The position numbers and the translations under genes are program-made. From the NCBI GenBank assembly GCA_964187785.1, contig OZ076409.1:66590001-66654000 (forward strand): a DNA stretch of 64,000 nt. The letters are read 5' to 3'. This DNA comes from Amphiscolops sp. MND2022 (lineage: Eukaryota). Below the pieces are notes generated by a model. It was not told the origin of the DNA and did not search any database. It was given only the letters and a program-made list of their open reading frames with translations. Within the stretch, counting starts at the first letter, position 1; every line of letters starts with the position of its first letter. Positions 1 through 64,000 of the stretch are shown one piece after another.

Positions 1-1777
1 ATCAGATAAAGGACGAGAAACAAAGCAAAAGGAAGACGGTATGCCTCTTCATCGACTTCGAGAAGGTCTATGACACGGTATGGAAGAAGGGCTTAGCTGT
101 CAAGTTGCGGGGAAAAGGAGTAACGGGGAAGTTTATGAACCTCTTGGACAGCTTCATGAACAATAGGGAGATACAGCTGCAAGTAAACGAAATGAAGGGC
201 CCCAACCGAGAATGTGGGGAATACGGGCTCCCACAAGGATCAGTGATATCTCCAATTCTCTTCAAGTTCTTCTTACATGATTTTGAGGAAAGTTTTGATG
301 ATCGGAATAACATAGCCATATACAAATTCGCTGACAACGGAACAGTCAAAGTTTCGGGAAACAAGTTGGGAGAGGCAATGTCAGAAATGAAGATTGTGAT
401 GAACGCTATCGATGTATGGACGAAGCGGTGGAGAATGGTGATAAACTGTCAGAAGGACAAAACAGAACTCATTCATTTTTCACCGGCGGCAAAACAACAA
501 CAGTTGTATCCAATACCTCTTGGGAGCAATAGTATACAATTTACCTCAGCAACAAAAGTATTGGGAGTCTGCATCGACAATAAACTATCTTTCGAAGATC
601 ACAGCTGTAAAATGGCGAAGAAAATGTGCAACAGATGGAGGATGATTACCAGATTAACGAGCAGGACCAATGGTCTCAATCACCAAGTCATAGTAAAACT
701 CATTACAACTACATTTCTTCCGATTCTTCTCTATGGGGGTATAGTATGGATGACAACCAAGAACATTCGGTCGATAAATGGTATCTGGTACGAAATGTTG
801 AAGCGATCCATTGGGGCAATTTACAATGTAAACCAATCCATTGCAGAGGTTATTACAGGTCTACCACCGCTGTCGGTCTGGAACAAGATGAACTCTATTA
901 AACACTACCTGAAAACATTTCAACAGAGCGGGGTTTCCAAAAACGACGTGTACATGGACTACATAAACAAAAAATTAGTGGCTGCCCAGGATCAACAATC
1001 GCAAAAGGTTTGAAAGACGTGGTTCGCTTCCTGGAGTGGAAAAGAACCGAACGCCCGGGGTGTTTTACTGAAATCGAACACAGTCTAATGGAGGAGCAAA
1101 AACGTAACCTGAGTCGATTGGTCTACCTTAGCTCGAACTGTTACTCATACGACAGAAGTCTTATAGCAAAGTACTCTGAAATTCTGTGGCAGGAGTCGAT
1201 AAACAATACGTTGTCGCTAGAGGGAAAAGCGAACATCCCAAAGGTGTCGTGCGAGCCCTTACCGATTCCACCGGACTTCTCACGACTAGATGAAGTGCTG
1301 TATATGAGTTTATTTTATGAAAACAATACAATGTACCATTTTCTTTGGCAACGAAGTCTGGTAGAATCGCCCCTATGCCGATGCATGGAAGATATTCAGA
1401 CTGTAGAACACATTTTGTGTGATTGTCCAATGGTAGAAGAAGATGTGAAGCGTCAACTAGATGAATTCAACTGGAAGAACCTGGGTTACGGGCGTGCAGA
1501 CATTACAGTAGACCTTTTGAACTGTTCGAGGAATCCAGAATTAGCAACAATTTGCAAGAAGATTATAAGAAACCCGAAGCTCAAATTATGGCAGCAGAAA
1601 TAAGAGACAAACAGAAGTAGCTGGTTATCATAAAGACGAATGGAATTTGCAAAAAGAACAAGCGCTCCGAAGAAAGCGCATCAGAGAAATTATAGAGAGG
1701 TCAAAACAAAGCCAGAGTACCTCTATGGACACTAAAATGCCCACAGTAGGCAGTAAAAGAAATCATCATCATCATTA
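1..1777 (+). mobile_element. Decayed non-LTR retrotransposon (LINE) 3' part: RT and C-terminal CCHC domain, ending in a (CAT)n tail
   Basis: RT motifs FIDFEKVYDTVW, GLPQGSVISPILF and KFADN (canonical FADD mutated). Frameshift at about 1010 between ORFs 105-1013 and 1010-1603. C-terminal CRC-x8-H-x4-C. Repeat ATCATCATCATCAT at about 1762-1775. Confidence 0.85.
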
Positions 1778-1968
1778 TATCCGAACTTCTGAAGCGTTTT
1801 CCCAGCACGGAAGGCTTCCTTTGGGTGAAACTTTTTTGTGTGTTCTAACCCCGTTGTATTTTTTCGGCACTGTGAGATTAAGAATTTTAAAAAAATCCTC
1901 GACGTTTTGAAGTACTTTTGCTCCTTTCGAGCCTTGAGCGGGCGACGACTTTGCCGTTCCCTGCTTGT

Positions 1969-2627
1969 TTTTAGTCGGCGCTTCATGAAGTGAAACGCGA
2001 CTATTATAGTGACTTTTTTTTTCTATCCACACGAACTGACCAAAATAGTTCTACAAAAGTTCTACAAAATATTATTGCATCAAAATGCACTATTTGGTCT
2101 AGCGAACTGAACCAAAAAGGTTTTTCCTGTTTTTCCGCGTAACATACCATACCGGGCGAGACCAAAGACTCCCCCCTTTCATTTTTTTTCGGCACTGCGA
2201 GACTTTTTTTTCGAAAAAAAATTTTTCCCCAAAGGGTCCCCCCTGCATTTTTTTTCATGTTTTGCGACAGAATGGATGTTGAAAAATCCCAAAGGGTCCC
2301 CCCTTTCAGTTTTTTTCGGCATTGTGAGATTTTTTCCCGAAAATGAAAATTTTTGTTTTCTTCAGTTTTTTCTTGTTTTGCGACAGAATGGATGTTGAAA
2401 AACCACAAAGGGTCCCCCCTTTCAGTTTTTCGGCATTGTGAGACTTTAGCGCGCCAGCCCTGGCGCGCCACTCGGTCCATTTTTTTGAGTATGTAATTTT
2501 TGCGAAAAATTTTTTTTCAAAAAATTTTGATTTTCGAGTACTGTAAAAGAGTACTTGACACCTGGAAGTCTTTTTGCTATTTTTGAGCCTTGGATATGGC
2601 GCCGACTTGGGCCGGTCCCGGCTTGTT
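1969..2627 (+). mobile_element. Non-autonomous Helentron/DINE-1-like (HINE) element, family 1
   Basis: 5' AGTCGGCGC (1973-1981) with a nearby partial inverted copy GCGACTA. 3' sub-terminal GCGCCGACT (2599-2607) followed by a GC hairpin and CTTGTT. T-rich flanks and internal AAAGGGTCCCCC repeats. Many related copies in the window. Confidence 0.65.
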
Positions 2628-2900
2628 TAATTTTATTTTTGTTTCAATCCGCTCTATTTGGCCAAATGAGTTCTGGAAGAGCTTATTTTCGCCCAAGATC
2701 TGAAGCGGATCCCCTTTCATTTTCCTATGAATTTATTTTACTCACAAAGCTTCAAGAGTTTTTTGTCACTGTGCATGCCTTTTTCAATTTCTCAGAAGGG
2801 TCGTCCCTCTGAATATTTTTTCGCCCCTTCAAGACTTTTGAGAACAGCTTTTCTCAAACAGCCTGAGTATATGAAAAAGACTGCTCGATTTCAGCTTTAA

Positions 2901-3014
2901 CAGATGCCCCGGCTCATACCGTCCTCTGCTTGTTTCAGTTGAAATTTTCCTACTCGCAGCGTAAAGTACATTCAACATGAAACAAGCAGAGGACGGTATG
3001 AGCCGGCGCATCTG
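2901..3014. repeat. Inverted repeat/hairpin with 37-bp arms and 1 mismatch
   Basis: CAGATGCCCCGGCTCATACCGTCCTCTGCTTGTTTCA (2901-2937) pairs with TGAAACAAGCAGAGGACGGTATGAGCCGGCGCATCTG (2978-3014). Confidence 0.9.
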
Positions 3015-3365
3015 TATGAGCCAACGCCAGGAGCGATATATACTTCTCAGCAACTTCTTTTCAAAAGTTGCTGAGAAGTATATATTACTCCTTGCGTTCT
3101 TTTCATCAAGTTGTAAAGCCATAACAGCAGATGTTGGAAATGTACATTTTTTTTACATTTCATCTGAAACTCACAGCTAGATATTATTGTTCCAATTTGA
3201 TATCCATGATATGAATTTTGATTTTTAAAATTCCATTTTGAAAACTACTTTCCTCCCATCATTTCTCCTTCAGTTGGTTTGTAAGCCCCTATTTGGAATG
3301 TAAAAACTCTGGGGAGTATTGACAAGTGTCGTTTTATGAGAAAATTTTTGTGATACTGTTAGAGC

Positions 3366-3888
3366 GGCACCACGACAATTCGTACAAACGACATTTCGTA
3401 CCATAGCCAAAAACCCGACATTTCGTACACGGACAATTGGTACAAAAATGAAACCGGACATTTCGTACAAAAGACATTTCGTACAAAATTAAATTGAACA
3501 GATTTGCAAAATATGTTGTAAACAACAGAATTACTAGCTTTCAGTGCTGTTACAGCCAATATGTATGGAACTTGATTCAATTAAAGAGGTTAGCATATAT
3601 GTTGTATGGCTCGGTCGCTTTGCTCCCTTCGCCAAGTAGCAACATTGAGGCATGACCAAATGGCATGTCGCTCCGCTTCGCTTCGCTCCTGCATTTAGGG
3701 CACTAGGGGTATGTGAACATAGCTGACTACGTTATAATAGTAAATTGTATAATATAAATTGCACGAAATGTCGGGTTTCAATTTTGTACGAAATGTCTGG
3801 TTTCGCTTTTGTACGAAATGTCTGGTTTTGGTTTTTGTACGAGATGTCGTGTGTACGAAATGTCGTGTGTACGAATTGTCGTGCCCCC
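3366..3888. mobile_element. Mutator/foldback-like MITE
   Basis: TIRs (CACGACAATTCGTAC ... GTACGAATTGTCGTG) and subterminal GACATTTCGTAC arrays in inverted orientation. Flanked by a 9-10 bp direct repeat (C)TGTTAGAGC at 3356-3365 and 3888-3897. Confidence 0.8.
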
Positions 3889-4839
3889 TGTTAGAGCTTC
3901 CAAAAATTCAATTCCTAAAATAGAAGTTTTGGGTTTGTGGGAGTATTGACAAAATATGATAAAAAGTACGCGTTGCTTCCCTTGTTGGCATTGTTTGTTG
4001 AACAAATTCTTCTCGTGACAGCGTGTCACCGTAGAAGGCTCACTCAGACTTGTTGAAGTGAGAATTTCATTCATTGAGGGCTATAAAACATAACTCGTGT
4101 TTTAAAATTTCCATTTTTGATCAAAGAGTGTCAAGTGTGTCAAGGGTAAATTTATCCTCTGAATTACGATGCCTTTATCAAGACTGATAAAATTGATATA
4201 AAAGGAAGCCCCACATCAGATAGAAACAGAGTATCATTGTTTCACATTTGAATTGCCCAAAGCCTCTGCTTAACTTGAACGATAAAACAAAAAAGGTGAG
4301 TTTCCTTTGATCATACTGGTTGAATTAATTTCTGAGAATGAATCGAAACTTTTTTACATCTTGTAATTCGACAGATTTGGTTCTGTAATACGAAGTTGCA
4401 TTGATTTTTGGGAATCGTTAAATTTTTTTGGTTCAAAATTTCTTATTATTTTCGAGTCTTTAGCGTTTAGCTCTCAAAGATCTAAATTTTCATCACAAGA
4501 GCATTTTCACCTAGTACTTGAGTTTTAAATGCGCTGCATAAATAGAAAAGCCGACGACGGCGCAACTTAGCACCTGTTTAAAGCTCAAAAGGCGCAAAAA
4601 ATATTCATTTTCTTTAACTGAAAACAACCAAAAAATCAATGGATCCTTTGGTGAAATGAAAAATTCTTGAAAGAAAAGTCGCACAGTGCCGAATGCGGCA
4701 AAGGTTTTTCTGGCCTTGTAGTATGGTGCTAGATGCATTGTATAGACTTGCTCCTTGAAAAAAAACCAACGAAGTTGAAAAAATTGAACAAAGATTTTTT
4801 GATACTAGCTCAATTATTGAACTTAGATTCTGTTTACAG

Positions 4840-5097
4840 GCAAGCTCTTCGAGAATACAAGAAAAAGCGCCGCCTGTTTCAACAAGCTCGCCAACTGCTA
4901 GCAGCTCTACAATGGGAAATCGTCACTCTACCCCCGAAGCGGTTACCAGCTCGAACGATTCTATCGAACAGCCGGTGATCATCTCTAACAACAACCAGTC
5001 TATTGGCTCCGATGTCTACTCCGCAGCCGATAGGGGGCTGGAAAAACCAGTGATGGACCGCAGCAGCGCTAGTGACAAGGAATCTGGAACCTACTAA
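4840..5097 (+). CDS. Possible terminal coding exon (Ser-rich) of an unidentified host gene
   Basis: Acceptor TTCTGTTTACAG ending at 4839, open phase-0 frame to TAA at 5097, higher GC than the flanks. Upstream exons not identified. Confidence 0.35.
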   Translation, partial: ASSSRIQEKAPPVSTSSPTASSSTMGNRHSTPEAVTSSNDSIEQPVIISNNNQSIGSDVYSAADRGLEKPVMDRSSASDKESGTY

Positions 5098-5686
5098 TCT
5101 GGTTGACCTCAAAAGAGGTGATTGGATTTGACCCGTGTTCCAAATGCCGTTGACCTTTATCCCAGCTAAGGTCAAGTTTGATCACATTGACTGATGATGA
5201 TCACGATGATTATGCCGTTTTATTTATTTTACATTGAAGATTTATAAAATGATATTTTGATGATTTTCCATACATGAATTTTCACTTCCTCTCCTGTGTT
5301 AGCTGAAAAGCAAGGTAGCTGACATGTGTGTGGATTTTCAGCAGATTAGGAGGAACCTGTGACTGCTGTTGATAATTTTAGTTCACTTAAACTGCCCACA
5401 AACTAACTTTGAATGTTTTGAATTGATTCAGCCTTAGAGGTGACTACAATTGAAATACTACATTTTGATTTTATGACTTAGATTCAAATTAGTGCTATAG
5501 CTAGTTTATTATTAACGAAATGAAAATAAATGCTTACCCATTGATACATGTACTCATCAACTTGCAAAGCAACCCATCTTATACTCTTTTAATCGACCCC
5601 CCCCCCTCCCCCAACCTTCGCTTACTGTTCAGTTTACTACCTACCCTTTCCGTGTGTTTGATGAACCATGCCCTTTGAAGATGAAC

Positions 5687-5711
5687 TAATTAATTAATTA
5701 ATTAATTAATT
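5687..5711. repeat. (TAAT)n microsatellite
   Basis: taattaattaattaattaattaatt. Confidence 0.85.
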
Positions 5712-8700
5712 GGATCGCATTAGTTGTTCAACACCCAAAGGTTGTTGATCAACTTGAGCCGACAGAGATTCAAACCTTGACCATTCGCCCGTAGCAATGC
5801 GCTAACCGCAGCAAATCTTCAATTGTAAATATTATCTTTCTATCTAATTAATGAGACCATCTTGAATAGTGTGAATACATGAGCAATTTAATTCATATTT
5901 TTTCAATTTAATACCGTTTTCTTCAAGATTTTCCTTGAGATAGATTTTATTGAATAAAAAATGGACAGCTAGAATTTCATGCTTATGAATGCTATCCGAT
6001 CTAAATTTGGGTTTTGAAAACATTTTCAGGAATTATTTTGAAGGTTAGTAAAATGAAATACTTTAATAATATAATACACATAAATTATACACGAATTTCC
6101 CCGGAATAACTAGCATTAGCGAATTTGCATGGAAACGAATAAAGTAGCAAACCCATCATGTTCGCGAGCATTTTTTTCACGATCACAGTCAGCCATTCGA
6201 ATTATCCGCTAATCACAATGAAATCCACCATTCAACATGTCAGTTTAAAAAATGGGCGCAAAGGTACAATAAACAGTTCAGCATTCCCTTGTCTACTTTG
6301 AGTTTGAAACTAAGTTTCTGGTCAGAAAAATTCATACGACATTGAATCTAAACAGTTTTTCCATCTTGAAACTGTCAGAAAATGAAGAGAATGAATCAAA
6401 CCTATCAGCTACATTATGGCGATAAACAATACCTTTGCAAAAAACACGTTTCTGTCAAATGTTTGAATTTTCGTTAATTGGTGTTTTGTCAGTGAAGTAT
6501 GTATAGAGAGGGTCATTCAGACAAATTAATTCTGTTCAGCTACTAGTTTCAGCTAAAGTACTTTCACGCTTGGTTTATTGCAATGATTAGGTTTGCCAAA
6601 ATGAGAAAGTGAATGACAGCACTACTCAATGTCGTTTTTGGAAAGTATTTGTTCACGTTTAAGCAGCGAATATTTTTTAACGCCGCTTTATTGAAAATGA
6701 AACGCGACTATGATAGTGGCTTTTAGACGTTTTTTTTCAATCCACACGAACTGACCAAACTAGTTCTACAAAAGTTCAACAAAATCAAAAATTTGAAACG
6801 TACCGTTTGCCCCAACGAAATGAACTACAATAATTGCCTTTTCTGATATAAACAAAATATCGCGCTATATCCGAATTTTTGATGTTATAACCGGAATAAA
6901 TTCCGTTTTACTAAGAAGGAGGCGGAGATTTGAATCTTACCAGTTTCGATGTTTCATTTCCTTCCAAAGTCGAAAAAAACTATGCTTGAATTTTTCACGT
7001 TATTCCAAGCAAATTACGCTTCATTAGAGACGTCCCTTATTTTCGACAGTTTTATGCCATCTACAAGTTTGTTTTTTGGCACTGTGCGACTGACGAAGTT
7101 TTTTAAGGGGTCCAAATGGTTGCAGAGCGACTCCGTTACATTACTACGTAAATGAAATTGTCCCGTCTTTTGGCCCAGCGTTTAACGCGGATTTCAGGGC
7201 CTGGTTAAGCATTAGTGGTTTCGAGTCCCACACTAAACCAATATTTTCATGCTCGTAAAGGTAGAGGAAAGACCAAAGAACCTGTGGTTTTTCGGTACTA
7301 TGCGATTTTCGTTCTGAGTATTTTCACTAAAGCCTTCTTCAATTTTTTTAGCAGAAACCATGCCTTTGGCGAGCATACAGGACCCTTAGAGTATTTTTGC
7401 ACTATGCCACTAATAGCGGCCATTTTTGATTTTTTGAGTTTTTCTGTTTTTGAAATCCCTTTTCCAAGTCCTAACGGTGACATCTTTGGTTATTTTTAAG
7501 TTCCCTGGTACTGATGAGGGTTTTCCCAATACTGTGGAAACGACCTACGGAGTTTTTGGCACTGTGCGATTTTGATTGAAACTTTTTTAAAATTTGTTTT
7601 TCTTTATATATCCATTTCAGACAAAGCAAGGGTACTCCCTCCGGTTTTTATTGGCACTGTTTATACTCGAGAGTTTTCACAAATGTTGGCCCTTGAATAT
7701 TTCAAACATTTTACAATTTTTGAACCTTGAGCGGGGCGCGACTTGAGCCGTTCCTGGCTTGTTGATTCAAGTGTTTTGTTAAATTGCTCCGAAACGGAGA
7801 CATTGAACTGCTTGTTCAGATCCAGCCTGTAGAATTGGGGGAAAACTTCCAAATGGTAACGATGCCGTCTACTTGGAGCGAAAGAGGGATCTTATGAACG
7901 ACAGGCCAATTCTTCAGGAGGTGCTTCAAAAGGCGACAAATACTATCAGAGGTCCCAATTGAGACCAATTTATGATCACACAACAAATGAGCATAGCTCA
8001 GGCAAGATTATACCGTGAAGGAATCAAAATTACAGTGCTGTGATGAAAGAATGAAACCCCTAATTGATGATAATGTTTGGAGCAATTCATGTATCTGCTG
8101 ATATCTCTGAAAGTATTGATTATCAGAAAAAAGCCTTCAATCAAAATTTCTTGAAATTAAATCTAGATTGGATTCGTATTCGATTGAAACTTCTGTGACG
8201 AATATTGCGGAAATTAGCTTTTAAAACCTCTCTACGGGTAATTTGATTTGGGATCCAAGTTTTTTGTTAACTTTGCGAAATTCCGAAATAATTTCTTTAG
8301 GTTTTAGTTCATCGTTGCCCACTGATTGCATTGTCAAATTTTGAGACCCTCAGTAAATTTACATTCAAAGAAAATCTATAATCGCGACTGAGATTGTTCC
8401 GGTACATGTATCAACATTGGGTAGGACAAAATTTTCAGACCACGGATTTGAAATTTTCTTCTTACGTGTACACATTAGGGAGCTCACAATTTTCGAGTGT
8501 AATCGGTCAATGACGGGCATCTTGAACAAAATCAAAAACTAAGTAATGAGTAGCCTCTAGTCTTAATTTAGACTATGCAACTGGATTTCCAAACTCTTAC
8601 ATGTAAAAAATATTTGCAAACTTGTCTATCGTTCATAATCCCAAAACAGTACGAAGAACTTGAAAGTGTCGTTTGTCAAAATTTTAAAACCAAAATCAAA

Positions 8701-8774
8701 GTTTTGAAAACAGAAAAAAAACAACAACTTTAAAAAACGTGAGAAGAGTTTTGAAGATTTTCTATAATACTTTT

Positions 8775-9286
8775 TTTAGTCGGCGTTTTCGAAGAAAAAC
8801 CCGACTTTTGCAGCGGCTAGTTTTTTTTCGTCAGTTCAACGCGATCGGACCACTTTTTGTGCATTATGCAATTTTACCATATGTACTTAGTACTTCATTT
8901 TCAACGCATCCAAAGCCTCTAACATGAAATACAAAACCATTCAAAAGGAGAAGGGTCCCCCTTTTCACTTTTTTCGACACTATGAGACTTTCCCCCTTTT
9001 TTCCGCACTGTAAGGCTGTTATGTCATTTTTTCCGAAAATTTTTTATTGCTCCCATCAATTTTTTGATATTTTGCAACAATGGATGTTCAAAAAATCCCA
9101 AAGGGCCCCCCCTTTTACATTTTCGGCACTATGCGACTTACCGGAGGCTTCAAAAAAAAATCTGAAATTTTTTCTCAATTTTTAGTTTTTTGAGAGCTTT
9201 TGTTGTCTCCAGTTGTAGAAAAAGTGGTTTTCGAGTCTTATTGAGCCTTAGATATGGCGCCGACTTGGGCCGTTCCCGGCTAGTTA
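8775..9286 (+). mobile_element. HINE family 1 copy
   Basis: Starts TTTAGTCGGCG and ends GGCGCCGACTTGGGCCGTTCCCGGCTAGTT. Confidence 0.6.
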
Positions 9287-9991
9287 ACTTTTAGAGATGA
9301 AATAACGAAACAATTTCTCCTTCAACTTGGTCAACAAAATTGAGCCAATAGAACAGGTGTCCGATTGAGAGCAGCGTTTAACAGATCCGAGAATTCATGG
9401 AAAAAATTGGTGCTTCCCATTTCAACTTGGAACATCCTGCAAAAATCTCTTTTGGTCAATTTTTTTTATACTAAAAAAAACGATCAAGAGACCTGAAACA
9501 GTGATGCTCTAGATGATTGTTCATTATAAGTAATGGAATAAAAGTATTTAAACCTCTTTCCTGCTTGGTATAACTTTGCCATGTAAAATTGAGGTGACAA
9601 ATTGAATTACTTGATATGCAATGCAAAATTAAACAAAATCTGCAACAAATTGGGCTAATTTAAGATTAATGCAAAAAATGAAAACAGCAGCAACATTTAC
9701 CAAAGAAACTGCAACTTCTTCAAATATTATTTTGACAACTCGCGAACGTTGTCTTACCCTTCGAACTTTTCGCGCTTTCAACTTCAAGAAAATCTGTTTT
9801 CTTTTGCTTCACAAAAATTCAGGCTATTACAATCGGAGTGTGAGTATTCATAGCGACTTATTTGCTATCAAATGTTTAATATTGTTTTCCTTTTGTTTAA
9901 TTTTCATCCTCATGCTTTGCAAAGTGATTATAGCATTACAAAAGTAATCACAAAAGCGTAGTTGCAGTTTCCTTCGTTCGAGAATAATTAT

Positions 9992-12900
9992 TCATCTTCG
10001 CTTAGTGTTGGGAGACACAGATGGACGTCGAGGATTTGCACTGGTCGCTGCGGAGGTATGGGCATTTTCACACGTGGGCTTGAAAGTTCTGTTAGGGCTG
10101 AAAGAGTGCGTCTTTTTACCCCTCCCATTACTAGGCACTTCTAAAAACTTCTTATTGGTAGCCGGGCTTTTTGTTTTCATGTTTCCAACATCCTTGGAAC
10201 CCGCTGGCCTCCCCTGGCGTTGTTCCTTGTCTTCCAGAGATGATCCAGAGTTAGTGGACGATTCGGCAGATGCGGCTCGCGCTTCCTCTGCTGGCACTTG
10301 AAGGTCAGACGATGATTTTGTCGGCATTGTGACACTCGAGTTTCGTCTGCTGTTGGTTTCGAAGTTGGCCAGAAGTGTGTCGAGGGTTACTGCCCCGTTC
10401 TCTTCCGAGGCTCTGAATCACAGGGGACCGAGAATAATTTCGAGACATAGATACTAAGAATTTGTCCTTTTTACCTGCCCATATTTCTAATATGGGAAAG
10501 AAGAATCAATCCCTTAGCCGCATTTTCAAAAAAATCTCATACTTTCAACGACGAAAAAAAATGTTTCGTAAGATGATTTTTTTTATGGAGATTTCTAAAG
10601 GTTTAAAAATTGCTTGAAACACGTGCCAAATGTATTTCATCTCTGTTCATGTTTTGAACAACTATTTTTTATTTTTTTTTCTTTGCATAATAAATTCATC
10701 TGCGTTTTACTTGTTTCGCTAAACTATTTCCGGGCCAAAAATGTCCCGGTGCTTAGATGGCGTCTTGCTTTAATTTTAGTTTGAATCCAACCATTCATAG
10801 AACTGCATGATCAGCAAAACTCAATGGGAATTGTTCCATGAAACCATACATACCACTCGTCACATGAATCTCCATATGGCTCCATTAATGGAATTAATTT
10901 CATGATATATTAGATATGGGTTTGACCCTTGATATGAGGACATGTAATCCCTTATTCCATTATACGGAAAAATAGCAAGTATGTATTAGTGCACGAAAAT
11001 GGTCGATAATAACGCACCTCTGGTTTCACTTTTTGAACCATGTACGAAAAGGTGATTTTTTGCGAAAAAGTCGCACAGTGGCGGAAAACCTGAAAGTTAT
11101 ACCTTTTAAGCTCCTAAAATGCATTGCCATAACTGAAAACGAAAAAATTGAAAGAAGGATCCTTCAGTGAACTAAGACAATTCCGAAGTCGCATAGTGCC
11201 GAAAGAAAACCCTAAGAGACCCTTTGGTCCCGAATAGTTTCGAAGATTTAAAACTTGGGTGTAAAGTCTGTAAAGAGGGACCATTCGGTGTGAAGTCTGT
11301 GGTCTCACAAAACACTAGTCTCCGTTATAGTCGGCCACATTTCTTTTTGGAATTCACTGACTATAAAAAGCGAATTAAGAAAAATCATAGCAAAAAGCAA
11401 GATGTTATTAACGATAGAAATTTTGGTACTAACAATGAAACATTAACTATCTAAAATCTAATTATGAATGCTCAATGCGAAATTGGTTGAGAAACCAATG
11501 CAAAACACTAATAAAAACGAAAACGTAAATACAAAATAATTTTTATATTGTTGGTAGGTAACTTGGTCGTGATTCATTCAAAATGATTCAAAATTTTCTG
11601 CATAGTTTGAGTTGTTTCCATGATATACGAAAAATGGCAAACTCATCAAAAATTCTCAATTGATTGCGACAGCCTTTTTCAAAGCTCTAAAGTACATTTC
11701 ACAAATTTCACAAATTTCAATTACCAGAAATTTCGTCTTTTAAAGCAATTCAAAATAAAACAATTTAAAATACAAAAATCTTGGTAAAATGACATGAAAT
11801 TTCCTTCAAGACATTTCCTGCCGACGGAATTTCTGACAGCAAAATTTCGGAGTGAAAATTTCCAACGACGATGTTTCTGCAGATTGCCTTCTTTGGTCGT
11901 TATTCACTTTCACAACTTATGGACATCATTTACCGTCCTCATAATCATAAGTTATTCAAAATTGTGGTAAAAACTTGGTTTTGACAATCTTTTGAAACGT
12001 AAGTCTATATATAGGGCGTAATGTCCTTGAGCGTAATACCCGGACACCATTTTTGACGACGAAACTACTGGCGACAAAATTTCTAACTCCTCAAATTTGC
12101 TATTCAATGATTGTATTACAAAAATTTACCAACAGCTATTTTTTAACTGAACTTTAATTTAAAAAAAAAACATTTAAGACTTACGTTTCAAAAGATTGTC
12201 AAAACCAAGTTTTTACCACAATTTTGAATAACTGTGCTGTTAATATACAAACAAATAACGAACCTAAATGACTGTAATTTGATTTCAACTTTTTAAAAAC
12301 TTTATTTAATTCACCTTATAAATTAGGAAATAAGATCAGATGATTAAATTGTTGGATTTCGAAGATGAAGTTGGTGAGAACTAAAATGGATGAAAAGGGT
12401 GGAAGATTGAAATTGCACCCGTCTAAATGAGAGAGGACGAAATACCGTCACAACTAATTATCGCTTTTCTTCGCATTATTTTATACGCTTTTTTCACTCT
12501 TTACAACCAGTTGAAAATTGACTCGTCTTCGTCATAGCTCAGTTGCTTAGTACTAGGTGCTGTCTTTTAGCTGCTCGTAGGATCGATTCTCACCCACTGC
12601 GAATTTTTGAAGAACGTTTAGGTGACTTGATTATGCACATTTTTGTGTACCCTGTGTTAAGCCAAGTACCGGCAGTTTGAACTTTGCGCTATATATTTTT
12701 TCTCGTTTTGTATACGTTCCGTTCAACTATACTAAACTGCAAGAGACCAAAACACTTCTGTGAATATTTTTATACTTCAGAAAAATTTTCAACAAGTCCC
12801 CCGTATGTGTAGTTTGATATTTTGGAATCATATAGAAGCTAAAAGAGCACAAAGGATCAAATTTTGCAATTCTGTTTGGTATGTATTAGAATATGGAAGG

Positions 12901-14853
12901 AATTTGTGGAAAAACTCCGTATCGCAGAGGAATCATCCTAGCTTCTCATGGTTGCGCGTGACTAAACGTTGCAATATGAACACGTGTTTGCAATTCAATG
13001 AAATTGGACAGGGTATCACTTTCAAGAATCCTCAATATTGAAAAAAAACAAGTCGGGACCGGCCCAAGTCGGCGCCATATCCAAGGCTCAAAAATAGCAA
13101 AAGGACTTCCAAGTGTCAATTTACAGTAGTTCAAATCGAAAAACCAAAAAAAGTGGACAGAGGGGGACACTTCTGAAATTTTCAACATTATTGTCGCAGT
13201 TGAAGGGAGGACCTTTTGGCGAAAAAGCAAATTTTCGAAAAAAGACTCACAATGCCGAAAAACAGAAAGGGGGACCTTTCGGGATTTTTAAACACCCATT
13301 CTGTTGTAAAATATCAAAGAAATTGAAGGGGGTACCCTTTGGAGAGAAAAAAAATAGAAAAAGTCTCACAATGCCAAAAAACTGAAAGGGGGGACCCTTT
13401 GGGGTTTTCCAACATCCATTCTGTCACAAAACAGCAGAAAAATTGAAGGGGGACCCTTTGGGGAAAAATTTTTTTTCGCAAAAAAAGTCTCGTAATGACG
13501 AAAAAAAATTGAAAAGGGGGACCCTTTGGTCTCGCCCGGTATGGTATGTTACGCGCGAAAACAGGAAAAATCTTTTTGGTTCAGTTCGCTAGGCCAAATG
13601 GTGCAATTTGGTGCAATAATATTTTGTAGAACTTTAAGAACTATTTTGGTCAGTTCGTGTGGATTGAAAAAAAAAGAAAAAGTCACTATAATAGTCGCGT
13701 TTCACTTCATGAAGCGCCGACTAAAAACAAAACATCATTAGACTCAACTTGGAAGACAAAGAAATTACGGACAAGACTAAAAAAATTTCACTGACCTGGA
13801 TCCGTTTGGCAGCGAATTGTCGCAATTAGAGTCGGAATCTTCTCCGTCTAGATTGTCTTTCCAAGCAGCCATCATTTCTAGCACGTTTGAGGGTTGTTCC
13901 TTGGGGTCATTCCAATCTGACCCGGTCAAAAAGGGGTGATGCAACACTTCTCCTGTACTCAACCTGTGGGTGGCCTTAGGGTGTAGCATCTTCACAATCA
14001 AGTGTTTGGCAGCATCTGATATTGAGGCCCAGACAGGTTTGTTAAAATTAAGTTTCGCAGCACAAATTAGTTTGTAAAGTGTTTCTTCGTTGTCTGAGTA
14101 GAAGGGAAAGGTTTTAGAAAGGAGTTGGAACAGGATGACACCTAAGGACCACACATCACACAAGTGGTTATACCCCGTGTTTTTCACAACCTCGGGTGCC
14201 ATGTACAAAGGGGTGCCTACCCACGTGTCAATCATAGAGTCCTGGCCGTCTTTGATTACGCTGAGTCCGAAATCAATGATGCGAATGTCAAAATCAACCG
14301 CGTGTTTTTCAGTATCACCAGCAGGGTGAGATTTACACAAAATATTTTCTAATTTTAGGTCCCTGTGGACGATGCCGCCTTGGTGTATGTAGCGCACAGC
14401 TTCCACAATTTTGGTGAAAATTTCTTTGGTTTCCTCTTCTGTGAATTTTCCACGTTTCAGAACCTGCTTCTTCAAATCGTCTTTATCGCAATAGTCAAAA
14501 ACCAGGTACATTGATCGGTTAGTCTCAAAGATACCATGCAGCACAATTATGTTTGGGTGCTTCACTCGTTTTAGAATGTCGACCTCCCGTTGCAACAGCT
14601 TTAGCCCCATGGTTCCCGCCTTTTCCTTGTTGACTTTCTTTATTGCGACACATTCTCCTGTGTTTGGGTCGTCGGCTAGTATCACAGTTCCGAAACTGCC
14701 TTTTCCCAGAACTTGATCATACTTCACATTGTACTTCTCCTGAATTGATGAAGAGTCTTTGATCCTTATATGAGAAATGGGAGACCTCTGGTGACCCCTG
14801 TCGTCAAACCCTGTCGCTGCATTTTGAAACGAGGACGAATGCGATGACGTCAT
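9992..14853 (-). CDS. STK33: Serine/threonine kinase 33-like (CAMK group), two exons: 14853-13796 and 10412-9992, about 492 aa
   Basis: Complete kinase motifs GKGSFG, AIKK, HRDLKLEN, DFG and APE, plus STK33-typical SHIRI, KKVNKEKAG and NVLEMM. Donor CAG|GTCAGT at 13795 and acceptor TTCAG at 10413 are both phase 2 and join the kinase in frame to the Ser-rich ORF ending at 9992. Confidence 0.85.
11950..12233. mobile_element. MITE-like element with perfect 57-bp terminal inverted repeats, in the STK33 intron
   Basis: AGTTATTCAAAATTGTGG...GTAAGTCT (11950-12006) is the reverse complement of 12177-12233. No clear TSD. Confidence 0.7.
13047..13726 (-). mobile_element. HINE family 1 copy in the STK33 intron
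   Basis: Reverse complement of the 1969-2627 element, with both termini present. Confidence 0.7.
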
Positions 14854-17800
14854 AGAAACGAAGTGGCCCAGCCAATCAGATTGAAGATTGCGTTATGCAG
14901 GTTAACGACTTAGACTGCAAAGTTCCATAAAAGATGGTACTTTTAGAAACTTGCTTCTGAGGTAGTAATCTTGTAATAACAAAGGTAAGTATAATAAGTG
15001 AAATTGCGCCTAAAATCATTCATGCAGTGAAACATATTTGGAAATCATTATTTTATCAGAAAAATAAATTTCATTTTTAAGTGCACAGTTAATAATACAG
15101 CCTGAAATGAAACACAGACCATAAGATTATACGTAAAATTTAAAAATATAGACAAGAATATATATGGGCTTGGTATATTTGCACCAATACCAGTCTATAA
15201 GACCATGCCACTGCGAGCGAGAAGATTCGAAACTATGTTTGCATTGAGAAAAAGCATTGTAGTCTTTCGTAATGGTAATGATAATTTTGTATTTTTCTAC
15301 TTCTTTTATTTGGTCAAAAAACCAGTGGTGGCTGTCCAATTCATTCAGTCAGAGCTTCTTGAACAAATCCAAATGCAGTAATTACAAATGGGCTGCGAGC
15401 CACCGATGCAAAGACAGCCAGAGAAAGTCCAGATATGTTTCTGAGTGTAAGGTCTAAACGTCCAAACACAAATATATATAAAGCTGAGCCGAAACTTTAG
15501 TTTGGACACGTCGAAAATGGAGCAGAAAATGAAGAAAAGCAAAGCTGGCTTGAACTAACAAAACGTAAACAGAACCTGCTTGAATACTTGTTCGTACAAA
15601 ACAGACAGAATTAGAATACCAAAACCAAGCTGGCGAAAGAAAACGAAAGAAAATAATGAAAGCGCGCGAGGCTACATAATCAGCAGAAAAATATAATAGT
15701 GCATGATAGATTGAGATTGATAGCAGCGTTGGCGAAGAAACCGAACCACGAATTAAAAATGACAGAGAAACAGAAAAAATCACAAGACAAATCAAATGGC
15801 TTGGCGGTGCTTCCAATCTGCATCGAAATGGATTTGGAAAAAAAATCAAAAAAACATTCCAGGTGTTTTCACCATCAAACGCTACTACAATGCATGAGTG
15901 CATGAAGCGTGGAAAAATGACCAGTTTTAAAATTAGTGCACCGGCTTTTCAAATTTACAACCAATATCAACGTTATTATGGCATCTGCTCCCGGTCGTGT
16001 CAAATAAAGAAAAGAGACAAAAACAAGAAAAATAGCCGTTTTTTCGGAAACTCCTACTAGGATGAGATGTTAAATTTGACCAAATTTGGGGCTATTCAAA
16101 CAAAGGACGAACAAACCGTATAGTTTACCTTTGTCCAATTTTCATGGTAAGCGATTGTGATTATTATTCCAAACTATTCCGGAACGTAAATTTGTTTACT
16201 TTTCAATAGAAGTGTATTCAACCTTTACATTTAATGGCTATATAGAAATTAACCCATGTGGAAAAACGGACATGGTTTCTAAGAAGGGTCTCGGGTTTTA
16301 AGAAGGTGAAGGGAACAATTTGGTTCTTATTGAAATGCTCGGGGGAACCTAGATTTCAGCGAGGCGTTACTTTTCAGAAGCGTTGCTTTTCATGAAAAAA
16401 ATGCCTGGAACTTATAAAAATGCGGTTATTTTGCAATACTGGCTTCAACAGAGCTGAAGTACCGAAGTTATAAATTGTTGGAGCAAATTCAAATTTTCAA
16501 CATTGCCTGGAAATTTAGAATTTTCCAAAATGCTCTGATAGCACTGGGAAAAATTGAACTTGAAGAGAACGCAGGAATCCAGGAAATTGACATGTTTGTG
16601 TCAGCTTTGTGACAATTTTGGCTCCAAACATATTGCAATGTTTTATGACTTTTGAGTTGACATTTTTTGACTGGGAAATGCCCAGGGTCTGCAATTAACC
16701 TAGATAAGTACAAAAGAGCGTAAGTTGTTGAATTTGTATTGCGCGAAAAAAGAAGAGTGCAATTTCAATATGCTCAAAATTAGAAAATTCATAAGTTTTT
16801 GCTTCCTAAAAATGTTTTCAAGATGCATCTCCCATCTCGGTTGTGCAAAACTACTGTTGAAAAATTATCTTTCTTCGGAATCATTGTACCAAGTTGGACC
16901 GACGTACAGAACTGGATTTTGTGTTTCTCCGACGTCTCGCTTGGCGACAAAACCACTTAATTGTTTGCAATAGTGGCTGCATCAGATTTGTAGCTAATTA
17001 AGTTTGGATGGGGTTTAAGACTGGACAAAAGAAAAGTTTAGGAGCTCGATGAAGTAGCTGAATGAATTGCTAAACCACTAATCCTTAGAACCATGTATTG
17101 TCGATCATCATTTGATGTTCATGAGAAAATCGGTTAGAAAACGGGAAAATAGACGACAAAAAATATATTTTTAAAAGATTCAATTGTGTTTTTATAAAGA
17201 TATCAAAGTATGAACATGAAAAGCAGCAGAGCATCTAAAGAGGACAGAAAAAGATCTTGTACACTACGTCTAGTCTCACTTGAGAACCAGTTATGCGACA
17301 ATCTTTTTTAGAGTAGTTGAACCAATACACCGATCCTAATTTCCATGAACCTAAAGTTAAAAATAATAAATAGCCCAAAAAAATTGAGACTGAATTTTTT
17401 GATAGGAAAAAGTCACACAATGCCGAAATTACCCGAAAGGGTTACCTTCAAGGCTCCAAACGCGTTTTCTATACTGAAAACATCAACAAAACCGAAGCTG
17501 TAATGAAAATGAAATGATTTCCACTATTATTGAAGAAAGTCTCATCATCCATACAGGACCAAAACTAACCAAAGAGATCACATTTGAAACTCGGAAAACT
17601 GTTTTCTTCAACAGAAAACCCAAAAAAATTGAAAATTGTACGACAAAAATCCTTCGGTAAGTCGCACAGTGCTTAACAACTCTACAGGAACACTTATCCT
17701 CTTAAACGCATTAAGCTCAAAAAACGCGATTTCTCAACTGAAAACAGAAAAATTCAAAACAGCGAACCTCGAGTTAGAAAAAGAAAAGTTCGTTATAAGT

Positions 17801-18324
17801 CACATAGAGCCGGAAAACGGTCTTTTCGGCAATTCTTGAGAAAGCTGTTATCTATCAGACCCGCGGCACCAAAGTATAACCGAAGAAGTCGCCCCAGAAA
17901 CTCAGAAAACGGGTTTGCCTAACAGAAAACTTCAAAAAAAATCAAAACTTGTATGAATGCCAGTTTTCGAAAATTTTCTTTGGTAAGGAGCACAGTGCCG
18001 AAAAAACGTAAGGACATCTATGCTCTCGCAAAATGTTTGGTTCCTGCAAAAAATTGAAGTGGGCTCTTCACGTTTTTTAGAACTGAGAAAAGAAGTAGTG
18101 CCAAAAAATTGGCGAAGGAATCTTTTGGTCTTATTTGTACCTTTGCATGCATTTTGTTGTAGTGCAAGATTCGAATCCACGTACACGCAGAGGAACTCAT
18201 TAAGGATTTTAAAAAACTCACTTTAACCTCCATGCCAAGTGGAAAGTACTTTCGAGCTTTCAACCAGCACACCGGGGCTTGAGAAAATGAAAAACAATTA
18301 CCAAATATACTCTTACGTTGAGTG

Positions 18325-18869
18325 TTTTTAGTCGGTGCTTTTTTACGAAAAGTGCCCGACTATTACAGTGGCTAGTTTCTTTTCCTTCTTTTGTTTCGTC
18401 AGACCACAGATCTCACCCTGTAGGTACCACTTTTTAGTACAAACTTTATTCGGTTTATGGGGAACACAGCGGTCTCGTGCATAACTTTTTCGTGCATTTA
18501 CGGAAAAGGACGTGACTGAAGCGTCCCCCTTTCAATTTTTTTCATGTCACCTAATTTTTTTCATGTCTCCAAAGGTTCCCCCTCCAATGTTTTTAAAAAT
18601 ATTTTGCAACAAACTATAGTTTCAAAACACCCAACGGGCCTCCCCTTTCACATTTTTGGCACTATGAGACTGTTTCAAAATTCTCATTTTTCGCATGAAA
18701 TTAGGTTTCCTCAATATATACCCACAAATAATTCTCTTTTCAATACTATCCGAATTTTTCACGTTATATCCGAATTATATTGCGTTTTACTAAGGAGGAG
18801 GTGGAGGTTCGAGAACAGGAGTTTTCATGAAGAGAGATATAGCGCCGACTTTACACGTTCTCGTTTTGT
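18325..18869 (+). mobile_element. Diverged HINE family 1 copy
   Basis: TTTTAGTCGGTGC...CCCGACTA at the 5' end and AGCGCCGACTTTACACGTTCTCG at the 3' end. Confidence 0.5.
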
Positions 18870-20944
18870 AACTGGTCGTAAAGGGGGAGAGGGAGAGTAA
18901 AATATAATTATTTGCGAGCGAAGGTGCAATATCTCCCGAGTTGGCTAGTCTCGTTGGAATTAGCGTTATTACCCAACTAAAAACGACGATCCGATGAAAT
19001 TCGTGAAATTCTGACTATTTAATTTTGGCCTGCGAGTCTCTTTTGATAGCTACCTCAAGGATTCAGTGACAGTATTTTCTGAACCTCTCAGATTGGGACC
19101 AATGTTTGATATGGTCAGTCCCAGGGGCGACAAATCTAAAAAGCAGTCGTCAACCAGCTTTTGTCTGAAAAATTGAAGTTTTGTCTGAAAAATTGAACTT
19201 GTCACCTTTTATTAAACGAAATGCTTATTCTTGCATAACCTGGATCACTTTTTTACTCTAACGAAATCTTTCCAAAAATTGTATAAATGTTCATACGAGA
19301 AGGGGTCATGAAAGTTGCTTAAAGTGCTGAAAAACGAGTGTTCTAAAGTTGGAAGTAATTCCGGTCTTCTAAAGGCGATTGTTGTTTTCTTGATGGTCTG
19401 TAAGATACCGGCTACTTTTCTTGTCATAAATACCTTAGCGTGTTAGCGAACTATTTGAATCTGGCAGTTAGTTAACTTTTTCAAATTAGCTTGACCTTCA
19501 GGTTTGGGCGCAATGTTTCGCAGTAGTTATTAAATTTGGAAATTTCGCAGCAATCTTTATATCGAAAAGGTTCATAGTGTATGATACGCGTTCAAAGTAG
19601 GTAAGAGGAACAAGTTTATTTCTGATTGTACCGAAGCCTCAATTTTTTGAATAGTACCCAAAAACATGCCAATCTTTTCTCTCCAAGGGTCGTCACTAAA
19701 ACCTAGGTTATAATAAACATTCCACTTTGGTTATCGTGTTTTTAATTTAGGTAGTACTATTTTGTTTGACTCACTTGTTCGTTGAGTGTTGTTCAACTCC
19801 ATATCAAACAGAACTATTAGTTTACCGCTTGGTTTGCTACTAAAATTTCCAGAACATATTTGTGGTATTGTATATCGCTATGCCATCTCCAAGAGTATTG
19901 AAGACATAGCTGATGGTCCAAAACCATTTTTTGTTGAAAAATTGTCTCTCCCGCATTGTTTAATCCTTTTCAGCTCATAGTTGCCACTTTGCAACGTACC
20001 GAAGAATTAAAATTTGCAGTTGTTTTAATTGTGTATAACTTCAGCGTATTGGAAAAAAGTCCGCCTATCTGCTCAAAAATGAAAAACAATTTTTTGTGCC
20101 ATTTAATGAAAAGAGCGCAGAAGAGGGTTGATCCGTTTCAAATGATTCATACCGTAGTTTCAAGTGTTGTGACATATGACGTAGGAGGTCACATCCTCAA
20201 GTTGAGTTAAGTACCCATTAGCCTATAAAATGAAGTACTAAGATGTATAATCATTTCACGTTGAGATTCGATAGCTAACAGAAAACAGTTTTATATCTTA
20301 CTTTATTTTCGAATGACCTGGAGCTGTCAGAAATGTAAAAAGTGTCAACTTCAGAACGAAATCGCAAGAGAAGTTTCGCCAACGAGGATCCACGAACAAC
20401 AGAAAAACAACAAAGACACATCAAAACGTAACCTGACTAATTTTCGAAAGAAGAGGTATGCAAGAAGCAAAACTATGGTTAAGACGTTTCATCCAATACA
20501 TAAAGATGACCCAGAACATCCGAGATGGCCAATGCAAACTGGTCAAGACAACACAACAGTACAGCAAAATCAACCGAATGCAAAAATTTCAGAAGAAAAG
20601 GACACTTCGAAAAAATGTACAGACTACGGAGAAGAAAACAATACATAGAAAAAAAATCAACTTCTTCAGCGGAAGATGACCTTTGACACTCTAGCAAATT
20701 ACAAGAAATCAATAAGAAAAGGAAGAAAAATGTTACCACGCAACGCAAAAAAAAACAAATTCCAAATAACGAGAACTCAAGACTTTTCTGTACCCACTTC
20801 AATACGTTTCCAAACACAAAAAAACCATAACACGACACAGCCATACAAAGAAGAATACTGAGAATACTAAATGAAAGCAACAGAGAGGAATAACACACCG
20901 AAACCTTCAGGGTATAACGAAAGCCCCATACCTACACATTTCCA

Positions 20945-21655
20945 TTATTGCAGCGAAATTGACTGACAACCCGAACCAGTACGAAAAGTAGGTGCAAATT
21001 TGAAGCAATTACTATTACAATCGAACCAATAAGAACGGGAAATAGATCTCAAGAAACCTATACTGTCGTAAGCACGAGTATCTGAGGATGTAAATCCGTC
21101 TTTCTGGCGGTCACCAAGTGTCTTACTCTTCAAATGATTTCTAGAGTCTGAATTACGCAGAACTTCAGAATATCCTTCCGGTCTCTCAGACGGAACGTTC
21201 CATCTCTCTTTGGTCATATGTCCGGAATCGGCCATAAGGGCATTTTGAATCTGGGGAAGAACTTGATTACTAATTGCCTCACTTATAGCTCTTTGAATCT
21301 GCACGCTGACACTGTTCATCATCTCATCCATCTCCCGAGATATACGGGAATTTAACTCACTCGACAATCTGTTGATCTCAGCATTAGAACTGCCTCTAAC
21401 TGAGTTCTGACCTAATTCGGCATTTGGACTAGGTCCGTTGTTTTCAGAGTTAAATAACCTATTTTCGTCCTCATTTTCAAATTCATCACCAAAAGGACTA
21501 CCAGGTCTTCTGGCCTGGTTACTATTTAGGCTCTCACTTCTTCCATTTCTATTATAATGATTTCCTCCGAGCATTATGTCCAAATTCTCAATATCTGACA
21601 ACATTTCTGCCTCTCTTGATTTTCTCGCTTTCTTTTGTTTCCTTGTGGTAGGCAT
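20945..21655 (-). CDS. LTR-encoded Gag N-terminus (197 aa) reading out into flanking DNA (39 aa more)
   Basis: Nearly identical to the Gag N-terminus up to RAYD at the LTR edge, then continues in host flank. Expression unknown. Confidence 0.45.
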   Translation of the reverse strand: MPTTRKQKKARKSREAEMLSDIENLDIMLGGNHYNRNGRSESLNSNQARRPGSPFGDEFENEDENRLFNSENNGPSPNAELGQNSVRGSSNAEINRLSSELNSRISREMDEMMNSVSVQIQRAISEAISNQVLPQIQNALMADSGHMTKERWNVPSERPEGYSEVLRNSDSRNHLKSKTLGDRQKDGFTSSDTRAYDSIGFLRSISRSYWFDCNSNCFKFAPTFRTGSGCQSISLQ

Positions 21656-22909
21656 TGAAATTGAACCGGGTTGAATAATTTAATTATTAAAACCGGAAAA
21701 CTGACAAACGTCGTTGTAATAAAACAATCTTTATCAAAGTAAGGTTATGGAAATTGTGTCTCCCTTTGCAGGAAAGTGACTATATATACTCCTGAAAGAT
21801 GACACTTGCATTCCACGGATTCTTTGATCAAGATAATATCATGTGGTTATGTCCTCAACAGGTCATGTGACAAATATCATTACGGCATCGGGTATTAATA
21901 CTTCAAAGCAACTATTTTAGGGTGATGTCCCGATTGGGAAAATTCCTAACATTTTACAATCACAACTATTCATTCATCAAAGGCGGCATCAAAATATTTA
22001 CTAGCGCATCAAATGAAATTTCCGTCTATCAAAGAAACTAGTACTCATCATGAATATAAATAACATTGCATACATTCCTTTCTGGCACGTGCCACCACGT
22101 GACCTAAATTAGCTTTACAGCAGTGTGAAGCACCTCATGTTATTAGGCCCAATACGGCCAATTGACATATTAATAATTATATGCGTTGATTAACCGATTA
22201 GCCCCAAATACATGTACTGCATCACATTCCAAAGGAACGTAACAATTCCAATGGCCGGGAATAGCCGGCTAATTAATGGGCAAGTACTAATGAAATATGG
22301 CCTTAAGGGCCTAGCAAAAGGTTGGGTATTAAAACGAAGCATCGGTCAAGGACAAAGATCTGGCTATTATGAAAACATAAACTCAACAAACATGATTTGT
22401 TACATGTTAAATTATCACCTTATTTCAATCTTGAACTAATGGGACGGAACCGGCCATTTGACCAGTGTACCAAAAGAGAATATTAAAAGCGCGGTAATTG
22501 GCCTTACTCGGCCATTAATTAAATAGCATCAATAAACGAGATTGCATACTGCAATATGATTGGTTGAGGTAACGTGTTCAAGTGACGCTGGCGGTACATT
22601 GCCGTACGTTACTTGAACTCGTTTCCTATACTGCCTTACAGTTGCTCGTTTCATTGTATTTCCTATTGCTTTAAATTAGCGCCTTACAACTCCATCAACT
22701 CGATTGAAATTTCCAATTGTTAGATTTAACAGACTAATTGTATATAAAATGAGCGTCATCAATGATCATAATGCACAAAATAACAAAATGGCGTGAAAGT
22801 TTGATATCAATTGTAAGTTCTTAATAAATAGGTAAGGTTCCGGGTACATATTCTTGGCCAACTGCCGAAGTAGTTACTGTCGTGCCGTCACAGGCGGCAG
22901 CCTGCGACA
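21064..22909 (-). repeat. 3' LTR of element A
   Basis: Matches 35506-37351, with only two substitutions noticed by eye. Confidence 0.95.
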
Positions 22910-23603
22910 CTGCGGGTGTTATGAAAAGAAAGCATCCTGCATTAAGCCCATTCTCGTAGGCTTCTTTCCTCAACTTCGTGATGTGCTCGGGCTCGTTCCT
23001 TGGGGTGGATCGTTCCATATACCATCTGACTCTCTCACTCTTGATTGCATCTACAGAGCGGCCGCAAACCATACACCCAGTATATTGGGTCTCGCTGACG
23101 TTTTGGTAGGGCACCGAGTTCTGCACGTGATAAGACACATGAAAATCACTTACTGCGGGCTGGGTCAGAGGAGTGTCCTGGCTTGGCCCCCTCTCATGGA
23201 TTGGTGGAGACATCGGTGATTCTAGCACTGGCAGCAGCGTCTTGCAGAGCTCAATTCGTGTTTTCTCCGCTCTTTTTGACGGGGCATAGCACCTTTCGTG
23301 ATCAAAGTATTTTGTGTCTAACTTGGGAGTCACATCTTGCCCCGGCTGCCTGGTGCTTGGTCCTGCGACCATTTCTTCCTCCATACTGCTAGTCGTCATG
23401 ACACGTCCGGCAATTAGAATGGGGCTGGACACTACCTGCTTCTCCACCCTTCTGATCATTTCGTCCGTGTCCGTCGACCAGTCTGAGTCCAAATCAACTG
23501 AGGTTTCCTCATCGCTGCTTATGTAAATGACTGAATCGCCTGATGAGTCTGAGTCCAGTTCAGCCATCTCGAAGAGCTTTCCAGATTTTGCGTATTTATC
23601 CAT
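22821..23603 (-). CDS. ORF3 of element A: acidic protein of about 260 aa with a SIM-like motif and CxxC; stop codon lies inside the 3' LTR
   Basis: Open frame from ATG 23603 (track ORF starts at TTG 23651). The C-terminal peptide VSQAAACDGT.VTTSA.GQE.VPGTLPIY* is conserved with synonymous changes at the start of the element B LTR (55072-55160). Confidence 0.75.
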   Translation of the reverse strand: MDKYAKSGKLFEMAELDSDSSGDSVIYISSDEETSVDLDSDWSTDTDEMIRRVEKQVVSSPILIAGRVMTTSSMEEEMVAGPSTRQPGQDVTPKLDTKYFDHERCYAPSKRAEKTRIELCKTLLPVLESPMSPPIHERGPSQDTPLTQPAVSDFHVSYHVQNSVPYQNVSETQYTGCMVCGRSVDAIKSERVRWYMERSTPRNEPEHITKLRKEAYENGLNAGCFLFITPAVSQAAACDGTTVTTSAVGQEYVPGTLPIY

Positions 23604-24561
23604 GATGAATTTTTTAGCTATTTTGAAGTTTATGAAGGCAACTAGCTGCAAGTGAGATTCAAAGTTGAATGAATTTATAAAACTCTCCTCAGGCCGACTC
23701 GGGCCGTTTTCCCGGGGTTTCGTTTCAGCGGCAGAATCTTTGGTTAATCGGTCTGATCCGTCGTAAACTTTCCTGAATGGAGTTTCACAGCGGCGGTCCG
23801 CCCTTTGAATATCGGAACGCTGCCCCCCGAGCCCACCCTCTCAAGTAGGTAATCAGAGAGGTGTTAAGTTAACAACAACAAATAACTCCACTTCAAGAGG
23901 GTAATTAACATCAAGCTTGATATCAATTAACGGCACGCGTCAGATAAAGCCTACTAAAATGGCTTCAGCCAATCAAATTTGAGTTTCGATAAATTTGAAA
24001 AATGAATAATAAAGATGGCGAAAAATAATAATTTGAATAACTAAAATGGCGAAAATGATAAACCAAAATAATTTAGAATGGCGGAAACAACAATTTGAGT
24101 AACTATAATAACGGAAGTCCCAATTAGGATAACGAGCGAAATGGAACAAGATGATAAACTGAAATAGGGTAAACGGCCGTAATCGGCCAATAATTCCATA
24201 AGTTGTAAATAATGAAGTAAACTTTGTACATTTCGCTGGCAGACTCCATGTACTGAATAAATATGTAAATAATTAAATAATATTAGTCTGGTAATTTCTT
24301 CAGCCACGACCTCCAACTTTTATCTCTTTTCAATTGTTAACACGCATTTAGTTCCATTACCATTTAAATTGTTTACATTTGTATCCTTCAGTCTTTACTA
24401 TTCCGCTTTCCTTATCTGGATCTTCAACTTCGTTGTTGGCTTCTTCTTCCCTTTACGGAGCCCTCCGAGCCTTTCTTTCATCAGCCGTGTTAGGCCGTCT
24501 TCCCCATACTCTTCATCCGAATTTGGATAGAATCCCTTAGAACGAATTCTTCCACAACAGA

Positions 24562-27500
24562 ATGTCTTCAAAAGCAGGTTGGTCTGGGTTTTCATATTTT
24601 TGAACTAGTTTAACTTGATCAGAGCTAAGTTTGTTCACTAATTGCTTCCTGTTTCCACTACTTGGTGAACACGTGTTGATCACGTCCGTTCAGAATTTCG
24701 AACACTTCCGGAAGTTTTCTAATGCGGCAAATGGATTTCTATCAAGGAAGCATACCGCCAAATTTCATCTCCTTCTGTTTAGAAAACCAGACAAGTGATG
24801 AGACCCAAGTCCCAGCCAACCCAAGTTTAGACAATCCTGTTGAGACTGAAGTGTCAGCTCCTCATACCTCTGTTCTAACGCAATCCCAAGAGACCAAAGG
24901 GAGCACGGATAGCGAGGTTGACGTGACTACTTTCGCCGATGAGATGGTAGACATGATGGAGAAAGCCCAGACGGCAATTGCTCGCTCCCCAGATGGTACT
25001 GCCACTGTCACTTCTACTGGTGCTGATGACCGAACTCAGGAGAGGACTGAAACATTAGTCCAGGAACTAGTCAGGACAAGTACCCCAACGCTCCCCGATG
25101 AGGAAGTGTTGACCCAGTGTAACTTGTCTGCATTGGAGTCTGCACTCAGAGTAGCCACCTCGTCCAATTCCCAGCTCCCAGAACTTGTGGCCGTTGTAGC
25201 GTCACCTCCCAATGATGAAACTCTAACCAGGGCGCAATCTGGAGATGATAATGAATCCTCAGTGTACGAAGTCCCTGCTCTACCCATTGAGAAGCCCAAA
25301 GTCCACTATCTTACGGATTTCAGTGGGAGTGAGCAAACTGCAGATGAAAATAGCTTAGCAGGATGCCCTCCTTTGTACGGAACCAACCCACTGGAGATTG
25401 AGTCAGGAGCTGAAGCAGGGAGTGAGACCGGCATCAATCCCTCACATTCGATGCTCAGTAACCAAGACGGTGTGCCCCAGAGACGGCAAGATGACAGGCT
25501 TCCTGAATTATCAGGTAGAACTCGCGCCATCCTCAAAACCTACTTTGATGATGCACAGCCATTCTCTTTGCCCCTCGGACATCCAACTGTGGCTTTTACT
25601 GAGCCACAGATGTATCACCTCCTAAGGTCCCTCACTGACGAGACTATCCGAATGTCTTATACCACGATGGAGCGAATGGTGTTGGACGCAGTAAAGGGCA
25701 CCCCGACCGTGGCCCCGTCAAGGACCAGTCACTTCCAGAGCAGAGTTCGAGCCCCCACTCCCTTTGGATGCAGTGAATCAAGTGACGATGAAACTGATAA
25801 TCTCACTGGGGCCTGTCCCATAGCTGGTTCCTCGTCTGGAGCGGAAGGCACTGATACATCCGCTGGGTTCGAAGACAGCGATAGTTCCGGAGAGATGGCT
25901 CTGATCACTGAGACATTCAAGAAGAATCTCACGACGGATCTAGGACCAAATCCCACGCAGCAGTCCGGGAGCCAGTCCCAACAAGAAGAGCCTGGCCAAT
26001 CAGGCTTCAGCAGCCAAGATGCCACGTTGCTGGAAGTCCGCGATGAGGCTCTGGAACGCAAATCCAGAACAACTGCCAAGACGCAGAGGCAGAAACGCAT
26101 CAAGCGCACCACCCACAGAGGAGTCCCCATGCGTGAAGAATTTTTTGCAAAAATTGGTTGGACAAGGTCCTTCATTTCTGGACCCGCGGACCCTATCCAC
26201 AATCCTCTGATGGTTTGGTGTCACATTTGCAAAAGAAACTTTTCCATCCGCAGCAAAGGCACCATGGAAATCCTAAGGCACCACCGTTCAGAGAGGCATC
26301 TAAGAAAGGATCAGAGGTGGCGATATGAGCATCTAAAGAGTGTTGATCCCGTCACCAAGCAAGTCCAGCATCGTGTAAGAGGACGAAACGGAAAGCTTCT
26401 GAATAAGATTGAGTTAGCCAGAGAACTCCCACGTTTCATCCATTCGGAACTAGTGGACATCGGGGAACGATTCCCCTTTTATGACGATTTTATCCAGGGA
26501 CGGACCACTGCCATAGTCACCCCAGAGTCCAGGTCCAGGACCCAATTGGGCATCGTCATTGACTTCCTCAAGGACCACGGCGATTTTGCGATGCTACGCA
26601 ATCTATGGGCACGCCTTAGTTCATTCACAGACTACCAAGCTACTCTCTGTGACTTCGACTGGGGGGAAGAACGTATGACGGTAAGTTTTTATTTTCCCTA
26701 CTTGTAGGTTGACTCAATCTATTCTGCATTTTTGAAACATTCGTCTGTTTTCCAGACAATCTTCCAGCACCTGTTCAATTGCGCTATGAGCGAAATAGCG
26801 GAGTGCGTGGCTGCAGAACAGTGCTTTGCCATAGAATTTGAAGACAGCAATGTCAACCGCTTCATGTCCCTTCGGTTCTGGAAGGGGACTGAATTGTGTC
26901 GCGTCCTCGTCTGTCGCAGCGAGCTACCCTCTTCGGAATTGTCAGGAGAACTAGGGTCTCTCTCACGGCTCCTATCTGCAGTCTCCACCAATTGCGACGT
27001 GGTGGCTTGTTCTGGCTGCCCCGTTGACTTTGTTAGGACAATCGACCATTCCCCACTCTTCTCAAGAGCAGTGCAGGCGTCCTTCCGGTTTGAGACCTTG
27101 TCCCTCTCCAGACTGATGCACAAACCCAGTTATAGCGTCTTCGGGCATATCGACTTCTTTTCGGTCCTTCATGCCTTAGTCATCACCCTGGGTGGATCTC
27201 TCTCTGAGGATTGGGTACTGCAGAGCCCCACCTTATCTCAGGTAATCACTTTCCGATTATGGTAGGAATGTTGTACCTTGGACAGATAAGAGGCCCTGGT
27301 TATTTCCTTTACGGACACTAATACAATACGTTATTTAGGCCATAACTTCATGCAAATTGGATCTTCCCACTCTTCCTGTCCTATGTCAGGAACTCATCAT
27401 CGCCTGGAAGTCCGTTGTGCGCTACCTAACGGAACACTCACCCCGACAACAAGGACAGGGGGTTCGAACGAGAGTAAGTCCACTAAGAGATTGGTTTTCC

Positions 27501-28898
27501 TTCCCCTTAGGTCCCAACGTTAAATTTCGGTACCTTTCAAAATGTCCTCATAATTCAGGCTAACTGATATTTTCCCATTACAGGCACAGAGCTTTGAGTG
27601 GACCCTCATCTGTGATGAGTTCTTCACCATCAAATTGGAATTCTTTTGCAAGCTCGTCAGTGACTGTTAGTATCACTACTTAGCCTCCTCTAGGACGTGT
27701 CTTTAACTCATATATAAGGTCCGCCTTTGTTGTAGATACTTCCAGTTTTGCGGTCAACCTGCAACAGCGACGAGATGGGTCCTTCTTCCTGTGTGGTGAG
27801 GTCTCTCGTTATATACATCAACTCTGTTTCCGGATCTACACCGCTGATACAGTCCCATTGGAAAATGCATGGTTCCAGCTCCTCAATTTCCGTACTTCAG
27901 ACGGAGTTTTCATCCCCGAGGCGGAGTTTCTGGCTCGTCTCAAGATCACCAACAAGGTCGCAACAGCCAGTAAGCAGAGGTCAGAAGGGGTCCATTCTGG
28001 TCAAAAGACTGAGCGTTCCGTAATCCAGAAGACAGCGGAGGCAATCAAGTCGAAGTTTGTCCAAGACGGGCAAAACTACCTGAAGTACTTATTGGGAGAG
28101 GTCCTCCATGAACCCGGTCTTAGCTCTAACATCATCAAAGGTCTGGCTGCTTTTGATCCAACTGTCATGCTCAAGAGGCCAATCGACATTGCTCTTAAGC
28201 ACTTTGAGTTGTTATACAGCACTTTCCTCCTCCGCTCTTGGGTCCTCGAGGCCGATGAGTCAGCTTGTCGGGATGATTATTTGGCTCTTCTCGATCATCT
28301 CCGAGGGAATTACCCCCCTACCTATGACGTCACCAGTGCCTCTCGAGACTTGATTGAATTCATGATGACCTTGGACTTCCTTCAGTCACGGGAGCGGCTT
28401 GTTTATTTGTTTAAGCTTTGCTGTCTGTGTGCAACCTCTGTTACCCCTACTTATCCAGTAGTAACTGCCGGGAGTGTGAGTACGGCGGGTCACCGAGGCA
28501 GATTTACCGATGTTATTCTGCCTGTCCAGAGTTATATAAGCTCAGTTCCTGGATCAGCCGCTTTCTGTTGTAATGAAGCTAATCTGTCCAAATTTTCTTT
28601 ATTCGCTTCCTCCTTTGGACGATCTGCCTTCTCAGCCGATTACGACCCTTGGGCGTACGTTGACGATTTTGGCCGCTCCAAAATTTACAAATCGCTGCTG
28701 TCCACCTACAAATCCATTCTCTCAGTGCCTAAGGCAGTTTCCACTGAGGCAGGAACCAGGGGCGACGATAGTGTCGCCGATGAATGTGCTCTGAAAGCCC
28801 CCAGCGCTAGCAAGCGCAGGAGGATGAGTCGGAGCGCTTCTCGATCTAGGACCTCTTCTGTCGTGGATGAGTGTGTCCCTAGTTCTTCTAAAAACTAA
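24562..28898 (+). CDS. Antisense spliced cargo gene of element A: BED-finger, hAT-transposase-like protein of about 1228 aa. Predicted exons 24562-24577, 24783-26680, 26756-27241, 27339-27473, 27584-27655, 27736-27795, 27879-28898
   Basis: Six GT-AG introns (205, 75, 97, 110, 80, 83 nt) whose phases join the track ORFs 24722, 26732, 27357, 27748 and 27858 into one frame. WCHIC-x16-H-x5-H zinc finger at 26216-26299. A homolog sits at the same position in element B. Exon 1 and the last two junctions are less certain. Confidence 0.75.
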
Positions 28899-29171
28899 AT
28901 GTACATATGTAATTATGTACAACCAGTTGTAAACTTTGTTGATTTCTTTCCGTTTCTGTTATATTTTTATTTCTTGTCGTTGTGTTTATTTGTATTCCAT
29001 TTGTTGCCAATTTCTTGATCCCATATTATTCCCTTGAAGGGATCATTGTCAAACGTCCCGATATTTATTCAAAAAATACCACTTTCTGGGACTGAAAAGA
29101 AAAGAAATAATGATAAAAGGAAGAGAAAAGATAGTTCGGCGTCCGTTTTCGGGCACAATTTAATCTTTCCT

Positions 29172-32100
29172 TTAGTATCTAAAGTCTTCTGAGTAGTTAG
29201 GGGTAGGATTAGGTCTGAGATTATATTTCCCAGCTCTAGGACTCAGATTTTCATTTCCTTCTTCATTTTGCGGTATTTCGGGCACGATAATATCATCCCC
29301 CCTATTTGGAGAATTTTCTGCATCTTTTTCATTCATCAAATTTCTTTCTGGAAAGTTTGCATCGTCTTTTAGTCCTTCAGCCGTATTCGGCACAGATTTT
29401 TCTTGGGTTTTTGGGGAAACGGCCGGATTTGGCCAATCAAATTCGTCATTTCTAATAGCTTCAGTAGCTTTATTTCTTTTAGTGACGTCATCAATTAATC
29501 GTTCATTCCGGCTATGCGACGCGCGGTCAGTGAAATTTGATTCGTCACTCGTGATTACATAATCAACTTCATTCTCGCTTGCGTCATTTGCGTTCGGTTC
29601 TGCCGTAGTTGGCTGTTCGTCATTTGTCAAGCTGGTCGGAATAGTCTCTCTGCCTCGTGTGTCTAGTTGTTCGCCAAAGTTTGTTTCCCACGTTATTACA
29701 TACAAGTCGTCTTGCGGAATGATTATTTCATCATCCGGCTGTAGACGCTGTTCTCGGAAATTGTCCTCAAGTGGTTGATTTGGCACAAACTTTTTGAGAC
29801 GAATTCGATGCAATATCTGCGTTTTATTTGTATTAAGCCTGCGGACAATGTAATTCTCATTAGGTAAGGTCTTCTGGACTATAAACGGTCCAACCCAACG
29901 ATAATCCCTGAATGGAATTTTTGATCCTTGATGATCCGCTTTCGGCTGTAATACAAAACAGTAATCGCCCTCTTTGAGTGGGGCGGCTTTTGCTTTTCGG
30001 TCGTAATACTCCTTATATTTGATATATGACTGCATGATGTTCTGCTTTGTTTTGTCAATAAGGAGTTTGGTCCGGTTCTGGATTTCTTCGGCAAATTCAG
30101 TAGTCGGATGGATTGGCTCATTTGGATTCATTCCAAGTTTGTGATCCAATATGTTGTATGGGATTCTCCCATGGAACACTCTTGTGGGTTCGCATCCGAT
30201 ACTGGCATGATAACTAGTGTTATGATTGAGAACTGCTAAAGGCAAATATTTATGCCATTGTCGGCGATATTCCCCACATGCCATTTTCAGGTTCGTTTTC
30301 AATGAGGCATGCGTTCGCTCTAATTTCCCGATAGTTTGCGGGTGTTTCGTCGTTGCACATTTTAGGGTAATGCCTAAAATCTGTGTAATTTCCGCAATGA
30401 TCGTGGAGGTAAAGGCAGTTCCTTTGTCCGTAATGAGCGTCGTCGGTAGGTAAGAATGTTTGGTCATAATATCAATGATTGCTTTAGCTACATTGATCGC
30501 TGATGCGTCCGTAAGAGGATAAGCAAACAAGTATCGAGAGAAGACATCAATTGCAGTTAAAACATTTTCGTATCCTCCACTTGGGGGAAGATTCGGCAAT
30601 AAGTCGATTTGCATGGCGTCTTCGGGTCCAAGGTCCCATTCCGGCAAGTTAAGTAGTTCAGGCGTGATTGTTGCGTTTGGGACTCGTTTGTCCTTTGCAC
30701 ATTGTTCACACCCTTCTACCCACTTTTTGACATGTTTTGCCATGTTAGGGTAATAATACTTTTGTCTGATTTCCTGCAACATTTTTGAAATCCCGGGATG
30801 TTTATGCGCTGTCCCATGAAGGGAGTGGAGCACTTCCCGGAGTAGGTGTTGCGGGAGCAAAATTTGATGGTATTTAACATTCCCTGTTTCATCAAAATAT
30901 TGCCTTGTCAGGATTTCGTCTTTGAGTACGATTCGCTCCAGATTATTTGCATAGTGTCTATATCGAGCATCTTGTTGCAGTATGTTTTCTGAATAATCTT
31001 CATGAAGGAGTTTCGCCTTCAATTGTTGTAATACTGTATCTTTGGATTGCTCAATGATGATCTGGTTCATTTTCCTCAATCGGACTTGTACATCGGGGTG
31101 TTGCTTGACCAGATTTGTTGATAAAGTTTGTATAGTAACGGTGGGCTCATCAATTGCTGGGTTTTTCCTGATTGCTTCTTTCCTTGCCCAAGCCTGTTCC
31201 TCTGTCTCATCGTCGTCATTGGTGTAGAAGATTTGTTCTTCTTGCGACACCCCTGCGGATTGGACATTGATTTCAATTGGTAAAGTTTGTACGTCCTCAC
31301 GGATTTTCATGACTAATTTATCCTTCGGGTCTGCCTCCAATCGGGACAAATAGTCAGCTGCTGTATTCTGTGCCCCCGGGATGTGTGCTATGACAAAATT
31401 GAACTGAATCACATAATCACATGCATTCCACAGGGCTGGGGGTATTATTTTCGTTTGGAAAAATCTCGTGACCGCTTTGTTGTCCGTAAGGATGATGACC
31501 GGTTTCGGCGCACCCCAGAATATATGTCCGAATTCTTTGAATGCAAAGTAAATTGCAAGGAATTCTTTTGCATAAATTGACATCTTTATCTGGGCTGGGG
31601 TGAAAATTTTTGATCCGTATGCGACTGGTGCATACGATTTCCTGAGTGACGTGAATTTCTGGTTCGGGTCATCTTCGATTAAGACCGCGTATCCGGCTGC
31701 ACCAAAACTTGCGTCAGTCATTAGTGCTATTTGTTTGTTCGGAATGGGTTGTTGTAATGCCAAGTCGCAACATTTGTCAAGTGCTTTGTTGATTTCCTCG
31801 AATTGTTGGACCAATTCTTTCGATACCAGGACCTTTTCGTCACTCTTTAGCATCTTGTAGAATGGTGCAAGGCGTTCTGAAAGTCTTGGGACATAGTTTC
31901 TGTAGTAATTCAAGAATCCCAAGTAGCGCTGCAAAGCCTTTTTCGACTTTGGGAACTTGGTCTTTTCCAGAAAGTTTTGCACGTTTTGTTTCTGGGGTTT
32001 GACGCCTTGCGGGGTAATAGTCCGTCCGAGAAAATCAATTTCTTTGGCACCAAAGTGACATTTATGCATTGTCAATTTAAGGCCTGCTTCCTGAATGCAT

Positions 32101-34379
32101 TTGAATGTAGCCCTCAGGTTAGCTATGAGGTGGTCAGCATCATTTGCTGCGATGCCTATATCGTCCACGTACTGGGCACACTGATCCGCTTTGATGACTT
32201 TGTCCAGGTATTCTCTCATAAAACTCGAGAATGCGGATAGTGACCGGCTAAGGCCTTGTGCCAGACGTCTGTAGGCGAATGTGCGACTGGCAAAATTGAA
32301 AGCCAACATTTCAATTGAACGTTGGTCGGCCATTGGTAGACAATGGTATGCCTGCGAACAGTCTAATTTACAGAAGAGTTTTTTGCCTGCCAAGTGTTGG
32401 GCAGCATCAACCAAGGTGCTTACAGGGTGATTATTGTTTATATAATCATCCGAGATGAGGTTGTTGATTTTCCTCAGGTCAACCAAAAGTCGTAGCTTTC
32501 CATTTGGTTTCTTTTGGGCGAATATTGGGCTGGCATACTTGGAGAACGGTAAAGTGGTGATGATGCCATATTTGTGTAACATGGCTAATTCAACTAGGAT
32601 GTCCTCCTTCAAATTGATAGGAGCTGGAAGACTTTGACTATAGGCTGGGGAATCGTCCTTAGGTGTCAGTTTCACCTTGAAGTCCTCTTTCATGCCTATA
32701 TCGAATCGGTGTCGTGCAAAGATGTCGTGAAATTCCACTAACAATTCCTCTATTTTCTCCTTCTCTTCAGGAGTAAGGGTGGAATCTTTCCAGTCAAAGT
32801 TTTCTAAGAATTTTGCACGTGATTCTTCGTCTTTTGTGGGGTCAAGAGTCTCTAGGTCTTGTAGGGCTTGTAATTCTTGAAGGATTCGTTTTTGTATGGG
32901 TGTGTGTTCCTCAGGATTTCCAGGGTTTTCTGGAGTTGGGAACCAGTAATTTTCAGTGTTTTGTGGGTTTCTGTTTGTCTTGATCAGGCTACTGACGTAA
33001 TGGGCTGCTTGTTCTTGGTCGGTTTGTAACAAATGCCAGGTTGATGCCGGGTCTACCGGTTTGACGTATTTCATTTGCTCTGGCGTCATGACAGAGAAAT
33101 TGGCAATATGTAATCCCTTTTTGAGTTTATAGGGGTGGTCTGTGAAATTATTCACAGGTATCGATATGTTGCCATCATTCAGAGTGACCAAGGCTGGGCA
33201 AAAGGTGATGTCGCCTTCTTCATGTAGAAGGTCGCTCGGTTGTAAAATCCCAGTGACAGCATTTTCAGGATACAGTAGGGAATTGGTCCTAATTAGGACT
33301 CTGTCGTTTGGCGGAATGGTTATTTCAGTGGGGTTGAGAATTGGTTCTAGTACATTTGAATATTTATGATCAGCTGTTTTGAGCTGCATTGAAAAGAATG
33401 GGAAGTTTAGTATTCCTTGTCTCATGTCCAGGACTGTATGATTTCGTTGAAGGAACATTAGTCCAATGATCGGACCTGTCAGGTGTTCCATGACTATGAA
33501 AATCTCGTGAAACTCGATGTCACCAACTTCAAATTTGAGCTCTATGGTACTCTTGGGAGTTTCCAATTGCCCATTAGCGACCATTATTTGGAAATTCGGA
33601 GGCGGGCCCTCCCGGATAACAGATTGTGGAGATAAAAGTCGGATTTTCCGGAGGTCCATTTCAGGATTTGCACTGGACAGCGCTCCAGTGTCGATGAGTC
33701 CATCTATGGTCAATTCTCCAAAGTCCATTGGGAAATACAACATGCGTTTCTTGCATTTGAGATTGATGTTGGTTGACAAAGGTATACAGTCTGGTTCGCC
33801 GTCCCTTGTGATTAGGACATTTTGGAATTGTTTCTCGTCTAGTAGTGATTGTTGTATGGGCTCAGTATTGTTGTCATGGTTCTCGGTCCCCAATGGGTTT
33901 GGGAATACCGGGTGGCGTGTACCATCATTCATCTGCCATGTTTCAATCAATGCTCTGGTTTTCTTGTTATGGGTGATTGGTGGATTGTCATGGACTGATC
34001 TGTTATAGAGTTCTATATCATCAATAACGTATTGGAATTGCAACAAATCCTGGTTATAAAGTTCGGTGTCCCAATAGGGATCTCGTCCATAGTCAGGATC
34101 TATGTAGGTAGGATTGTAGTCATCTACCAAGGGAATGGGCCTGAATCGGCTATTGAAAACAGATGTGTAATCAGGGTCCCATACAGGAATTGGTTTTTGG
34201 AACAAATGGGTATTATTATAGGTAATAATGGTAGCTTTTTCCATCTGTTGCTGCCAGACAACAGAAGGGTAGCCCATCAGTTGCTGCTGATAGTTATGAA
34301 AGCTCTGAGTTGGAGGGTCCGATTTGATGTATTGTCGGACAGAGACTAATTGGTTATATTGGAGTCGTGGCGAAGTTAG
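29172..34379 (-). CDS. pol: Pol polyprotein of element A (protease, dUTPase-like region, RT, RNase H, integrase with GPF motif)
   Basis: LIDTGA, YVDD, MTDAS, HHCC finger, QIDL/TDKG/LERTH and WVGPF motifs. The frame is open upstream of ATG 34277 back to the slippery site. Confidence 0.95.
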   Translation of the reverse strand, partial: LTSPRLQYNQLVSVRQYIKSDPPTQSFHNYQQQLMGYPSVVWQQQMEKATIITYNNTHLFQKPIPVWDPDYTSVFNSRFRPIPLVDDYNPTYIDPDYGRDPYWDTELYNQDLLQFQYVIDDIELYNRSVHDNPPITHNKKTRALIETWQMNDGTRHPVFPNPLGTENHDNNTEPIQQSLLDEKQFQNVLITRDGEPDCIPLSTNINLKCKKRMLYFPMDFGELTIDGLIDTGALSSANPEMDLRKIRLLSPQSVIREGPPPNFQIMVANGQLETPKSTIELKFEVGDIEFHEIFIVMEHLTGPIIGLMFLQRNHTVLDMRQGILNFPFFSMQLKTADHKYSNVLEPILNPTEITIPPNDRVLIRTNSLLYPENAVTGILQPSDLLHEEGDITFCPALVTLNDGNISIPVNNFTDHPYKLKKGLHIANFSVMTPEQMKYVKPVDPASTWHLLQTDQEQAAHYVSSLIKTNRNPQNTENYWFPTPENPGNPEEHTPIQKRILQELQALQDLETLDPTKDEESRAKFLENFDWKDSTLTPEEKEKIEELLVEFHDIFARHRFDIGMKEDFKVKLTPKDDSPAYSQSLPAPINLKEDILVELAMLHKYGIITTLPFSKYASPIFAQKKPNGKLRLLVDLRKINNLISDDYINNNHPVSTLVDAAQHLAGKKLFCKLDCSQAYHCLPMADQRSIEMLAFNFASRTFAYRRLAQGLSRSLSAFSSFMREYLDKVIKADQCAQYVDDIGIAANDADHLIANLRATFKCIQEAGLKLTMHKCHFGAKEIDFLGRTITPQGVKPQKQNVQNFLEKTKFPKSKKALQRYLGFLNYYRNYVPRLSERLAPFYKMLKSDEKVLVSKELVQQFEEINKALDKCCDLALQQPIPNKQIALMTDASFGAAGYAVLIEDDPNQKFTSLRKSYAPVAYGSKIFTPAQIKMSIYAKEFLAIYFAFKEFGHIFWGAPKPVIILTDNKAVTRFFQTKIIPPALWNACDYVIQFNFVIAHIPGAQNTAADYLSRLEADPKDKLVMKIREDVQTLPIEINVQSAGVSQEEQIFYTNDDDETEEQAWARKEAIRKNPAIDEPTVTIQTLSTNLVKQHPDVQVRLRKMNQIIIEQSKDTVLQQLKAKLLHEDYSENILQQDARYRHYANNLERIVLKDEILTRQYFDETGNVKYHQILLPQHLLREVLHSLHGTAHKHPGISKMLQEIRQKYYYPNMAKHVKKWVEGCEQCAKDKRVPNATITPELLNLPEWDLGPEDAMQIDLLPNLPPSGGYENVLTAIDVFSRYLFAYPLTDASAINVAKAIIDIMTKHSYLPTTLITDKGTAFTSTIIAEITQILGITLKCATTKHPQTIGKLERTHASLKTNLKMACGEYRRQWHKYLPLAVLNHNTSYHASIGCEPTRVFHGRIPYNILDHKLGMNPNEPIHPTTEFAEEIQNRTKLLIDKTKQNIMQSYIKYKEYYDRKAKAAPLKEGDYCFVLQPKADHQGSKIPFRDYRWVGPFIVQKTLPNENYIVRRLNTNKTQILHRIRLKKFVPNQPLEDNFREQRLQPDDEIIIPQDDLYVITWETNFGEQLDTRGRETIPTSLTNDEQPTTAEPNANDASENEVDYVITSDESNFTDRASHSRNERLIDDVTKRNKATEAIRNDEFDWPNPAVSPKTQEKSVPNTAEGLKDDANFPERNLMNEKDAENSPNRGDDIIVPEIPQNEEGNENLSPRAGKYNLRPNPTPNYSEDFRY

Positions 34380-36097
34380 TTTTTTGACTCATCATTAGAG
34401 GATGAGGATTGGGAGCTCGATAATGTCGGTTTGGTCTGAGGTTTCTGAGCCTTTGGATTGGGTTTACCGTTATTGGCGTCATCTGGTCTGGTGCGTTTGG
34501 GTTTGAGATGTGCACCAGCACCTTGCCAACATCTTTCTTCCGGGTGGTTCTTTTTACCACAAGTGCCACACTCCGGGTACGTCTTTTTCTGAGTCTGTTT
34601 GCCTTGTTGGGCATCTTTTTCTTTTTTCTTCTTCAATTTCTCGCAATCTTTGACCATGTGGCCCTTTTCTTTGCAATAATTGCACGTTATATCACTCATC
34701 TGTACGTTGGAAGGAACAGTTTTTGTCTTGCCAATCGAAGATGTCATTGATGCTATGGGCAGGTCGTCAGACTCTTCAAGTGCATTCAGTTCCAGTTCTC
34801 GCTCTAGATGAGCGACAATTTCATCGTAAGAGCCATTCTCTAGTCTAGCCATGTTGACTGATCTTTTGAGCTTTGGTGGCAGTTTTGCATATAGGAGACT
34901 GTCAATCATTTTTTGGGCATTGTCTCCGAAGGCTTTTTCTGCTCCTTGGTTAAGCTCTTCAAGAAAGTCTGGCAATTTGGTCGTGTTAGGGTCAAAGACT
35001 AGGCGATGCCATTTGTGTTTTGCCGTTGCCTGAGATTCAGGTTTGACGTACTTTCGTCTGAAAATGACAAGTACATCTTCAAGAGTTTGTCTATTGGCGT
35101 TGCTGATGTTTCTGAATGTTTGGAGTGCATTCTTTCGCAGCAAGGAATGGAAGTGATTGATTTTCATTTGTTCGGTCATCTCAGGCTGCATCTTGATCAT
35201 CGTATGGAATAAATCCTCAAACAGCTCGAACTTCTCACTTTTTCCGTCGAATGTCATTGTGTTGGAGTTGACTGGGCGGATAGTGAGTTGTTGGGCCGTT
35301 GGACGGTTCTGCATACTAGTCAAAACATCTGCTAGCCTGTTGATGGGGTCTTGTTCTGATGCCAGAGCGGGTCGTTCTTGTGCTGGGATCGTCGTGTCGA
35401 GCAGCGGAAGGTCATCACAGGATCTGTTGAGATGAGTAGTGGATGGCATTCGTCCTGTGAGAAACTCAGGAACTTCAATTGGAGATTCGTTTTCTCCTGT
35501 CACCATGTCGTAAGCACGAGTATCTGAGGATGTAAATCCGTCTTTCTGGCGGTCACCAAGTGTCTTACTCTTCAAATTATTTCTAGAGTCTGAATTACGC
35601 AGAACTTCAGAATATCCTTCCGGTCTCTCAGACGGAACGTTCCATCTCTCTTTGGTCATATGTCCGGAATCGGCCATAAGGGCATTTTGAATCTGGGGAA
35701 GAACTTGATTACTAATTGCCTCACTTATAGCTCTTTGAATCTGCACGCTGACACTGTTCATCATCTCATCCATCTCCCGAGATATACGGGAATTTAACTC
35801 ACTCGACAATCTGTTGATCTCAGCATTAGAACTGCCTCTAACTGAGTTCTGACCTAATTCGGCATTTGGACTAGGTCCGTTGTTTTCAGAGTTAAATAAC
35901 CTATTTTCGTCCTCATTTTCAAATTCATCACCAAAAGGACTACCAGGTCTTCTGGCCTGGTTACTATTTAGGCTCTCACTTCTTCCATTTCTATTATAAT
36001 GATTTCCTCCGAGCATTATGTCCAAATTCTCAATATCTGACAACATTTCTGCCTCTCTTGATTTTCTCGCTTTCTTTTGTTTCCTTGTGGTAGGCAT
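34376..36097 (-). CDS. gag: Gag of element A (573 aa, two CCHC knuckles); first 197 codons lie in the 5' LTR
   Basis: CNYCKEKGHMVKDC and CGTCGKKNHPEERC knuckles, plus a capsid-like FDGKSEKFELFEDLF region. Confidence 0.93.
   Translation of the reverse strand: MPTTRKQKKARKSREAEMLSDIENLDIMLGGNHYNRNGRSESLNSNQARRPGSPFGDEFENEDENRLFNSENNGPSPNAELGQNSVRGSSNAEINRLSSELNSRISREMDEMMNSVSVQIQRAISEAISNQVLPQIQNALMADSGHMTKERWNVPSERPEGYSEVLRNSDSRNNLKSKTLGDRQKDGFTSSDTRAYDMVTGENESPIEVPEFLTGRMPSTTHLNRSCDDLPLLDTTIPAQERPALASEQDPINRLADVLTSMQNRPTAQQLTIRPVNSNTMTFDGKSEKFELFEDLFHTMIKMQPEMTEQMKINHFHSLLRKNALQTFRNISNANRQTLEDVLVIFRRKYVKPESQATAKHKWHRLVFDPNTTKLPDFLEELNQGAEKAFGDNAQKMIDSLLYAKLPPKLKRSVNMARLENGSYDEIVAHLERELELNALEESDDLPIASMTSSIGKTKTVPSNVQMSDITCNYCKEKGHMVKDCEKLKKKKEKDAQQGKQTQKKTYPECGTCGKKNHPEERCWQGAGAHLKPKRTRPDDANNGKPNPKAQKPQTKPTLSSSQSSSSNDESKN
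34379..34385 (-). promoter_or_regulatory. -1 ribosomal frameshift slippery heptamer A AAA AAC
   Basis: Sits immediately before the gag TAA. The -1 frame (LTSPRLQYN...QQLMGYP) is the pol frame. The same arrangement occurs at 58047-58053. Confidence 0.85.
35494..35505 (-). promoter_or_regulatory. Primer-binding site TGGTGACAGGAG abutting the 5' LTR
   Basis: TGG directly follows the LTR-terminal CA. The same 12-mer is at 56930-56941 in element B. Cognate tRNA not determined. Confidence 0.75.
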
Positions 36098-37351
36098 TGA
36101 AATTGAACCGGGTTGAATAATTTAATTATTAAAACCGGAAAACTGACAAACGTCGTTGTAATAAAACAATCTTTATCAAAGTAAGGTTATGGAAATTGTG
36201 TCTCCCTTTGCAGGAAAGTGACTATATATACTCCTGAAAGATGACACTTGCATTCCACGGATTCTTTGATCAAGATAATATCATGTGGTTATGTCCTCAA
36301 CAGGTCATGTGACAAATATCATTACGGCATCGGGTATTAATACTTCAAAGCAACTATTTTAGGGTGATGTCCCGATTGGGAAAATTCCTAACATTTTACA
36401 ATCACAACTATTCATTCATCAAAGGCGGCATCAAAATATTTACTAGCGCATCAAATGAAATTTCCGTCTATCAAAGAAACTAGTACTCATCATGAATATA
36501 AATAACATTGCATACATTCCTTTCTGGCACGTGCCACCACGTGACCTAAATTAGCTTTACAGCAGTGTGAAGCACCTCATGTTATTAGGCCCAATACGGC
36601 CAATTGACATATTAATAATTATATGCGTTGATTAACCGATTAGCCCCAAATACATGTACTGCATCACATTCCAAAGGAACGTAACAATTCCAATGGCCGG
36701 GAATAGCCGGCTAATTAATGGGCAAGTACTAATGAAATATGGCCTTAAGGGCCTAGCAAAAGGTTGGGTATTAAAACGAAGCATCGGTCAAGGAAAAAGA
36801 TCTGGCTATTATGAAAACATAAACTCAACAAACATGATTTGTTACATGTTAAATTATCACCTTATTTCAATCTTGAACTAATGGGACGGAACCGGCCATT
36901 TGACCAGTGTACCAAAAGAGAATATTAAAAGCGCGGTAATTGGCCTTACTCGGCCATTAATTAAATAGCATCAATAAACGAGATTGCATACTGCAATATG
37001 ATTGGTTGAGGTAACGTGTTCAAGTGACGCTGGCGGTACATTGCCGTACGTTACTTGAACTCGTTTCCTATACTGCCTTACAGTTGCTCGTTTCATTGTA
37101 TTTCCTATTGCTTTAAATTAGCGCCTTACAACTCCATCAACTCGATTGAAATTTCCAATTGTTAGATTTAACAGACTAATTGTATATAAAATGAGCGTCA
37201 TCAATGATCATAATGCACAAAATAACAAAATGGCGTGAAAGTTTGATATCAATTGTAAGTTCTTAATAAATAGGTAAGGTTCCGGGTACATATTCTTGGC
37301 CAACTGCCGAAGTAGTTACTGTCGTGCCGTCACAGGCGGCAGCCTGCGACA
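35506..37351 (-). repeat. 5' LTR of element A
   Basis: 1846-bp repeat with a TATA-like TATATATA at about 36223-36230 upstream of the gag ATG, conserved in element B at about 56211. Confidence 0.95.
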
Positions 37352-39587
37352 TATACGGATAATAAAATGTCTAAAAATTGGGCACATTTTGATATCGGAG
37401 CAAAACGCATTGAAGGAAAACGTCTAGGGCTTTTCCTTGAGGGAACTAACTGCTTGAGCGTAATTCCGGAATCAAAGTTGATACCATCTGAAAATTTCAC
37501 GAAAACTACGTAATACGTTTCGTACTGGCTTTATCCGAGTTTAGGAACTATTACGGCAACCTTACCGAGTCAATGGAACAACCAATACAATCAGACCGAT
37601 CAAAAACAAAAACAACCATGCGACCGATAGGCAACTAAACCAAACTAACTAAAGTCAAACAAAACGCCTCAGTGACTTGGCCTCAGTAGTTTTTACTAAT
37701 TTCTGTAGAAAATGAACTTTCAGTTTGAGATCGGTGGTCTGAAGAAAAAAGGTCACTGTAAGAATCGGGCATTTTTTGCTTCATCAAAAGCGCTAACTAA
37801 AAAGCAATCTAAATAAGCGCAGCTCGATGTTACCAAACCAAATATCAGTTCGCTCAAATAAAATCACCTTACCAATCTACCGTCAAAACGAGATTGATAT
37901 CAAAACGGTTGAACAAAAAAGTGGAGCCTTCAGCGGAGACCTTGGCTTTGGATAGCACATTGAAAAACAGTCAAAACCCGAGATGAGAGGAAGATAAACT
38001 GTAAATGAAAACGTTACAATCCTCCACGACAACACAACATAGAGCAGAACAAAAAAAAATAAAAACAAGAGAAGAAAAAAATGAATCGTTATGATATCAT
38101 ATGGAAACGAATGGAGAGCGGTAGCCACGAAAGAGAAGATTCGTTATCAGAATCATGCTGGATGCACACGCAGGCAGAATCGATTCTTTGTTTGATTAGT
38201 TTATGGCATACAAATGAATAAATAAAATCGTTGTTTCGTGATATTAAAAATTTGTGTAATACAGTATTTACCTTCCCCCGCAAAGGCTACTCAGCAATCA
38301 ACAAATGAATTACCAAAGGCAAAACCCGAAAACGACAATCAAAAGACGAGATGAATGCATACCAAGTAAAACATTACGAATGACTGTCAAACGAAGTAAC
38401 CAATAACCGAAATGAGCTTTTCACCACCGGTAAAAATCCGAGCCAAGAAATTCAATGGGGATTTATAGCACTATTCAGATTCCGATATCGGACGCTATTT
38501 ACGATACGTTCTATCAATTGATACAGGTGGTAGACGGCAACTGTTTTGCGCGAATCGCCAACTGGACGGACAGTCGAATTAAAATAGATCATTTTATAAT
38601 GCTAGAGGGAAGACAACAAAGGATTCGTACCAGAGAGGTGCATTGTCAAAAACGTTTACAGCAAATTAGTGTTCGAGTCATATCGGTATGGGTAAATTCC
38701 CCATTCGGACGATGGGTAAAGACTCAATGTGAACGAACGTAGAGGGCAGAAGTAATTTAAGCGAAGGGCCAAGCAGTTAACTGACAGTAAAGAGAGCAAC
38801 GACCCATTCGAAAATTAAGAGTTCATCATTTTAATGACCTTACGGAAGGAGACCGAGAACGGCACTAAATGTCCATATAGAATTCACACCAAATGGAAAA
38901 AACAAACCTAATTTCAGCCAAGTCGGAGACTCTCCAACAAACGTGAACAATGGATACGGATACTTGTCTTGAAAACACTACGAAAATTGCAAGGAGACGT
39001 AAGTAAGAAGTATTTTCATTCCTTGAACAAAGTCAAAACCGAAGCAACCTTCAGAGCATGCATGACACAAAACCACAACAAGCAATTGCTGAAACTAACA
39101 ATTACGAACAAATTATTACATAGAAAAAAGTAAATCGAGCATTAATAAACCCAGAGGAAAGAGAAGGACTATCGTGAGATCAAGATGAAAGGCAGCAAAC
39201 ACCAACACCAGAAGAGCAAACGAGACGAAGGGAGAAAGATTACTAGATACAATCTTCAATTTCAGCTCTCAAAGCTCTAAAATTTAAAAAGGGAGTAAGA
39301 TACTGGCATGAAGCCGAAGCAAAAGGTCCCAGGAGAACAATTTACGCATACATACAGAGAACATGAGTGAAGCACAACTGAATGTAGCTCTGACAACAAT
39401 AGAAGAAATCTTAGATACAATAGCAATCGTGAATAGAAACGATAGTAGTACCGAAGTAGTAGGAACGAAACAAATCATAAACCTCAACATAAACGATGCA
39501 AATATTGATCCTGTGATAACGAAAAACTTACCTTGAATAAGGTGAAACAACCTTTTTTAACGTTATGCGAATCGAATAACGTTCTAA

Positions 39588-42500
39588 TTTTCAGTCGACG
39601 CTTCATGTAGTGAAACGCTACTTTTATAATGACTCTTTTGTTCAATCCACACGAGCTGAACAAAGTAGTTCTACAAAAGTTCTACGAAATATTAAGTATC
39701 AAATGGAACCATTTAGCCTAGAGAACTGAACCAAAAATGTTTTTCCTGTTTTTCTGCGTAACATACAGTACCAGGCGAGACTAAAGGGTCCCCTTTTCAG
39801 TTTTTTCGGCATTGTGAGACATTTTTTTCGGAAAAATAAAATTTCCCAAAGGGTCCCCTTCATTTTTTTGATGTTTTGTAAGTGCGCCAATTCAGTTCAA
39901 CTTTTGGGTTTTTCGGGTACTGTAGAAGAATTCTTGACACTTTGAAGTCTGCTATTTTTGAGCCGTATTTATACACCGAGACAATGGCTTGAAAGGTTCC
40001 GGCAGTTCTGTAAACGGGAACACAAAATCGATATTACCCCATTACTGAAAGGAGAAAACATTACGGACGCCAATTGGAACGGAAAAGAACAAGCCGTACA
40101 AGAAGATTTCATATGGGGAGTGGGACCGGAAGCACTATACCAAATAACCAGGGCCGAATATAAAACGGAACCCGACAGTATAAAAGTGAAGAACCTAATC
40201 CGGTTTTTCACCGAATTCTACATGCCGAAAAGAAACACTTACCACAACCGAGGCAACTTCTTTTGGGCAAAGCAAACCGAAGATGAGACACCGGAGGAAT
40301 TCTGGAGACGACTAATTGAAATCGAAAAAGAGTGTAACTTTATTGCAATATCAGCTGAAGAATTGTTGATATCAAAATACATGACTGCAATCACCGATAA
40401 AAAACTACGGGACAAAATAATGAAAGAAAAAACGCTGGAACTGAAGAAAAGATTCGAACTGATAAAACAAAATACATACCAGAAAAAGAATAAAAAGAAC
40501 ACAATACCGGAAGCTTTGATAACAACAAAAGAAAAACACATGACGAAGGAAGAACCAATACAAAGAATGGAACGATTCGGTACCAGACCGAAAAATAAAA
40601 ACTACGGAAACCGTACATGCAGATTTTGCAATGCTCCAAACTGGACACCGATGCACAAATGTCCCGCACTAGAAGCGAACTGCAACATATGCGGAAAGAA
40701 GGGACATTACGCGAAAGCATGCAGACAGAAATTCAACAACAACCAAACAGTGAAAAGACTAACCGAAGAAGAAATGAACGAACCGGACGAATCAACAAGC
40801 GAATCAGATGAGATCATACACCACATAAAAGAAATCAAGAAGATAAATGAAATGAACAAACACTTCACAGCGGTAGTACGAGTTAATGGGGTAAAGAACG
40901 AATTCATAATTGACACCGGATCACCCATTTCAATTATGCCACCCGACGAAAGAATTATGAAATCAACCGAAATTCAGAAAATAACCAACCGATACCAAGA
41001 TGTGAACAAAAACGAAGTAAAATTCCGGGGGAAAATTCCGGTAAACATCGAACATGAGAATAATAATCAAAAAATGGAAATCCTAATAACCGAGAGAACA
41101 GATATAACACCATTACTCGGTATGGATTGGATGAAGAAATTCAAACTGACAATCAGAAGAATACAATTAGCCGAGAACAACCAATCAGAACGCGAGAAAA
41201 TATTTAACAAATGTCCGGATTTCATTTGTTTTTCTAATTCCCGTCCTACATCTTCCTGTAGATGTAGTGGTATCGGTCTAGCTTTTTGTTTTACCGGATA
41301 GTGTCCAGGTTTTAATTGGATATTTATTTCGGTATCTTTGATTGTGTCGTTGTTCTCAAATAGGTCCGGAAATTTGTTAAATGTTTTCTCGCGTTCTGAT
41401 TGGTTGTTCTCGGTTAATTGTATTCTTCTGATTGTCAGTTTGAATTTCTTCATCCAATCCATACCGAGTAATGGTGTTATATATGTTCTCTCGGTTATTA
41501 GGATTTCCATTTTTGATTGGAAGTGTAATAATGCAAGGCGACAACTTACCGATCGTAGACCTCAGCAAGTATAACACAGATGGGAAAAAAGCGAAATATA
41601 TTCAAATTAACCACATTGTTGACAAACTCACCGCAAACAAAAAAGTAACCGAAGACCACATAAAGAAAGCCGAGTTCGACTTCATGATGGACCTAAAAAC
41701 GATGATAGCGAAGACCGCCATAGATCCGGAACTGACCCGAGTCAGAACCAGCATGCGGAGAGAAGACCGCGATACAATTCCGGACGGATATCGGACAGTT
41801 TTCGACAAGCTGTCAATTAGATGGGGACTGGTCTTTGTCGACGACCAAATAATAATCCCAATCGACCTCAGACACCGCCTATTAGAGATACTACATTTCG
41901 GCCACTCCGGAATAACGAAGATGATGTCCGAAGCAAAAATATTCTGGTGGCCGGACATGAAGAAGGACATCGAAAATAAAGTACAAGACTGTACAGCACG
42001 CCTCGCATCAGGTAAAAACCTTTAATACCAATTACCAAAAAAACATTACGGAAAACTAAAAAAACTATTCGAACCAGGACAAGAAATTAAAATTGATTTT
42101 ACCGGAAAATTACATAATAAACTTTTACACGGCGAAACACAGATACTGATTGCAGTTGATAGATTTAGCAAATGGCCGACCATAAAAATTTGTAAATTAG
42201 CGGAAACGAAAGAAGTGATAAACTTCTGAACAAGTAACAATTTATACGGAATACCGGAGAAAATAAAATCAGACAAAGGCGGAGCATCTATATCGAAAGA
42301 ATACCGAGAATTTTGCAAAAATCGAAACATCGAAATTAAATACTGTACACCCCGAATGCATACGGGAAACGGAGCAGTGGAAAGAGCAATACAAACGCTC
42401 AAAAATCTAATAATAGCAAACTTGGAAGTCGGAATAGGCATAACCGAAAGCGTAAATAGAGCGTTAAGGGTTATGCGATTTACAATACATACCGGTCTGA

Positions 42501-43494
42501 AACTAACACCGTTTGAACTACATCACGGTAGAAAACCGAGAACCAAATTAACAAACATCGTTGAAGACGGAAAAACATACCTATCTAATTGGTCAGAAAT
42601 GCCTATTTCAGCACCAACCAGACCCAAAATACCAATCTATGTGGGCCGCGATGCGGAATGAGAGATCACAAATCATATGGTAATGGCAAAAACACAAGCG
42701 GAGAGATAAACCCAAATAACAGACACTGTTTGAGGGGTTTGAACGGGAAATATGGCCGACGGGACGAGATCCTACGGGACATCCTAAACGGCAAATTAAA
42801 AATTGTACAAAACCCGAAACAACCGGAAAGTGAGACCGAAGATGAAGATGACGACGACGAAGAGATGCCGGAAGAAACCGGAACGCCAACAAAGGTATAT
42901 GACACTTCTGAACGCAAAGGAAGCTACGTACCGATCCGAACTAGTCCGGAAGAAGACGCTCTACAAATCTACACCGATGGAGACACGACGGGTGAGAATT
43001 TAGAAAACCAAAACCAAATAAGACGATCAAACCGAAATAGTAAAAAACCGAATAGATACGGTAGCATACCTTATACCGGAAATTTTTGGGGTTAGAACAA
43101 CCGGTTGTAATAAATCATATGTATATTACAGGAAACTTGTGGAACAGGCACAAAGGAACACCTCTACCCAAGAAGGTCCAGAAGCCATCCGAAGAGAATA
43201 CACCCCCAGGACCATCCAGCCAGAACTGAGAAGAGAGAGGGGGAAATGTTATATTCGGTTCATACCGACTTGACCTCTACCGTATATTCGGATACCAGCA
43301 GTCTAGAAGCTAGGAGTTGTTTACCAACAAACTCTGAATAGACTCTCATACCATACATACATTTATACGTTTGTTTTGGTTACAGTACAGTGATACAAAC
43401 ATAGATCTATCTCTTTTAACAATTTCCTTTTCTCTTAACCTATATCCGTAGAATAGAACAGATATGGCGCTGACTTTTGCGGTTCCTGGCTTCT
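39588..43494 (+). mobile_element. HINE family 1 copy interrupted near its 3' end by a gypsy remnant
   Basis: HINE sequence runs 39588-39964 ending TTTTTGAGCC. Its terminus resumes at 43461 with GATATGGCGCTGACT...CCTGGCTT. Confidence 0.6.
39965..43460 (+). mobile_element. Decayed Ty3/gypsy element of a second family: gag-protease, internal inversion replacing RT/RH, integrase remnants, PPT and 3' LTR
   Basis: CNICGKKGHYAKAC knuckle, IIDTGS protease, HFGHSG...C and NGAVER integrase pieces with stops. PPT GAGAAGAGAGAGGGGGAAA at 43228-43246. LTR TGTTATATTC...GAATAGAACA at 43247-43460. Confidence 0.88.
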
Positions 43495-44302
43495 TTATAT
43501 GTAACACTGATAGAAGATTCAATAAGAAACTTTACCAATCAAGAGAGTGATAGGAACCTACCGGAGATATCAAAGCTTAGACAAGAAGAACGGCCAATTC
43601 CAGTCATACTCCAGTAATTGTGCTTTTATATTAAGGTAAAGAGCGGCTTGTATTTGCTAGCCTATACTGTACAGAGTCTTACATCTTACCTAAGTTTCCA
43701 TTAAGACAATAATGCGACAGGTGTTCTGTTTGGTTTTCATTTTTTCCTGAGCTTTTGAGTAACTCTTTCTCTGAAGTGCGCTCATTTAATTGCGACCTCC
43801 CCTTTCCATCAATATAATTGAGAGTTGTCATCTGCTGTTCGTTTGAAGCTGTCAGCATCAATTTTCCATCAAAATGTAGCGACTTCCAACTATTTATTTA
43901 TTAATTCATACCGCGTTTATTTTTTAAACGCACTTCCTCCAACCCATCTGATGAGGGACTGGGAAGAGCCAGTTAGCTTGTCTTCAATTATTCAAAATAC
44001 CTACAAATTGACAGGTACGAGATGGCTAAATGGAGCATTGTTTTCAGATTTTGAGTGGGAGTAAAAAAACTGAGAAAAACAGGTGAGTTTTGCATTCGGT
44101 AAGTTTTTCATGCGCTTTGCGAAACTCAAAAGTGGTATTCTTCATCAATCAGTCTTTAAACCGCCCACACTGCACAAGTAGCTTTTCAACGTAAAAAAAA
44201 AACAGCTCTCATTTGACAAAGAGACTGCAATTTACGTATTCTTCTTCGGTGGAGAATCTTCATTTGGCTTATAGTCGACAATTTCATTTTCGAGGCATAA
44301 TT

Positions 44303-44374
44303 ATCTGGAGCGATTTTTAAAACCATTTCTTATATATTAATATATAGGAAATGGATTTAAAAAACGCTCCAGAT
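44303..44374. repeat. 72-bp near-perfect palindrome without a loop
   Basis: ATCTGGAGCG...TATATT|AATATA...CGCTCCAGAT. Confidence 0.85.
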
Positions 44375-44605
44375 GTGATACAGCCCCATGTTACAACTCC
44401 ATTTACTGCTGAAACCGTTTCAAAATAGTTTCATGAAGTCTTTCAGGTTCTATTGTTTGCAAAGGAGAGATTGCAAACTGAGCTCCTCTTGAGCATTTAA
44501 CATGCGATAACAAATGTTACAATTTTCCCTTAATATTTTTGTGCATAGTGCATAATTGCTTTCTAGATATTCAAAACAGTTTATTTGACACGCAGTCAAA
44601 ACGAT

Positions 44606-44816
44606 ATCAAATGGTAATACTGAACCATCTATGGCTACCATGTCAAATGGTAAAAATGATTCATATATGGCGACCATGTCAAATGGTAATAATGAACCAT
44701 CTACGACGACCATGTCAAATGGTAATAATGAACCATCTATGGCGACCATGTCAAATGGTAATAATGAACCATCTATGGCGACCATGTCAAATGGTAATAA
44801 TGAACCATCTATGGCG
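44606..44816. repeat. Minisatellite with a 36-bp unit, about 6 copies
   Basis: Unit ATGTCAAATGGTAATAATGAACCATCTATGGCGACC. Confidence 0.9.
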
Positions 44817-45019
44817 TCGAGCTGTTCCATTAAAGGCCCATCTTTGGCCTGCCCTGGAATCTCAATCGGGAGCGACATTGAAACTCACCAAAAATCAAAG
44901 ATTACGGAAAATGAATTTCCTTAGTTTTCATAATAATATTTCTCAATTTGTATAATTCAAGTACCTTCAGCAAACAAACATGAAAGTCTTTTTCAAACCA
45001 ACCAATCCAATTGCAGTGG

Positions 45020-48000
45020 CTAGCACCACGTGAAATATTTTTGGATGTAGTGATCCTGGAGCACAATTTGGAACTGCTCTTTCTTCAAACCGGTCAGAAT
45101 CTCCACCCCATCTGGTTCTCTAGGTAGCACAATTGCCATGCCAGCCAGATGCTTGGAAACTACCAAAAACTTGGTAGGCTTACCCCGGCCTAGGTCGCCA
45201 TCTTTGTACCAGTCAAAGTACTGGGCCATTTCAAGGATGTTAACAACAGTATTTGTGTAGTACCAATTTCATTGCACACATAGGACCCTAATACCCCTAA
45301 TTCTAAGGTGTAAAATGACTGTAAAAAAAGTCTTTCGAATCGTATGGACAGTTTTTGGGAAGTTTCAAAAGGTCGGGAGAAAAAAGTACGAGTGCATTAG
45401 TAGTCGAATTATTTTTCGACTCCCAAAAACTATTTCTTCATATTATTTTTTGTTCTGACTGAGAACGCTTGGTTTTTCATCATCTCACAATTCTAAACTT
45501 GAGACTTTAGTTCAAATTCGTATATTACTGGAAGAAACACGTAGTATTTTCAAAAGTTAATCCATGAAAAATGTATAGAAAAACAATGGAGCTTTTGAAA
45601 ATCAGATTTTTTCATGAAGTACAACAAAAAAGCACGGAAACCACGAATGGGACAAAAATATGAATCTAATTTCACGTCTGAAAGTCGTCTATCTGCGAAT
45701 AATGGCACTGAAAACTCTGAATTGTCGATGATAATCTAGTTTTTAACATCCCTGGTTCCAGTTGGTTATGGAAAAATCCAGTCTTCCGTATCCGGCTGAA
45801 AACTGGATATTATCAGCCCCTTCCCGCTCCACATAATTAATCACAGACTGCATGTAAGAATCAGTGATCTTGATAATGGCTTTTCTGATTCTGCAAGCTG
45901 TTCGATATGCTGAGTCGTTACATAACTTTTCCTTGTGTAAGTTGGTGTAAACAATGAACATGGCATTCCCGAAAAAAGTTCTTGGCAACGGAGGCTTTTT
46001 CCGAAACCTGGATTTTAGGGTGAGCGAAACCCCGTTGATCGGGTGATACTTGGTCATTCAGTAGCTCATTGCATTCAACTTGAAATAATGGTTCAGAATT
46101 GAAAATGGAGAAAAGAAAATTCATCATTTTTTAATTTATGAAAAATATAGGCTTACTTATTTTTGAGTGTATATTTGGTTCACAAATCTAAATAAAAGTA
46201 TTTTTTACTTTACTTCTTCCTTCTGAAATACACGTAACCAGAGATGATCTCTTGATCCAGTAGTTGACTAAATTTCAGAATCACTTGACTGGAATCGAGA
46301 CAGAAAATTGTTCACAATTTAGCACACCCTAACCTCCCGTTACAAGCAAGTTGGAAAATGGAAGTGTCCGATTTTTTGGCATCCTCCATTCCTTGGATGC
46401 AAGCCTTCCAGAAAATGCTGGCCAGACAATCGTTCGTGGAAATGGGCACTTCGTTCGGATGCTTCTGACAAATTTCGGCCTTCATCTCATCCAAGTTGGC
46501 TTTGCTGATCTGGAACCTGACATTGACCCGTGGGTTTTCCGCAACATCTTTGATGAGTTCGTCCCATTTCTGCTGTGAGGTCATGTTTCTCTACTCTTGT
46601 CTCGTCTGATTACTAATTGGATTTGGTTCCAGGTGTACAAAGATTATAGTTCGAACTTTCGCGTTGCGGAAAAAAAACAAACTTCGCTTGCTTGTTGGTT
46701 TCTGGTTCAAACAAGCATTTTTCTTCTCATAGATCTTAACTTAAGAGTTGAATCACTTCGAATTGAGCGCCAGCTGAAAAGTTTTTTCTTTGAAAGGTGA
46801 GCGACTCTGAAAGTTGACCCGATAAAATTATCAAGGAATAATTGACAGAATTAAGAAAATAAAAGATGAAAAATTTCCAACAATTTTGGTTTTCAAAATG
46901 AAAACCAATCAAATTTTACTACCCATAAAAGTGGAGACTAAGGAAACATGATCCCTGTTGTGTTTCTTGGGAATTGGCCACTTCGTACTCCGGGTGCTCT
47001 ACGATGGGGCCACTATTGGGTTTGAACACTTCGCATCTTTTATACACAAGTAGCTGGAACACATTTACCAACACTGAAATGTCATCAAAGTTGTGTCGTA
47101 AATGAAATTGTCTCAGTCAGTATCAACTTAAAAACACTGGAAGGCATTGCTGAGGATCTGTTAACCGAGTTCGTTTCAATTAAACACATAAAAGTTATAG
47201 GAAACTTTTGGTTTCATTGTAAACTATTACTAGAAAACTAATGAACTCAGCAAAATTCTGCAAAATAAAATGATGTGGGACGCCACGAAATAGCTGAAAA
47301 TTAGGCGCAACAAAACGGCCGATTACGTTACGGTAAGAAATCAGTCGATTTTGAAGCGTAACAAAATGGCTTATAGCTTTGAAGGCGGTCGACCTGGAGG
47401 GCTGCAAAACGCCCCGTAAGTAGAAAGGCTGAATCATACAGCCAATAAAATAATTAAGATTAAAGGATGCTTTCTGAGACATTTTGTTTCATTTGAAAAT
47501 CTGCCATTTTGTTACGCTTTAGAAATCGGGCCTTTTGTGGTGCATCCAAATGATGGTTTACTTGGCTCTCCTTGAAGGCGAATATGTTTCTGCGGATGAC
47601 GGAGCAGAGATCAGCGGTGAAGACGTACATAGAGTTGACGTCACAGATCTGGTAGTGAAAGCCCAGGCTGATCATCATGCCCCCCTTGTACAGGTTCTGC
47701 ACGCGCACCTTCAGCAGGTAGTCCTCTTCATCCACCGTGTCATCGTCGTCTTCTTCGTCCTATGTAAGTACGAAAGGGCTGGCTACATGATCTACATGAT
47801 CAAATAGGTAGAACTATGTAATGTCTTGGTTACATGGTTAATGTTTATAAGTACCATAAATAAATGTATCGATAATTTTTAAATGCGCCGTCTCATTTTC
47901 ACCTTTTTGGATACCGGACAAGCTTTTCTAAAACGTATCACCCCATTTGAGCCTCTAGGAATTGAATAGAATTCAAGTTTCCTTTCTACGAAAATTCATG

Positions 48001-49799
48001 CTTAGAATTAATACCATCTCTTACTAACCATTTTATTCAGACAGTCGTCTCGTTTATAACTCTAATAATGATTAGGGCAACCGCGATTTGCACTTTATTT
48101 TTTAAAATTTTGCCCTTTATTTGGCGCCCTTTATTTTAAAATTTGCCCCTTATTTGCCCTTTATCGGCACGCGTTTGAAAGCGAGGATTTAACAAAAAAG
48201 TCAAATTCGTTTATTAAAGTGAAATGTTACAATAAATGCAAATGTAATTCTCGATATTTGTAACATCAAAATTACGGTCCTTGGCCAGCATTTTGTTGAG
48301 TTTGCTAAATGGTTATCTCTGAGAAATCCCAGCGATCGAAGACACGCTACGCTTGCCAAGATCATGGTTAATCATGATACATGGAACGCTTGTCAAGATC
48401 GAATCAAGAACTTCGAATCAAGTTATTACAACTTGTGGGTTTGCGATATCGGTGTGAAAACAAACTTTTCTAGCTGTGATTTGTTAATCTAACTAATACC
48501 TTACCTTTTGAGGTAACGTGTTGAAATTACTGAAGTTCGAGCATGCAATAGAAACTAGTGCAATAAAAATAAATAGAATTAGAAAATAAGAGTTACCAAA
48601 AAACGGATTTGCTACCATGGAACCCTTGTCAAGAACATGGTTAATCTTGGCATCCTTGTCAAGATCATGGTAAAACATGGTACGCTTGGCACGATCTTGC
48701 ATAATCATGGTATCCTTGGCACGATCTTGGTAAGATCTTGGCAAGGCTTGCTAGCGATTTACCATGGTTCTTGGCAAACGTACCATGTCTTCGATCGCTG
48801 GGATGCCTGTACACAAACTCGGGGCGACTCGTATTTCTCAGAAAAGGGGTGATTATATACGAAAAAGTACAAGATTCGATGTATTTTGCCTTTTTTGCCT
48901 TTTATTAAACTTTTTGCCCTTAACCCGCATTTCTGCCCTTTTTGCACCTAGTGCCCTTTTGCTATTTTTGGTTGCCCTAATAATGATCGACTCTACATGT
49001 GTGTGAGCTTTGGTAAATACAGATGACTTGCCTGTATGAAATTGTCATAGATGAAGTCATTCTCGAACTGTTTCTCCTCCAGCTCTTCTATGGATAGAGG
49101 TGACTCATCCAGGTAAGTAACCAGGGCCCCCTCGTTGTTCAGGTCTATCACGGGCTGGTTCATCCCAGCAGGCACTTTGAGTCTTGACAAAAGCAGGAGC
49201 AACATTAGCAAAAGAAATGTGAAGGAAAAAAGTTTTTGGTATTTTAAAAATATCGAGCAGTTTGTTTTTTGTTCGACAGAATTTTTCATTCTTCTGCACT
49301 TTTTTGCAACCAAGCTTTGTGTTCAATTCAAATTTACGCCATTTGTGTACTTCTGCGAATCGGTAGGAAAACTTGCTTATTCACATCAATTTGACATGGA
49401 TTAATGAACCAAAAAAGGTGATTTCAAATCAGGCGCATTCTAAACGAACGTCATTACTGAGAACTTGTCTTGAGGAATGGAGCAAAAAGCTATAAATGGT
49501 TTCATGGAATGTGACCTTAACTTCACCTTCTTACATGAAGGTAAGCAATGACGAACAAACTGTGAAATCTGGACAACATCTCTTAAAAAGAAGTGTACTA
49601 ACCTGCCTGCTAGTTCACCATAGCGAGTGAGCGTCCTGCTGAGGGCCTTCTCGAATTTGTCTCCGGTTATTCTGTACTCGTAGAACATGGCACTCCACAC
49701 GTGGAACGGGGGCATGAGCAAATCTAAGTTGGACAATCTGCTCCTCGAATGCTCCCACTTCTCAGGGTGGTCTGCCTTCACTATCCTCTCGCGGGTCAT
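45020..49799 (-). CDS. Spliced BAHD/'Transferase'-family CoA-dependent acyltransferase-like gene. Approximate exons 49799-49603, 49182-49032, 47759-47562, 47053-~46955, ~46580-46334, 46007-45752, 45220-45020
   Basis: Family-like motifs in the expected order: LSNLD, ALSRTL..Y..LAGRL, LLKVRV...GG...HYQICD, HPEY, ISTNDCLAS.FWK, CNGR...PPLP..FFGNA, ITNW and DLGRGKP (DFGWG equivalent). Most junction phases agree. The exon 4/5 junction is unresolved. Confidence 0.78.
48073..48979. mobile_element. Non-autonomous hAT element in an intron of the acyltransferase-like gene
   Basis: TIRs TAGGGCAACC/GGTTGCCCTA, a perfect 8-bp TSD ATAATGAT (48065-48072 and 48980-48987) and subterminal TTTGCCCT repeats. 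Confidence 0.85.
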
Positions 49800-51487
49800 C
49801 TCTTGAATTATATATTGAATGCAACTAGAACTATTCTATTATCACGTGATGTATCACCAGTATGATGGTAGTTGATGCAATTCAATGACTCTAAAACCTG
49901 TTTTTTTATCATAAAAAATTTTTCATGAAACTGAATTAAGTTGCAAAGTAGCCACAAATTTATCCTTTTTTCCTAACATTTCCTAAGTTTTTTCCCTAAG
50001 TTTTTTCCCTAAGTTTTTAATTGTCTCGGGAGAAGGAAAAAGTTCCAAATATTGTTTCAGACCGATCATAGTCTGAACCATATATGGCCTGATATATATC
50101 AGGCTGGAACCATAAACTTTTTTATGGTTCCAGGCTGATCATAGACTGGACCATATATGTTAAGAGTATGGTCAGCCTGGAACCATAAACTTTTATGGTC
50201 CAGAGTATAAATAATCAGCCTGGAATCATACTGTGAGTATGATGGCAGAGTATGATTGACCTGTTTTTGTATGGGAGGAAACCCGGGATTAATATTACAA
50301 TGAAATAGCGCAAATTTAACTTTTAGCCACTGTTTTGTGACAGAAAGAATTGATACTCGAACGATAGACGTCCCATCATAGAAATCAACGTCGGCAATTA
50401 GTTTGATAACGTATTTTATTGAGAATTTTGTTTTTTTTCTCAAAATATTCCGATCAACCTTGTCAATAAACACGTTTTAAATTCGTTTCTTTACCAAGAG
50501 ACGGCTAATGCCGTGCACATATTTTTTGTAGAAATTACTTGGGGTATAATTACACATACTTAAGATTCACAATAGCTTCATTTCGATTGCTCGTAAGTGA
50601 GCTTCTGTCAGTTTTGAGCCCAAATTATTCAGGAAAAAAATATGTCACACCGCATTCATCATCTTTTTTATACTATTGAACAATGCCAATTTCCAAAACC
50701 TATATATTAAGAAAGGCAATCAGAATGTCTTCCCTGAGGTTCCCAACACCTGATTAAATAATAAGCCGGTAGGTCTGTACAAAACATAATTCATAGCCAT
50801 TGGTTTGATTGGTAAGTGATTGGTAACAATGCAGTTTTGCTTTTGTTTTTGAAATTCGCTGTTTTTTTGTTTAAATATGTTTCTTGATTATGCCATATCT
50901 ATGCATTAATAAAATTATTATTTTAGGAGCGCTAAAAAGAGTTATAAGAAATTTTGAATACCAATGAGATCTTGTTTCACCTATCAATTGCAACTTTTCG
51001 AATATATTAGCCTAATCCGTCTGAAAAAAGTGTGGATTGAGGAACTACAATGAAAAAGGGAGGTTTGAAAATCGAAAACTAACCGTTTAATGTTTTTTAT
51101 TTATGCTAATGTTGCAGAAGGGTAATGAATTGGTTTTCATTTCACGTGCCGATTTAATCAAAAAAATTAAATGATGACATCTTGATTACAATGGTCAGCT
51201 GAATCATTCAGCTGCATTATATAACTCTGGGCTCAATGAAGCCAAAGCTGAATTTAGTAAAAAAAATATGAATGGTTCTGACAAAAAACTTTTGGATATA
51301 GCAAAGAAGTGTTGTTTTTAAGGGCGTCTGCTCAATGTCATTAGTTTCAATTACTTCTAAATAGATTGTGAGAAGTATATTCCTTGCTAAGTTTGAGACA
51401 TTTGCAACTAATCTTTGGGATTCACAAATGATTCATTTGAATTATTGGGAGTCTACTCAATTAGAGTCTACTACTTCTGTTGAATGT

Positions 51488-52173
51488 TTTTTAGTCGGCG
51501 CTTTTCTAGGGAAAAGTGCCCGACTCTTACAGTGGCTAGTTTTTTTTCGTCAGACTACAATCTCACTCTGATTGGGCCACTTTTCTTACAATCGAAACTA
51601 CTAAAACTACTAGCATAAGGTCAAGTCCGGTCAGCGGAAATCAGTGCAAAAGGGTCCCCCCTTTCATTTTTTCCTTTTTTACCGTAACCGACAAAACCGG
51701 ACGAGACTAAAAGGTTCGATTTTTTTTCGGCATTGTGCGACTTTTTTTGAAAATTTTTTAATGTCTCAAAAGAGTCCCCCTTTCGAGTTTTTTGATATTT
51801 TGCAACAGCATATATGTTAATAAAGCCCAAAGGGTCCCCCCTTTTACATTTTTTGGCACTATGCGACATTTTTTGAAAGAAAAAAATCAAAAATTTCAAG
51901 TTTTTTTTGAAAAAGTCTTTTGCGCATTTTGAGCCTGTTGTAACTTTATGGTACAAGAATTTACTTTCTATCAAGACTGTATTTTATCTCGTAGCTATTC
52001 TTACTAAACGAACTTTATTATGATAAAGATGATACAGTATAGGCAGGTACTTCAGACTAATTAAATAACAATAAGAATAATAGTGTCTAAAGTATAAAGT
52101 TTGTCCTCTAGCTTATTCAGCTATGCCACAGAGCCTTAGATATAGCGCTGACTTTAGACGTTCCCGTCTTGTT
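51488..52173 (+). mobile_element. HINE family 1 copy carrying a solo LTR
   Basis: TTTTTAGTCGGCGC start and AGCGCTGACTTTAGACGTTCCCGTCTTGTT end. Confidence 0.6.
51936..52130. mobile_element. Solo LTR (195 bp)
   Basis: TG...CA ends with a 5-bp TSD GAGCC (51931-51935 and 52131-52135). Removing it restores the HINE consensus TTTGAGCCTTAGATAT. Confidence 0.8.
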
Positions 52174-53132
52174 GATGTTTTCAGTGTAGAAATGCGTTTC
52201 TCGATTCCAAAGGGTCACTTTTGTGTAATTTCGGCAATCTGCGACACTTTTCGAAAAACATGTTCTGCGCGTCATGTTAAATTTTGTTTCCAGTGATTTA
52301 AAAGCTTTTTGCCAGTAGTTTTAGAACTTTTTTCAGTTCTTTTTGCCTAAATTGGTGCTGATCTGAAAATGCGCAACCAAAAACGAAAACCTATTTCAAT
52401 ACTAACTTTCTGTTTTCAGTGAAGATAACTTTCGCCTATTCCTTGACCTTTTTGCATATTCTTTTATCTTTTAACTTGTTAACAACGTTTATTTTGATTT
52501 CTAAAACTCTTATGGAAACATTCATTTGGAACTATTTCCGTGTTAAATTCGAACTTTATAGAGCTGCTTGAAAGACATGAGCGAAATTTGGCAGATGTTG
52601 AACAAAAACCACATTCTTTGTTAAATTAATTGATAAATTCGATTGCTCAAGTGAAGAATTTAAAAAATGTAAGATCTTGTAAAAAAAATTGGCGGCAATT
52701 TGAGCCTTTTAAGTATAACAGGTTTCATAGAGAAACAATTCTGTTTTAGGGCAACTACGATGTCATCAAGTTTGCCGCTGTTTTAAAGCCAAATGAATCC
52801 AGTCAGGTCATACCAACAGTCAGTGCAAACTGGCGTCATCTTCAGCGTGCTATTTGAAGAAGAAGAAAGTTTATTTCCCCAATTCCGCGGGGTGGACGCC
52901 GAATAAGCAGTTCTGCTTTTCTAAGTCGGCGCCCTTTCGGATACTATCTCCCCATAGCAAGCTATGGTACCATATTTGCAGCCAAGTGGTCAAGCAATGG
53001 TGGACTTGAAGCTGTGGTTTCAGATTGACTTGCTCAAGGTCACAAAGGTCTGACTGCTCACCGTTGCTCTTTTTATTTTGCTTTTCTCCGCCAAATGCGT
53101 TATTTTTTGTCACTGACCATACCACTAAGCTA

Positions 53133-53736
53133 GTTTTTTAGGAGTCGGAAAAAAGTTTCGACTACTTATGCAATCGCGTGTTTTTTTTCTCCTGACCTTT
53201 TCATGAAAATTTCAAATTTCTCAAAAACTGTCCATACGATTTTCATAAGATTTTGTAGTCATTATACACCCAAAGGGGCCCCTGCGTGCGCAAAGGCATC
53301 AAAATCGTAGGACTGGAATGTGAGAAACATAGCCAAAATTAGCCCGAAAATGGCCAAAATTAGCCCAAAAACAGCCATTTTTCGACTTTTTTCGATTTTC
53401 TCAAAAATTGTCCATACGATTCAAACGAAATTTTCTAGTCAGTCTACACCATATTATGGGCCTTTATGTGCAATTTCATTAAGTTTGTATGGCTGGGATG
53501 TGAGAAACATAGCCAAAATTAACCCAAAAATGGCCAAAAAACAGCCATTTTTGACTTTTTCTGATTTTTGCAAAAACTGTCCATACGATTCGAACGAAAA
53601 TTTCTACAGTCATTTTCTACACCATAGTATGGTCCTATGTGTGCAATTTCAATAACTTCGTATGACTGGGATTCGAGCGAGTCAGAAGGAAAAAGACCTA
53701 AGCAGACTCTTTTACCGCATATGCGGCTCTGGTTTA
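53133..53736 (+). mobile_element. Second HINE-like repeat family with internal repeats of about 180 bp
   Basis: 5' AGTCG...CGACT hairpin, and 3' GACTC followed by a CCGCATATGCGG hairpin. A partial inverted copy lies at about 45270-45432. Confidence 0.45.
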
Positions 53737-55071
53737 AAGCACTTACGTTCACATATTTTTTTGATCCTCGAAGTTTGAAAAGTTTTGAAATGTATTCTAA
53801 TTGAAGGTGCAAAAAATTTTCAGGAGGACAATTATATTCGAAAGTCCAGTGTGTTTTGAAAATTAAATCTATCATTCGATACTTGTGTCGCAAATCAGAG
53901 TGCGAAACATTCCTTTCACTACTCTATAATTTGTGCACTATTACCAACGCCGCTGGAAGATTTTCTGGAACGTTTTCAAATGATTCCAAAAGAAGAAGTA
54001 CTTGAGTAACAACCAATATAAGCTTAAGAACCACGACCCGGTAAAAAAAGATTTGTGACCTATCGAATTCATTTGAAATCGAAACAATTTTTAATAAGTG
54101 TTCATTTTGATCATGAATTGTTACCATTGGCACTGCGACATTACTCGTACAAGACACTTTTGAGAAAGACACATTCCAGCCCCAATAGTTCTAAAAACTA
54201 GTTCATGCCAACATGCAGGTTCTAAAATAACAATCCAAAGTTAGGTTCTTCCACTGTCATTCTAACTATTGAACAAGACGAGACCGTTTAGAGTCCGTGC
54301 CCGGACCTCAAAAAATGCCAAAGTGGGAACTTTCACGTTCCGATTCACAAACTTTTTTAGAAGTTGAAACTCAAGAAAACCCGAAAATGGACCTAATGAT
54401 GAAATAGTAAAGTTTTTCAGAAAAAAAGGCACAGTGACAAAAAAATCCAAAAGGGACTCCTCGACACGTCAAGGTTTGCAAACAATGAAATTTGAGGATA
54501 ACACATCCTGACTACTGGTGGCGTGAACAAACTGTGTTCAAAAAGTGGACACTAGGCTTACATTCTGTGGCCTGGCGAAAAAAACTAGTCACAGTAATAG
54601 TCGGGCATATTTTTCACTAGAAATCCGAGTTCAGCACTCTGGTGTTGTTCAATCAAAAGTTCAGCAAAAAATGGCACCCGATTTGTCTTGTTGGGATAAA
54701 GTCAAATTCCCGGCTTGTTTACTCATCGATGGATCTAGAGTGAATTAATGATTTATTGATATTGTTTCGAGCTTTTTTTTCGTGAGCTTAAAAATGGAAT
54801 TATTCGTAAAATACTTAAAATTCAACCTCAGCAAATAAATTTGTACTCGGGCTCTAAAAACAGGCTCTGCAATAAGAATAAAATTTCCGAATTGCCTGCC
54901 AATATTTTCAGACATTGCCAATCATGTTTCAGACCATTTCAGCAAAAGCACACCAGACTGTCTTAATGGGATTTTCTAGCTTTTCAAAATGAGGATTTCC
55001 TTGGCAAAATATTTCATTAGTTGTATAGCTGTCTTAAAAGTTGTTCATTTCCTGTCAATGTCTAGACTAAT

Positions 55072-56929
55072 TGTCGCAGGCTGCCGCCTGTGACGGTACG
55101 AGTGTGACAACGTCGGCAACTGGACAAGAATTCGTACCCGGAACATTACCCATTTATTAATTGGGATAATTTACAAACTTAGAACTTTCATACTGTTTTG
55201 TTATTCAATATGTAATATGTTTGTTGATGTTGTTAGCTTCGATATATATGTACTTGCACATGTAAAATTAGTCTGTTAAAAGTCACATTTGAAGATTCAA
55301 ATAGTGTATTTGTAACTTCAAAAGATTGAAAGGCGCTTTGCTATTGTAAACGTAATACGTGACAATGTAGCTGTACAGTAGAAAGGAAACGAGTTCAAGT
55401 GAACGAAACTCCTATTCCGGAGACGTCACTTGAGCTCAACTCCTTAGCCAATCACGTTGCTCCTTTTCTATAAGTAATACCACTTTGATTATGTAATGGC
55501 CGAGTATGGCCAATTGACTCAATAATTGTGCCTTTTAGTCAAACGGCCGGTTCCGGCCACTTCGTTGGAATAGCCTGTATGTGTGTTAATTGGGTGTACT
55601 AATCGTAAATTACTGTAAATGTACTCTTAATAATGAATGAAAGCCCCAATGCCGCGCAATGAGCTTAATAAACCTAGTACTCACTCAAAAGCCGAATAAG
55701 GCTTTCTCCCTCTTTTATTACAGTGCTGAATTAATAAACCGGATTTGTCCATCTTCGGCATTGTCAGAAAGTGTGTTATTTTAATAATGCTGTATTATTT
55801 TAAGCAGAACTGATCATGTAATATTTAATCTAGTTCCTACTCACGTTGAATAATAGGCGCGTGGTAACGCGTGTCACAAGCACATTCCGAAGAGATGCCT
55901 TTTGCATTCCTTCAATAGACATTGGTATTTGTTGACAGGATGATGTTGATGATGTTTATAAACACGACACTTGAAGGTGCTGCTTGTGTACCCTGTTAAA
56001 TATCATTCTTTTGATGTTGAATTCCTAAGGACTACCCTGAAACTAGGAATTTTCCCAATCGGGACATCACCCTAAAATATCTGCTTTGAAGTGTTGAACA
56101 CCCTACCCGATGCTGTAATAACACTTGTCACATGACCCGTTGAGGCCATAGTCATATGATGTTTTCTTGATCAAAGAATTTGTGGAATGTGAGTGTCATC
56201 TTTTTAGGAGTATATATAGCTATATTTCTGTAAAAAAGGACACAAATCCCATACCTTTACTTTGATAAAGATTGAATTAATACAACGACTTTTGTCAGTT
56301 TTCCGGTTTTGATAATTGAATTATTCAACCCGGTTCTGTCTTAATGCCTACCACTAGAAAGCAAAAGAAAGCGAGAAAGTCTAGAGGACTTGAGATGTTA
56401 TCAGATATTGAAAATCTGGATATCATGTTAGGAGAAAACCATTTTGGTGCACGAGAAAGAGAAGGTAGCCTGAATAGCAATTTACCTAGGAGGTCTAGGA
56501 GTTTTGCTAGTAATGAGTCTGGCAATGGGGACGGGAACGGAAGTAGACCCAGGGGAAATATTGAACCTAGGATGAGTGCCGAGTGTGATCGCAATTCTAT
56601 CACAGGTCATTCTAGCGCTGAAATAAACAGATTGTCTAGCGAACTGAAATCTCGTATTTCACGGGAAATGGATGAGATGATGAATTCCGTAAGTGTCCAA
56701 ATACAGAGAGCCATACACGGCGCGATAAGTACTCAAGTACTTCCTCAAATCCAAAATGTTATAATGGCCGAACCAGGACACAGGATCAGAAAGGGATGGG
56801 ACGTTCCGGCCGAGAGACCGGAACCAAATTCCGAAGTTCAGCGAGACCTTAACGCAAAGAGTAGCTTAAGAAACGAACAATATGTGAATCAATTGAACGG
56901 TGATTACCCTGACCTAAATGTTCATGACA
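55072..56929 (+). repeat. 5' LTR of element B (1858 bp, inferred by homology)
   Basis: TGTCG start and TGACA end followed by the PBS. The partner LTR is outside the window. Predicted TSD is CTAAT (55067-55071). Confidence 0.8.
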
Positions 56930-58056
56930 TGGTGACAGGAGACAACGAATCTCCAAATCCAGTTCCTGAGTTTCTCACAGGACGCATCTCATCCCGAAAT
57001 CATCTCGACAGGTCCTTTGAGGACATCAACCTCGACACGACGATCCCAGCACAAGAGAGAATCGCTACGGCTGCTGACTCCGACCCCATCACCCGACTGG
57101 CAGACGTCTTGACTACAATGCAAAATAGACCGACAGCCCAACAACTCACCATACGCCCAGTCAACTCAAATACCATGACATTCGATGGCAAAAGTGAGAA
57201 ATTCGAGCTGTTCGAAGACCTATTTCACACTATGATCAAGATGCAGCCAGAAATGACTGAGCAAATGAAGATCAATCACTTCCACTCTTTATTGAGGAAG
57301 AATGCTCTTCAGACGTTCAGAAATATCAGCTCAAGCAACCGATAAACTCTAGAGGACGTACTAGTCATCTTTAGACGGAAATACGTCAAACCCGAGTCAC
57401 AGGCGACTGCCAAACATAAATGGCACCGCCTAGTCTTCGATCCCAATACGATGAAGCTGCCTGATTTTCTCGAAGAATTAAACCAGGGAGCCGAGAAGGC
57501 GTTTGGTGATCATGCACAGAAAATGATTGACAGCTTGCTCTATGCAAAATTGCCACCTAAGTTGAAGCGGTCTGTCAACATGGCCAGACTAGAAAATGGC
57601 TCATATGATGAAATTGTTGCTCATTTGGAGAGAGAGTTGGAACTCAACGCCCTTGAGGAATCAGATGACCTACCAAAGGCCACAATGACCTCCTCGACTA
57701 CAAAATCTAAAACTCCTCTGTCCACTGGGCAAATGTCAGACATTACTTGCAATTATTGCAAGGAAAAAGGCCACTTGGTCAAAGACTGCGAAAAACTGAA
57801 AAAGAAAAAAGAGAAAGATGCCCAACAAGGCAAGTCAACGCAGGAGAAAACATACCCGGAGTGTGGCACTTGTGGCAAAAAGAACCACCCGGAAGAACGA
57901 TGTTGGCAAGGTGCTGGTGCACATCTTAAACCCAAACGCACTAGACCTGAGGACTCAACTGAGATTAAGCCCAATCCAAATGCTCAGAAACCTCAGACCA
58001 AACCGACATCATCGGGCTGCCAATCCTCATATCCTAATGATGAGTCAAAAAACTAA
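56344..58056 (+). pseudogene. gag: Gag of element B with a premature stop
   Basis: TAA at 57343-57345 where element A has CAA (Gln). The same frame continues to 58056. Confidence 0.85.
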
Positions 58057-61000
58057 CTTCGCCACGACTCCAATATAACGAACTAATATCTGTCCGACAA
58101 TACATCAGATCGGACCCTCCAACGCAAACTTTCCACCAATACAATCAGCAATTGATGGGCTATCCCTCTGTTGTCTGGCAGCAACAGATGGAAAAAGCTA
58201 CCATCATCACCTACAATAACACCCATTTATTCCAGAAACCAATTCCTGTTTGGGACCCTGATTACACCACTACCTTCACCACCCGCTTCAGGCCCATTCC
58301 CCTAATCGATGATTACAATCCGACATACATCGATCCAGACTACGGCAGAGATCCCTACTGGGACACCGAGCTTTACAACCAAGATTTACTGCAATTTCAA
58401 TATGTTCTGGACGATATTGAACATTATAATAGAACAGCCCACGAGAACCCTCCAATTACCCATAACAAGAAAACAAGAGCGCTAATTGAAAACTGGCAAA
58501 TGAATGATGGCACAAACCATCCAGTGTTCCCAAACCCATTGGGGACTGAGACCCATGACAGCAACGTTGAACCCATACCACAATCATTGCTAGACGAAAA
58601 ACAGTTCCAAAATGTCTTAATCACCAGAGACGGTGAACCAGACTGTATACCCCTGTCAACCAACATCAACCTCAAATGCAAAAAACGCATGTTGTATTTC
58701 CCAATGGACTTTGGGGAATTGACCATAGATGGACTTATTGACACTGGAGCGCTGTCCAGTGCAATTCCTGAAATGGACCTCCGGAAAATTCGACTTTTAT
58801 CTCCACAATCCGTTATCCGGGAAGGTCCGCCTCCGAATTTCCAAATCATGGTCGCTAATGGGCAACTGGAAACTCCTAAGAGTACCATCGAGCTCAAATT
58901 CGAAGTTGGTGACATTGAGTTCCATGAAATCTTCATAGTGATGGAACATCTGACGGGACCGATCATTGGACTAATGTTCCTTCAACGAAATCATACAGTA
59001 CTGGACATGAGACAAGGAATTTTGAATTTCCCGTTCTTTTCAATGCAGCTCAAAACAGCTGACCATAAGTACTCAAACGTACTTGAACCAATCCTCAACC
59101 CTGCTGAAATAACCATTCCGCCAAATGACAGAGTCCTAATCCGGACTAATTCCTTACTATACCCTGAAAATGCTGTCACTGGGATTTTGCAACCGAGCGA
59201 CCTCCTACATGAAGAAGGCGACATCACATTCTGCCCAGCCTTGGTCACTCTGAATGACGGCAATATATCGATACCAGTGAGCAACTTCACAGACCACCCT
59301 TATAAACTCAAAAAGGGACTACATATTGCCAATTTCTCTGTCATGACGCCAGAACAGATGAAGTATGTCAAACCGGTAGACCCGGCATCAACCTGGCACC
59401 TTTTGCAGAATGACCAGGAGCAAGTAGCCCATTATGTCAGCAGTCTCATCAAAACCAATAGAAATCCACAAAACTCCGAAAATTATTGGTTCCCAACTCC
59501 AGAAAACCCTGGAAATCCTGAGGAACACACACCTATACAAAAACGAATCCTACGCGAGTTACAGGCCTTACAGGACCTGGAGACACTCGACCCCACCACA
59601 GATGCAGAATCGCGTGCAAAATTCTTAGAAAACTTTGACTGGAAAGATTCCACCCTTACTCCTGAAGAGAAGGAGAAAATTGAGGAATTGTTAGTGGAAT
59701 TCCATGACATCTTTGCACGACACCGATTTGATATAGGCATGAACGAGGAATTCAAAGTGAAACTGACACCTAAGGACGATTCCCCAGCCTATAGACAAGG
59801 CCTTCCAGCTCCTATCAATCTGAAGGAGGACATCCTAGTCGAATTAGCCATGTTACACAAATATGGCATAATAACTACACTGCCATTTTCGAAATACGAG
59901 AGCCCAATATTTGCACAAAAGAAACCGAACGGGAAACTCCGACTCTTGGTTGACTTGAGAAAAATCAACAACCTCATCTCGGATGATTATATCAACAACA
60001 ATCATCCCGTCAGTACACTAGTTGATGCCGCCCAACATTTGGCAGGCAAAAAACTGTTCTGTAAATTAGACTGTTCGCAGGCATACCACTGCCTACCAAT
60101 GGCTGACCAACGTTCAATCGAAATGTTGGCTTTCAATTTTGCCAGTCGCACATTCGCCTACAGACGTTTGGCACAAGGCCTTAGTCGGTCACTATCCGCA
60201 TTCTCGAGTTTCATGAGGGAATACCTCGACAAAGTCATCAAAGCGGATCAGTGTGCCCAGTATGTGGACGATATTGGCATCGCAGCCAATGATGTTGACC
60301 ACCTCATGACGAACCTGAGAGCTACATTCAAATGCATTCAGGAAGCAGGCCTTAAGTTAACAATGCACAAATGTCACTTCGGTGCAAAAGAAATCGATTT
60401 TCTCGGACGGACTATTACCCCACAAGGCGTCAAACCCCAGAAACAGAATGTGCAAAACTTTCTGGAAAAGACTAAATTCCCGAAGTCGAAAAAGGCTTTA
60501 CAGCGCTACTTGGGATTCCTAAACTATTACAGGAATTATGTCCCAAGACTCTCCGAACGCCTTGCTCCATTCTACAAGATGCTCAAAAGTGACGAAAAGG
60601 TCCTAGTATCGAAAGAATTAGTCCAACAATTCGAAGAAATCAATAGAGCACTAGACAAATGTTGCGACCTGGCCCTACAACAACCCATTCCGAACAAACA
60701 AATAGCACTAATGACTGATGCAAGTTTTGGTGCAGCCGGGTACGCGGTCCTAATCGAAGACGACCCAAGCCAGAAATTTACGTCACTCAGAAAATCGTAT
60801 GCACCAGTCGCGTACGGATCAAAAACTTTCACCCCAGCACAGATCAAAATGTCAATTTATGCCAAGGAATTCCTTGCAATTTATTTTGCATTCAAAGAAT
60901 TCGGACATATCTTCTGGGGTGCGCCGAAACCGGTCATCATCCTTACGGACAACAAAGCTGTCACGAGATTTTTCCAAACGAAAATAATACCCCCAGCCCT

Positions 61001-63260
61001 GTGGAACGCGTGTGATTACGTCATTCAATTCAATTTTGTCATACCACACATCCCAGGGGCACAAAATACAGCCGCCGACTATTTGTCCCGATTGGAAGCA
61101 GATCCAAAGGACAAACTGGTGATGAAAATTCGTGAAGACGTACAGACACTACCAATCGAAATCAATGTCCAATCCGCAGGGGTGTCGCAAGAAGAACAAA
61201 TCTTCTACACCGATGACGACGATGAGACAGAAGAACAGTTTTGGGCAAGAAAAGAAGCAATCAGGAAAAATCCAGCAACTGATGAGCCCACTGTTACTAT
61301 ACAAATTCTGTCAACAAATCTGGTCAAGCAACACCCCGATATACAAGTCCGATTGAGGAAAACGAACCAGATCATTATCGAGCAATCCAAAGATGCGGTA
61401 CTACAACAACTGAAAGCAAAACTGCTTCATGAAGAGTATTCAGAAAATCTACTGCACCAGGATGCCCGATATAGACATTACGCAAACAATCTGGAACGAA
61501 TTGTACTAAAGGACGAAATCCTGACAAGGCAATATTTCGATGAAACAGGGAATGTGAAATACAATCAAATTTTACTCCCGCAACATTTACTCCAGGAATT
61601 GCTCCAATCTCTTCACGGGACAGCGCATAAACATCCTGGGATTTCAAAAATGCTGCAGGAAATTCGACAGAGGTATTACTACCCTAGCATGGCTAAACAC
61701 GTCAAAAAGTGGGTAGAAGGGTGCGAACAATGTGCCAGAGACAAAAGAGTCCCTAACGCAACGATCACACCTGAGCTGCTTAACTTGCCCGAATGGGACC
61801 TCGGACCTGAAGACGCCATGCAAATAGACCTATTGCCGAATCTTCCCCCAAGTGGAGGATATGAAAACGTCTTAACAGCAATTGATGTATTCTCCAGATA
61901 TTTGTTCGCCTATCCCCTTACGGACGCATCAGCGATCAATGTAGCAAAAGCGCTCATTGACATTATGACTAAACACTCATATCTACCAACTACTCTTATC
62001 ACTGATAAAGGTACTGCATTTACTTCTACAATTATTGCGGAGGTTACGCAGATTTTGGGCATCACACTCAAATGTGCAACGACAAAACACCCGCAGACAA
62101 TTGGGAAATTGGAGCGAACTCATGCCTCATTGAAAACAAATCTCAAAATGGCATGTGGGGAATATCGCCGACAGTGGCACAAATACTTGCCATTAGCAGT
62201 ACTGAACCATAATACAAGCTATCACGCCAGCATCGGTTGTGAGCCAACGAGAGTATTTCATGGAAGAATTCCATTTAATATTTTGGATCACAAGCTTGGA
62301 AATAATCCAAACGAGCAAATTAACCCCACAACCGAATTTGCTGAAGAGATCCAAAACCGGACAAAAATCCTGATTGACAAAACAAAGCAGAACATTATGC
62401 AGTCGTATATCAAGTACAAAGAATATTACGACCGCAAAGCAAAAGCCGCTCCACTAAAGGAGAACGAATACTGTTTTGTCCTACAGCCGAAAGCGGACAA
62501 TCAGGGATCAAAAATTCCATTCCGCGATTACCGTTGGGTTGGACCATTTGTAGTCCAAAAGGTTTTGCCAAATGAAAACTATATAGTAAGACGGATCAAT
62601 ACGAACAAAACCCAAATTTTGCATCGCATTCGTCCTAAAAAGTTTGTCCCTAATCAGCCTCTTGAGGACAATTTCCAAGAACAACAGTTGCAGCCAGACG
62701 AAGAAATTGTCATTCCGCAAGATGATTTATACGTCATAACGTGGGAAACCGACTTTGGCGAGCAGCTAGTTACACGAGGCAACGAGACTATTCCGACCAG
62801 CATGCCGAATGGCGAACGACCGAATGCGGCAGAAACGAATACAAATGACGTAGCCGAGAATGAAGCGGATTACATAATCACGAGTGACAAAACAAACTAC
62901 GCTGACCACGCGGCGCGGAACCGGAATGAAAGATTAAATCATGACGTCACAAAAAGGAATGAAGCTAGTGAAGCGACTAGCAACAGCAAATCTGATTGGC
63001 CGAATCCGGCCGTTTACCCCAAAGGACGAGAAAAAACTTTACCGAATACGGATAAAAGACCAAAAAATGATGAAATTCTCCCAGAAAGAAATTTGACGAA
63101 TGAAAATGACGCACAAAATTCTCCGAAAAGGGGGGATGATATTATCGTGCCCGAAATATCCGAAAACGATGCTAGAAATGAAAGTCTGAGCCCTAGAGGA
63201 GGGAAATATAATCTCAGGCCTAACCCTAACCCAACATACTCAGAAGACTTTAGATACTAG
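58053..63260 (+). CDS. pol: Pol polyprotein of element B (open frame)
   Basis: Same motifs as the element A Pol and highly similar to it. Entered by a -1 shift at 58047-58053. Confidence 0.93.
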   Translation, partial: LTSPRLQYNELISVRQYIRSDPPTQTFHQYNQQLMGYPSVVWQQQMEKATIITYNNTHLFQKPIPVWDPDYTTTFTTRFRPIPLIDDYNPTYIDPDYGRDPYWDTELYNQDLLQFQYVLDDIEHYNRTAHENPPITHNKKTRALIENWQMNDGTNHPVFPNPLGTETHDSNVEPIPQSLLDEKQFQNVLITRDGEPDCIPLSTNINLKCKKRMLYFPMDFGELTIDGLIDTGALSSAIPEMDLRKIRLLSPQSVIREGPPPNFQIMVANGQLETPKSTIELKFEVGDIEFHEIFIVMEHLTGPIIGLMFLQRNHTVLDMRQGILNFPFFSMQLKTADHKYSNVLEPILNPAEITIPPNDRVLIRTNSLLYPENAVTGILQPSDLLHEEGDITFCPALVTLNDGNISIPVSNFTDHPYKLKKGLHIANFSVMTPEQMKYVKPVDPASTWHLLQNDQEQVAHYVSSLIKTNRNPQNSENYWFPTPENPGNPEEHTPIQKRILRELQALQDLETLDPTTDAESRAKFLENFDWKDSTLTPEEKEKIEELLVEFHDIFARHRFDIGMNEEFKVKLTPKDDSPAYRQGLPAPINLKEDILVELAMLHKYGIITTLPFSKYESPIFAQKKPNGKLRLLVDLRKINNLISDDYINNNHPVSTLVDAAQHLAGKKLFCKLDCSQAYHCLPMADQRSIEMLAFNFASRTFAYRRLAQGLSRSLSAFSSFMREYLDKVIKADQCAQYVDDIGIAANDVDHLMTNLRATFKCIQEAGLKLTMHKCHFGAKEIDFLGRTITPQGVKPQKQNVQNFLEKTKFPKSKKALQRYLGFLNYYRNYVPRLSERLAPFYKMLKSDEKVLVSKELVQQFEEINRALDKCCDLALQQPIPNKQIALMTDASFGAAGYAVLIEDDPSQKFTSLRKSYAPVAYGSKTFTPAQIKMSIYAKEFLAIYFAFKEFGHIFWGAPKPVIILTDNKAVTRFFQTKIIPPALWNACDYVIQFNFVIPHIPGAQNTAADYLSRLEADPKDKLVMKIREDVQTLPIEINVQSAGVSQEEQIFYTDDDDETEEQFWARKEAIRKNPATDEPTVTIQILSTNLVKQHPDIQVRLRKTNQIIIEQSKDAVLQQLKAKLLHEEYSENLLHQDARYRHYANNLERIVLKDEILTRQYFDETGNVKYNQILLPQHLLQELLQSLHGTAHKHPGISKMLQEIRQRYYYPSMAKHVKKWVEGCEQCARDKRVPNATITPELLNLPEWDLGPEDAMQIDLLPNLPPSGGYENVLTAIDVFSRYLFAYPLTDASAINVAKALIDIMTKHSYLPTTLITDKGTAFTSTIIAEVTQILGITLKCATTKHPQTIGKLERTHASLKTNLKMACGEYRRQWHKYLPLAVLNHNTSYHASIGCEPTRVFHGRIPFNILDHKLGNNPNEQINPTTEFAEEIQNRTKILIDKTKQNIMQSYIKYKEYYDRKAKAAPLKENEYCFVLQPKADNQGSKIPFRDYRWVGPFVVQKVLPNENYIVRRINTNKTQILHRIRPKKFVPNQPLEDNFQEQQLQPDEEIVIPQDDLYVITWETDFGEQLVTRGNETIPTSMPNGERPNAAETNTNDVAENEADYIITSDKTNYADHAARNRNERLNHDVTKRNEASEATSNSKSDWPNPAVYPKGREKTLPNTDKRPKNDEILPERNLTNENDAQNSPKRGDDIIVPEISENDARNESLSPRGGKYNLRPNPNPTYSEDFRY

Positions 63261-63503
63261 AAAAGATTGAATTTTGGCCAGGAGACAAGCCTTGGACCTA
63301 TTCCTTTTCTTCTATCATTTCATTTCTTTTATTTTTTCAGTCCCATGCAACATGGTATTTTTTGAATAAATAATGGGACAACCGAAGAACCCCTTTCAGG
63401 TAAATAAATACAGAGGCATTGCAACAAATGGAGATACAAAAGACAACAAAACAGAAAAATAACAAAGTTTACAGTTCATAAGTACATAAATACATATGTA
63501 CAA

Positions 63504-64000
63504 TTAGTCCTTAGAACAACCGGCAGGAGATTCTCTGACGACGGACGAGGCTCTCGAGCGGGATCTGCTCCTCTCCATGCGCTTCCGTTTGCGGTCACCG
63601 GGCGGGACTACTGCAGGCATATCTCCAACGCTGGAAGACGTTGTCTCATCGAGGCCCACTTCACCTAATCCAGAAAGGGCGGAACGATATGACGTAAGAA
63701 GGGACTTGTAAATTCTATTCCTACCAAACTCGTCAACGGAAGTCCAGGGGTCGTATGAGGCAGATGAGACAGTTTGACTGAAGGAGGCAGAAAGCAGAGA
63801 AAACTTAGCCAAACTAGAGTCACTGATACAGAAGGCAGTGGAGTCCGGAACCCCTGACAGATAACTCTGGACGGGTAAAACCACGTCTGTGAGTCTGTTC
63901 TGATGTTTTGTAGTGTTGGCAGTTCCAATACGTACTGTTGGGTATTGAGGACTTTCAGACGTAATGCATAAACAACTCAACTTGAATAGATATAACAGAC
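63504..64000 (-). CDS. 3' end of the antisense cargo gene of element B
   Basis: Aligns to the C-terminus of ORF 27858-28898 (LFKL.CLC, TDV.LPVQSY, YDPW..VD.FGR..IYKSLL). Open to the window edge. Confidence 0.85.
   Translation of the reverse strand, partial: LLYLFKLSCLCITSESPQYPTVRIGTANTTKHQNRLTDVVLPVQSYLSGVPDSTAFCISDSSLAKFSLLSASFSQTVSSASYDPWTSVDEFGRNRIYKSLLTSYRSALSGLGEVGLDETTSSSVGDMPAVVPPGDRKRKRMERSRSRSRASSVVRESPAGCSKD

Follow-up and report, generated by a model that had tools for sequence, protein, structure and literature searches.

Beyond pol, the Ty3/gypsy retrotransposon here called element A carries two divergent genes which, judging from their substitution patterns, are both under purifying selection. 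One is ORF3, in the sense of gag-pol, and the other is a predicted five-exon antisense gene, the product of which has a body that is probably derived from a hAT transposase. It may well be, although this falls somewhat short of an even chance, that these cargo genes encode a transcription regulator (activator or repressor) and a SUMO-pathway partner, like foamy Tas and Bet. The window analysed is a 64,000 nt stretch of contig OZ076409.1 from Amphiscolops sp. MND2022 (Table 1), and the family to which element A belongs is one of very abundant, recently active animal LTR retrotransposons.

Table 1. Positions within the window of the features of element A and its relative, element B
Feature	Position	Strand	Description
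Element A	21064..37351	-	Full-length young Ty3/gypsy LTR retrotransposon, 16,288 bp
5' LTR	35506..37351	-	1,846 bp; gag frame begins inside it (~197 codons)
3' LTR	21064..22909	-	Starts within the ORF3 coding sequence; no purine-rich PPT upstream
Target-site duplication	21059..21063 and 37352..37356	.	TATAC (5 bp)
Primer-binding site	35488..35505	-	Begins TGG; adjoins 5' LTR, within gag frame; 3' end approximate
gag	34376..36097	-	573 aa, with CCHC knuckle
pol	29172..34388	-	1,738-codon frame, PR-RT-RH-IN; overlaps gag end in another frame
Convergent gap	28899..29171	.	pol stop to antisense-gene stop; AATAAA at ~29064, element strand
ORF3	22821..23603	-	260 aa, sense to gag-pol; conserved Cys/His set; last ~29 codons within 3' LTR
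ORF3 SIM-type motif	23493..23531	-	Hydrophobic core and Ser/acidic run
Spacer	23604..24730	.	1.13 kb; putative bidirectional internal promoter; conserved blocks; mosaic between lineages
31-bp repeat	23974..24172	+	Loose, 3-5 units, AAAATGGCG-type core
GGCC-N6-GGCC dyad	24175..24189	-	In spacer
ATTAGTCTG block	24282..24294	+	In spacer
Antisense exon 1	24731..26680	+	Acidic disordered arm, conserved helical domain, basic stretch, C2H2 finger, helical region
Zinc finger	26219..26299	+	C-x2-C-x17-H-x4-H
Antisense exon 2	26756..27241	+	162 aa; RNase H-like core, catalytically dead, putatively begins here
Antisense exon 3	27339..27473	+	45 aa
Antisense exon 4	27584..27665	+	27 aa plus 1 nt
Antisense exon 5	27736..28898	+	Helical domain like the hAT transposase C-terminal part; basic disordered tail
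Element B	55072..64000	+	Diverged relative, truncated by window end

Structure and classification of the element

Element A is a Ty3/gypsy element, as its LTR ends, target duplication, primer-binding site and gag-pol order all fit this group. There are 2 differences between its LTRs over 1,846 bases, and a primer-binding site follows the 5' LTR in element B too. The closest solved relative of its pol is Ty3-G Gag-Pol (E 9.9e-48), in a comparison made with solved structures only, where BEL/Pao may be unrepresented. Troyka, with termini CG...CG and a target duplication of 3 bp (PMC12440569), is rejected on the TG...CA ends and 5-bp duplication of element A.

A purine-rich PPT beside the 3' LTR is a general feature of LTR elements (PMC7264820), and its absence before the 3' LTR at all of the loci examined (0/28) is an atypical trait of a family that otherwise passes the Ty3/gypsy tests. 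At these loci the start of the 3' LTR is invariant and a 10-bp hairpin is possible there, which would suit a role for the cargo in replication or integration. A dead transposase might tether the integration complex, bind cDNA ends or target chromatin, or aid non-standard plus-strand priming, while ORF3 might aid nuclear entry or integrase regulation via SUMO; that selection keeps the entire transposase body, and not the finger alone, is in keeping with this. The hairpin region, however, shows no folding advantage over shuffled sequence (z -1.4), the integrase domains are intact, and the acidic arm and the motifs in two promoter-like regions suit transcription better, making this role unlikely, though not negligible.

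The region between pol and the 3' LTR is 6,262 bp, with ORF3 and the antisense gene head to head, in agreement with the original prediction of about 6 kb holding two divergent genes. An AATAAA on the element strand approximately 100 nt beyond the pol stop is kept in 4/4 lineages, which might indicate that the cargo governs read-through of a poly(A) signal after pol, and with it the balance of short gag-pol mRNA and full-length genomic RNA. A-rich hexamers are nonetheless common, and no RNA-binding domain was detected in the cargo proteins in the Pfam searches, and such a switch in RNA processing is quite improbable.

The antisense gene

Five exons are predicted for the antisense gene, with a product of about 1,270 aa. 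The four introns measure 75, 97, 110, and 70 nt, have phases of 0, 0, 0, and 1, and keep a single frame; they were found in 25/25 near copies. In the four lineages examined, all 16 introns are GT-AG at matching positions, the splice sites having been kept while the intron sequence diverged, and in intronless relatives the reading continues straight over junction 1. The conserved start is probably 24731 rather than the upstream in-frame Met at 24722, which is not conserved.

The zinc finger, which we take from its pattern to be BED-type, retains its four ligands in 102/105, 105/106, 104/106, and 103/106 homologues. Its region is the most conserved part of the protein, with a mean pairwise identity of 86% versus 35% for the acidic arm. 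The net charge is -31 over residues 1-250 and +10 over residues 446-470.

The evidence that the body of the protein probably derives from a hAT transposase (BED/hAT) is weak but concordant, and comes without a profile match. In an Atlas search with exon 5, 22 of the 30 matches were clusters carrying Dimer_Tnp_hAT (score 0.92; 141/256 features in common), and FAM200/GTF2IRD2-like clusters were among the neighbours (0.91-0.92). The Hermes transposase ranked first among 48,161 chains against the exon 5 model (Z 5.6, rmsd 4.0), aligning over 148 residues (model 1-240 on chain 367-573), a score tied to within 1 with unrelated helical bundles. The landmark spacings are 182/57/387, versus 146-153/67-68/347 in two host hATs. 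Pfam and PDB sequence searches gave no match for either cargo protein, including no BED; a fold search gave none for the finger region; Foldseek and hhalign found no hAT likeness in the antisense protein; and in profile comparison the two host hATs did not outscore decoys. The spliced gene originally described as BED/hAT-like stands as a GT-AG gene model with a probable hAT origin, and its BED character has no Pfam match.

The catalytic places were set by spacing, the end of the Hermes alignment and the general motif shape, rather than from any exon 2 structure. At these places there is E in 37/56, S in 42/65, and a variable third residue (E in 11 and D in 10 of 114); conserved Asp/Glu residues are missing from both the second and the third place. 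An active hAT transposase is rejected, as the D-D-E triad is not found at the inferred places; the protein is probably a disabled transposase, putatively kept for DNA binding.

ORF3

The full SIM-type pattern is present in 70/89 aligned homologues of ORF3, with core columns 91-98% conserved (87 rows). A SIM is described as a hydrophobic core of four residues with acidic and Ser flanks (PMC12751080), and ORF3 is on this basis a candidate SUMO-binding protein, SIMs being short motifs with many uses. Host SUMO was looked for and no sequence identified.

An errantivirus-like env was rejected for ORF3, which has a highest 19-residue hydropathy of 1.34, no clear membrane helix and an N-terminus that is polar by direct inspection. 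The corresponding hydropathy values for the antisense gene are 0.73 (exon 1), 1.63 (exon 2), and 1.31 (exon 5). With polar N-termini and no standout membrane helix in either protein, neither cargo gene is an env, in line with what had been proposed.

The spacer and the LTRs

The GGCC-N6-GGCC dyad of the spacer recurs in both LTRs (22500-22514, 36942-36956), as does the ATTAGTCTG block (22726-22738, 37168-37180, minus strand), and both are also in the element B LTR. These motifs, for which the patterns were written after viewing the sequences, are present in 1-3 copies and are common to several lineages. They resemble host factor sites (CCAAT, YY1, and ETS), and host proteins might suffice to read them. 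A repeat scan covering the spacer identified the 31-bp repeat; of the six spacers in the alignment, only those of element A and L041 have it in expanded form. The spacer had been called motif-rich, which holds for conserved motifs; family-specific tandem arrays were not found.

Selection and inheritance of the cargo

The dN/dS of the cargo against four near copies is 0.13-0.22 (0-0.04 in exon 2), and that from shared variants in 22 copies is 0.03-0.22. Between lineages the synonymous sites are saturated and dN is 0.14-0.50. There is no internal stop in 61/71 diverged exon-5 matches and 136/147 ORF3 matches. The cargo could be a passenger that does nothing for the element, either a captured gene or a DNA transposon nested within it; composites with a transposase nested in an LTR element are known, Coe1 being one described (PMC2426827), and in 8/23 near copies a stop, frameshift or interruption breaks one cargo frame. 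The dN/dS far under 1 within and between lineages, and the splice sites retained despite intron divergence, largely refute this, leaving it almost no credence. The decay to a dN/dS of about 1 that had been named as the contrary outcome is not seen, values being approximately 0.03-0.2 and most copies open.

In the window, element B has an in-frame stop in gag (57343-57345), the end of exon 5 (63504-64000, minus strand; last ~165 codons) and, inside its 5' LTR, the last ~29 codons of ORF3. Its continuation beyond the window (L027/L039) contains both cargo genes. Their presence in element B and in many genomic copies, under selection, bears out the proposal that they are inherited components of the family.

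The aligned homologues form 21 exon-1, 36 ORF3, and 38 exon-5 clusters. The antisense gene and ORF3 reassort between these lineages, finger genes swapping freely beside the same ORF3, and the two are therefore not a lock-and-key pair. The original prediction had invoked the logic of VANC. In a VANC-like arms race, lineage-specific proteins would read lineage-specific repeated motifs and remove repressive marks. VANC resembles MAIN-like proteins (PMC13547354), and its targets are described as subfamily-specific motifs, densely arrayed in tandem and co-evolving with a protein that itself changes fast (PMC5735166). The coexistence of many lineages, the variable copy number of the 31-bp repeat and the module swapping would fit such an arms race, but the finger is conserved between lineages, the motifs are sparse, unarrayed and common across lineages, the genes reassort, and CpG is hardly depleted in the flanking DNA (o/e 0.95-0.97). 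The VANC logic was thus not upheld, and an arms race of this kind is improbable.

Proposed role of the cargo

The preferred reading is that an ancestor of this gypsy clade took up a hAT transposase gene in antisense and came to use it for its own regulation. The antisense orientation would spare the introns from being spliced out of the genomic RNA, so that they would pass through reverse transcription intact. The spacer would act as a bidirectional promoter for the antisense gene and ORF3. The antisense product, having presumably lost the DDE triad, would still have its zinc finger and its transposase scaffold, together with the acidic disordered arm; it would most likely bind the motifs that the spacer has in common with the LTR U3 and, in trans, activate or hold open copies across the clade. 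TnpA is a regulator derived from a transposase (bioRxiv 10.64898/2026.08.24.746577), and foamy Tas is described as acting on both the LTR and an internal promoter (PMC8670036). ORF3 would most likely contact host SUMO through its SIM, and so weaken or redirect SUMO-dependent silencing; recruitment of SetDB1 through SUMO-SIM is described for piRNA silencing (bioRxiv 10.1101/533091).

The same anatomy would serve a self-limiting control of copy number, in which the antisense protein on the LTR, with ORF3, brings SUMO-dependent repressors, and convergent antisense RNA may feed small-RNA silencing. Silencing factors are described as using SIMs (bioRxiv 10.1101/533091), and the conservation of the finger across lineages suits control of the whole clade. 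Selection on copies that are still multiplying is, however, easier to understand if the function helps its carrier, and the acidic arm also speaks against this self-limiting control, which is distinctly unlikely.

The fullest form of the preferred regulatory reading, in which a metazoan clade of "complex" LTR retrotransposons has domesticated the transposase of a DNA transposon as a spliced transcription factor, with a SUMO-pathway antagonist as its partner in a swappable bidirectional cassette, as an activation/anti-silencing system, with PPT-free plus-strand priming, is doubtful as a whole. Such a system, if real, could explain runaway LTR expansion. It would show gene flow from class II to class I elements followed by long purifying selection, and would carry the route from transposase to transcription factor beyond host genomes, into other mobile elements. 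The family makes it possible to test how silencing is evaded by animal retrotransposons, and what role additional ORFs play in LTR elements, through a probable dead hAT origin, gene models, candidate motifs, a candidate SUMO pathway and natural recombinants.

Comparison with known systems

No described family with such a layout was found, in a search outside of which lay Repbase, Dfam, and GyDB. Foamy tas, which is not known to derive from a transposase, and bet belong to an enveloped retrovirus and are both sense genes, with functions that are proven where those of element A are inferred. Like the cargo genes, they form a pair of accessory genes towards the 3' end; they are described as encoding a DNA-binding activator, which acts on the LTR as well as on the internal promoter, and a counter-defence protein (PMC8670036), a division of roles that the cargo may share.

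The regulators TnpA (En/Spm) and VANC (VANDAL) are each encoded by the family that they regulate, as is proposed for the cargo, but sit in plant DNA transposons, whereas the carrier here is a retrotransposon with a conserved finger and motifs. Membership of VANC/VANDAL is rejected, the carrier being an LTR retrotransposon and not a Mutator-like DNA transposon. Host-domesticated hAT proteins, such as the ZBED family, include FAM200/GTF2IRD2-like proteins that have a hAT-derived body, as the antisense protein probably does, but these are encoded by the host and not by a retrotransposon present in many copies. In sugar beet, Coe1 also has a spliced DNA-transposase gene between LTRs, but is described as a single, apparently nested composite of CACTA/copia type with an RT pseudogene, and not as a selected multicopy family (PMC2426827).

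In the plant Retand/Tat gypsy elements (Retand, Grande, RIRE2), the stretch from pol to the 3' LTR measures 3-6.5 kb and contains conserved antisense ORFs that are predicted to be DNA-binding and have a proposed regulatory role, their origin and function being unknown (PMC11963269, PMC7264820). Element A has the same long region with a conserved antisense ORF. Retand/Tat is nevertheless confined to flowering plants, the word "intron" is absent from PMC11963269, and the TRP28 domain of the group (PF04195) has no Pfam match in the element A proteins. Element A, in contrast, is from an animal, and its antisense gene, which has five exons and probably a hAT origin, is accompanied by a divergent, SIM-bearing sense gene.

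Structure of the element and its cargo

Element A belongs to Ty3/gypsy, measures 16,288 bp and is very young; the genome of its host is 1.07 Gb. Its two LTRs, recovered as a direct repeat by self-comparison of the window, differ at 2 positions and end in TG...CA, with TATAC on the outer side of each, and directly after the 5' LTR comes a primer-binding site starting with TGG. Both gag (573 aa) and the 1,738-codon pol frame are open, with pol having the Pfam domain order PR-RT-RH-IN and its best relative among solved structures in the Ty3-G Gag-Pol (E 9.9e-48). The TG...CA ends and the 5-bp target duplication led to rejection of Troyka as the identity of A, and Retand and VANDAL were also rejected. 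There is no Rfam match within the element. The other features of the window are included in the table; the cargo profiles have no match near the decayed gypsy-like element.

Features of the window and of element A
Feature	Position	Strand	Remarks
Reverse-transcriptase fragment	3-1603	plus	probably LINE
Dispersed ~700-bp repeat	1965-2641, 13033-13730, 39588-39879, 51668-51872	both orientations	internal 120-bp unit
Inverted repeat, 57 bp	11950-12233		100%; possibly a small DNA-transposon derivative
Ser/Thr protein kinase	13777-14892	minus	single open frame; Pfam Pkinase E 6.8e-75
Element A	21064-37351	minus	
LTRs of A	21064-22909, 35506-37351	minus	1,846 bp
LTR-internal start of gag frame	35506-36097	minus	3' LTR copy at 21064-21655
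ORF3	23603-22821	minus	sense to gag-pol; 260 aa; final ~29 codons inside 3' LTR
Spacer	23604-24730		putative bidirectional internal promoter
AATAAA	~29064-29069	minus	~100 nt past pol stop
Decayed gypsy-like element	~39946-43100	plus	unrelated; knuckle, protease and integrase-like fragments
Inverted repeat, 155 bp	41065-41518		97%; possibly a small DNA-transposon derivative
Element B	55072-64000	plus	diverged relative of A, cut by window end
In-frame gag stop in B	57343-57345	plus	pol frame open

No purine-rich PPT precedes the 3' LTR in any of 28 loci, including window positions 22910-22940, which is an atypical trait for a Ty3/gypsy member. In these loci the 3' LTR starts within ORF3, after a pyrimidine-rich stretch with an invariant CCCGCAG at its end, and a 10-bp hairpin can be formed by the opening ~24 bases of U3. 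The gag frame begins 1,254 nt inside the LTR, ~197 codons ahead of the primer-binding site, and this stretch is conserved in B and in the genomic locus L026; its copy in the 3' LTR is an open frame that continues into flanking DNA. The AATAAA after pol, kept in four lineages, may mark the end of a short gag-pol mRNA.

In A, 6,262 bp separate the stop codon of pol from the 3' LTR and carry ORF3 and, head to head with it across the spacer, a five-exon antisense gene. The latter keeps a single frame over introns of 75, 97, 110, and 70 nt; its product has 1,274 aa if it starts at 24722 and 1,271 aa if it starts at the conserved Met at 24731. We infer that this gene is spliced. All 16 introns examined in A, B, and two further diverged elements, L040 and L041, are GT-AG and at matching places, and between A and B-type copies the exons diverge at third positions, with introns unalignable except at their ends. 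Relatives without intron 1 read through junction 1, two of them with an equal residue count by eye. The introns are present in all 25 near copies fetched, as would be expected if the antisense gene stays unspliced in genomic RNA. That the cassette is an RNA-processing switch seems quite improbable.

Presence of the cargo across the family

The cargo had originally been predicted to be an inherited component of the family, not a one-off insertion, and this is borne out by the many, mostly open copies and by the diverged elements. All figures given here are lower bounds with a bias to the best matches. There are at least 23 full-length matches to the 6.3-kb cargo region at 96-100% (25 of 4,113 candidates scored), 15 of which have ORF3 and exons 1, 2, and 5 all open, the other 8 having one stop, frameshift, or interruption. 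Exon 5 has at least 104 genomic matches (103 of 7,800 candidates scored), comprising 32 close ones (97-100%), 71 diverged ones (56-62%), and a fragment; 61 of the diverged ones are stop-free. ORF3 has at least 147 (of 8,194 candidates), with 136 stop-free. Both genes are present together, in the same layout and adjoining pol, in B, L040, and L041, the diverged elements that were retrieved over this whole region, with frame breaks in exon 1 and ORF3 of L040. The B-type copy L031:6-385 has an internal deletion that brings the end of exon 2 up against mid-exon 1. Cargo matches also recur at ~14.5-kb and ~17-kb spacing (G000:C12:14.84-14.88 Mb, C7:42.57-42.60 Mb), which suggests tandem or adjacent elements.

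Relatives in public collections number 202 for exon 5, 282 for exon 1, and 221 for ORF3, 120 of each being listed, all of them ENA records, and those of exon 2 form 319 clusters at 50% identity. Two distant family members, P0495 and P0398, find their best host-genome matches at only 36% and 44%, which would suggest that the family probably reaches other genomes. No relative was confirmed in JGI metagenomes or IMG/VR, collections which may omit records close to the host genome.

Selection and reassortment

Between A and four near copies, dN/dS is 0.14-0.19 for ORF3, 0.14-0.17 for exon 1, 0-0.04 for exon 2, and 0.13-0.22 for exon 5, and across 22 copies it is 0.03-0.22 for shared and 0.10-0.41 for private variants. 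Between lineages dN is 0.14-0.50, with synonymous sites saturated (pS 0.77-0.98). Values so far under 1 in both genes run counter to decay of the cargo, and a neutral passenger was rejected on this basis; with selection on both genes, a passenger of any kind is scarcely credible.

The cargo and pol have different histories, since A and B differ in pol by a dS of only 0.69, with RT DNA 91% identical, whereas their cargo DNA is 61% identical in exon 5 and 69% in ORF3, a divergence far above that of pol. The locus L024 combines an A-type antisense gene with an L041-type ORF3. Among 76 A-type ORF3 copies, 30 have an A-type exon 5 as neighbour, 6 have one at 57%, and 33 adjoin an exon 1 whose frame length is of another class, while 7 are partnerless within the lists; the count is made from coordinates only, on 103 of 104 exon-5 rows, 88 of the 147 for ORF3, and 43 exon-1 rows picked by hand. 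These mixed partners indicate that the two genes reassort through the spacer, and a strict pairing of ORF3 with the antisense protein was therefore rejected. The spacer itself is mosaic between lineages. The two genes form a modular cassette that is real and under selection, in an animal gypsy clade of high abundance.

The cargo proteins

The large antisense protein begins with an acidic region (residues 1-250, net -31) of low model confidence with conserved islands, followed by a conserved helical domain (258-347) and a basic stretch (446-470, +10). After this is a C-x2-C-x17-H-x4-H finger, which we take to be BED-type and whose ligands are conserved in no fewer than 102 of the 105-106 rows; in Pfam the finger is unscored, with no BED match. 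The exon-5 model has a confident fold over residues ~11-233. In the Atlas 22 of its 30 matches are hAT C-terminal clusters (score 0.92, with only 141 of 256 features shared), and the Hermes hAT transposase ranks first of 48,161 chains (Z 5.6, rmsd 4.0, 148 residues; model 1-240 on chain 367-573). This Z is tied with those of unrelated bundles, which align 59-96 residues, except for one with 139 at rmsd 17. The landmark spacings of the protein are of hAT scale.

The BED/hAT-like character of the antisense gene, as first predicted, is favoured by the Atlas, Hermes, and the spacings, but not by the other searches. There is no meaningful Pfam family for any cargo part, nothing below E 0.6 in PDB sequence searches with four cargo alignments, nothing for the exon-5 model in Foldseek against PDB and viral libraries or on a second look, and hhalign of cargo profiles with two host hAT transposases does no better than reversed or unrelated decoys. 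Fold searches with the exon-1 model (mean pLDDT 49.7, low confidence) found nothing, and a homodimer prediction for the intronless P0398 (262-606), made without alignment, gave no answer, the fold being uncertain, and is taken as evidence for neither side. On balance a hAT origin is probable. Host hAT transposases of Ac type, in long open frames that retain their catalytic motifs (L042, L043), show no detectable closeness to the cargo protein. The Hermes alignment stops beside the catalytic glutamate of Hermes, residue 572. Where the catalytic residues are inferred to lie, the family shows E, S, and a variable position, which makes cutting activity very unlikely for the protein.

For ORF3 there is no match to a family or a solved structure and no convincing one in the Atlas, the 0.81 to a C17orf113-type zinc-finger cluster being at chance level and a lead only. 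Its highest hydropathy is 1.34 and its N-terminus is polar, and an env-bearing gypsy was rejected on these grounds. Seven Cys/His residues, at least 92% conserved, suggest a metal site. ORF3 also has a hydrophobic core that leads into Ser and acidic residues; it is 91-98% conserved, its pattern is present in 70 of 89 rows, and it fits the definition of a SIM (PMC12751080). Of the SUMO-binding role proposed for ORF3, the conserved SIM-type motif is upheld, and binding itself is a prediction. A search for the host SUMO gene gave as its best matches sequences that look like polyubiquitin from their 228-bp spacing.

Motifs in the LTR and spacer

The window contains 13 GGCC-N5-7-GGCC sites where 0.55 would be expected. 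Twelve of these sites are inside A or B, three of the 12 being LTR duplicates. The otherwise hard-to-align U3 regions share a conserved GGCC-type dyad, ATTAGTCTG block, and CCAAT block, which are found again in the spacer, with the exact dyad pattern in 28 of 43 loci and an altered one in the A2-subgroup spacer. All these patterns were defined once the data had been seen, and their shuffle counts are therefore overstatements. No lineage-specific motif clearly exceeded shuffles in a scan for enriched k-mers. The CpG observed/expected ratio is 0.95-0.97 in the flanks and 0.74-0.91 in the elements, which would make CpG methylation probably a minor pressure.

A VANC-like anti-silencing module had been proposed for the two genes. 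The motifs are sparse and common to the lineages, however, and across them the finger region keeps 86% identity; an arms race of the VANC type is therefore improbable, and that part of the original prediction is not upheld.

Possible function and comparison with known systems

The reading that we tentatively prefer, at somewhat short of even confidence, is that a captured, disarmed transposase would serve as a clade-wide transcription regulator, that the putative bidirectional promoter in the spacer would express it, and that ORF3 would act on the SUMO pathway. It is somewhat unlikely that the cassette helps replication or integration, and unlikely that it is a self-repressor.

No published description of this layout was found in a search in which subscription papers were thinly covered and which lay outside Repbase, Dfam, and GyDB; the family may already be in Repbase or in the repeat libraries of genome-paper supplements. 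If the regulator reading holds, the closest ways of working would be those of foamy virus Tas/Bet (PMC8670036) and of TnpA (bioRxiv 10.64898/2026.08.24.746577), although here the function is predicted from sequence. VANC differs in that its motifs are subfamily-specific dense arrays (PMC5735166), whereas those here are sparse and lineage-shared. LTR elements with accessory ORFs are known, and the clade of A is a variant of these, having a selected two-gene cassette of predicted function.

Follow-up and report, generated by a model that had tools for sequence, protein, structure and literature searches.

Gypsy elements of plants, and Boty of the fungus Botrytis with its gene brtn, are established carriers of antisense open reading frames (ORFs) between pol and the 3' LTR (PMC7264820; PMC11963269, PMC4093653, PMC8365987). 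The origin and function of such extra ORFs in LTR retrotransposons have been stated as unknown (PMC7264820). Among the plant examples, maize Grande gene23 is described as having its own promoter and being nuclear, and the Retand ORFs as carrying a domain named Transposase_28 (accessible portions of PMC7264820; PMC11963269, PMC4093653). A review of the plant ORFs merely urges a search for spliced antisense transcripts (PMC7264820).

HTLV-1 HBZ and the APH proteins of HTLV-2/3/4 come from spliced antisense transcripts and are nuclear regulators of their element's own transcription (PMC10186651, available text). Animal LTR elements have captured and kept extra non-env genes, namely the rotifer ORF3s and CERV of C. 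elegans Cer1; the rotifer ORF3s are described as expressed from the element's spliced messages (PMC5408684), and the available parts of PMC5408684 and PMC10309623 describe no antisense gene for either, the word antisense being absent from the CERV paper. None of the animal accessory ORFs in the accessible text of PMC5408684, PMC10309623 and PMC8220671 is described as antisense, and no such gene is described in the available text on LTR-rich animal genomes (PMC6451197, PMC9911081) or a brown alga (PMC12477816).

The window analysed here, the whole 64,000-nt stretch of DNA from Amphiscolops sp. MND2022, holds a Gypsy element in which an antisense gene with five conserved introns lies between pol and the 3' LTR. 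Wnt genes in the genome, which measures about 1.07 Gb, mark the host as an animal. Comparison of related copies establishes the gene model, a fixed place in the element, purifying selection, conserved splice sites and modular exchange. As to what the protein does, we favour, with a probability of about 0.5, an accessory nuclear DNA-binding regulator of the element that would act in trans on its transcription.

The plant antisense ORFs (Grande gene23, rice RIRE2, the Retand TRP28 ORFs and ORF2 of bean pvRetro13) likewise have a Gypsy host, the same position and orientation, and a presence in most copies, as far as the available text of PMC7264820, PMC11963269 and PMC4093653 goes. The present gene differs in its animal host, in having no Pfam match to Transposase_28 (TRP28, PF04195) or an SMC-like domain, in its five conserved introns (introns go unmentioned in the accessible portions of PMC11963269 and PMC4093653), in a length about twice that of pvRetro ORF2 (436-631 aa in the examples compared), and in being paired with a second, sense ORF3. 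Boty brtn has a fungal rather than an animal host. HBZ belongs to a retrovirus, is driven from the 3' LTR rather than from an internal region and is a 31-kDa bZIP protein (PMC10186651, available text), whereas the gene described here encodes a 1259-aa multi-domain protein in six exons and overlaps no sense ORF. By position, ORF3 of the element resembles the sense accessory class of the rotifers and CERV; the antisense gene does not. A multi-intron antisense gene in an animal Gypsy element was not found in the literature searched, which takes in few subscription papers and no Repbase entries. Antisense extra ORFs as such are known from plants and a fungus; the five-intron case in an animal Gypsy element appears to be new, although a precedent for introns may exist: brtn, if it has introns, would be a fungal precedent for a multi-exon antisense gene.

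Host element and gene model

The host element (element A) is an intact Ty3/Gypsy LTR retrotransposon. Its LTRs differ at 2 positions over 1846 nt, a 5-bp TSD brackets the entire element, and Pfam searches gave the Gypsy order of pol domains and a gag zinc knuckle; matches of its reverse transcriptase include Ty3, foamy virus and caulimovirus-type structures. No polypurine tract directly precedes the 3' LTR (of the final 15 nt, 7 are purines), the best purine run lying 356 nt upstream of the junction, which ORF3 crosses. ORF3, without a Pfam match, and the antisense gene are arranged head-to-head, both between pol and the 3' LTR.

Table 1. Positions of the features in the window
Feature	Position	Strand	Description
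Element A	21064..37351	-	Whole Gypsy (Ty3-like) LTR retrotransposon, 16,288 nt; LTR pair, TSD, gag and pol
3' LTR of element A	21064..22909	-	1846 nt, TG..CA; TSD TATAC at 21059-21063
ORF3	22821..23603	-	Second extra ORF, 260 aa, sense to gag-pol; 3' end 89 nt into 3' LTR
Candidate internal promoter	23880..24330	+	Conserved non-coding blocks; AANATGGC and CCAAT-type motifs, (nearly) plus strand only
Exon 1	24562..24577	+	ATG and 13 nt
Intron 1	24578..24782	+	205 nt, phase 1; unusually conserved; contains palindrome TTCCGGAA
Exon 2	24783..26680	+	Fast-evolving acidic Ser/Thr/Pro-rich N-terminus, then conserved basic region and C2H2-type finger (26219-26299)
Intron 2	26681..26755	+	75 nt, phase 0; GT 40/41, AG 38/41
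Exon 3	26756..27241	+	162 aa; predicted helix, three strands, helix, strand (low confidence)
Intron 3	27242..27338	+	97 nt, phase 0; GT 41/41, AG 38/41
Exon 4	27339..27473	+	45 aa; 135 nt in 39/41 copies
Intron 4	27474..27583	+	110 nt, phase 0; GT 41/41, AG 41/41
Exon 5	27584..27665	+	82 nt, 10 nt more than originally predicted
Intron 5, corrected donor	27666..27735	+	70 nt, phase 1; GT 39/41, AG 40/41
Exon 6, last	27736..28898	+	Helical domain, then basic disordered tail; absorbs previously predicted exon 6, intron 6 and exon 7
AATAAA, candidate internal poly(A) signal	29064..29069	- (gag-pol strand)	About 100 nt past pol stop
pol ORF (PR-RT-RH-INT)	29172..34388	-	1738 codons, no interruption
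gag ORF with CCHC knuckle	34376..36097	-	Frame starts within 5' LTR, continues across PBS
PBS-like sequence	35494..35505	-	Begins TGG, abuts 5' LTR; kept in close copies
5' LTR of element A	35506..37351	-	TSD TATAC at 37352-37356
Element B	55072..64000, extends past window	+	Related full element; continuation L071; LTRs 1858 nt, 99.3% alike

With the last exon as query, the genome yielded 7,327 first-look candidates. Of these, 141 were scored; 32 are 96-100% identical to the query, and the others lie near 60%. The near set comprised 40 divergent copies plus the continuation of element B (L071), 41 in all, with a protein about 60% identical. Twenty copies of a second clade in the same genome (far copies) were fetched through a distant protein relative, P0127; their last exons are 26% identical to the window's and their pol about 70%. 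A third subfamily, 35% identical, is represented by six near-identical copies. Copies were collected with the antisense gene as query, so presence counts cover gene-bearing copies only. ORF3 was found in 38 of 40 near copies, and the far clade keeps the layout of ORF3, gene and pol (ORF3 in 19 of 20 copies, pol in 20 of 20).

That the antisense gene is real is near certain. The original prediction had fused seven exons into a frame of 1228 aa, and these do join without an internal stop, across six introns that all read GT..AG, on the strand opposite gag-pol. A spliced-type antisense gene was upheld, with five introns rather than six: the predicted intron 6 is coding, the intron 5 donor is shifted 10 nt downstream, and the corrected gene has 6 exons, 5 introns, 3780 nt and 1259 aa. 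In the single sequence, 15 of the 59 GT-AG pairs in the last stretch leave an open frame; phase matching alone could therefore not settle the model, and related copies were used.

At introns 1-4, 38-41 of 40 or 41 near copies retain the splice sites. By comparison, GT and AG dinucleotides within the introns are retained in an average of 33% and 29% of copies, a few of them in nearly 100%. For intron 1, tallied in 40 copies (L062, which is missing its 5' part, was excluded), the ATG is kept in 40/40, the GT in 38/40 and the AG in 40/40. Introns 2-4 show 32-43% identity against 60-75% in exons of the near copies, and their lengths vary among the 41 copies and in many cases are no multiple of 3. 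The acceptor of intron 5 (27735) is kept in 40/41 copies, but the donor first proposed in only 25/41. The true donor is at 27665/27666, where the preceding codons encode Ser (40/41) and Asp (41/41) and vary synonymously, and the split codon encodes Tyr (40/41).

Intron 6 (27796-27878) was rejected: GT is present in 4/41 copies and AG in 0/41, its length is 83 in 37/41, and it has codon periodicity in the frame of the last exon across the 41 copies. Between 27738 and 27878, stops occur in 4/41 copies in that frame, compared with 29 and 40 in the other two. The previously predicted exon 6 has a pN/pS of 1.5 in its former frame, and the whole stretch 0.23 in the frame of the last exon. Of the six junctions put forward for RT-PCR, 27655/27736 and 27795/27879 are accordingly wrong by copy comparison, and the other four are kept.

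At the measurable sites of the far clade, with the intron 4 acceptor left out, splice sites lie at homologous codons (D2 20/20, A2 19/19, D3 18/18, A3 20/20, D4 20/20, A5 20/20), and the 16-nt exon 1 with its unusual GTTGG donor is found in 15/20 copies. The junctions of introns 2-5 are unchanged in the third subfamily. The part of element B beyond the window includes ORF3 and a counterpart of the antisense gene with matching introns, which settles in the affirmative the conservation of intron positions there; these positions are the same in all three subfamilies. For a homologue, P0061, none of the scored matches in this genome exceeds 39%, so the gene family is probably present in at least one other organism. 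There are 395 relatives among protein representatives, and none of the 10 looked up bears a name; repeat masking can conceal a large, selected protein family of this kind.

Fixed place, selection and exchange between pol backbones

Pol lies downstream on the opposite strand in 39/40, 20/20, 29/29 and 6/6 copies, that is, in 94 of 95 from three subfamilies. When the ends of 10 close copies were inspected, seven had LTR pairs 99.7-100% identical and 5-bp TSDs of their own, two had a different LTR type, and in one the stretch retrieved contained no 3' LTR. Per-exon dN/dS among young copies is 0.03-0.32, a mark of purifying selection, compared with 0.18 for the 3' end of pol.

Introns of a gene on the opposite strand appear as CT..AC in the genomic RNA, are left unspliced and survive reverse transcription. 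This holds for each of the five introns here, which read CT..AC on the genomic-RNA strand and, by established splicing rules, persist, in agreement with the original proposal that antisense introns escape removal. An RNA-copied element is able to retain a five-intron gene over long evolution simply through orientation.

Trees of the gene and of integrase, built from the 20 sequences with both parts intact, agree on the deepest split (support 1.0 each; Mantel rho 0.73, n = 20). Within the near clade alone rho is 0.06 (n = 14). Distance matrices computed over 41 sequences for the separate parts of the gene correlate with one another at 0.75-0.86; the corresponding values are 0.03-0.09 for integrase, 0.12-0.21 for the inner LTR and 0.12-0.23 for ORF3. 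Between the window's element and another copy (L054), integrase is 99.7% identical, and the last exons differ by about 40%. This uncoupling from integrase, LTR and ORF3 indicates, by sequence comparison, that recombination shuffles the gene as a module among pol backbones within the clade, probably through template switching; antisense accessory genes, then, recombine as modules.

Divergence of this kind bears on a reading in which the protein is an anti-silencing or counter-defence factor directed against host piRNA or chromatin silencing, with conflict as the force that keeps divergent alleles moving from one pol backbone to another. Mean protein distance is 0.50 for the gene against 0.11 for integrase, a far faster divergence that is strongest in the N-terminus (nucleotide distance 0.45), and the gene's parts travel together as an intact module. 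We consider this quite unlikely, as every dN/dS, taken as an exon-wide average, is well below 1 and no host target is known. It overlaps the reading as a transcriptional regulator, from which it differs in target.

The agreement of gene and integrase across the deepest split would instead suit an expressed protein that acts later in the cycle: it could tether the complex of cDNA and integrase to chromatin, assist its nuclear import or integration, or, like CERV, serve RNA export or packaging. A transposase-derived scaffold would be suited to binding DNA ends, and an animal LTR retrotransposon, Cer1, needs its accessory protein CERV for export of genomic RNA (PMC10309623, available text). The uncoupling from integrase within the clade argues the other way, and we hold this reading to be unlikely. 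The integrases themselves differ by only about 4-5%, so uncoupling would be tolerable even for a partner of integrase.

Protein features and possible hAT ancestry

The N-terminus of the protein is acidic and evolves fast; a C2H2 finger follows, and the C-terminus is helical. The finger (W-C-x2-C..H-x4-H) is conserved, aligns with the finger of host hAT ORFs at only E 0.14-0.22, and gave no Pfam match to zf-BED. A model of the protein has a weak structural match to residues 367-609 of Hermes, and its Atlas neighbours include proteins with PF05699 or FAM200/GTF2IRD2; sequence and profile searches gave no significant hAT match. The likely order of parts, in prediction, is zinc finger, RNase H-like strands, helical insertion and C-terminal region. 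A DDE triad is not conserved at the positions expected from predicted strands and from the hAT motif: E/A follows strand 1, C-S-G follows strand 4, and no conserved Glu follows the LFKL helix. A retroviral env or env-like ORF was also considered and rejected, given the antisense orientation, the soluble helical model and the lack of an env Pfam match.

The likely part order would be shared with hAT transposases (Hermes; PF05699) and their domesticated derivatives, alongside the weak structural match. Differences are the long extra acidic N-terminus, the lack of a conserved DDE triad and of TIRs, and the setting of the gene within an LTR element rather than in host chromatin or a class II element. 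On these model-based likenesses the protein is perhaps a catalytically dead descendant of a hAT transposase. This would be a candidate DNA-transposase origin for one antisense extra ORF, a class of unknown origin and function (PMC7264820).

A nested DNA transposon, recognisable by TIRs and an 8-bp TSD, had been named as the alternative to an antisense gene of the retrotransposon. No inverted pair with an arm at each end of the gene was found among the 25 longest of 83 pairs between 22900 and 29200, and the duplication present is the 5-bp TSD of the whole LTR element. No nested transposon is present now, although the protein may derive from a hAT transposase. A broader form of the same idea, that a nested hAT transposon or a recently captured host gene is a passenger with no role for the element, is highly improbable and already largely refuted. 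It draws on the hAT resemblance, on a genome rich in hAT elements (150 scored PF05699 matches) and on the movement of the gene independently of pol. It is opposed by the missing TIR pair, the constant place and orientation, strong purifying selection and the absence of a free-standing copy from the sample, which is biased to the best-scoring matches; without a conserved catalytic triad, self-mobilisation would moreover be impossible.

Candidate expression signals and proposed mechanism

The gap of 950 nt between ORF3 and exon 1 is non-coding and contains strongly conserved blocks that would fit an internal promoter. AANATGGC is present on the gene's strand in 40/41 near and 14/20 far copies, with no occurrence on the opposite strand; 27/41 near copies have a CCAAT-type box, and 38/41 keep the palindrome TTCCGGAA of intron 1. 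The motifs upstream and in intron 1, counted without a shuffle control, we take as candidates that resemble YY1, NF-Y and ETS sites. In the spacer that separates the stop codons of pol and the antisense gene, AATAAA is found on the gag-pol strand, at a conserved position about 80-120 nt past pol, in 40/41 near copies, against 18 expected by shuffling, and in 17/19 far copies. Spliced expression of the gene from integrated copies is very likely, because its splice sites would otherwise not be conserved.

Conservation is higher in intron 1 and the upstream blocks than in the adjacent coding sequence, and the gene converges on pol. Both would suit a reading with the antisense RNA as main effector, dampening the element by double-stranded RNA or transcriptional interference with the protein secondary, a role proposed for plant antisense ORFs (PMC7264820). 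Purifying selection at the codon level across the 1259-aa frame makes this improbable, and the candidate sense poly(A) signal would limit overlap with the gag-pol mRNA.

We return to the protein as a regulator of the element's transcription, a reading in which a full host-style gene would ride within an RNA-copied element of a very large animal family. In integrated copies, transcription of the gene would start at an internal promoter (about 23880-24560), and the transcript would be spliced like an ordinary mRNA. Most gag-pol mRNA would end at the spacer AATAAA, leaving little overlap between the two messages, and only read-through would yield packageable full-length RNA. The protein is predicted to bind element DNA through its zinc finger and hAT-like scaffold, with the acidic N-terminus as effector region, and to promote or tune transcription of full-length copies in trans without cutting DNA.

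A more far-reaching version is possible but doubtful, namely that a class I element domesticated a class II enzyme. A five-intron hAT transposase gene would have been captured, its catalytic site disabled, and the gene kept in thousands of copies, across species, as a swappable antisense regulatory cassette; the internal poly(A) signal and divergent promoter would create three transcription units, with the antisense protein controlling full-length RNA. If so, gag-pol, the antisense gene and ORF3 would be separate units as in a complex retrovirus. The family offers thousands of natural copies at three levels of divergence and a precise gene model with testable junctions. On the antisense strand, the spacer after pol carries a conserved TGTA-rich block, and AATAAA is mostly absent from it.

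Polypurine tract, LTR junctions and ORF3 of element A

A polypurine tract was looked for at the usual place before the 3' LTR of the Gypsy element A (22910-22940, minus strand) and none was found. Despite this, the element A family is of recent age and has clearly spread by retrotransposition, which means that an atypical site must serve to prime plus-strand synthesis. On the minus strand before the 3' LTR, the LTR junction is crossed by the reading frame of ORF3, the second extra ORF of the element. The predicted ORF3 protein is acidic at its N-terminus and contains a CxxC motif, and searches against Pfam returned no match. ORF3 and the antisense gene, the five-intron gene opposite gag-pol, are arranged head-to-head, and ORF3 has been swapped independently of that gene. 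At the other end of the element, the gag reading frame begins approximately 600 nt inside the 5' LTR (35506-36121) and continues through the PBS; a copy of the gag N-terminus is therefore also present in the 3' LTR (ORF 20945-21679).

Conserved non-coding sequence at the antisense gene

Conservation across the non-coding intron 1 (24578-24782) is approximately 0.6-0.85, above that of the neighbouring coding sequence, and its length is constrained to 194-205 nt. A cis element may lie within this intron, or recombination may be frequent there (a hot spot). Two conserved TGTA-rich blocks, alike in sequence, lie upstream of the antisense gene (24200-24290) and directly after its stop codon (28899-28945), and are possibly 3'-end processing signals.

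Rearranged copies and other features

In two copies among genomic loci L138-L141, the antisense gene is 99% identical to that of the window while the LTRs are only about 70% alike; these copies are recombinants between subfamilies. Element segments at two further loci, L062 and G000:C5:60771495-60775848, are in tandem or partially duplicated; the arrangements seen are a second gene end lying after a pol end, and a set of three last-exon matches spaced approximately 1.77 kb from one another. Elsewhere in the window, members of a dispersed repeat family lie on the flanks of the protein-kinase ORF, and the fragmented LTR-type element contains a near-perfect 150-nt inverted repeat at 41065-41518.

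Additional features annotated in the window
Feature	Position	Strand	Details
Reverse-transcriptase ORF fragments, another retroelement	1-1603 (window start)	+	
Dispersed non-coding repeat family	1965-2641, 13033-13730, 39588-39878, 51668-51886	both	72-92% alike
Inverted repeat, perfect	11950-12233		57 nt
Protein-kinase ORF, intronless	13777-14892	-	Pfam Pkinase, E 7e-75
ORF3	22821-23603	sense to gag-pol	conserved, 260 aa
Separate LTR-type element, fragmented	39946-43095	+	zinc knuckle and aspartyl protease in 39946-41301
Tandem array	44565-44852		36-nt unit

Follow-up and report, generated by a model that had tools for sequence, protein, structure and literature searches.

The closest described counterparts of the gene reported here are the TRP28 antisense open reading frames (ORFs) of the plant Ty3/gypsy elements Retand, Grande and RIRE2, which almost every active member carries between pol and its 3′ LTR and which are proposed to encode a nuclear DNA-binding regulator; the available text of that study reports no similarity of TRP28 to other transposable elements (TEs), and the word 'intron' does not appear in it (PMC11963269). 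TE-encoded accessory proteins acting on cognate elements, the working model adopted here, are exemplified by TnpA of Spm/CACTA and VANC of VANDAL (bioRxiv 10.64898/2026.08.24.746577; PMC13317346; PMC5735166), of which TnpA is described in the accessible text as a derivative of the element's own transposase (bioRxiv 10.64898/2026.08.24.746577). Among animal LTR elements, those of rotifers and the planarian element Burro have captured extra ORFs downstream of pol, as far as the accessible text describes them (PMC6431247).

The window, a 64,000-nucleotide stretch of the Amphiscolops sp. MND2022 genome (contig OZ076409.1, positions 66,590,001 to 66,654,000), contains a Ty3/gypsy element with a gene, hereafter the cargo, that recalls each of these systems and departs from all of them. 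With about an even chance of being right, we read it as an antisense, intron-bearing accessory gene belonging to a Ty3/gypsy clade, likely a disarmed hAT transposase, whose spliced product is predicted to be a regulator that binds DNA in the nucleus and aids expression of its carrier. It resembles the Retand-type ORF in its antisense position between pol and the 3′ LTR and in its proposed DNA-binding regulatory role; unlike TRP28, it has four introns, a BED finger, a probable hAT fold and a history of cassette swapping, and Pfam scans of the cargo gave no match to TRP28 (PF04195). TnpA and VANC reside in DNA transposons, whereas the cargo is probably a foreign class II protein within a retroelement. 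With the rotifer and Burro elements it shares capture of a gene downstream of pol in a long gypsy-like element, but the accessible text names no hAT-derived, antisense or intron-bearing cargo there (PMC6431247). Full-text literature searches, with most subscription journals and supplements outside their coverage, likewise turned up no LTR element with a hAT-derived cargo.

A spliced gene antisense to its Ty3/gypsy carrier

The carrier is an intact element of 16.3 kb (21064-37351), flanked by a 5-bp target-site duplication (TSD; left copy 21059..21063, right copy 37352-37356) and encoded on the reverse strand. Its 1,846-bp LTRs (5′ LTR, 35506..37351; 3′ LTR, 21064..22909) have TG...CA ends and differ at 2 positions. 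A primer-binding site starting with TGG (35494..35505, reverse strand) immediately follows the 5′ LTR and is the same in other lineages; gag, with zinc knuckles (34376..36097, reverse strand), starts inside that LTR and reads through the site. A 1,738-codon open frame of pol (29172..34388, reverse strand) encodes protease, reverse transcriptase (RT), RNase H and integrase in Ty3/gypsy order. Terminal dinucleotides, short TSD, primer-binding site and domain order together identify the carrier as Ty3/gypsy. No polypurine tract precedes the 3′ LTR in the window lineage, where a pyrimidine-rich stretch stands instead; a short tract rich in G occupies the site in clades II and III. Within the 3′ LTR, a small sense ORF ends and the beginning of gag is duplicated.

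A second accessory ORF (22821..23660, reverse strand; 279 amino acids, with a CxxC motif) runs on the same strand as gag-pol, extends into the 3′ LTR and lies head-to-head with the cargo gene; it is kept in all three LTR clades and had no significant match in a Pfam scan. The window holds another element of the same clade (56044..64000, forward strand; ~84% nucleotide identity), whose gag has a stop codon and whose own cargo gene (L050), just outside the window, has a core 64% identical to that of the first. The carrier family is large and recently active. Retroelements in general are very abundant in this genome.

The cargo gene occupies 24731-28898 on the forward strand, antisense to the carrier and between pol and the 3′ LTR, with five exons, four introns and ~1,271 codons. 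The first-pass annotation had placed it at 26216-28450, which falls inside the gene but understates its extent. Residues are numbered here from an ATG at 24722, a candidate start rejected in favour of the ATG kept across lineages, at 24731. Directly ahead of that codon lies a conserved non-coding block (24596..24730, forward strand) with a palindromic TTCCGGAA, which we take to be an ETS-type core; the block is a putative internal promoter and, equally putatively, the left edge of an exchanged cassette.

Exon 1 (24731..26680) encodes an acidic disordered N-terminus, a basic patch, the BED-like finger and a helical region that, placed by eye, sits where the hAT N-terminal dimerisation domain would be. 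Exon 2 (26756..27241) encodes a predicted RNase H-like alpha/beta core, exon 3 (27339..27473) a helix where hATs have the RW motif, and exon 4 (27584..27665) is 82 nt long; exon 5 (27736..28898), like the others on the forward strand, supplies a helical insertion-like domain, a Dimer_Tnp_hAT-like region without ERxFS and a basic, NLS-like tail. Diverged copies repeat the same exons and GT-AG junctions, beyond what chance would give. At the exon 4/5 junction, a conserved donor at 27666 (phase 1) joins the acceptor at 27736 and maintains a long open frame; the peptide initially proposed across it was mis-spliced from a donor at 27656, which we rejected; natural copies lacking this intron (L095, L097 and L172) show the 27666 junction. 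Two precise intron losses among the copies imply a spliced mRNA. Since the gene is antisense to the genomic RNA, its introns would stay unspliced there and so survive reverse transcription.

Probable hAT ancestry and the state of the catalytic motifs

The BED-like finger (26216..26299, forward strand) has ligands C500, C503, H520 and H526 (CxxC...H...H, 26219-26299), all four invariant in 24/24 per-copy models. Aligned with Ac/ZBED sequences in hhalign it scored E 3.6e-4, against 0.073 for the reversed control; the Pfam zf-BED profile did not match it. The first 455 residues are acidic and of low complexity, with 16% D+E, 7% K+R and 31% S+T+P. Finger and acidic, disordered N-terminus thus stand as the first-pass annotation described them, as do the beta-1, beta-4 and C-terminal motifs, found in the order given, the basic tail and the absence of ERxFS.

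We consider it likely, though unproven, that the gene derives from a hAT transposase. The case begins with structure. A Foldseek search of the exon-2 model (pLDDT ~43-44) against 350,542 PDB chains placed Hermes at ranks 1-3 and 5-8, with 2bw3_A the best match (E 0.02, prob 0.75); no match reached E 0.001. In a second-look structure comparison of the same model, Hermes held ranks 1, 2, 4 and 7, with a weak Z of 2.8, an rmsd of 4.8 and 100 aligned residues starting at Hermes residue 153; a wide aligner search gave Z ≤ 3.0 throughout, with Hermes absent from its list. The predicted order of exon 2 is helix-3 strands-helix-strand-helix-strand. Among ESM neighbours, where scores below 0.9 count as leads only, Dimer_Tnp_hAT clusters accounted for 23/30 exon-5 hits at 0.93, and zf-C2H2_12/FAM200/zf-BED clusters for the end of exon 1 at 0.83-0.86. 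Block order and spacing fit a hAT, the helix plus beta-1 ranking 3 and the RW helix ranking 1 against Ac.

Profile searches were less favourable. Pfam scans of all exons, copies and alignment members covered gave no hAT family match. Profile-profile comparison of the core with alignments of 30 Ac-type and 50 Tip-type sequences was not significant, global hhalign was uninformative, and the collinear-block score was reached by 31/300 shuffles for Ac and 236/300 for Tip; these tests used Ac and Tip alignments, and ESM points towards the Buster/FAM200 type. Word-based searches found no longer homologs of exon 5, sequence-profile searches of the PDB returned nothing below E 0.2, the exon-5 model (mean pLDDT ~43, as for exon 2) had no meaningful fold match, and a search of phage DNA was empty. 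Run on this genome, the cargo profile missed the resident hAT ORFs, and neither DUF4371 nor zf-C2H2_12 gave any signal there, their controls being equally silent; for that reason no donor hAT was identified.

These negative or borderline HMM-level core tests would suit a protein that shares only its BED finger with hATs, the remainder being another RNase H-fold or an unrelated protein. We regard this as improbable: an unguided search of the whole PDB puts Hermes first, the ESM neighbours of a separate exon, exon 5, are hATs, and block order and spacing agree with Ac.

The cargo shares with Hermes and active hATs a BED finger, a predicted RNase H-like topology, a long helical insertion and a Dimer_Tnp_hAT-like C-terminal region; it differs from them in lacking DDE, CxxH, RW, terminal inverted repeats (TIRs) and an 8-bp TSD, and in an added acidic N-terminus of 450 residues. 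The region that Pfam calls 'dimerisation' is, in Hermes, a part of the catalytic domain carrying the third acidic residue, so likeness there tells little about dimerisation.

Judged from the aligned copies, the cargo transposase has lost its hAT catalytic motifs: catalytic Asp, CxxH, RW and ERxFS are missing from every one at the hAT-equivalent positions. Across 44 copies the first-Asp position in beta-1 is E33/A7/V4 and never D, the second, after beta-4 in a register set by eye, is S37/T7 followed by an invariant Gly, and the His of CxxH is replaced (F42/Y2). In the window copy the two Asp-equivalent positions, both in exon 2, are E682 (26840) and S739 (27011), and CxxH is absent. The RW pair is absent in 24/24 copies, exon 3 of the window copy included, an E[RK]xFS motif occurs in none of the database hits checked, and neither C-terminal register holds a motif of the ERxFS type. 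No inverted pair brackets the gene within 23700-29300, nor does an 8-bp TSD.

The initial claim that DDE is lost therefore stands for the catalytic set but not as a lack of acidic residues, since the first position is Glu in 33/44 copies, E680 and D750 are invariant in 44/44, and position 1168, in the alternative C-terminal register of the block test, is acidic in 38/44 (D25/E13/other 6). Such acids could mark a rearranged nuclease or metal site in a protein that is not fully dead. That seems very unlikely to us: the second Asp is Ser or Thr in 44/44 copies, the first is Ala or Val in 11/44, CxxH and RW are lost, the gene has no flanking TIRs, and position 1168 would be consistent with an ordinary helix cap.

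Purifying selection, cassette exchange and CMC transposons

The cargo gene is under purifying selection. Four unsaturated pairs gave dN/dS of 0.03, 0.04, 0.08 and 0.15; exon 5 of 29 young copies holds 51 synonymous, 42 non-synonymous and 0 stop variants (pN/pS 0.28), and pN is lowest in the BED block in all three clades. Many single copies do have stops or frameshifts, 5/18 complete non-window models reading through in full length, as would be expected of a passive passenger, a nested hAT insertion without function. We rejected that explanation, which is exceedingly improbable given dN/dS of 0.03-0.15, introns and exon phases conserved among cores only 34-68% identical to the window copy, and the lack of TIRs. 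The first proposal of a captured hAT is supported in part: the carrier is a class I LTR element, the cargo is under selection and lacks the catalytic set, and the ancestry is probable.

Among 65 cargo loci sampled from ~7,000-7,800 first-look candidates per search, 60 lie in this LTR clade and 5 in CMC DNA transposons, so that 0/65 is a host locus outside mobile elements. The gene is present in all three pol clades sampled, and most members, in a sample chosen by cargo presence, carry it antisense in the interval from pol to the 3′ LTR. It is like the host-domesticated ZBED, FAM200, GTF2IRD2 and ZMYM1-like genes in combining a BED-type finger with a transposase scaffold, lost catalysis and purifying selection. 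Host-domesticated hAT genes are fixed and low-copy; the cargo, unlike them, is multi-copy and within mobile elements at 65/65 sampled loci.

The cargo is exchanged as a discrete cassette among backbones otherwise 90-99% identical. Outside the cassette, elements L127 and L139 share 90-99% identity, which drops to 49-61% within it; the breakpoints lie just ahead of the ATG and at the stop codon of pol, and the pairs L123/L127 and L093/L099 show the same pattern. Conversely, L135 and L139 have cargo genes 81-93% identical and LTRs just 53-61% identical, on which we rejected strict pairing of cargo and LTR. That the cassette moves independently of the LTR speaks against a tight VANC-like code in which each protein matches one LTR; unlike TnpA and VANC, the cargo is bound to no single LTR type and retains a whole dead catalytic scaffold.

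The CMC transposons that bear the cargo are 35-38 kb long and likely acquired it from the retroelement. Their transposases are 98% identical and their cargo genes 73-78%, and the cargo is intact and constrained there, although these elements carry neither integrase nor RT. Family-wide swapping and this second capture were absent from the first-pass annotation.

Such coexistence of old, synonymous-saturated versions on near-identical backbones (RT dS 0.08-0.09), repeated in the CMC copies, is what one might expect of a factor engaged in conflict by way of protein contacts, blocking a silencing or restriction protein of the host or poisoning competing elements, with divergent versions under frequency-dependent selection. 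We think this unlikely, as pairwise averages give no sign of positive selection, the most conserved part is a DNA-binding-type finger, and exchange at conserved flanks could shuffle versions without selection. A replication cofactor, tethering integrase or cDNA ends to chromatin or aiding nuclear transport rather than controlling transcription, would suit a gene found in all three pol clades sampled, and transposase scaffolds do bind DNA ends and multimerise; free swapping among pol backbones and constraint in CMC elements devoid of integrase and RT make it rather improbable.

A proposed portable regulatory cassette

The regulatory role that we prefer is a prediction from protein anatomy and analogy. 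In an ancestral element, a hAT would have inserted antisense downstream of pol and then lost its TIRs. An internal promoter would drive transcription of the cargo, followed by splicing and translation; basic motifs would bring the protein into the nucleus, where the conserved BED finger, on its transposase scaffold, would bind DNA and the acidic N-terminus might activate or unsilence chromatin in the manner of TnpA or VANC. Recombination at the cassette edges would shuffle old, divergent versions between backbones, and a CMC transposon may have adopted the cassette for the same benefit.

The wider reading, to which we give somewhat less than an even chance, is that the domestication of a hAT was the work of a retrotransposon clade, not of the host, and turned it into a portable cassette for regulation or against silencing; within one genome, a single accessory gene would have passed from class II to class I and back to class II. 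On this equally tentative view, ancient and divergent versions, numbering in the dozens, would be traded among LTR backbones, and a giant CMC DNA transposon would have recruited the cassette again.

Accounts of transposase domestication usually have a host taking over a gene from a transposon; here another class of transposon, and then a third, would have done so. An antisense LTR accessory ORF would thereby gain a traceable origin, where the available text of the Retand study found none for TRP28 (PMC11963269). The cargo also shows a route by which intron-bearing genes may travel within a retroelement, and its many versions on near-identical backbones would form a natural comparative panel for asking how retroelements counter silencing.

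An antisense gene in a Ty3/gypsy element

The 1.07-Gb eukaryotic assembly that holds the window (G000) carries a complete LTR retrotransposon at 21064-37351 (minus strand), with TG...CA ends, a 5-bp target site duplication (TSD) and two LTRs that differ at 2 of 1,846 bp. Its pol (29172-34388, minus strand) encodes protease, RT, RNase H and integrase in Ty3/gypsy order, behind a long N-terminal extension and with no in-frame ATG near its start; pol overlaps the end of gag in a different frame, which suggests that the two may be expressed by frameshifting. The gag start lies some 590 bp into the 5′ LTR (35506-36097), so that each LTR contains about 197 gag codons, and the frame crosses the primer-binding site, which is thereby coding.

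Two additional genes, head to head, occupy the interval from pol to the 3′ LTR: a sense ORF of about 279 amino acids (22821-23660, minus strand) and the antisense cargo. The sense ORF, in which a CxxC and a C-terminal motif are conserved, matches no family; it extends into the 3′ LTR, is found in all three major clades of cargo-carrying LTR elements and moves with the LTR rather than with the cargo. A short G-rich tract stands ahead of the 3′ LTR in clades II and III. The window's clade has no polypurine tract there (22910-22940): the stretch is rich in pyrimidines and forms part of the small ORF's coding sequence. This clade has been recently active despite the missing tract.

The cargo comprises five exons (24731-26680, 26756-27241, 27339-27473, 27584-27665 and 27736-28898; about 1,271 amino acids, numbered from an upstream ATG at 24722), and a block with a palindromic core upstream of the ATG is conserved across lineages. 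Complete models were recovered from 18 of the 20 diverged loci fetched first, and 16 of the 18 have GT-AG at all four predicted junctions, these dinucleotides being the actual test because exon ends there were extrapolated from alignments; the same junctions recur in more distant lineages. Intron 4 is precisely missing from loci L095, L097 and L172 and intron 3 from L159, L160 and L169; for each loss, the loci placed on the tree group in a single clade. These losses bear out the junctions and imply that the cargo mRNA is spliced. The copies lacking intron 4 support a conserved donor at 27666, replacing the wrong donor behind the exon 4/5 peptide of the first-pass annotation. Given LTR-element replication, the antisense orientation would let the introns persist through reverse transcription.

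An exon 5 search scored 107 of 7,762 candidates, 29 of them full-length copies at 97-100% identity, and querying with divergent relatives revealed more lineages. Among 65 loci chosen non-randomly to span lineages, 59 have pol antisense beside the cargo, in one other gag and the small ORF lie upstream, and the remaining 5 carry the cargo without gag or RT. In a second element of the window's clade (56044-64000, plus strand), gag contains a stop codon (57343-57345) and pol is open; its cargo, which is intact, lies past the window edge. Exon 5 and the pol tail are tandemly duplicated at L042 and gag-LTR segments at L147/L148, and three cargo copies stand at about 14.1-kb spacing in G000:C5:3368637-3397971, which together suggest tandem element arrays. 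A profile search returned 607 representative proteins (E ≤ 0.001), all exon-sized among the 150 matches listed and with no named protein among the members read in 10 clusters; some lack a close counterpart in G000 (best 29-45%), so other genomes probably carry the family.

Elsewhere in the window, an uninterrupted 371-codon frame (13777-14892, minus strand), serine/threonine kinase-like by eye, is possibly a host gene or retrocopy. Degenerate gag/protease/RT-like frames of a different LTR family (39946-43095, plus strand) include an inverted repeat (41065-41518), and members of a dispersed non-coding repeat family, which contain internal subrepeats, occur in both orientations (1965-2641, 13033-13730, 39588-39879 and 51668-51886).

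Origin and catalytic state of the cargo

The first-pass annotation read the cargo as a catalytically dead hAT transposase captured by a retroelement. Its BED-like finger aligns with Ac/ZBED sequences (E 3.6e-4; reversed control 0.073), but Pfam scans of the cargo returned no hAT family match. Exon 5 has Dimer_Tnp_hAT clusters as ESM neighbours (0.93; 23 of 30), and FAM200/GTF2IRD2/zf-BED clusters are among those of the exon-1 end (0.83-0.86). The exon-2 model has an RNase H-like element order, and in an unguided Foldseek search of 350,542 PDB chains Hermes took the top rank (E 0.02) as well as ranks 2, 3 and 5-8; agreement from a second aligner was weak (Z 2.8, rmsd 4.8, 100 residues), and both cargo structure models lie near pLDDT 43. 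HMM-HMM comparisons of the core with hAT alignments were not significant, and in a block-order test the score was reached by 31 of 300 shuffles with Ac and by 236 of 300 with Tip. Taken together, the cargo is probably hAT-derived.

The genome's own hAT ORFs do display the motifs against which the cargo was compared. Across 44 cargo copies, aligned in registers set partly by eye, no Asp occupies either catalytic position: the first reads E33/A7/V4 and the second S37/T7. At the His of CxxH the residues are F42/Y2, none of 24 copies has RW, ERxFS is missing from both C-terminal registers, and no terminal inverted repeats flank the gene. The proposed loss of the DDE triad needs qualifying: two acids, E680 and D750, never vary among the copies, 38 of the 44 have D/E at position 1168, and a residual metal site may survive, though this is unlikely. 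Judged by its sequence, the cargo is not an active hAT, and the core of the original idea stands once its splice is corrected and its hAT origin is graded as probable.

Cassette exchange and a second carrier

Cargo cores share 34-68% identity with the window copy and RT/RNase H 83-99%, and both trees recover the same three major clades. In pairs such as L127/L139, L123/L127 and L093/L099 the cargo is about 50-70% identical within surroundings mostly at 90-99%, with identity falling at, or a few hundred bases upstream of, the cargo ATG and returning at the pol stop; L135/L139 show the opposite pattern for the LTR. These patterns indicate that the cargo is swapped as a unit, regardless of LTR type.

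Three near-identical 35-kb elements (L131, L141 and L143) and the related L164 (38 kb, both ends found) and L180 carry an intact five-exon cargo without gag or RT. Their terminal inverted repeats begin CCCC, 2-bp TSDs are clear in three copies and ambiguous in one, and a 654-amino-acid ORF matching DUF1258 (E 4e-9; Transposase_21 and DUF4218 matches both below cut-off) is a CMC/EnSpm-type transposase. At G000:C2 ~29298731-29334037 (L150, L149, L131 and L132) the 35-kb type has an intact transposase and forms tandem arrays; it also contains an ORF weakly matching a SET domain (E 0.075) and, by eye, a stretch resembling a BEN domain. Because CMC-borne cargo clusters with the LTR-borne lineage L165 (support 1.0), nested inside the family, and a 133-bp remnant of the 3′ end of pol persists in the 35-kb type (83% identity, E 2e-32), transfer was likely from LTR to CMC elements. 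The two CMC types have transposases 98% identical but cargo only 73-78% identical, with saturated synonymous sites, and would reflect either two captures or a later cargo swap.

Constraint and predicted role

Four pairs with unsaturated dS give cargo dN/dS of 0.03, 0.04, 0.08 and 0.15 (the five remaining pairs are saturated), and exon 5 in the 29 young copies has 51 synonymous, 42 non-synonymous and 0 stop variants (pN/pS 0.28). The lowest pN in every clade is in the BED block, the DNA-binding-type finger being the most constrained part of a protein that joins basic patches and a transposase scaffold to an acidic, disordered N-terminus in which one block is conserved. This predicted architecture is that of a transcription regulator.

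The cargo also stays constrained in a DNA transposon without RT and integrase, which disfavours a role in particle or cDNA handling and favours a general chromatin or transcription benefit. Our preferred reading, to which we give an even chance, is a nuclear regulator that would raise expression of the elements carrying it; the main rival, a protein-level conflict factor, we regard as rather unlikely.

In arrangement, the gene comes nearest to the TRP28 ORF that plant Retand elements carry in antisense; the author of that work was unable to trace where TRP28 came from (PMC11963269). The closest mechanism is that of TnpA, reported to be transposase-derived (bioRxiv 10.64898/2026.08.24.746577), or VANC (PMC13317346). 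Host ZBED-type genes show a similar decay pattern but are host loci. Full-text literature searches brought up neither an LTR element with a hAT-derived cargo nor cassette swapping like this, nor any relay into CMC elements. The cargo is a real, functional, family-wide feature and, if its predicted role holds, would belong with the known accessory regulators that transposable elements encode.
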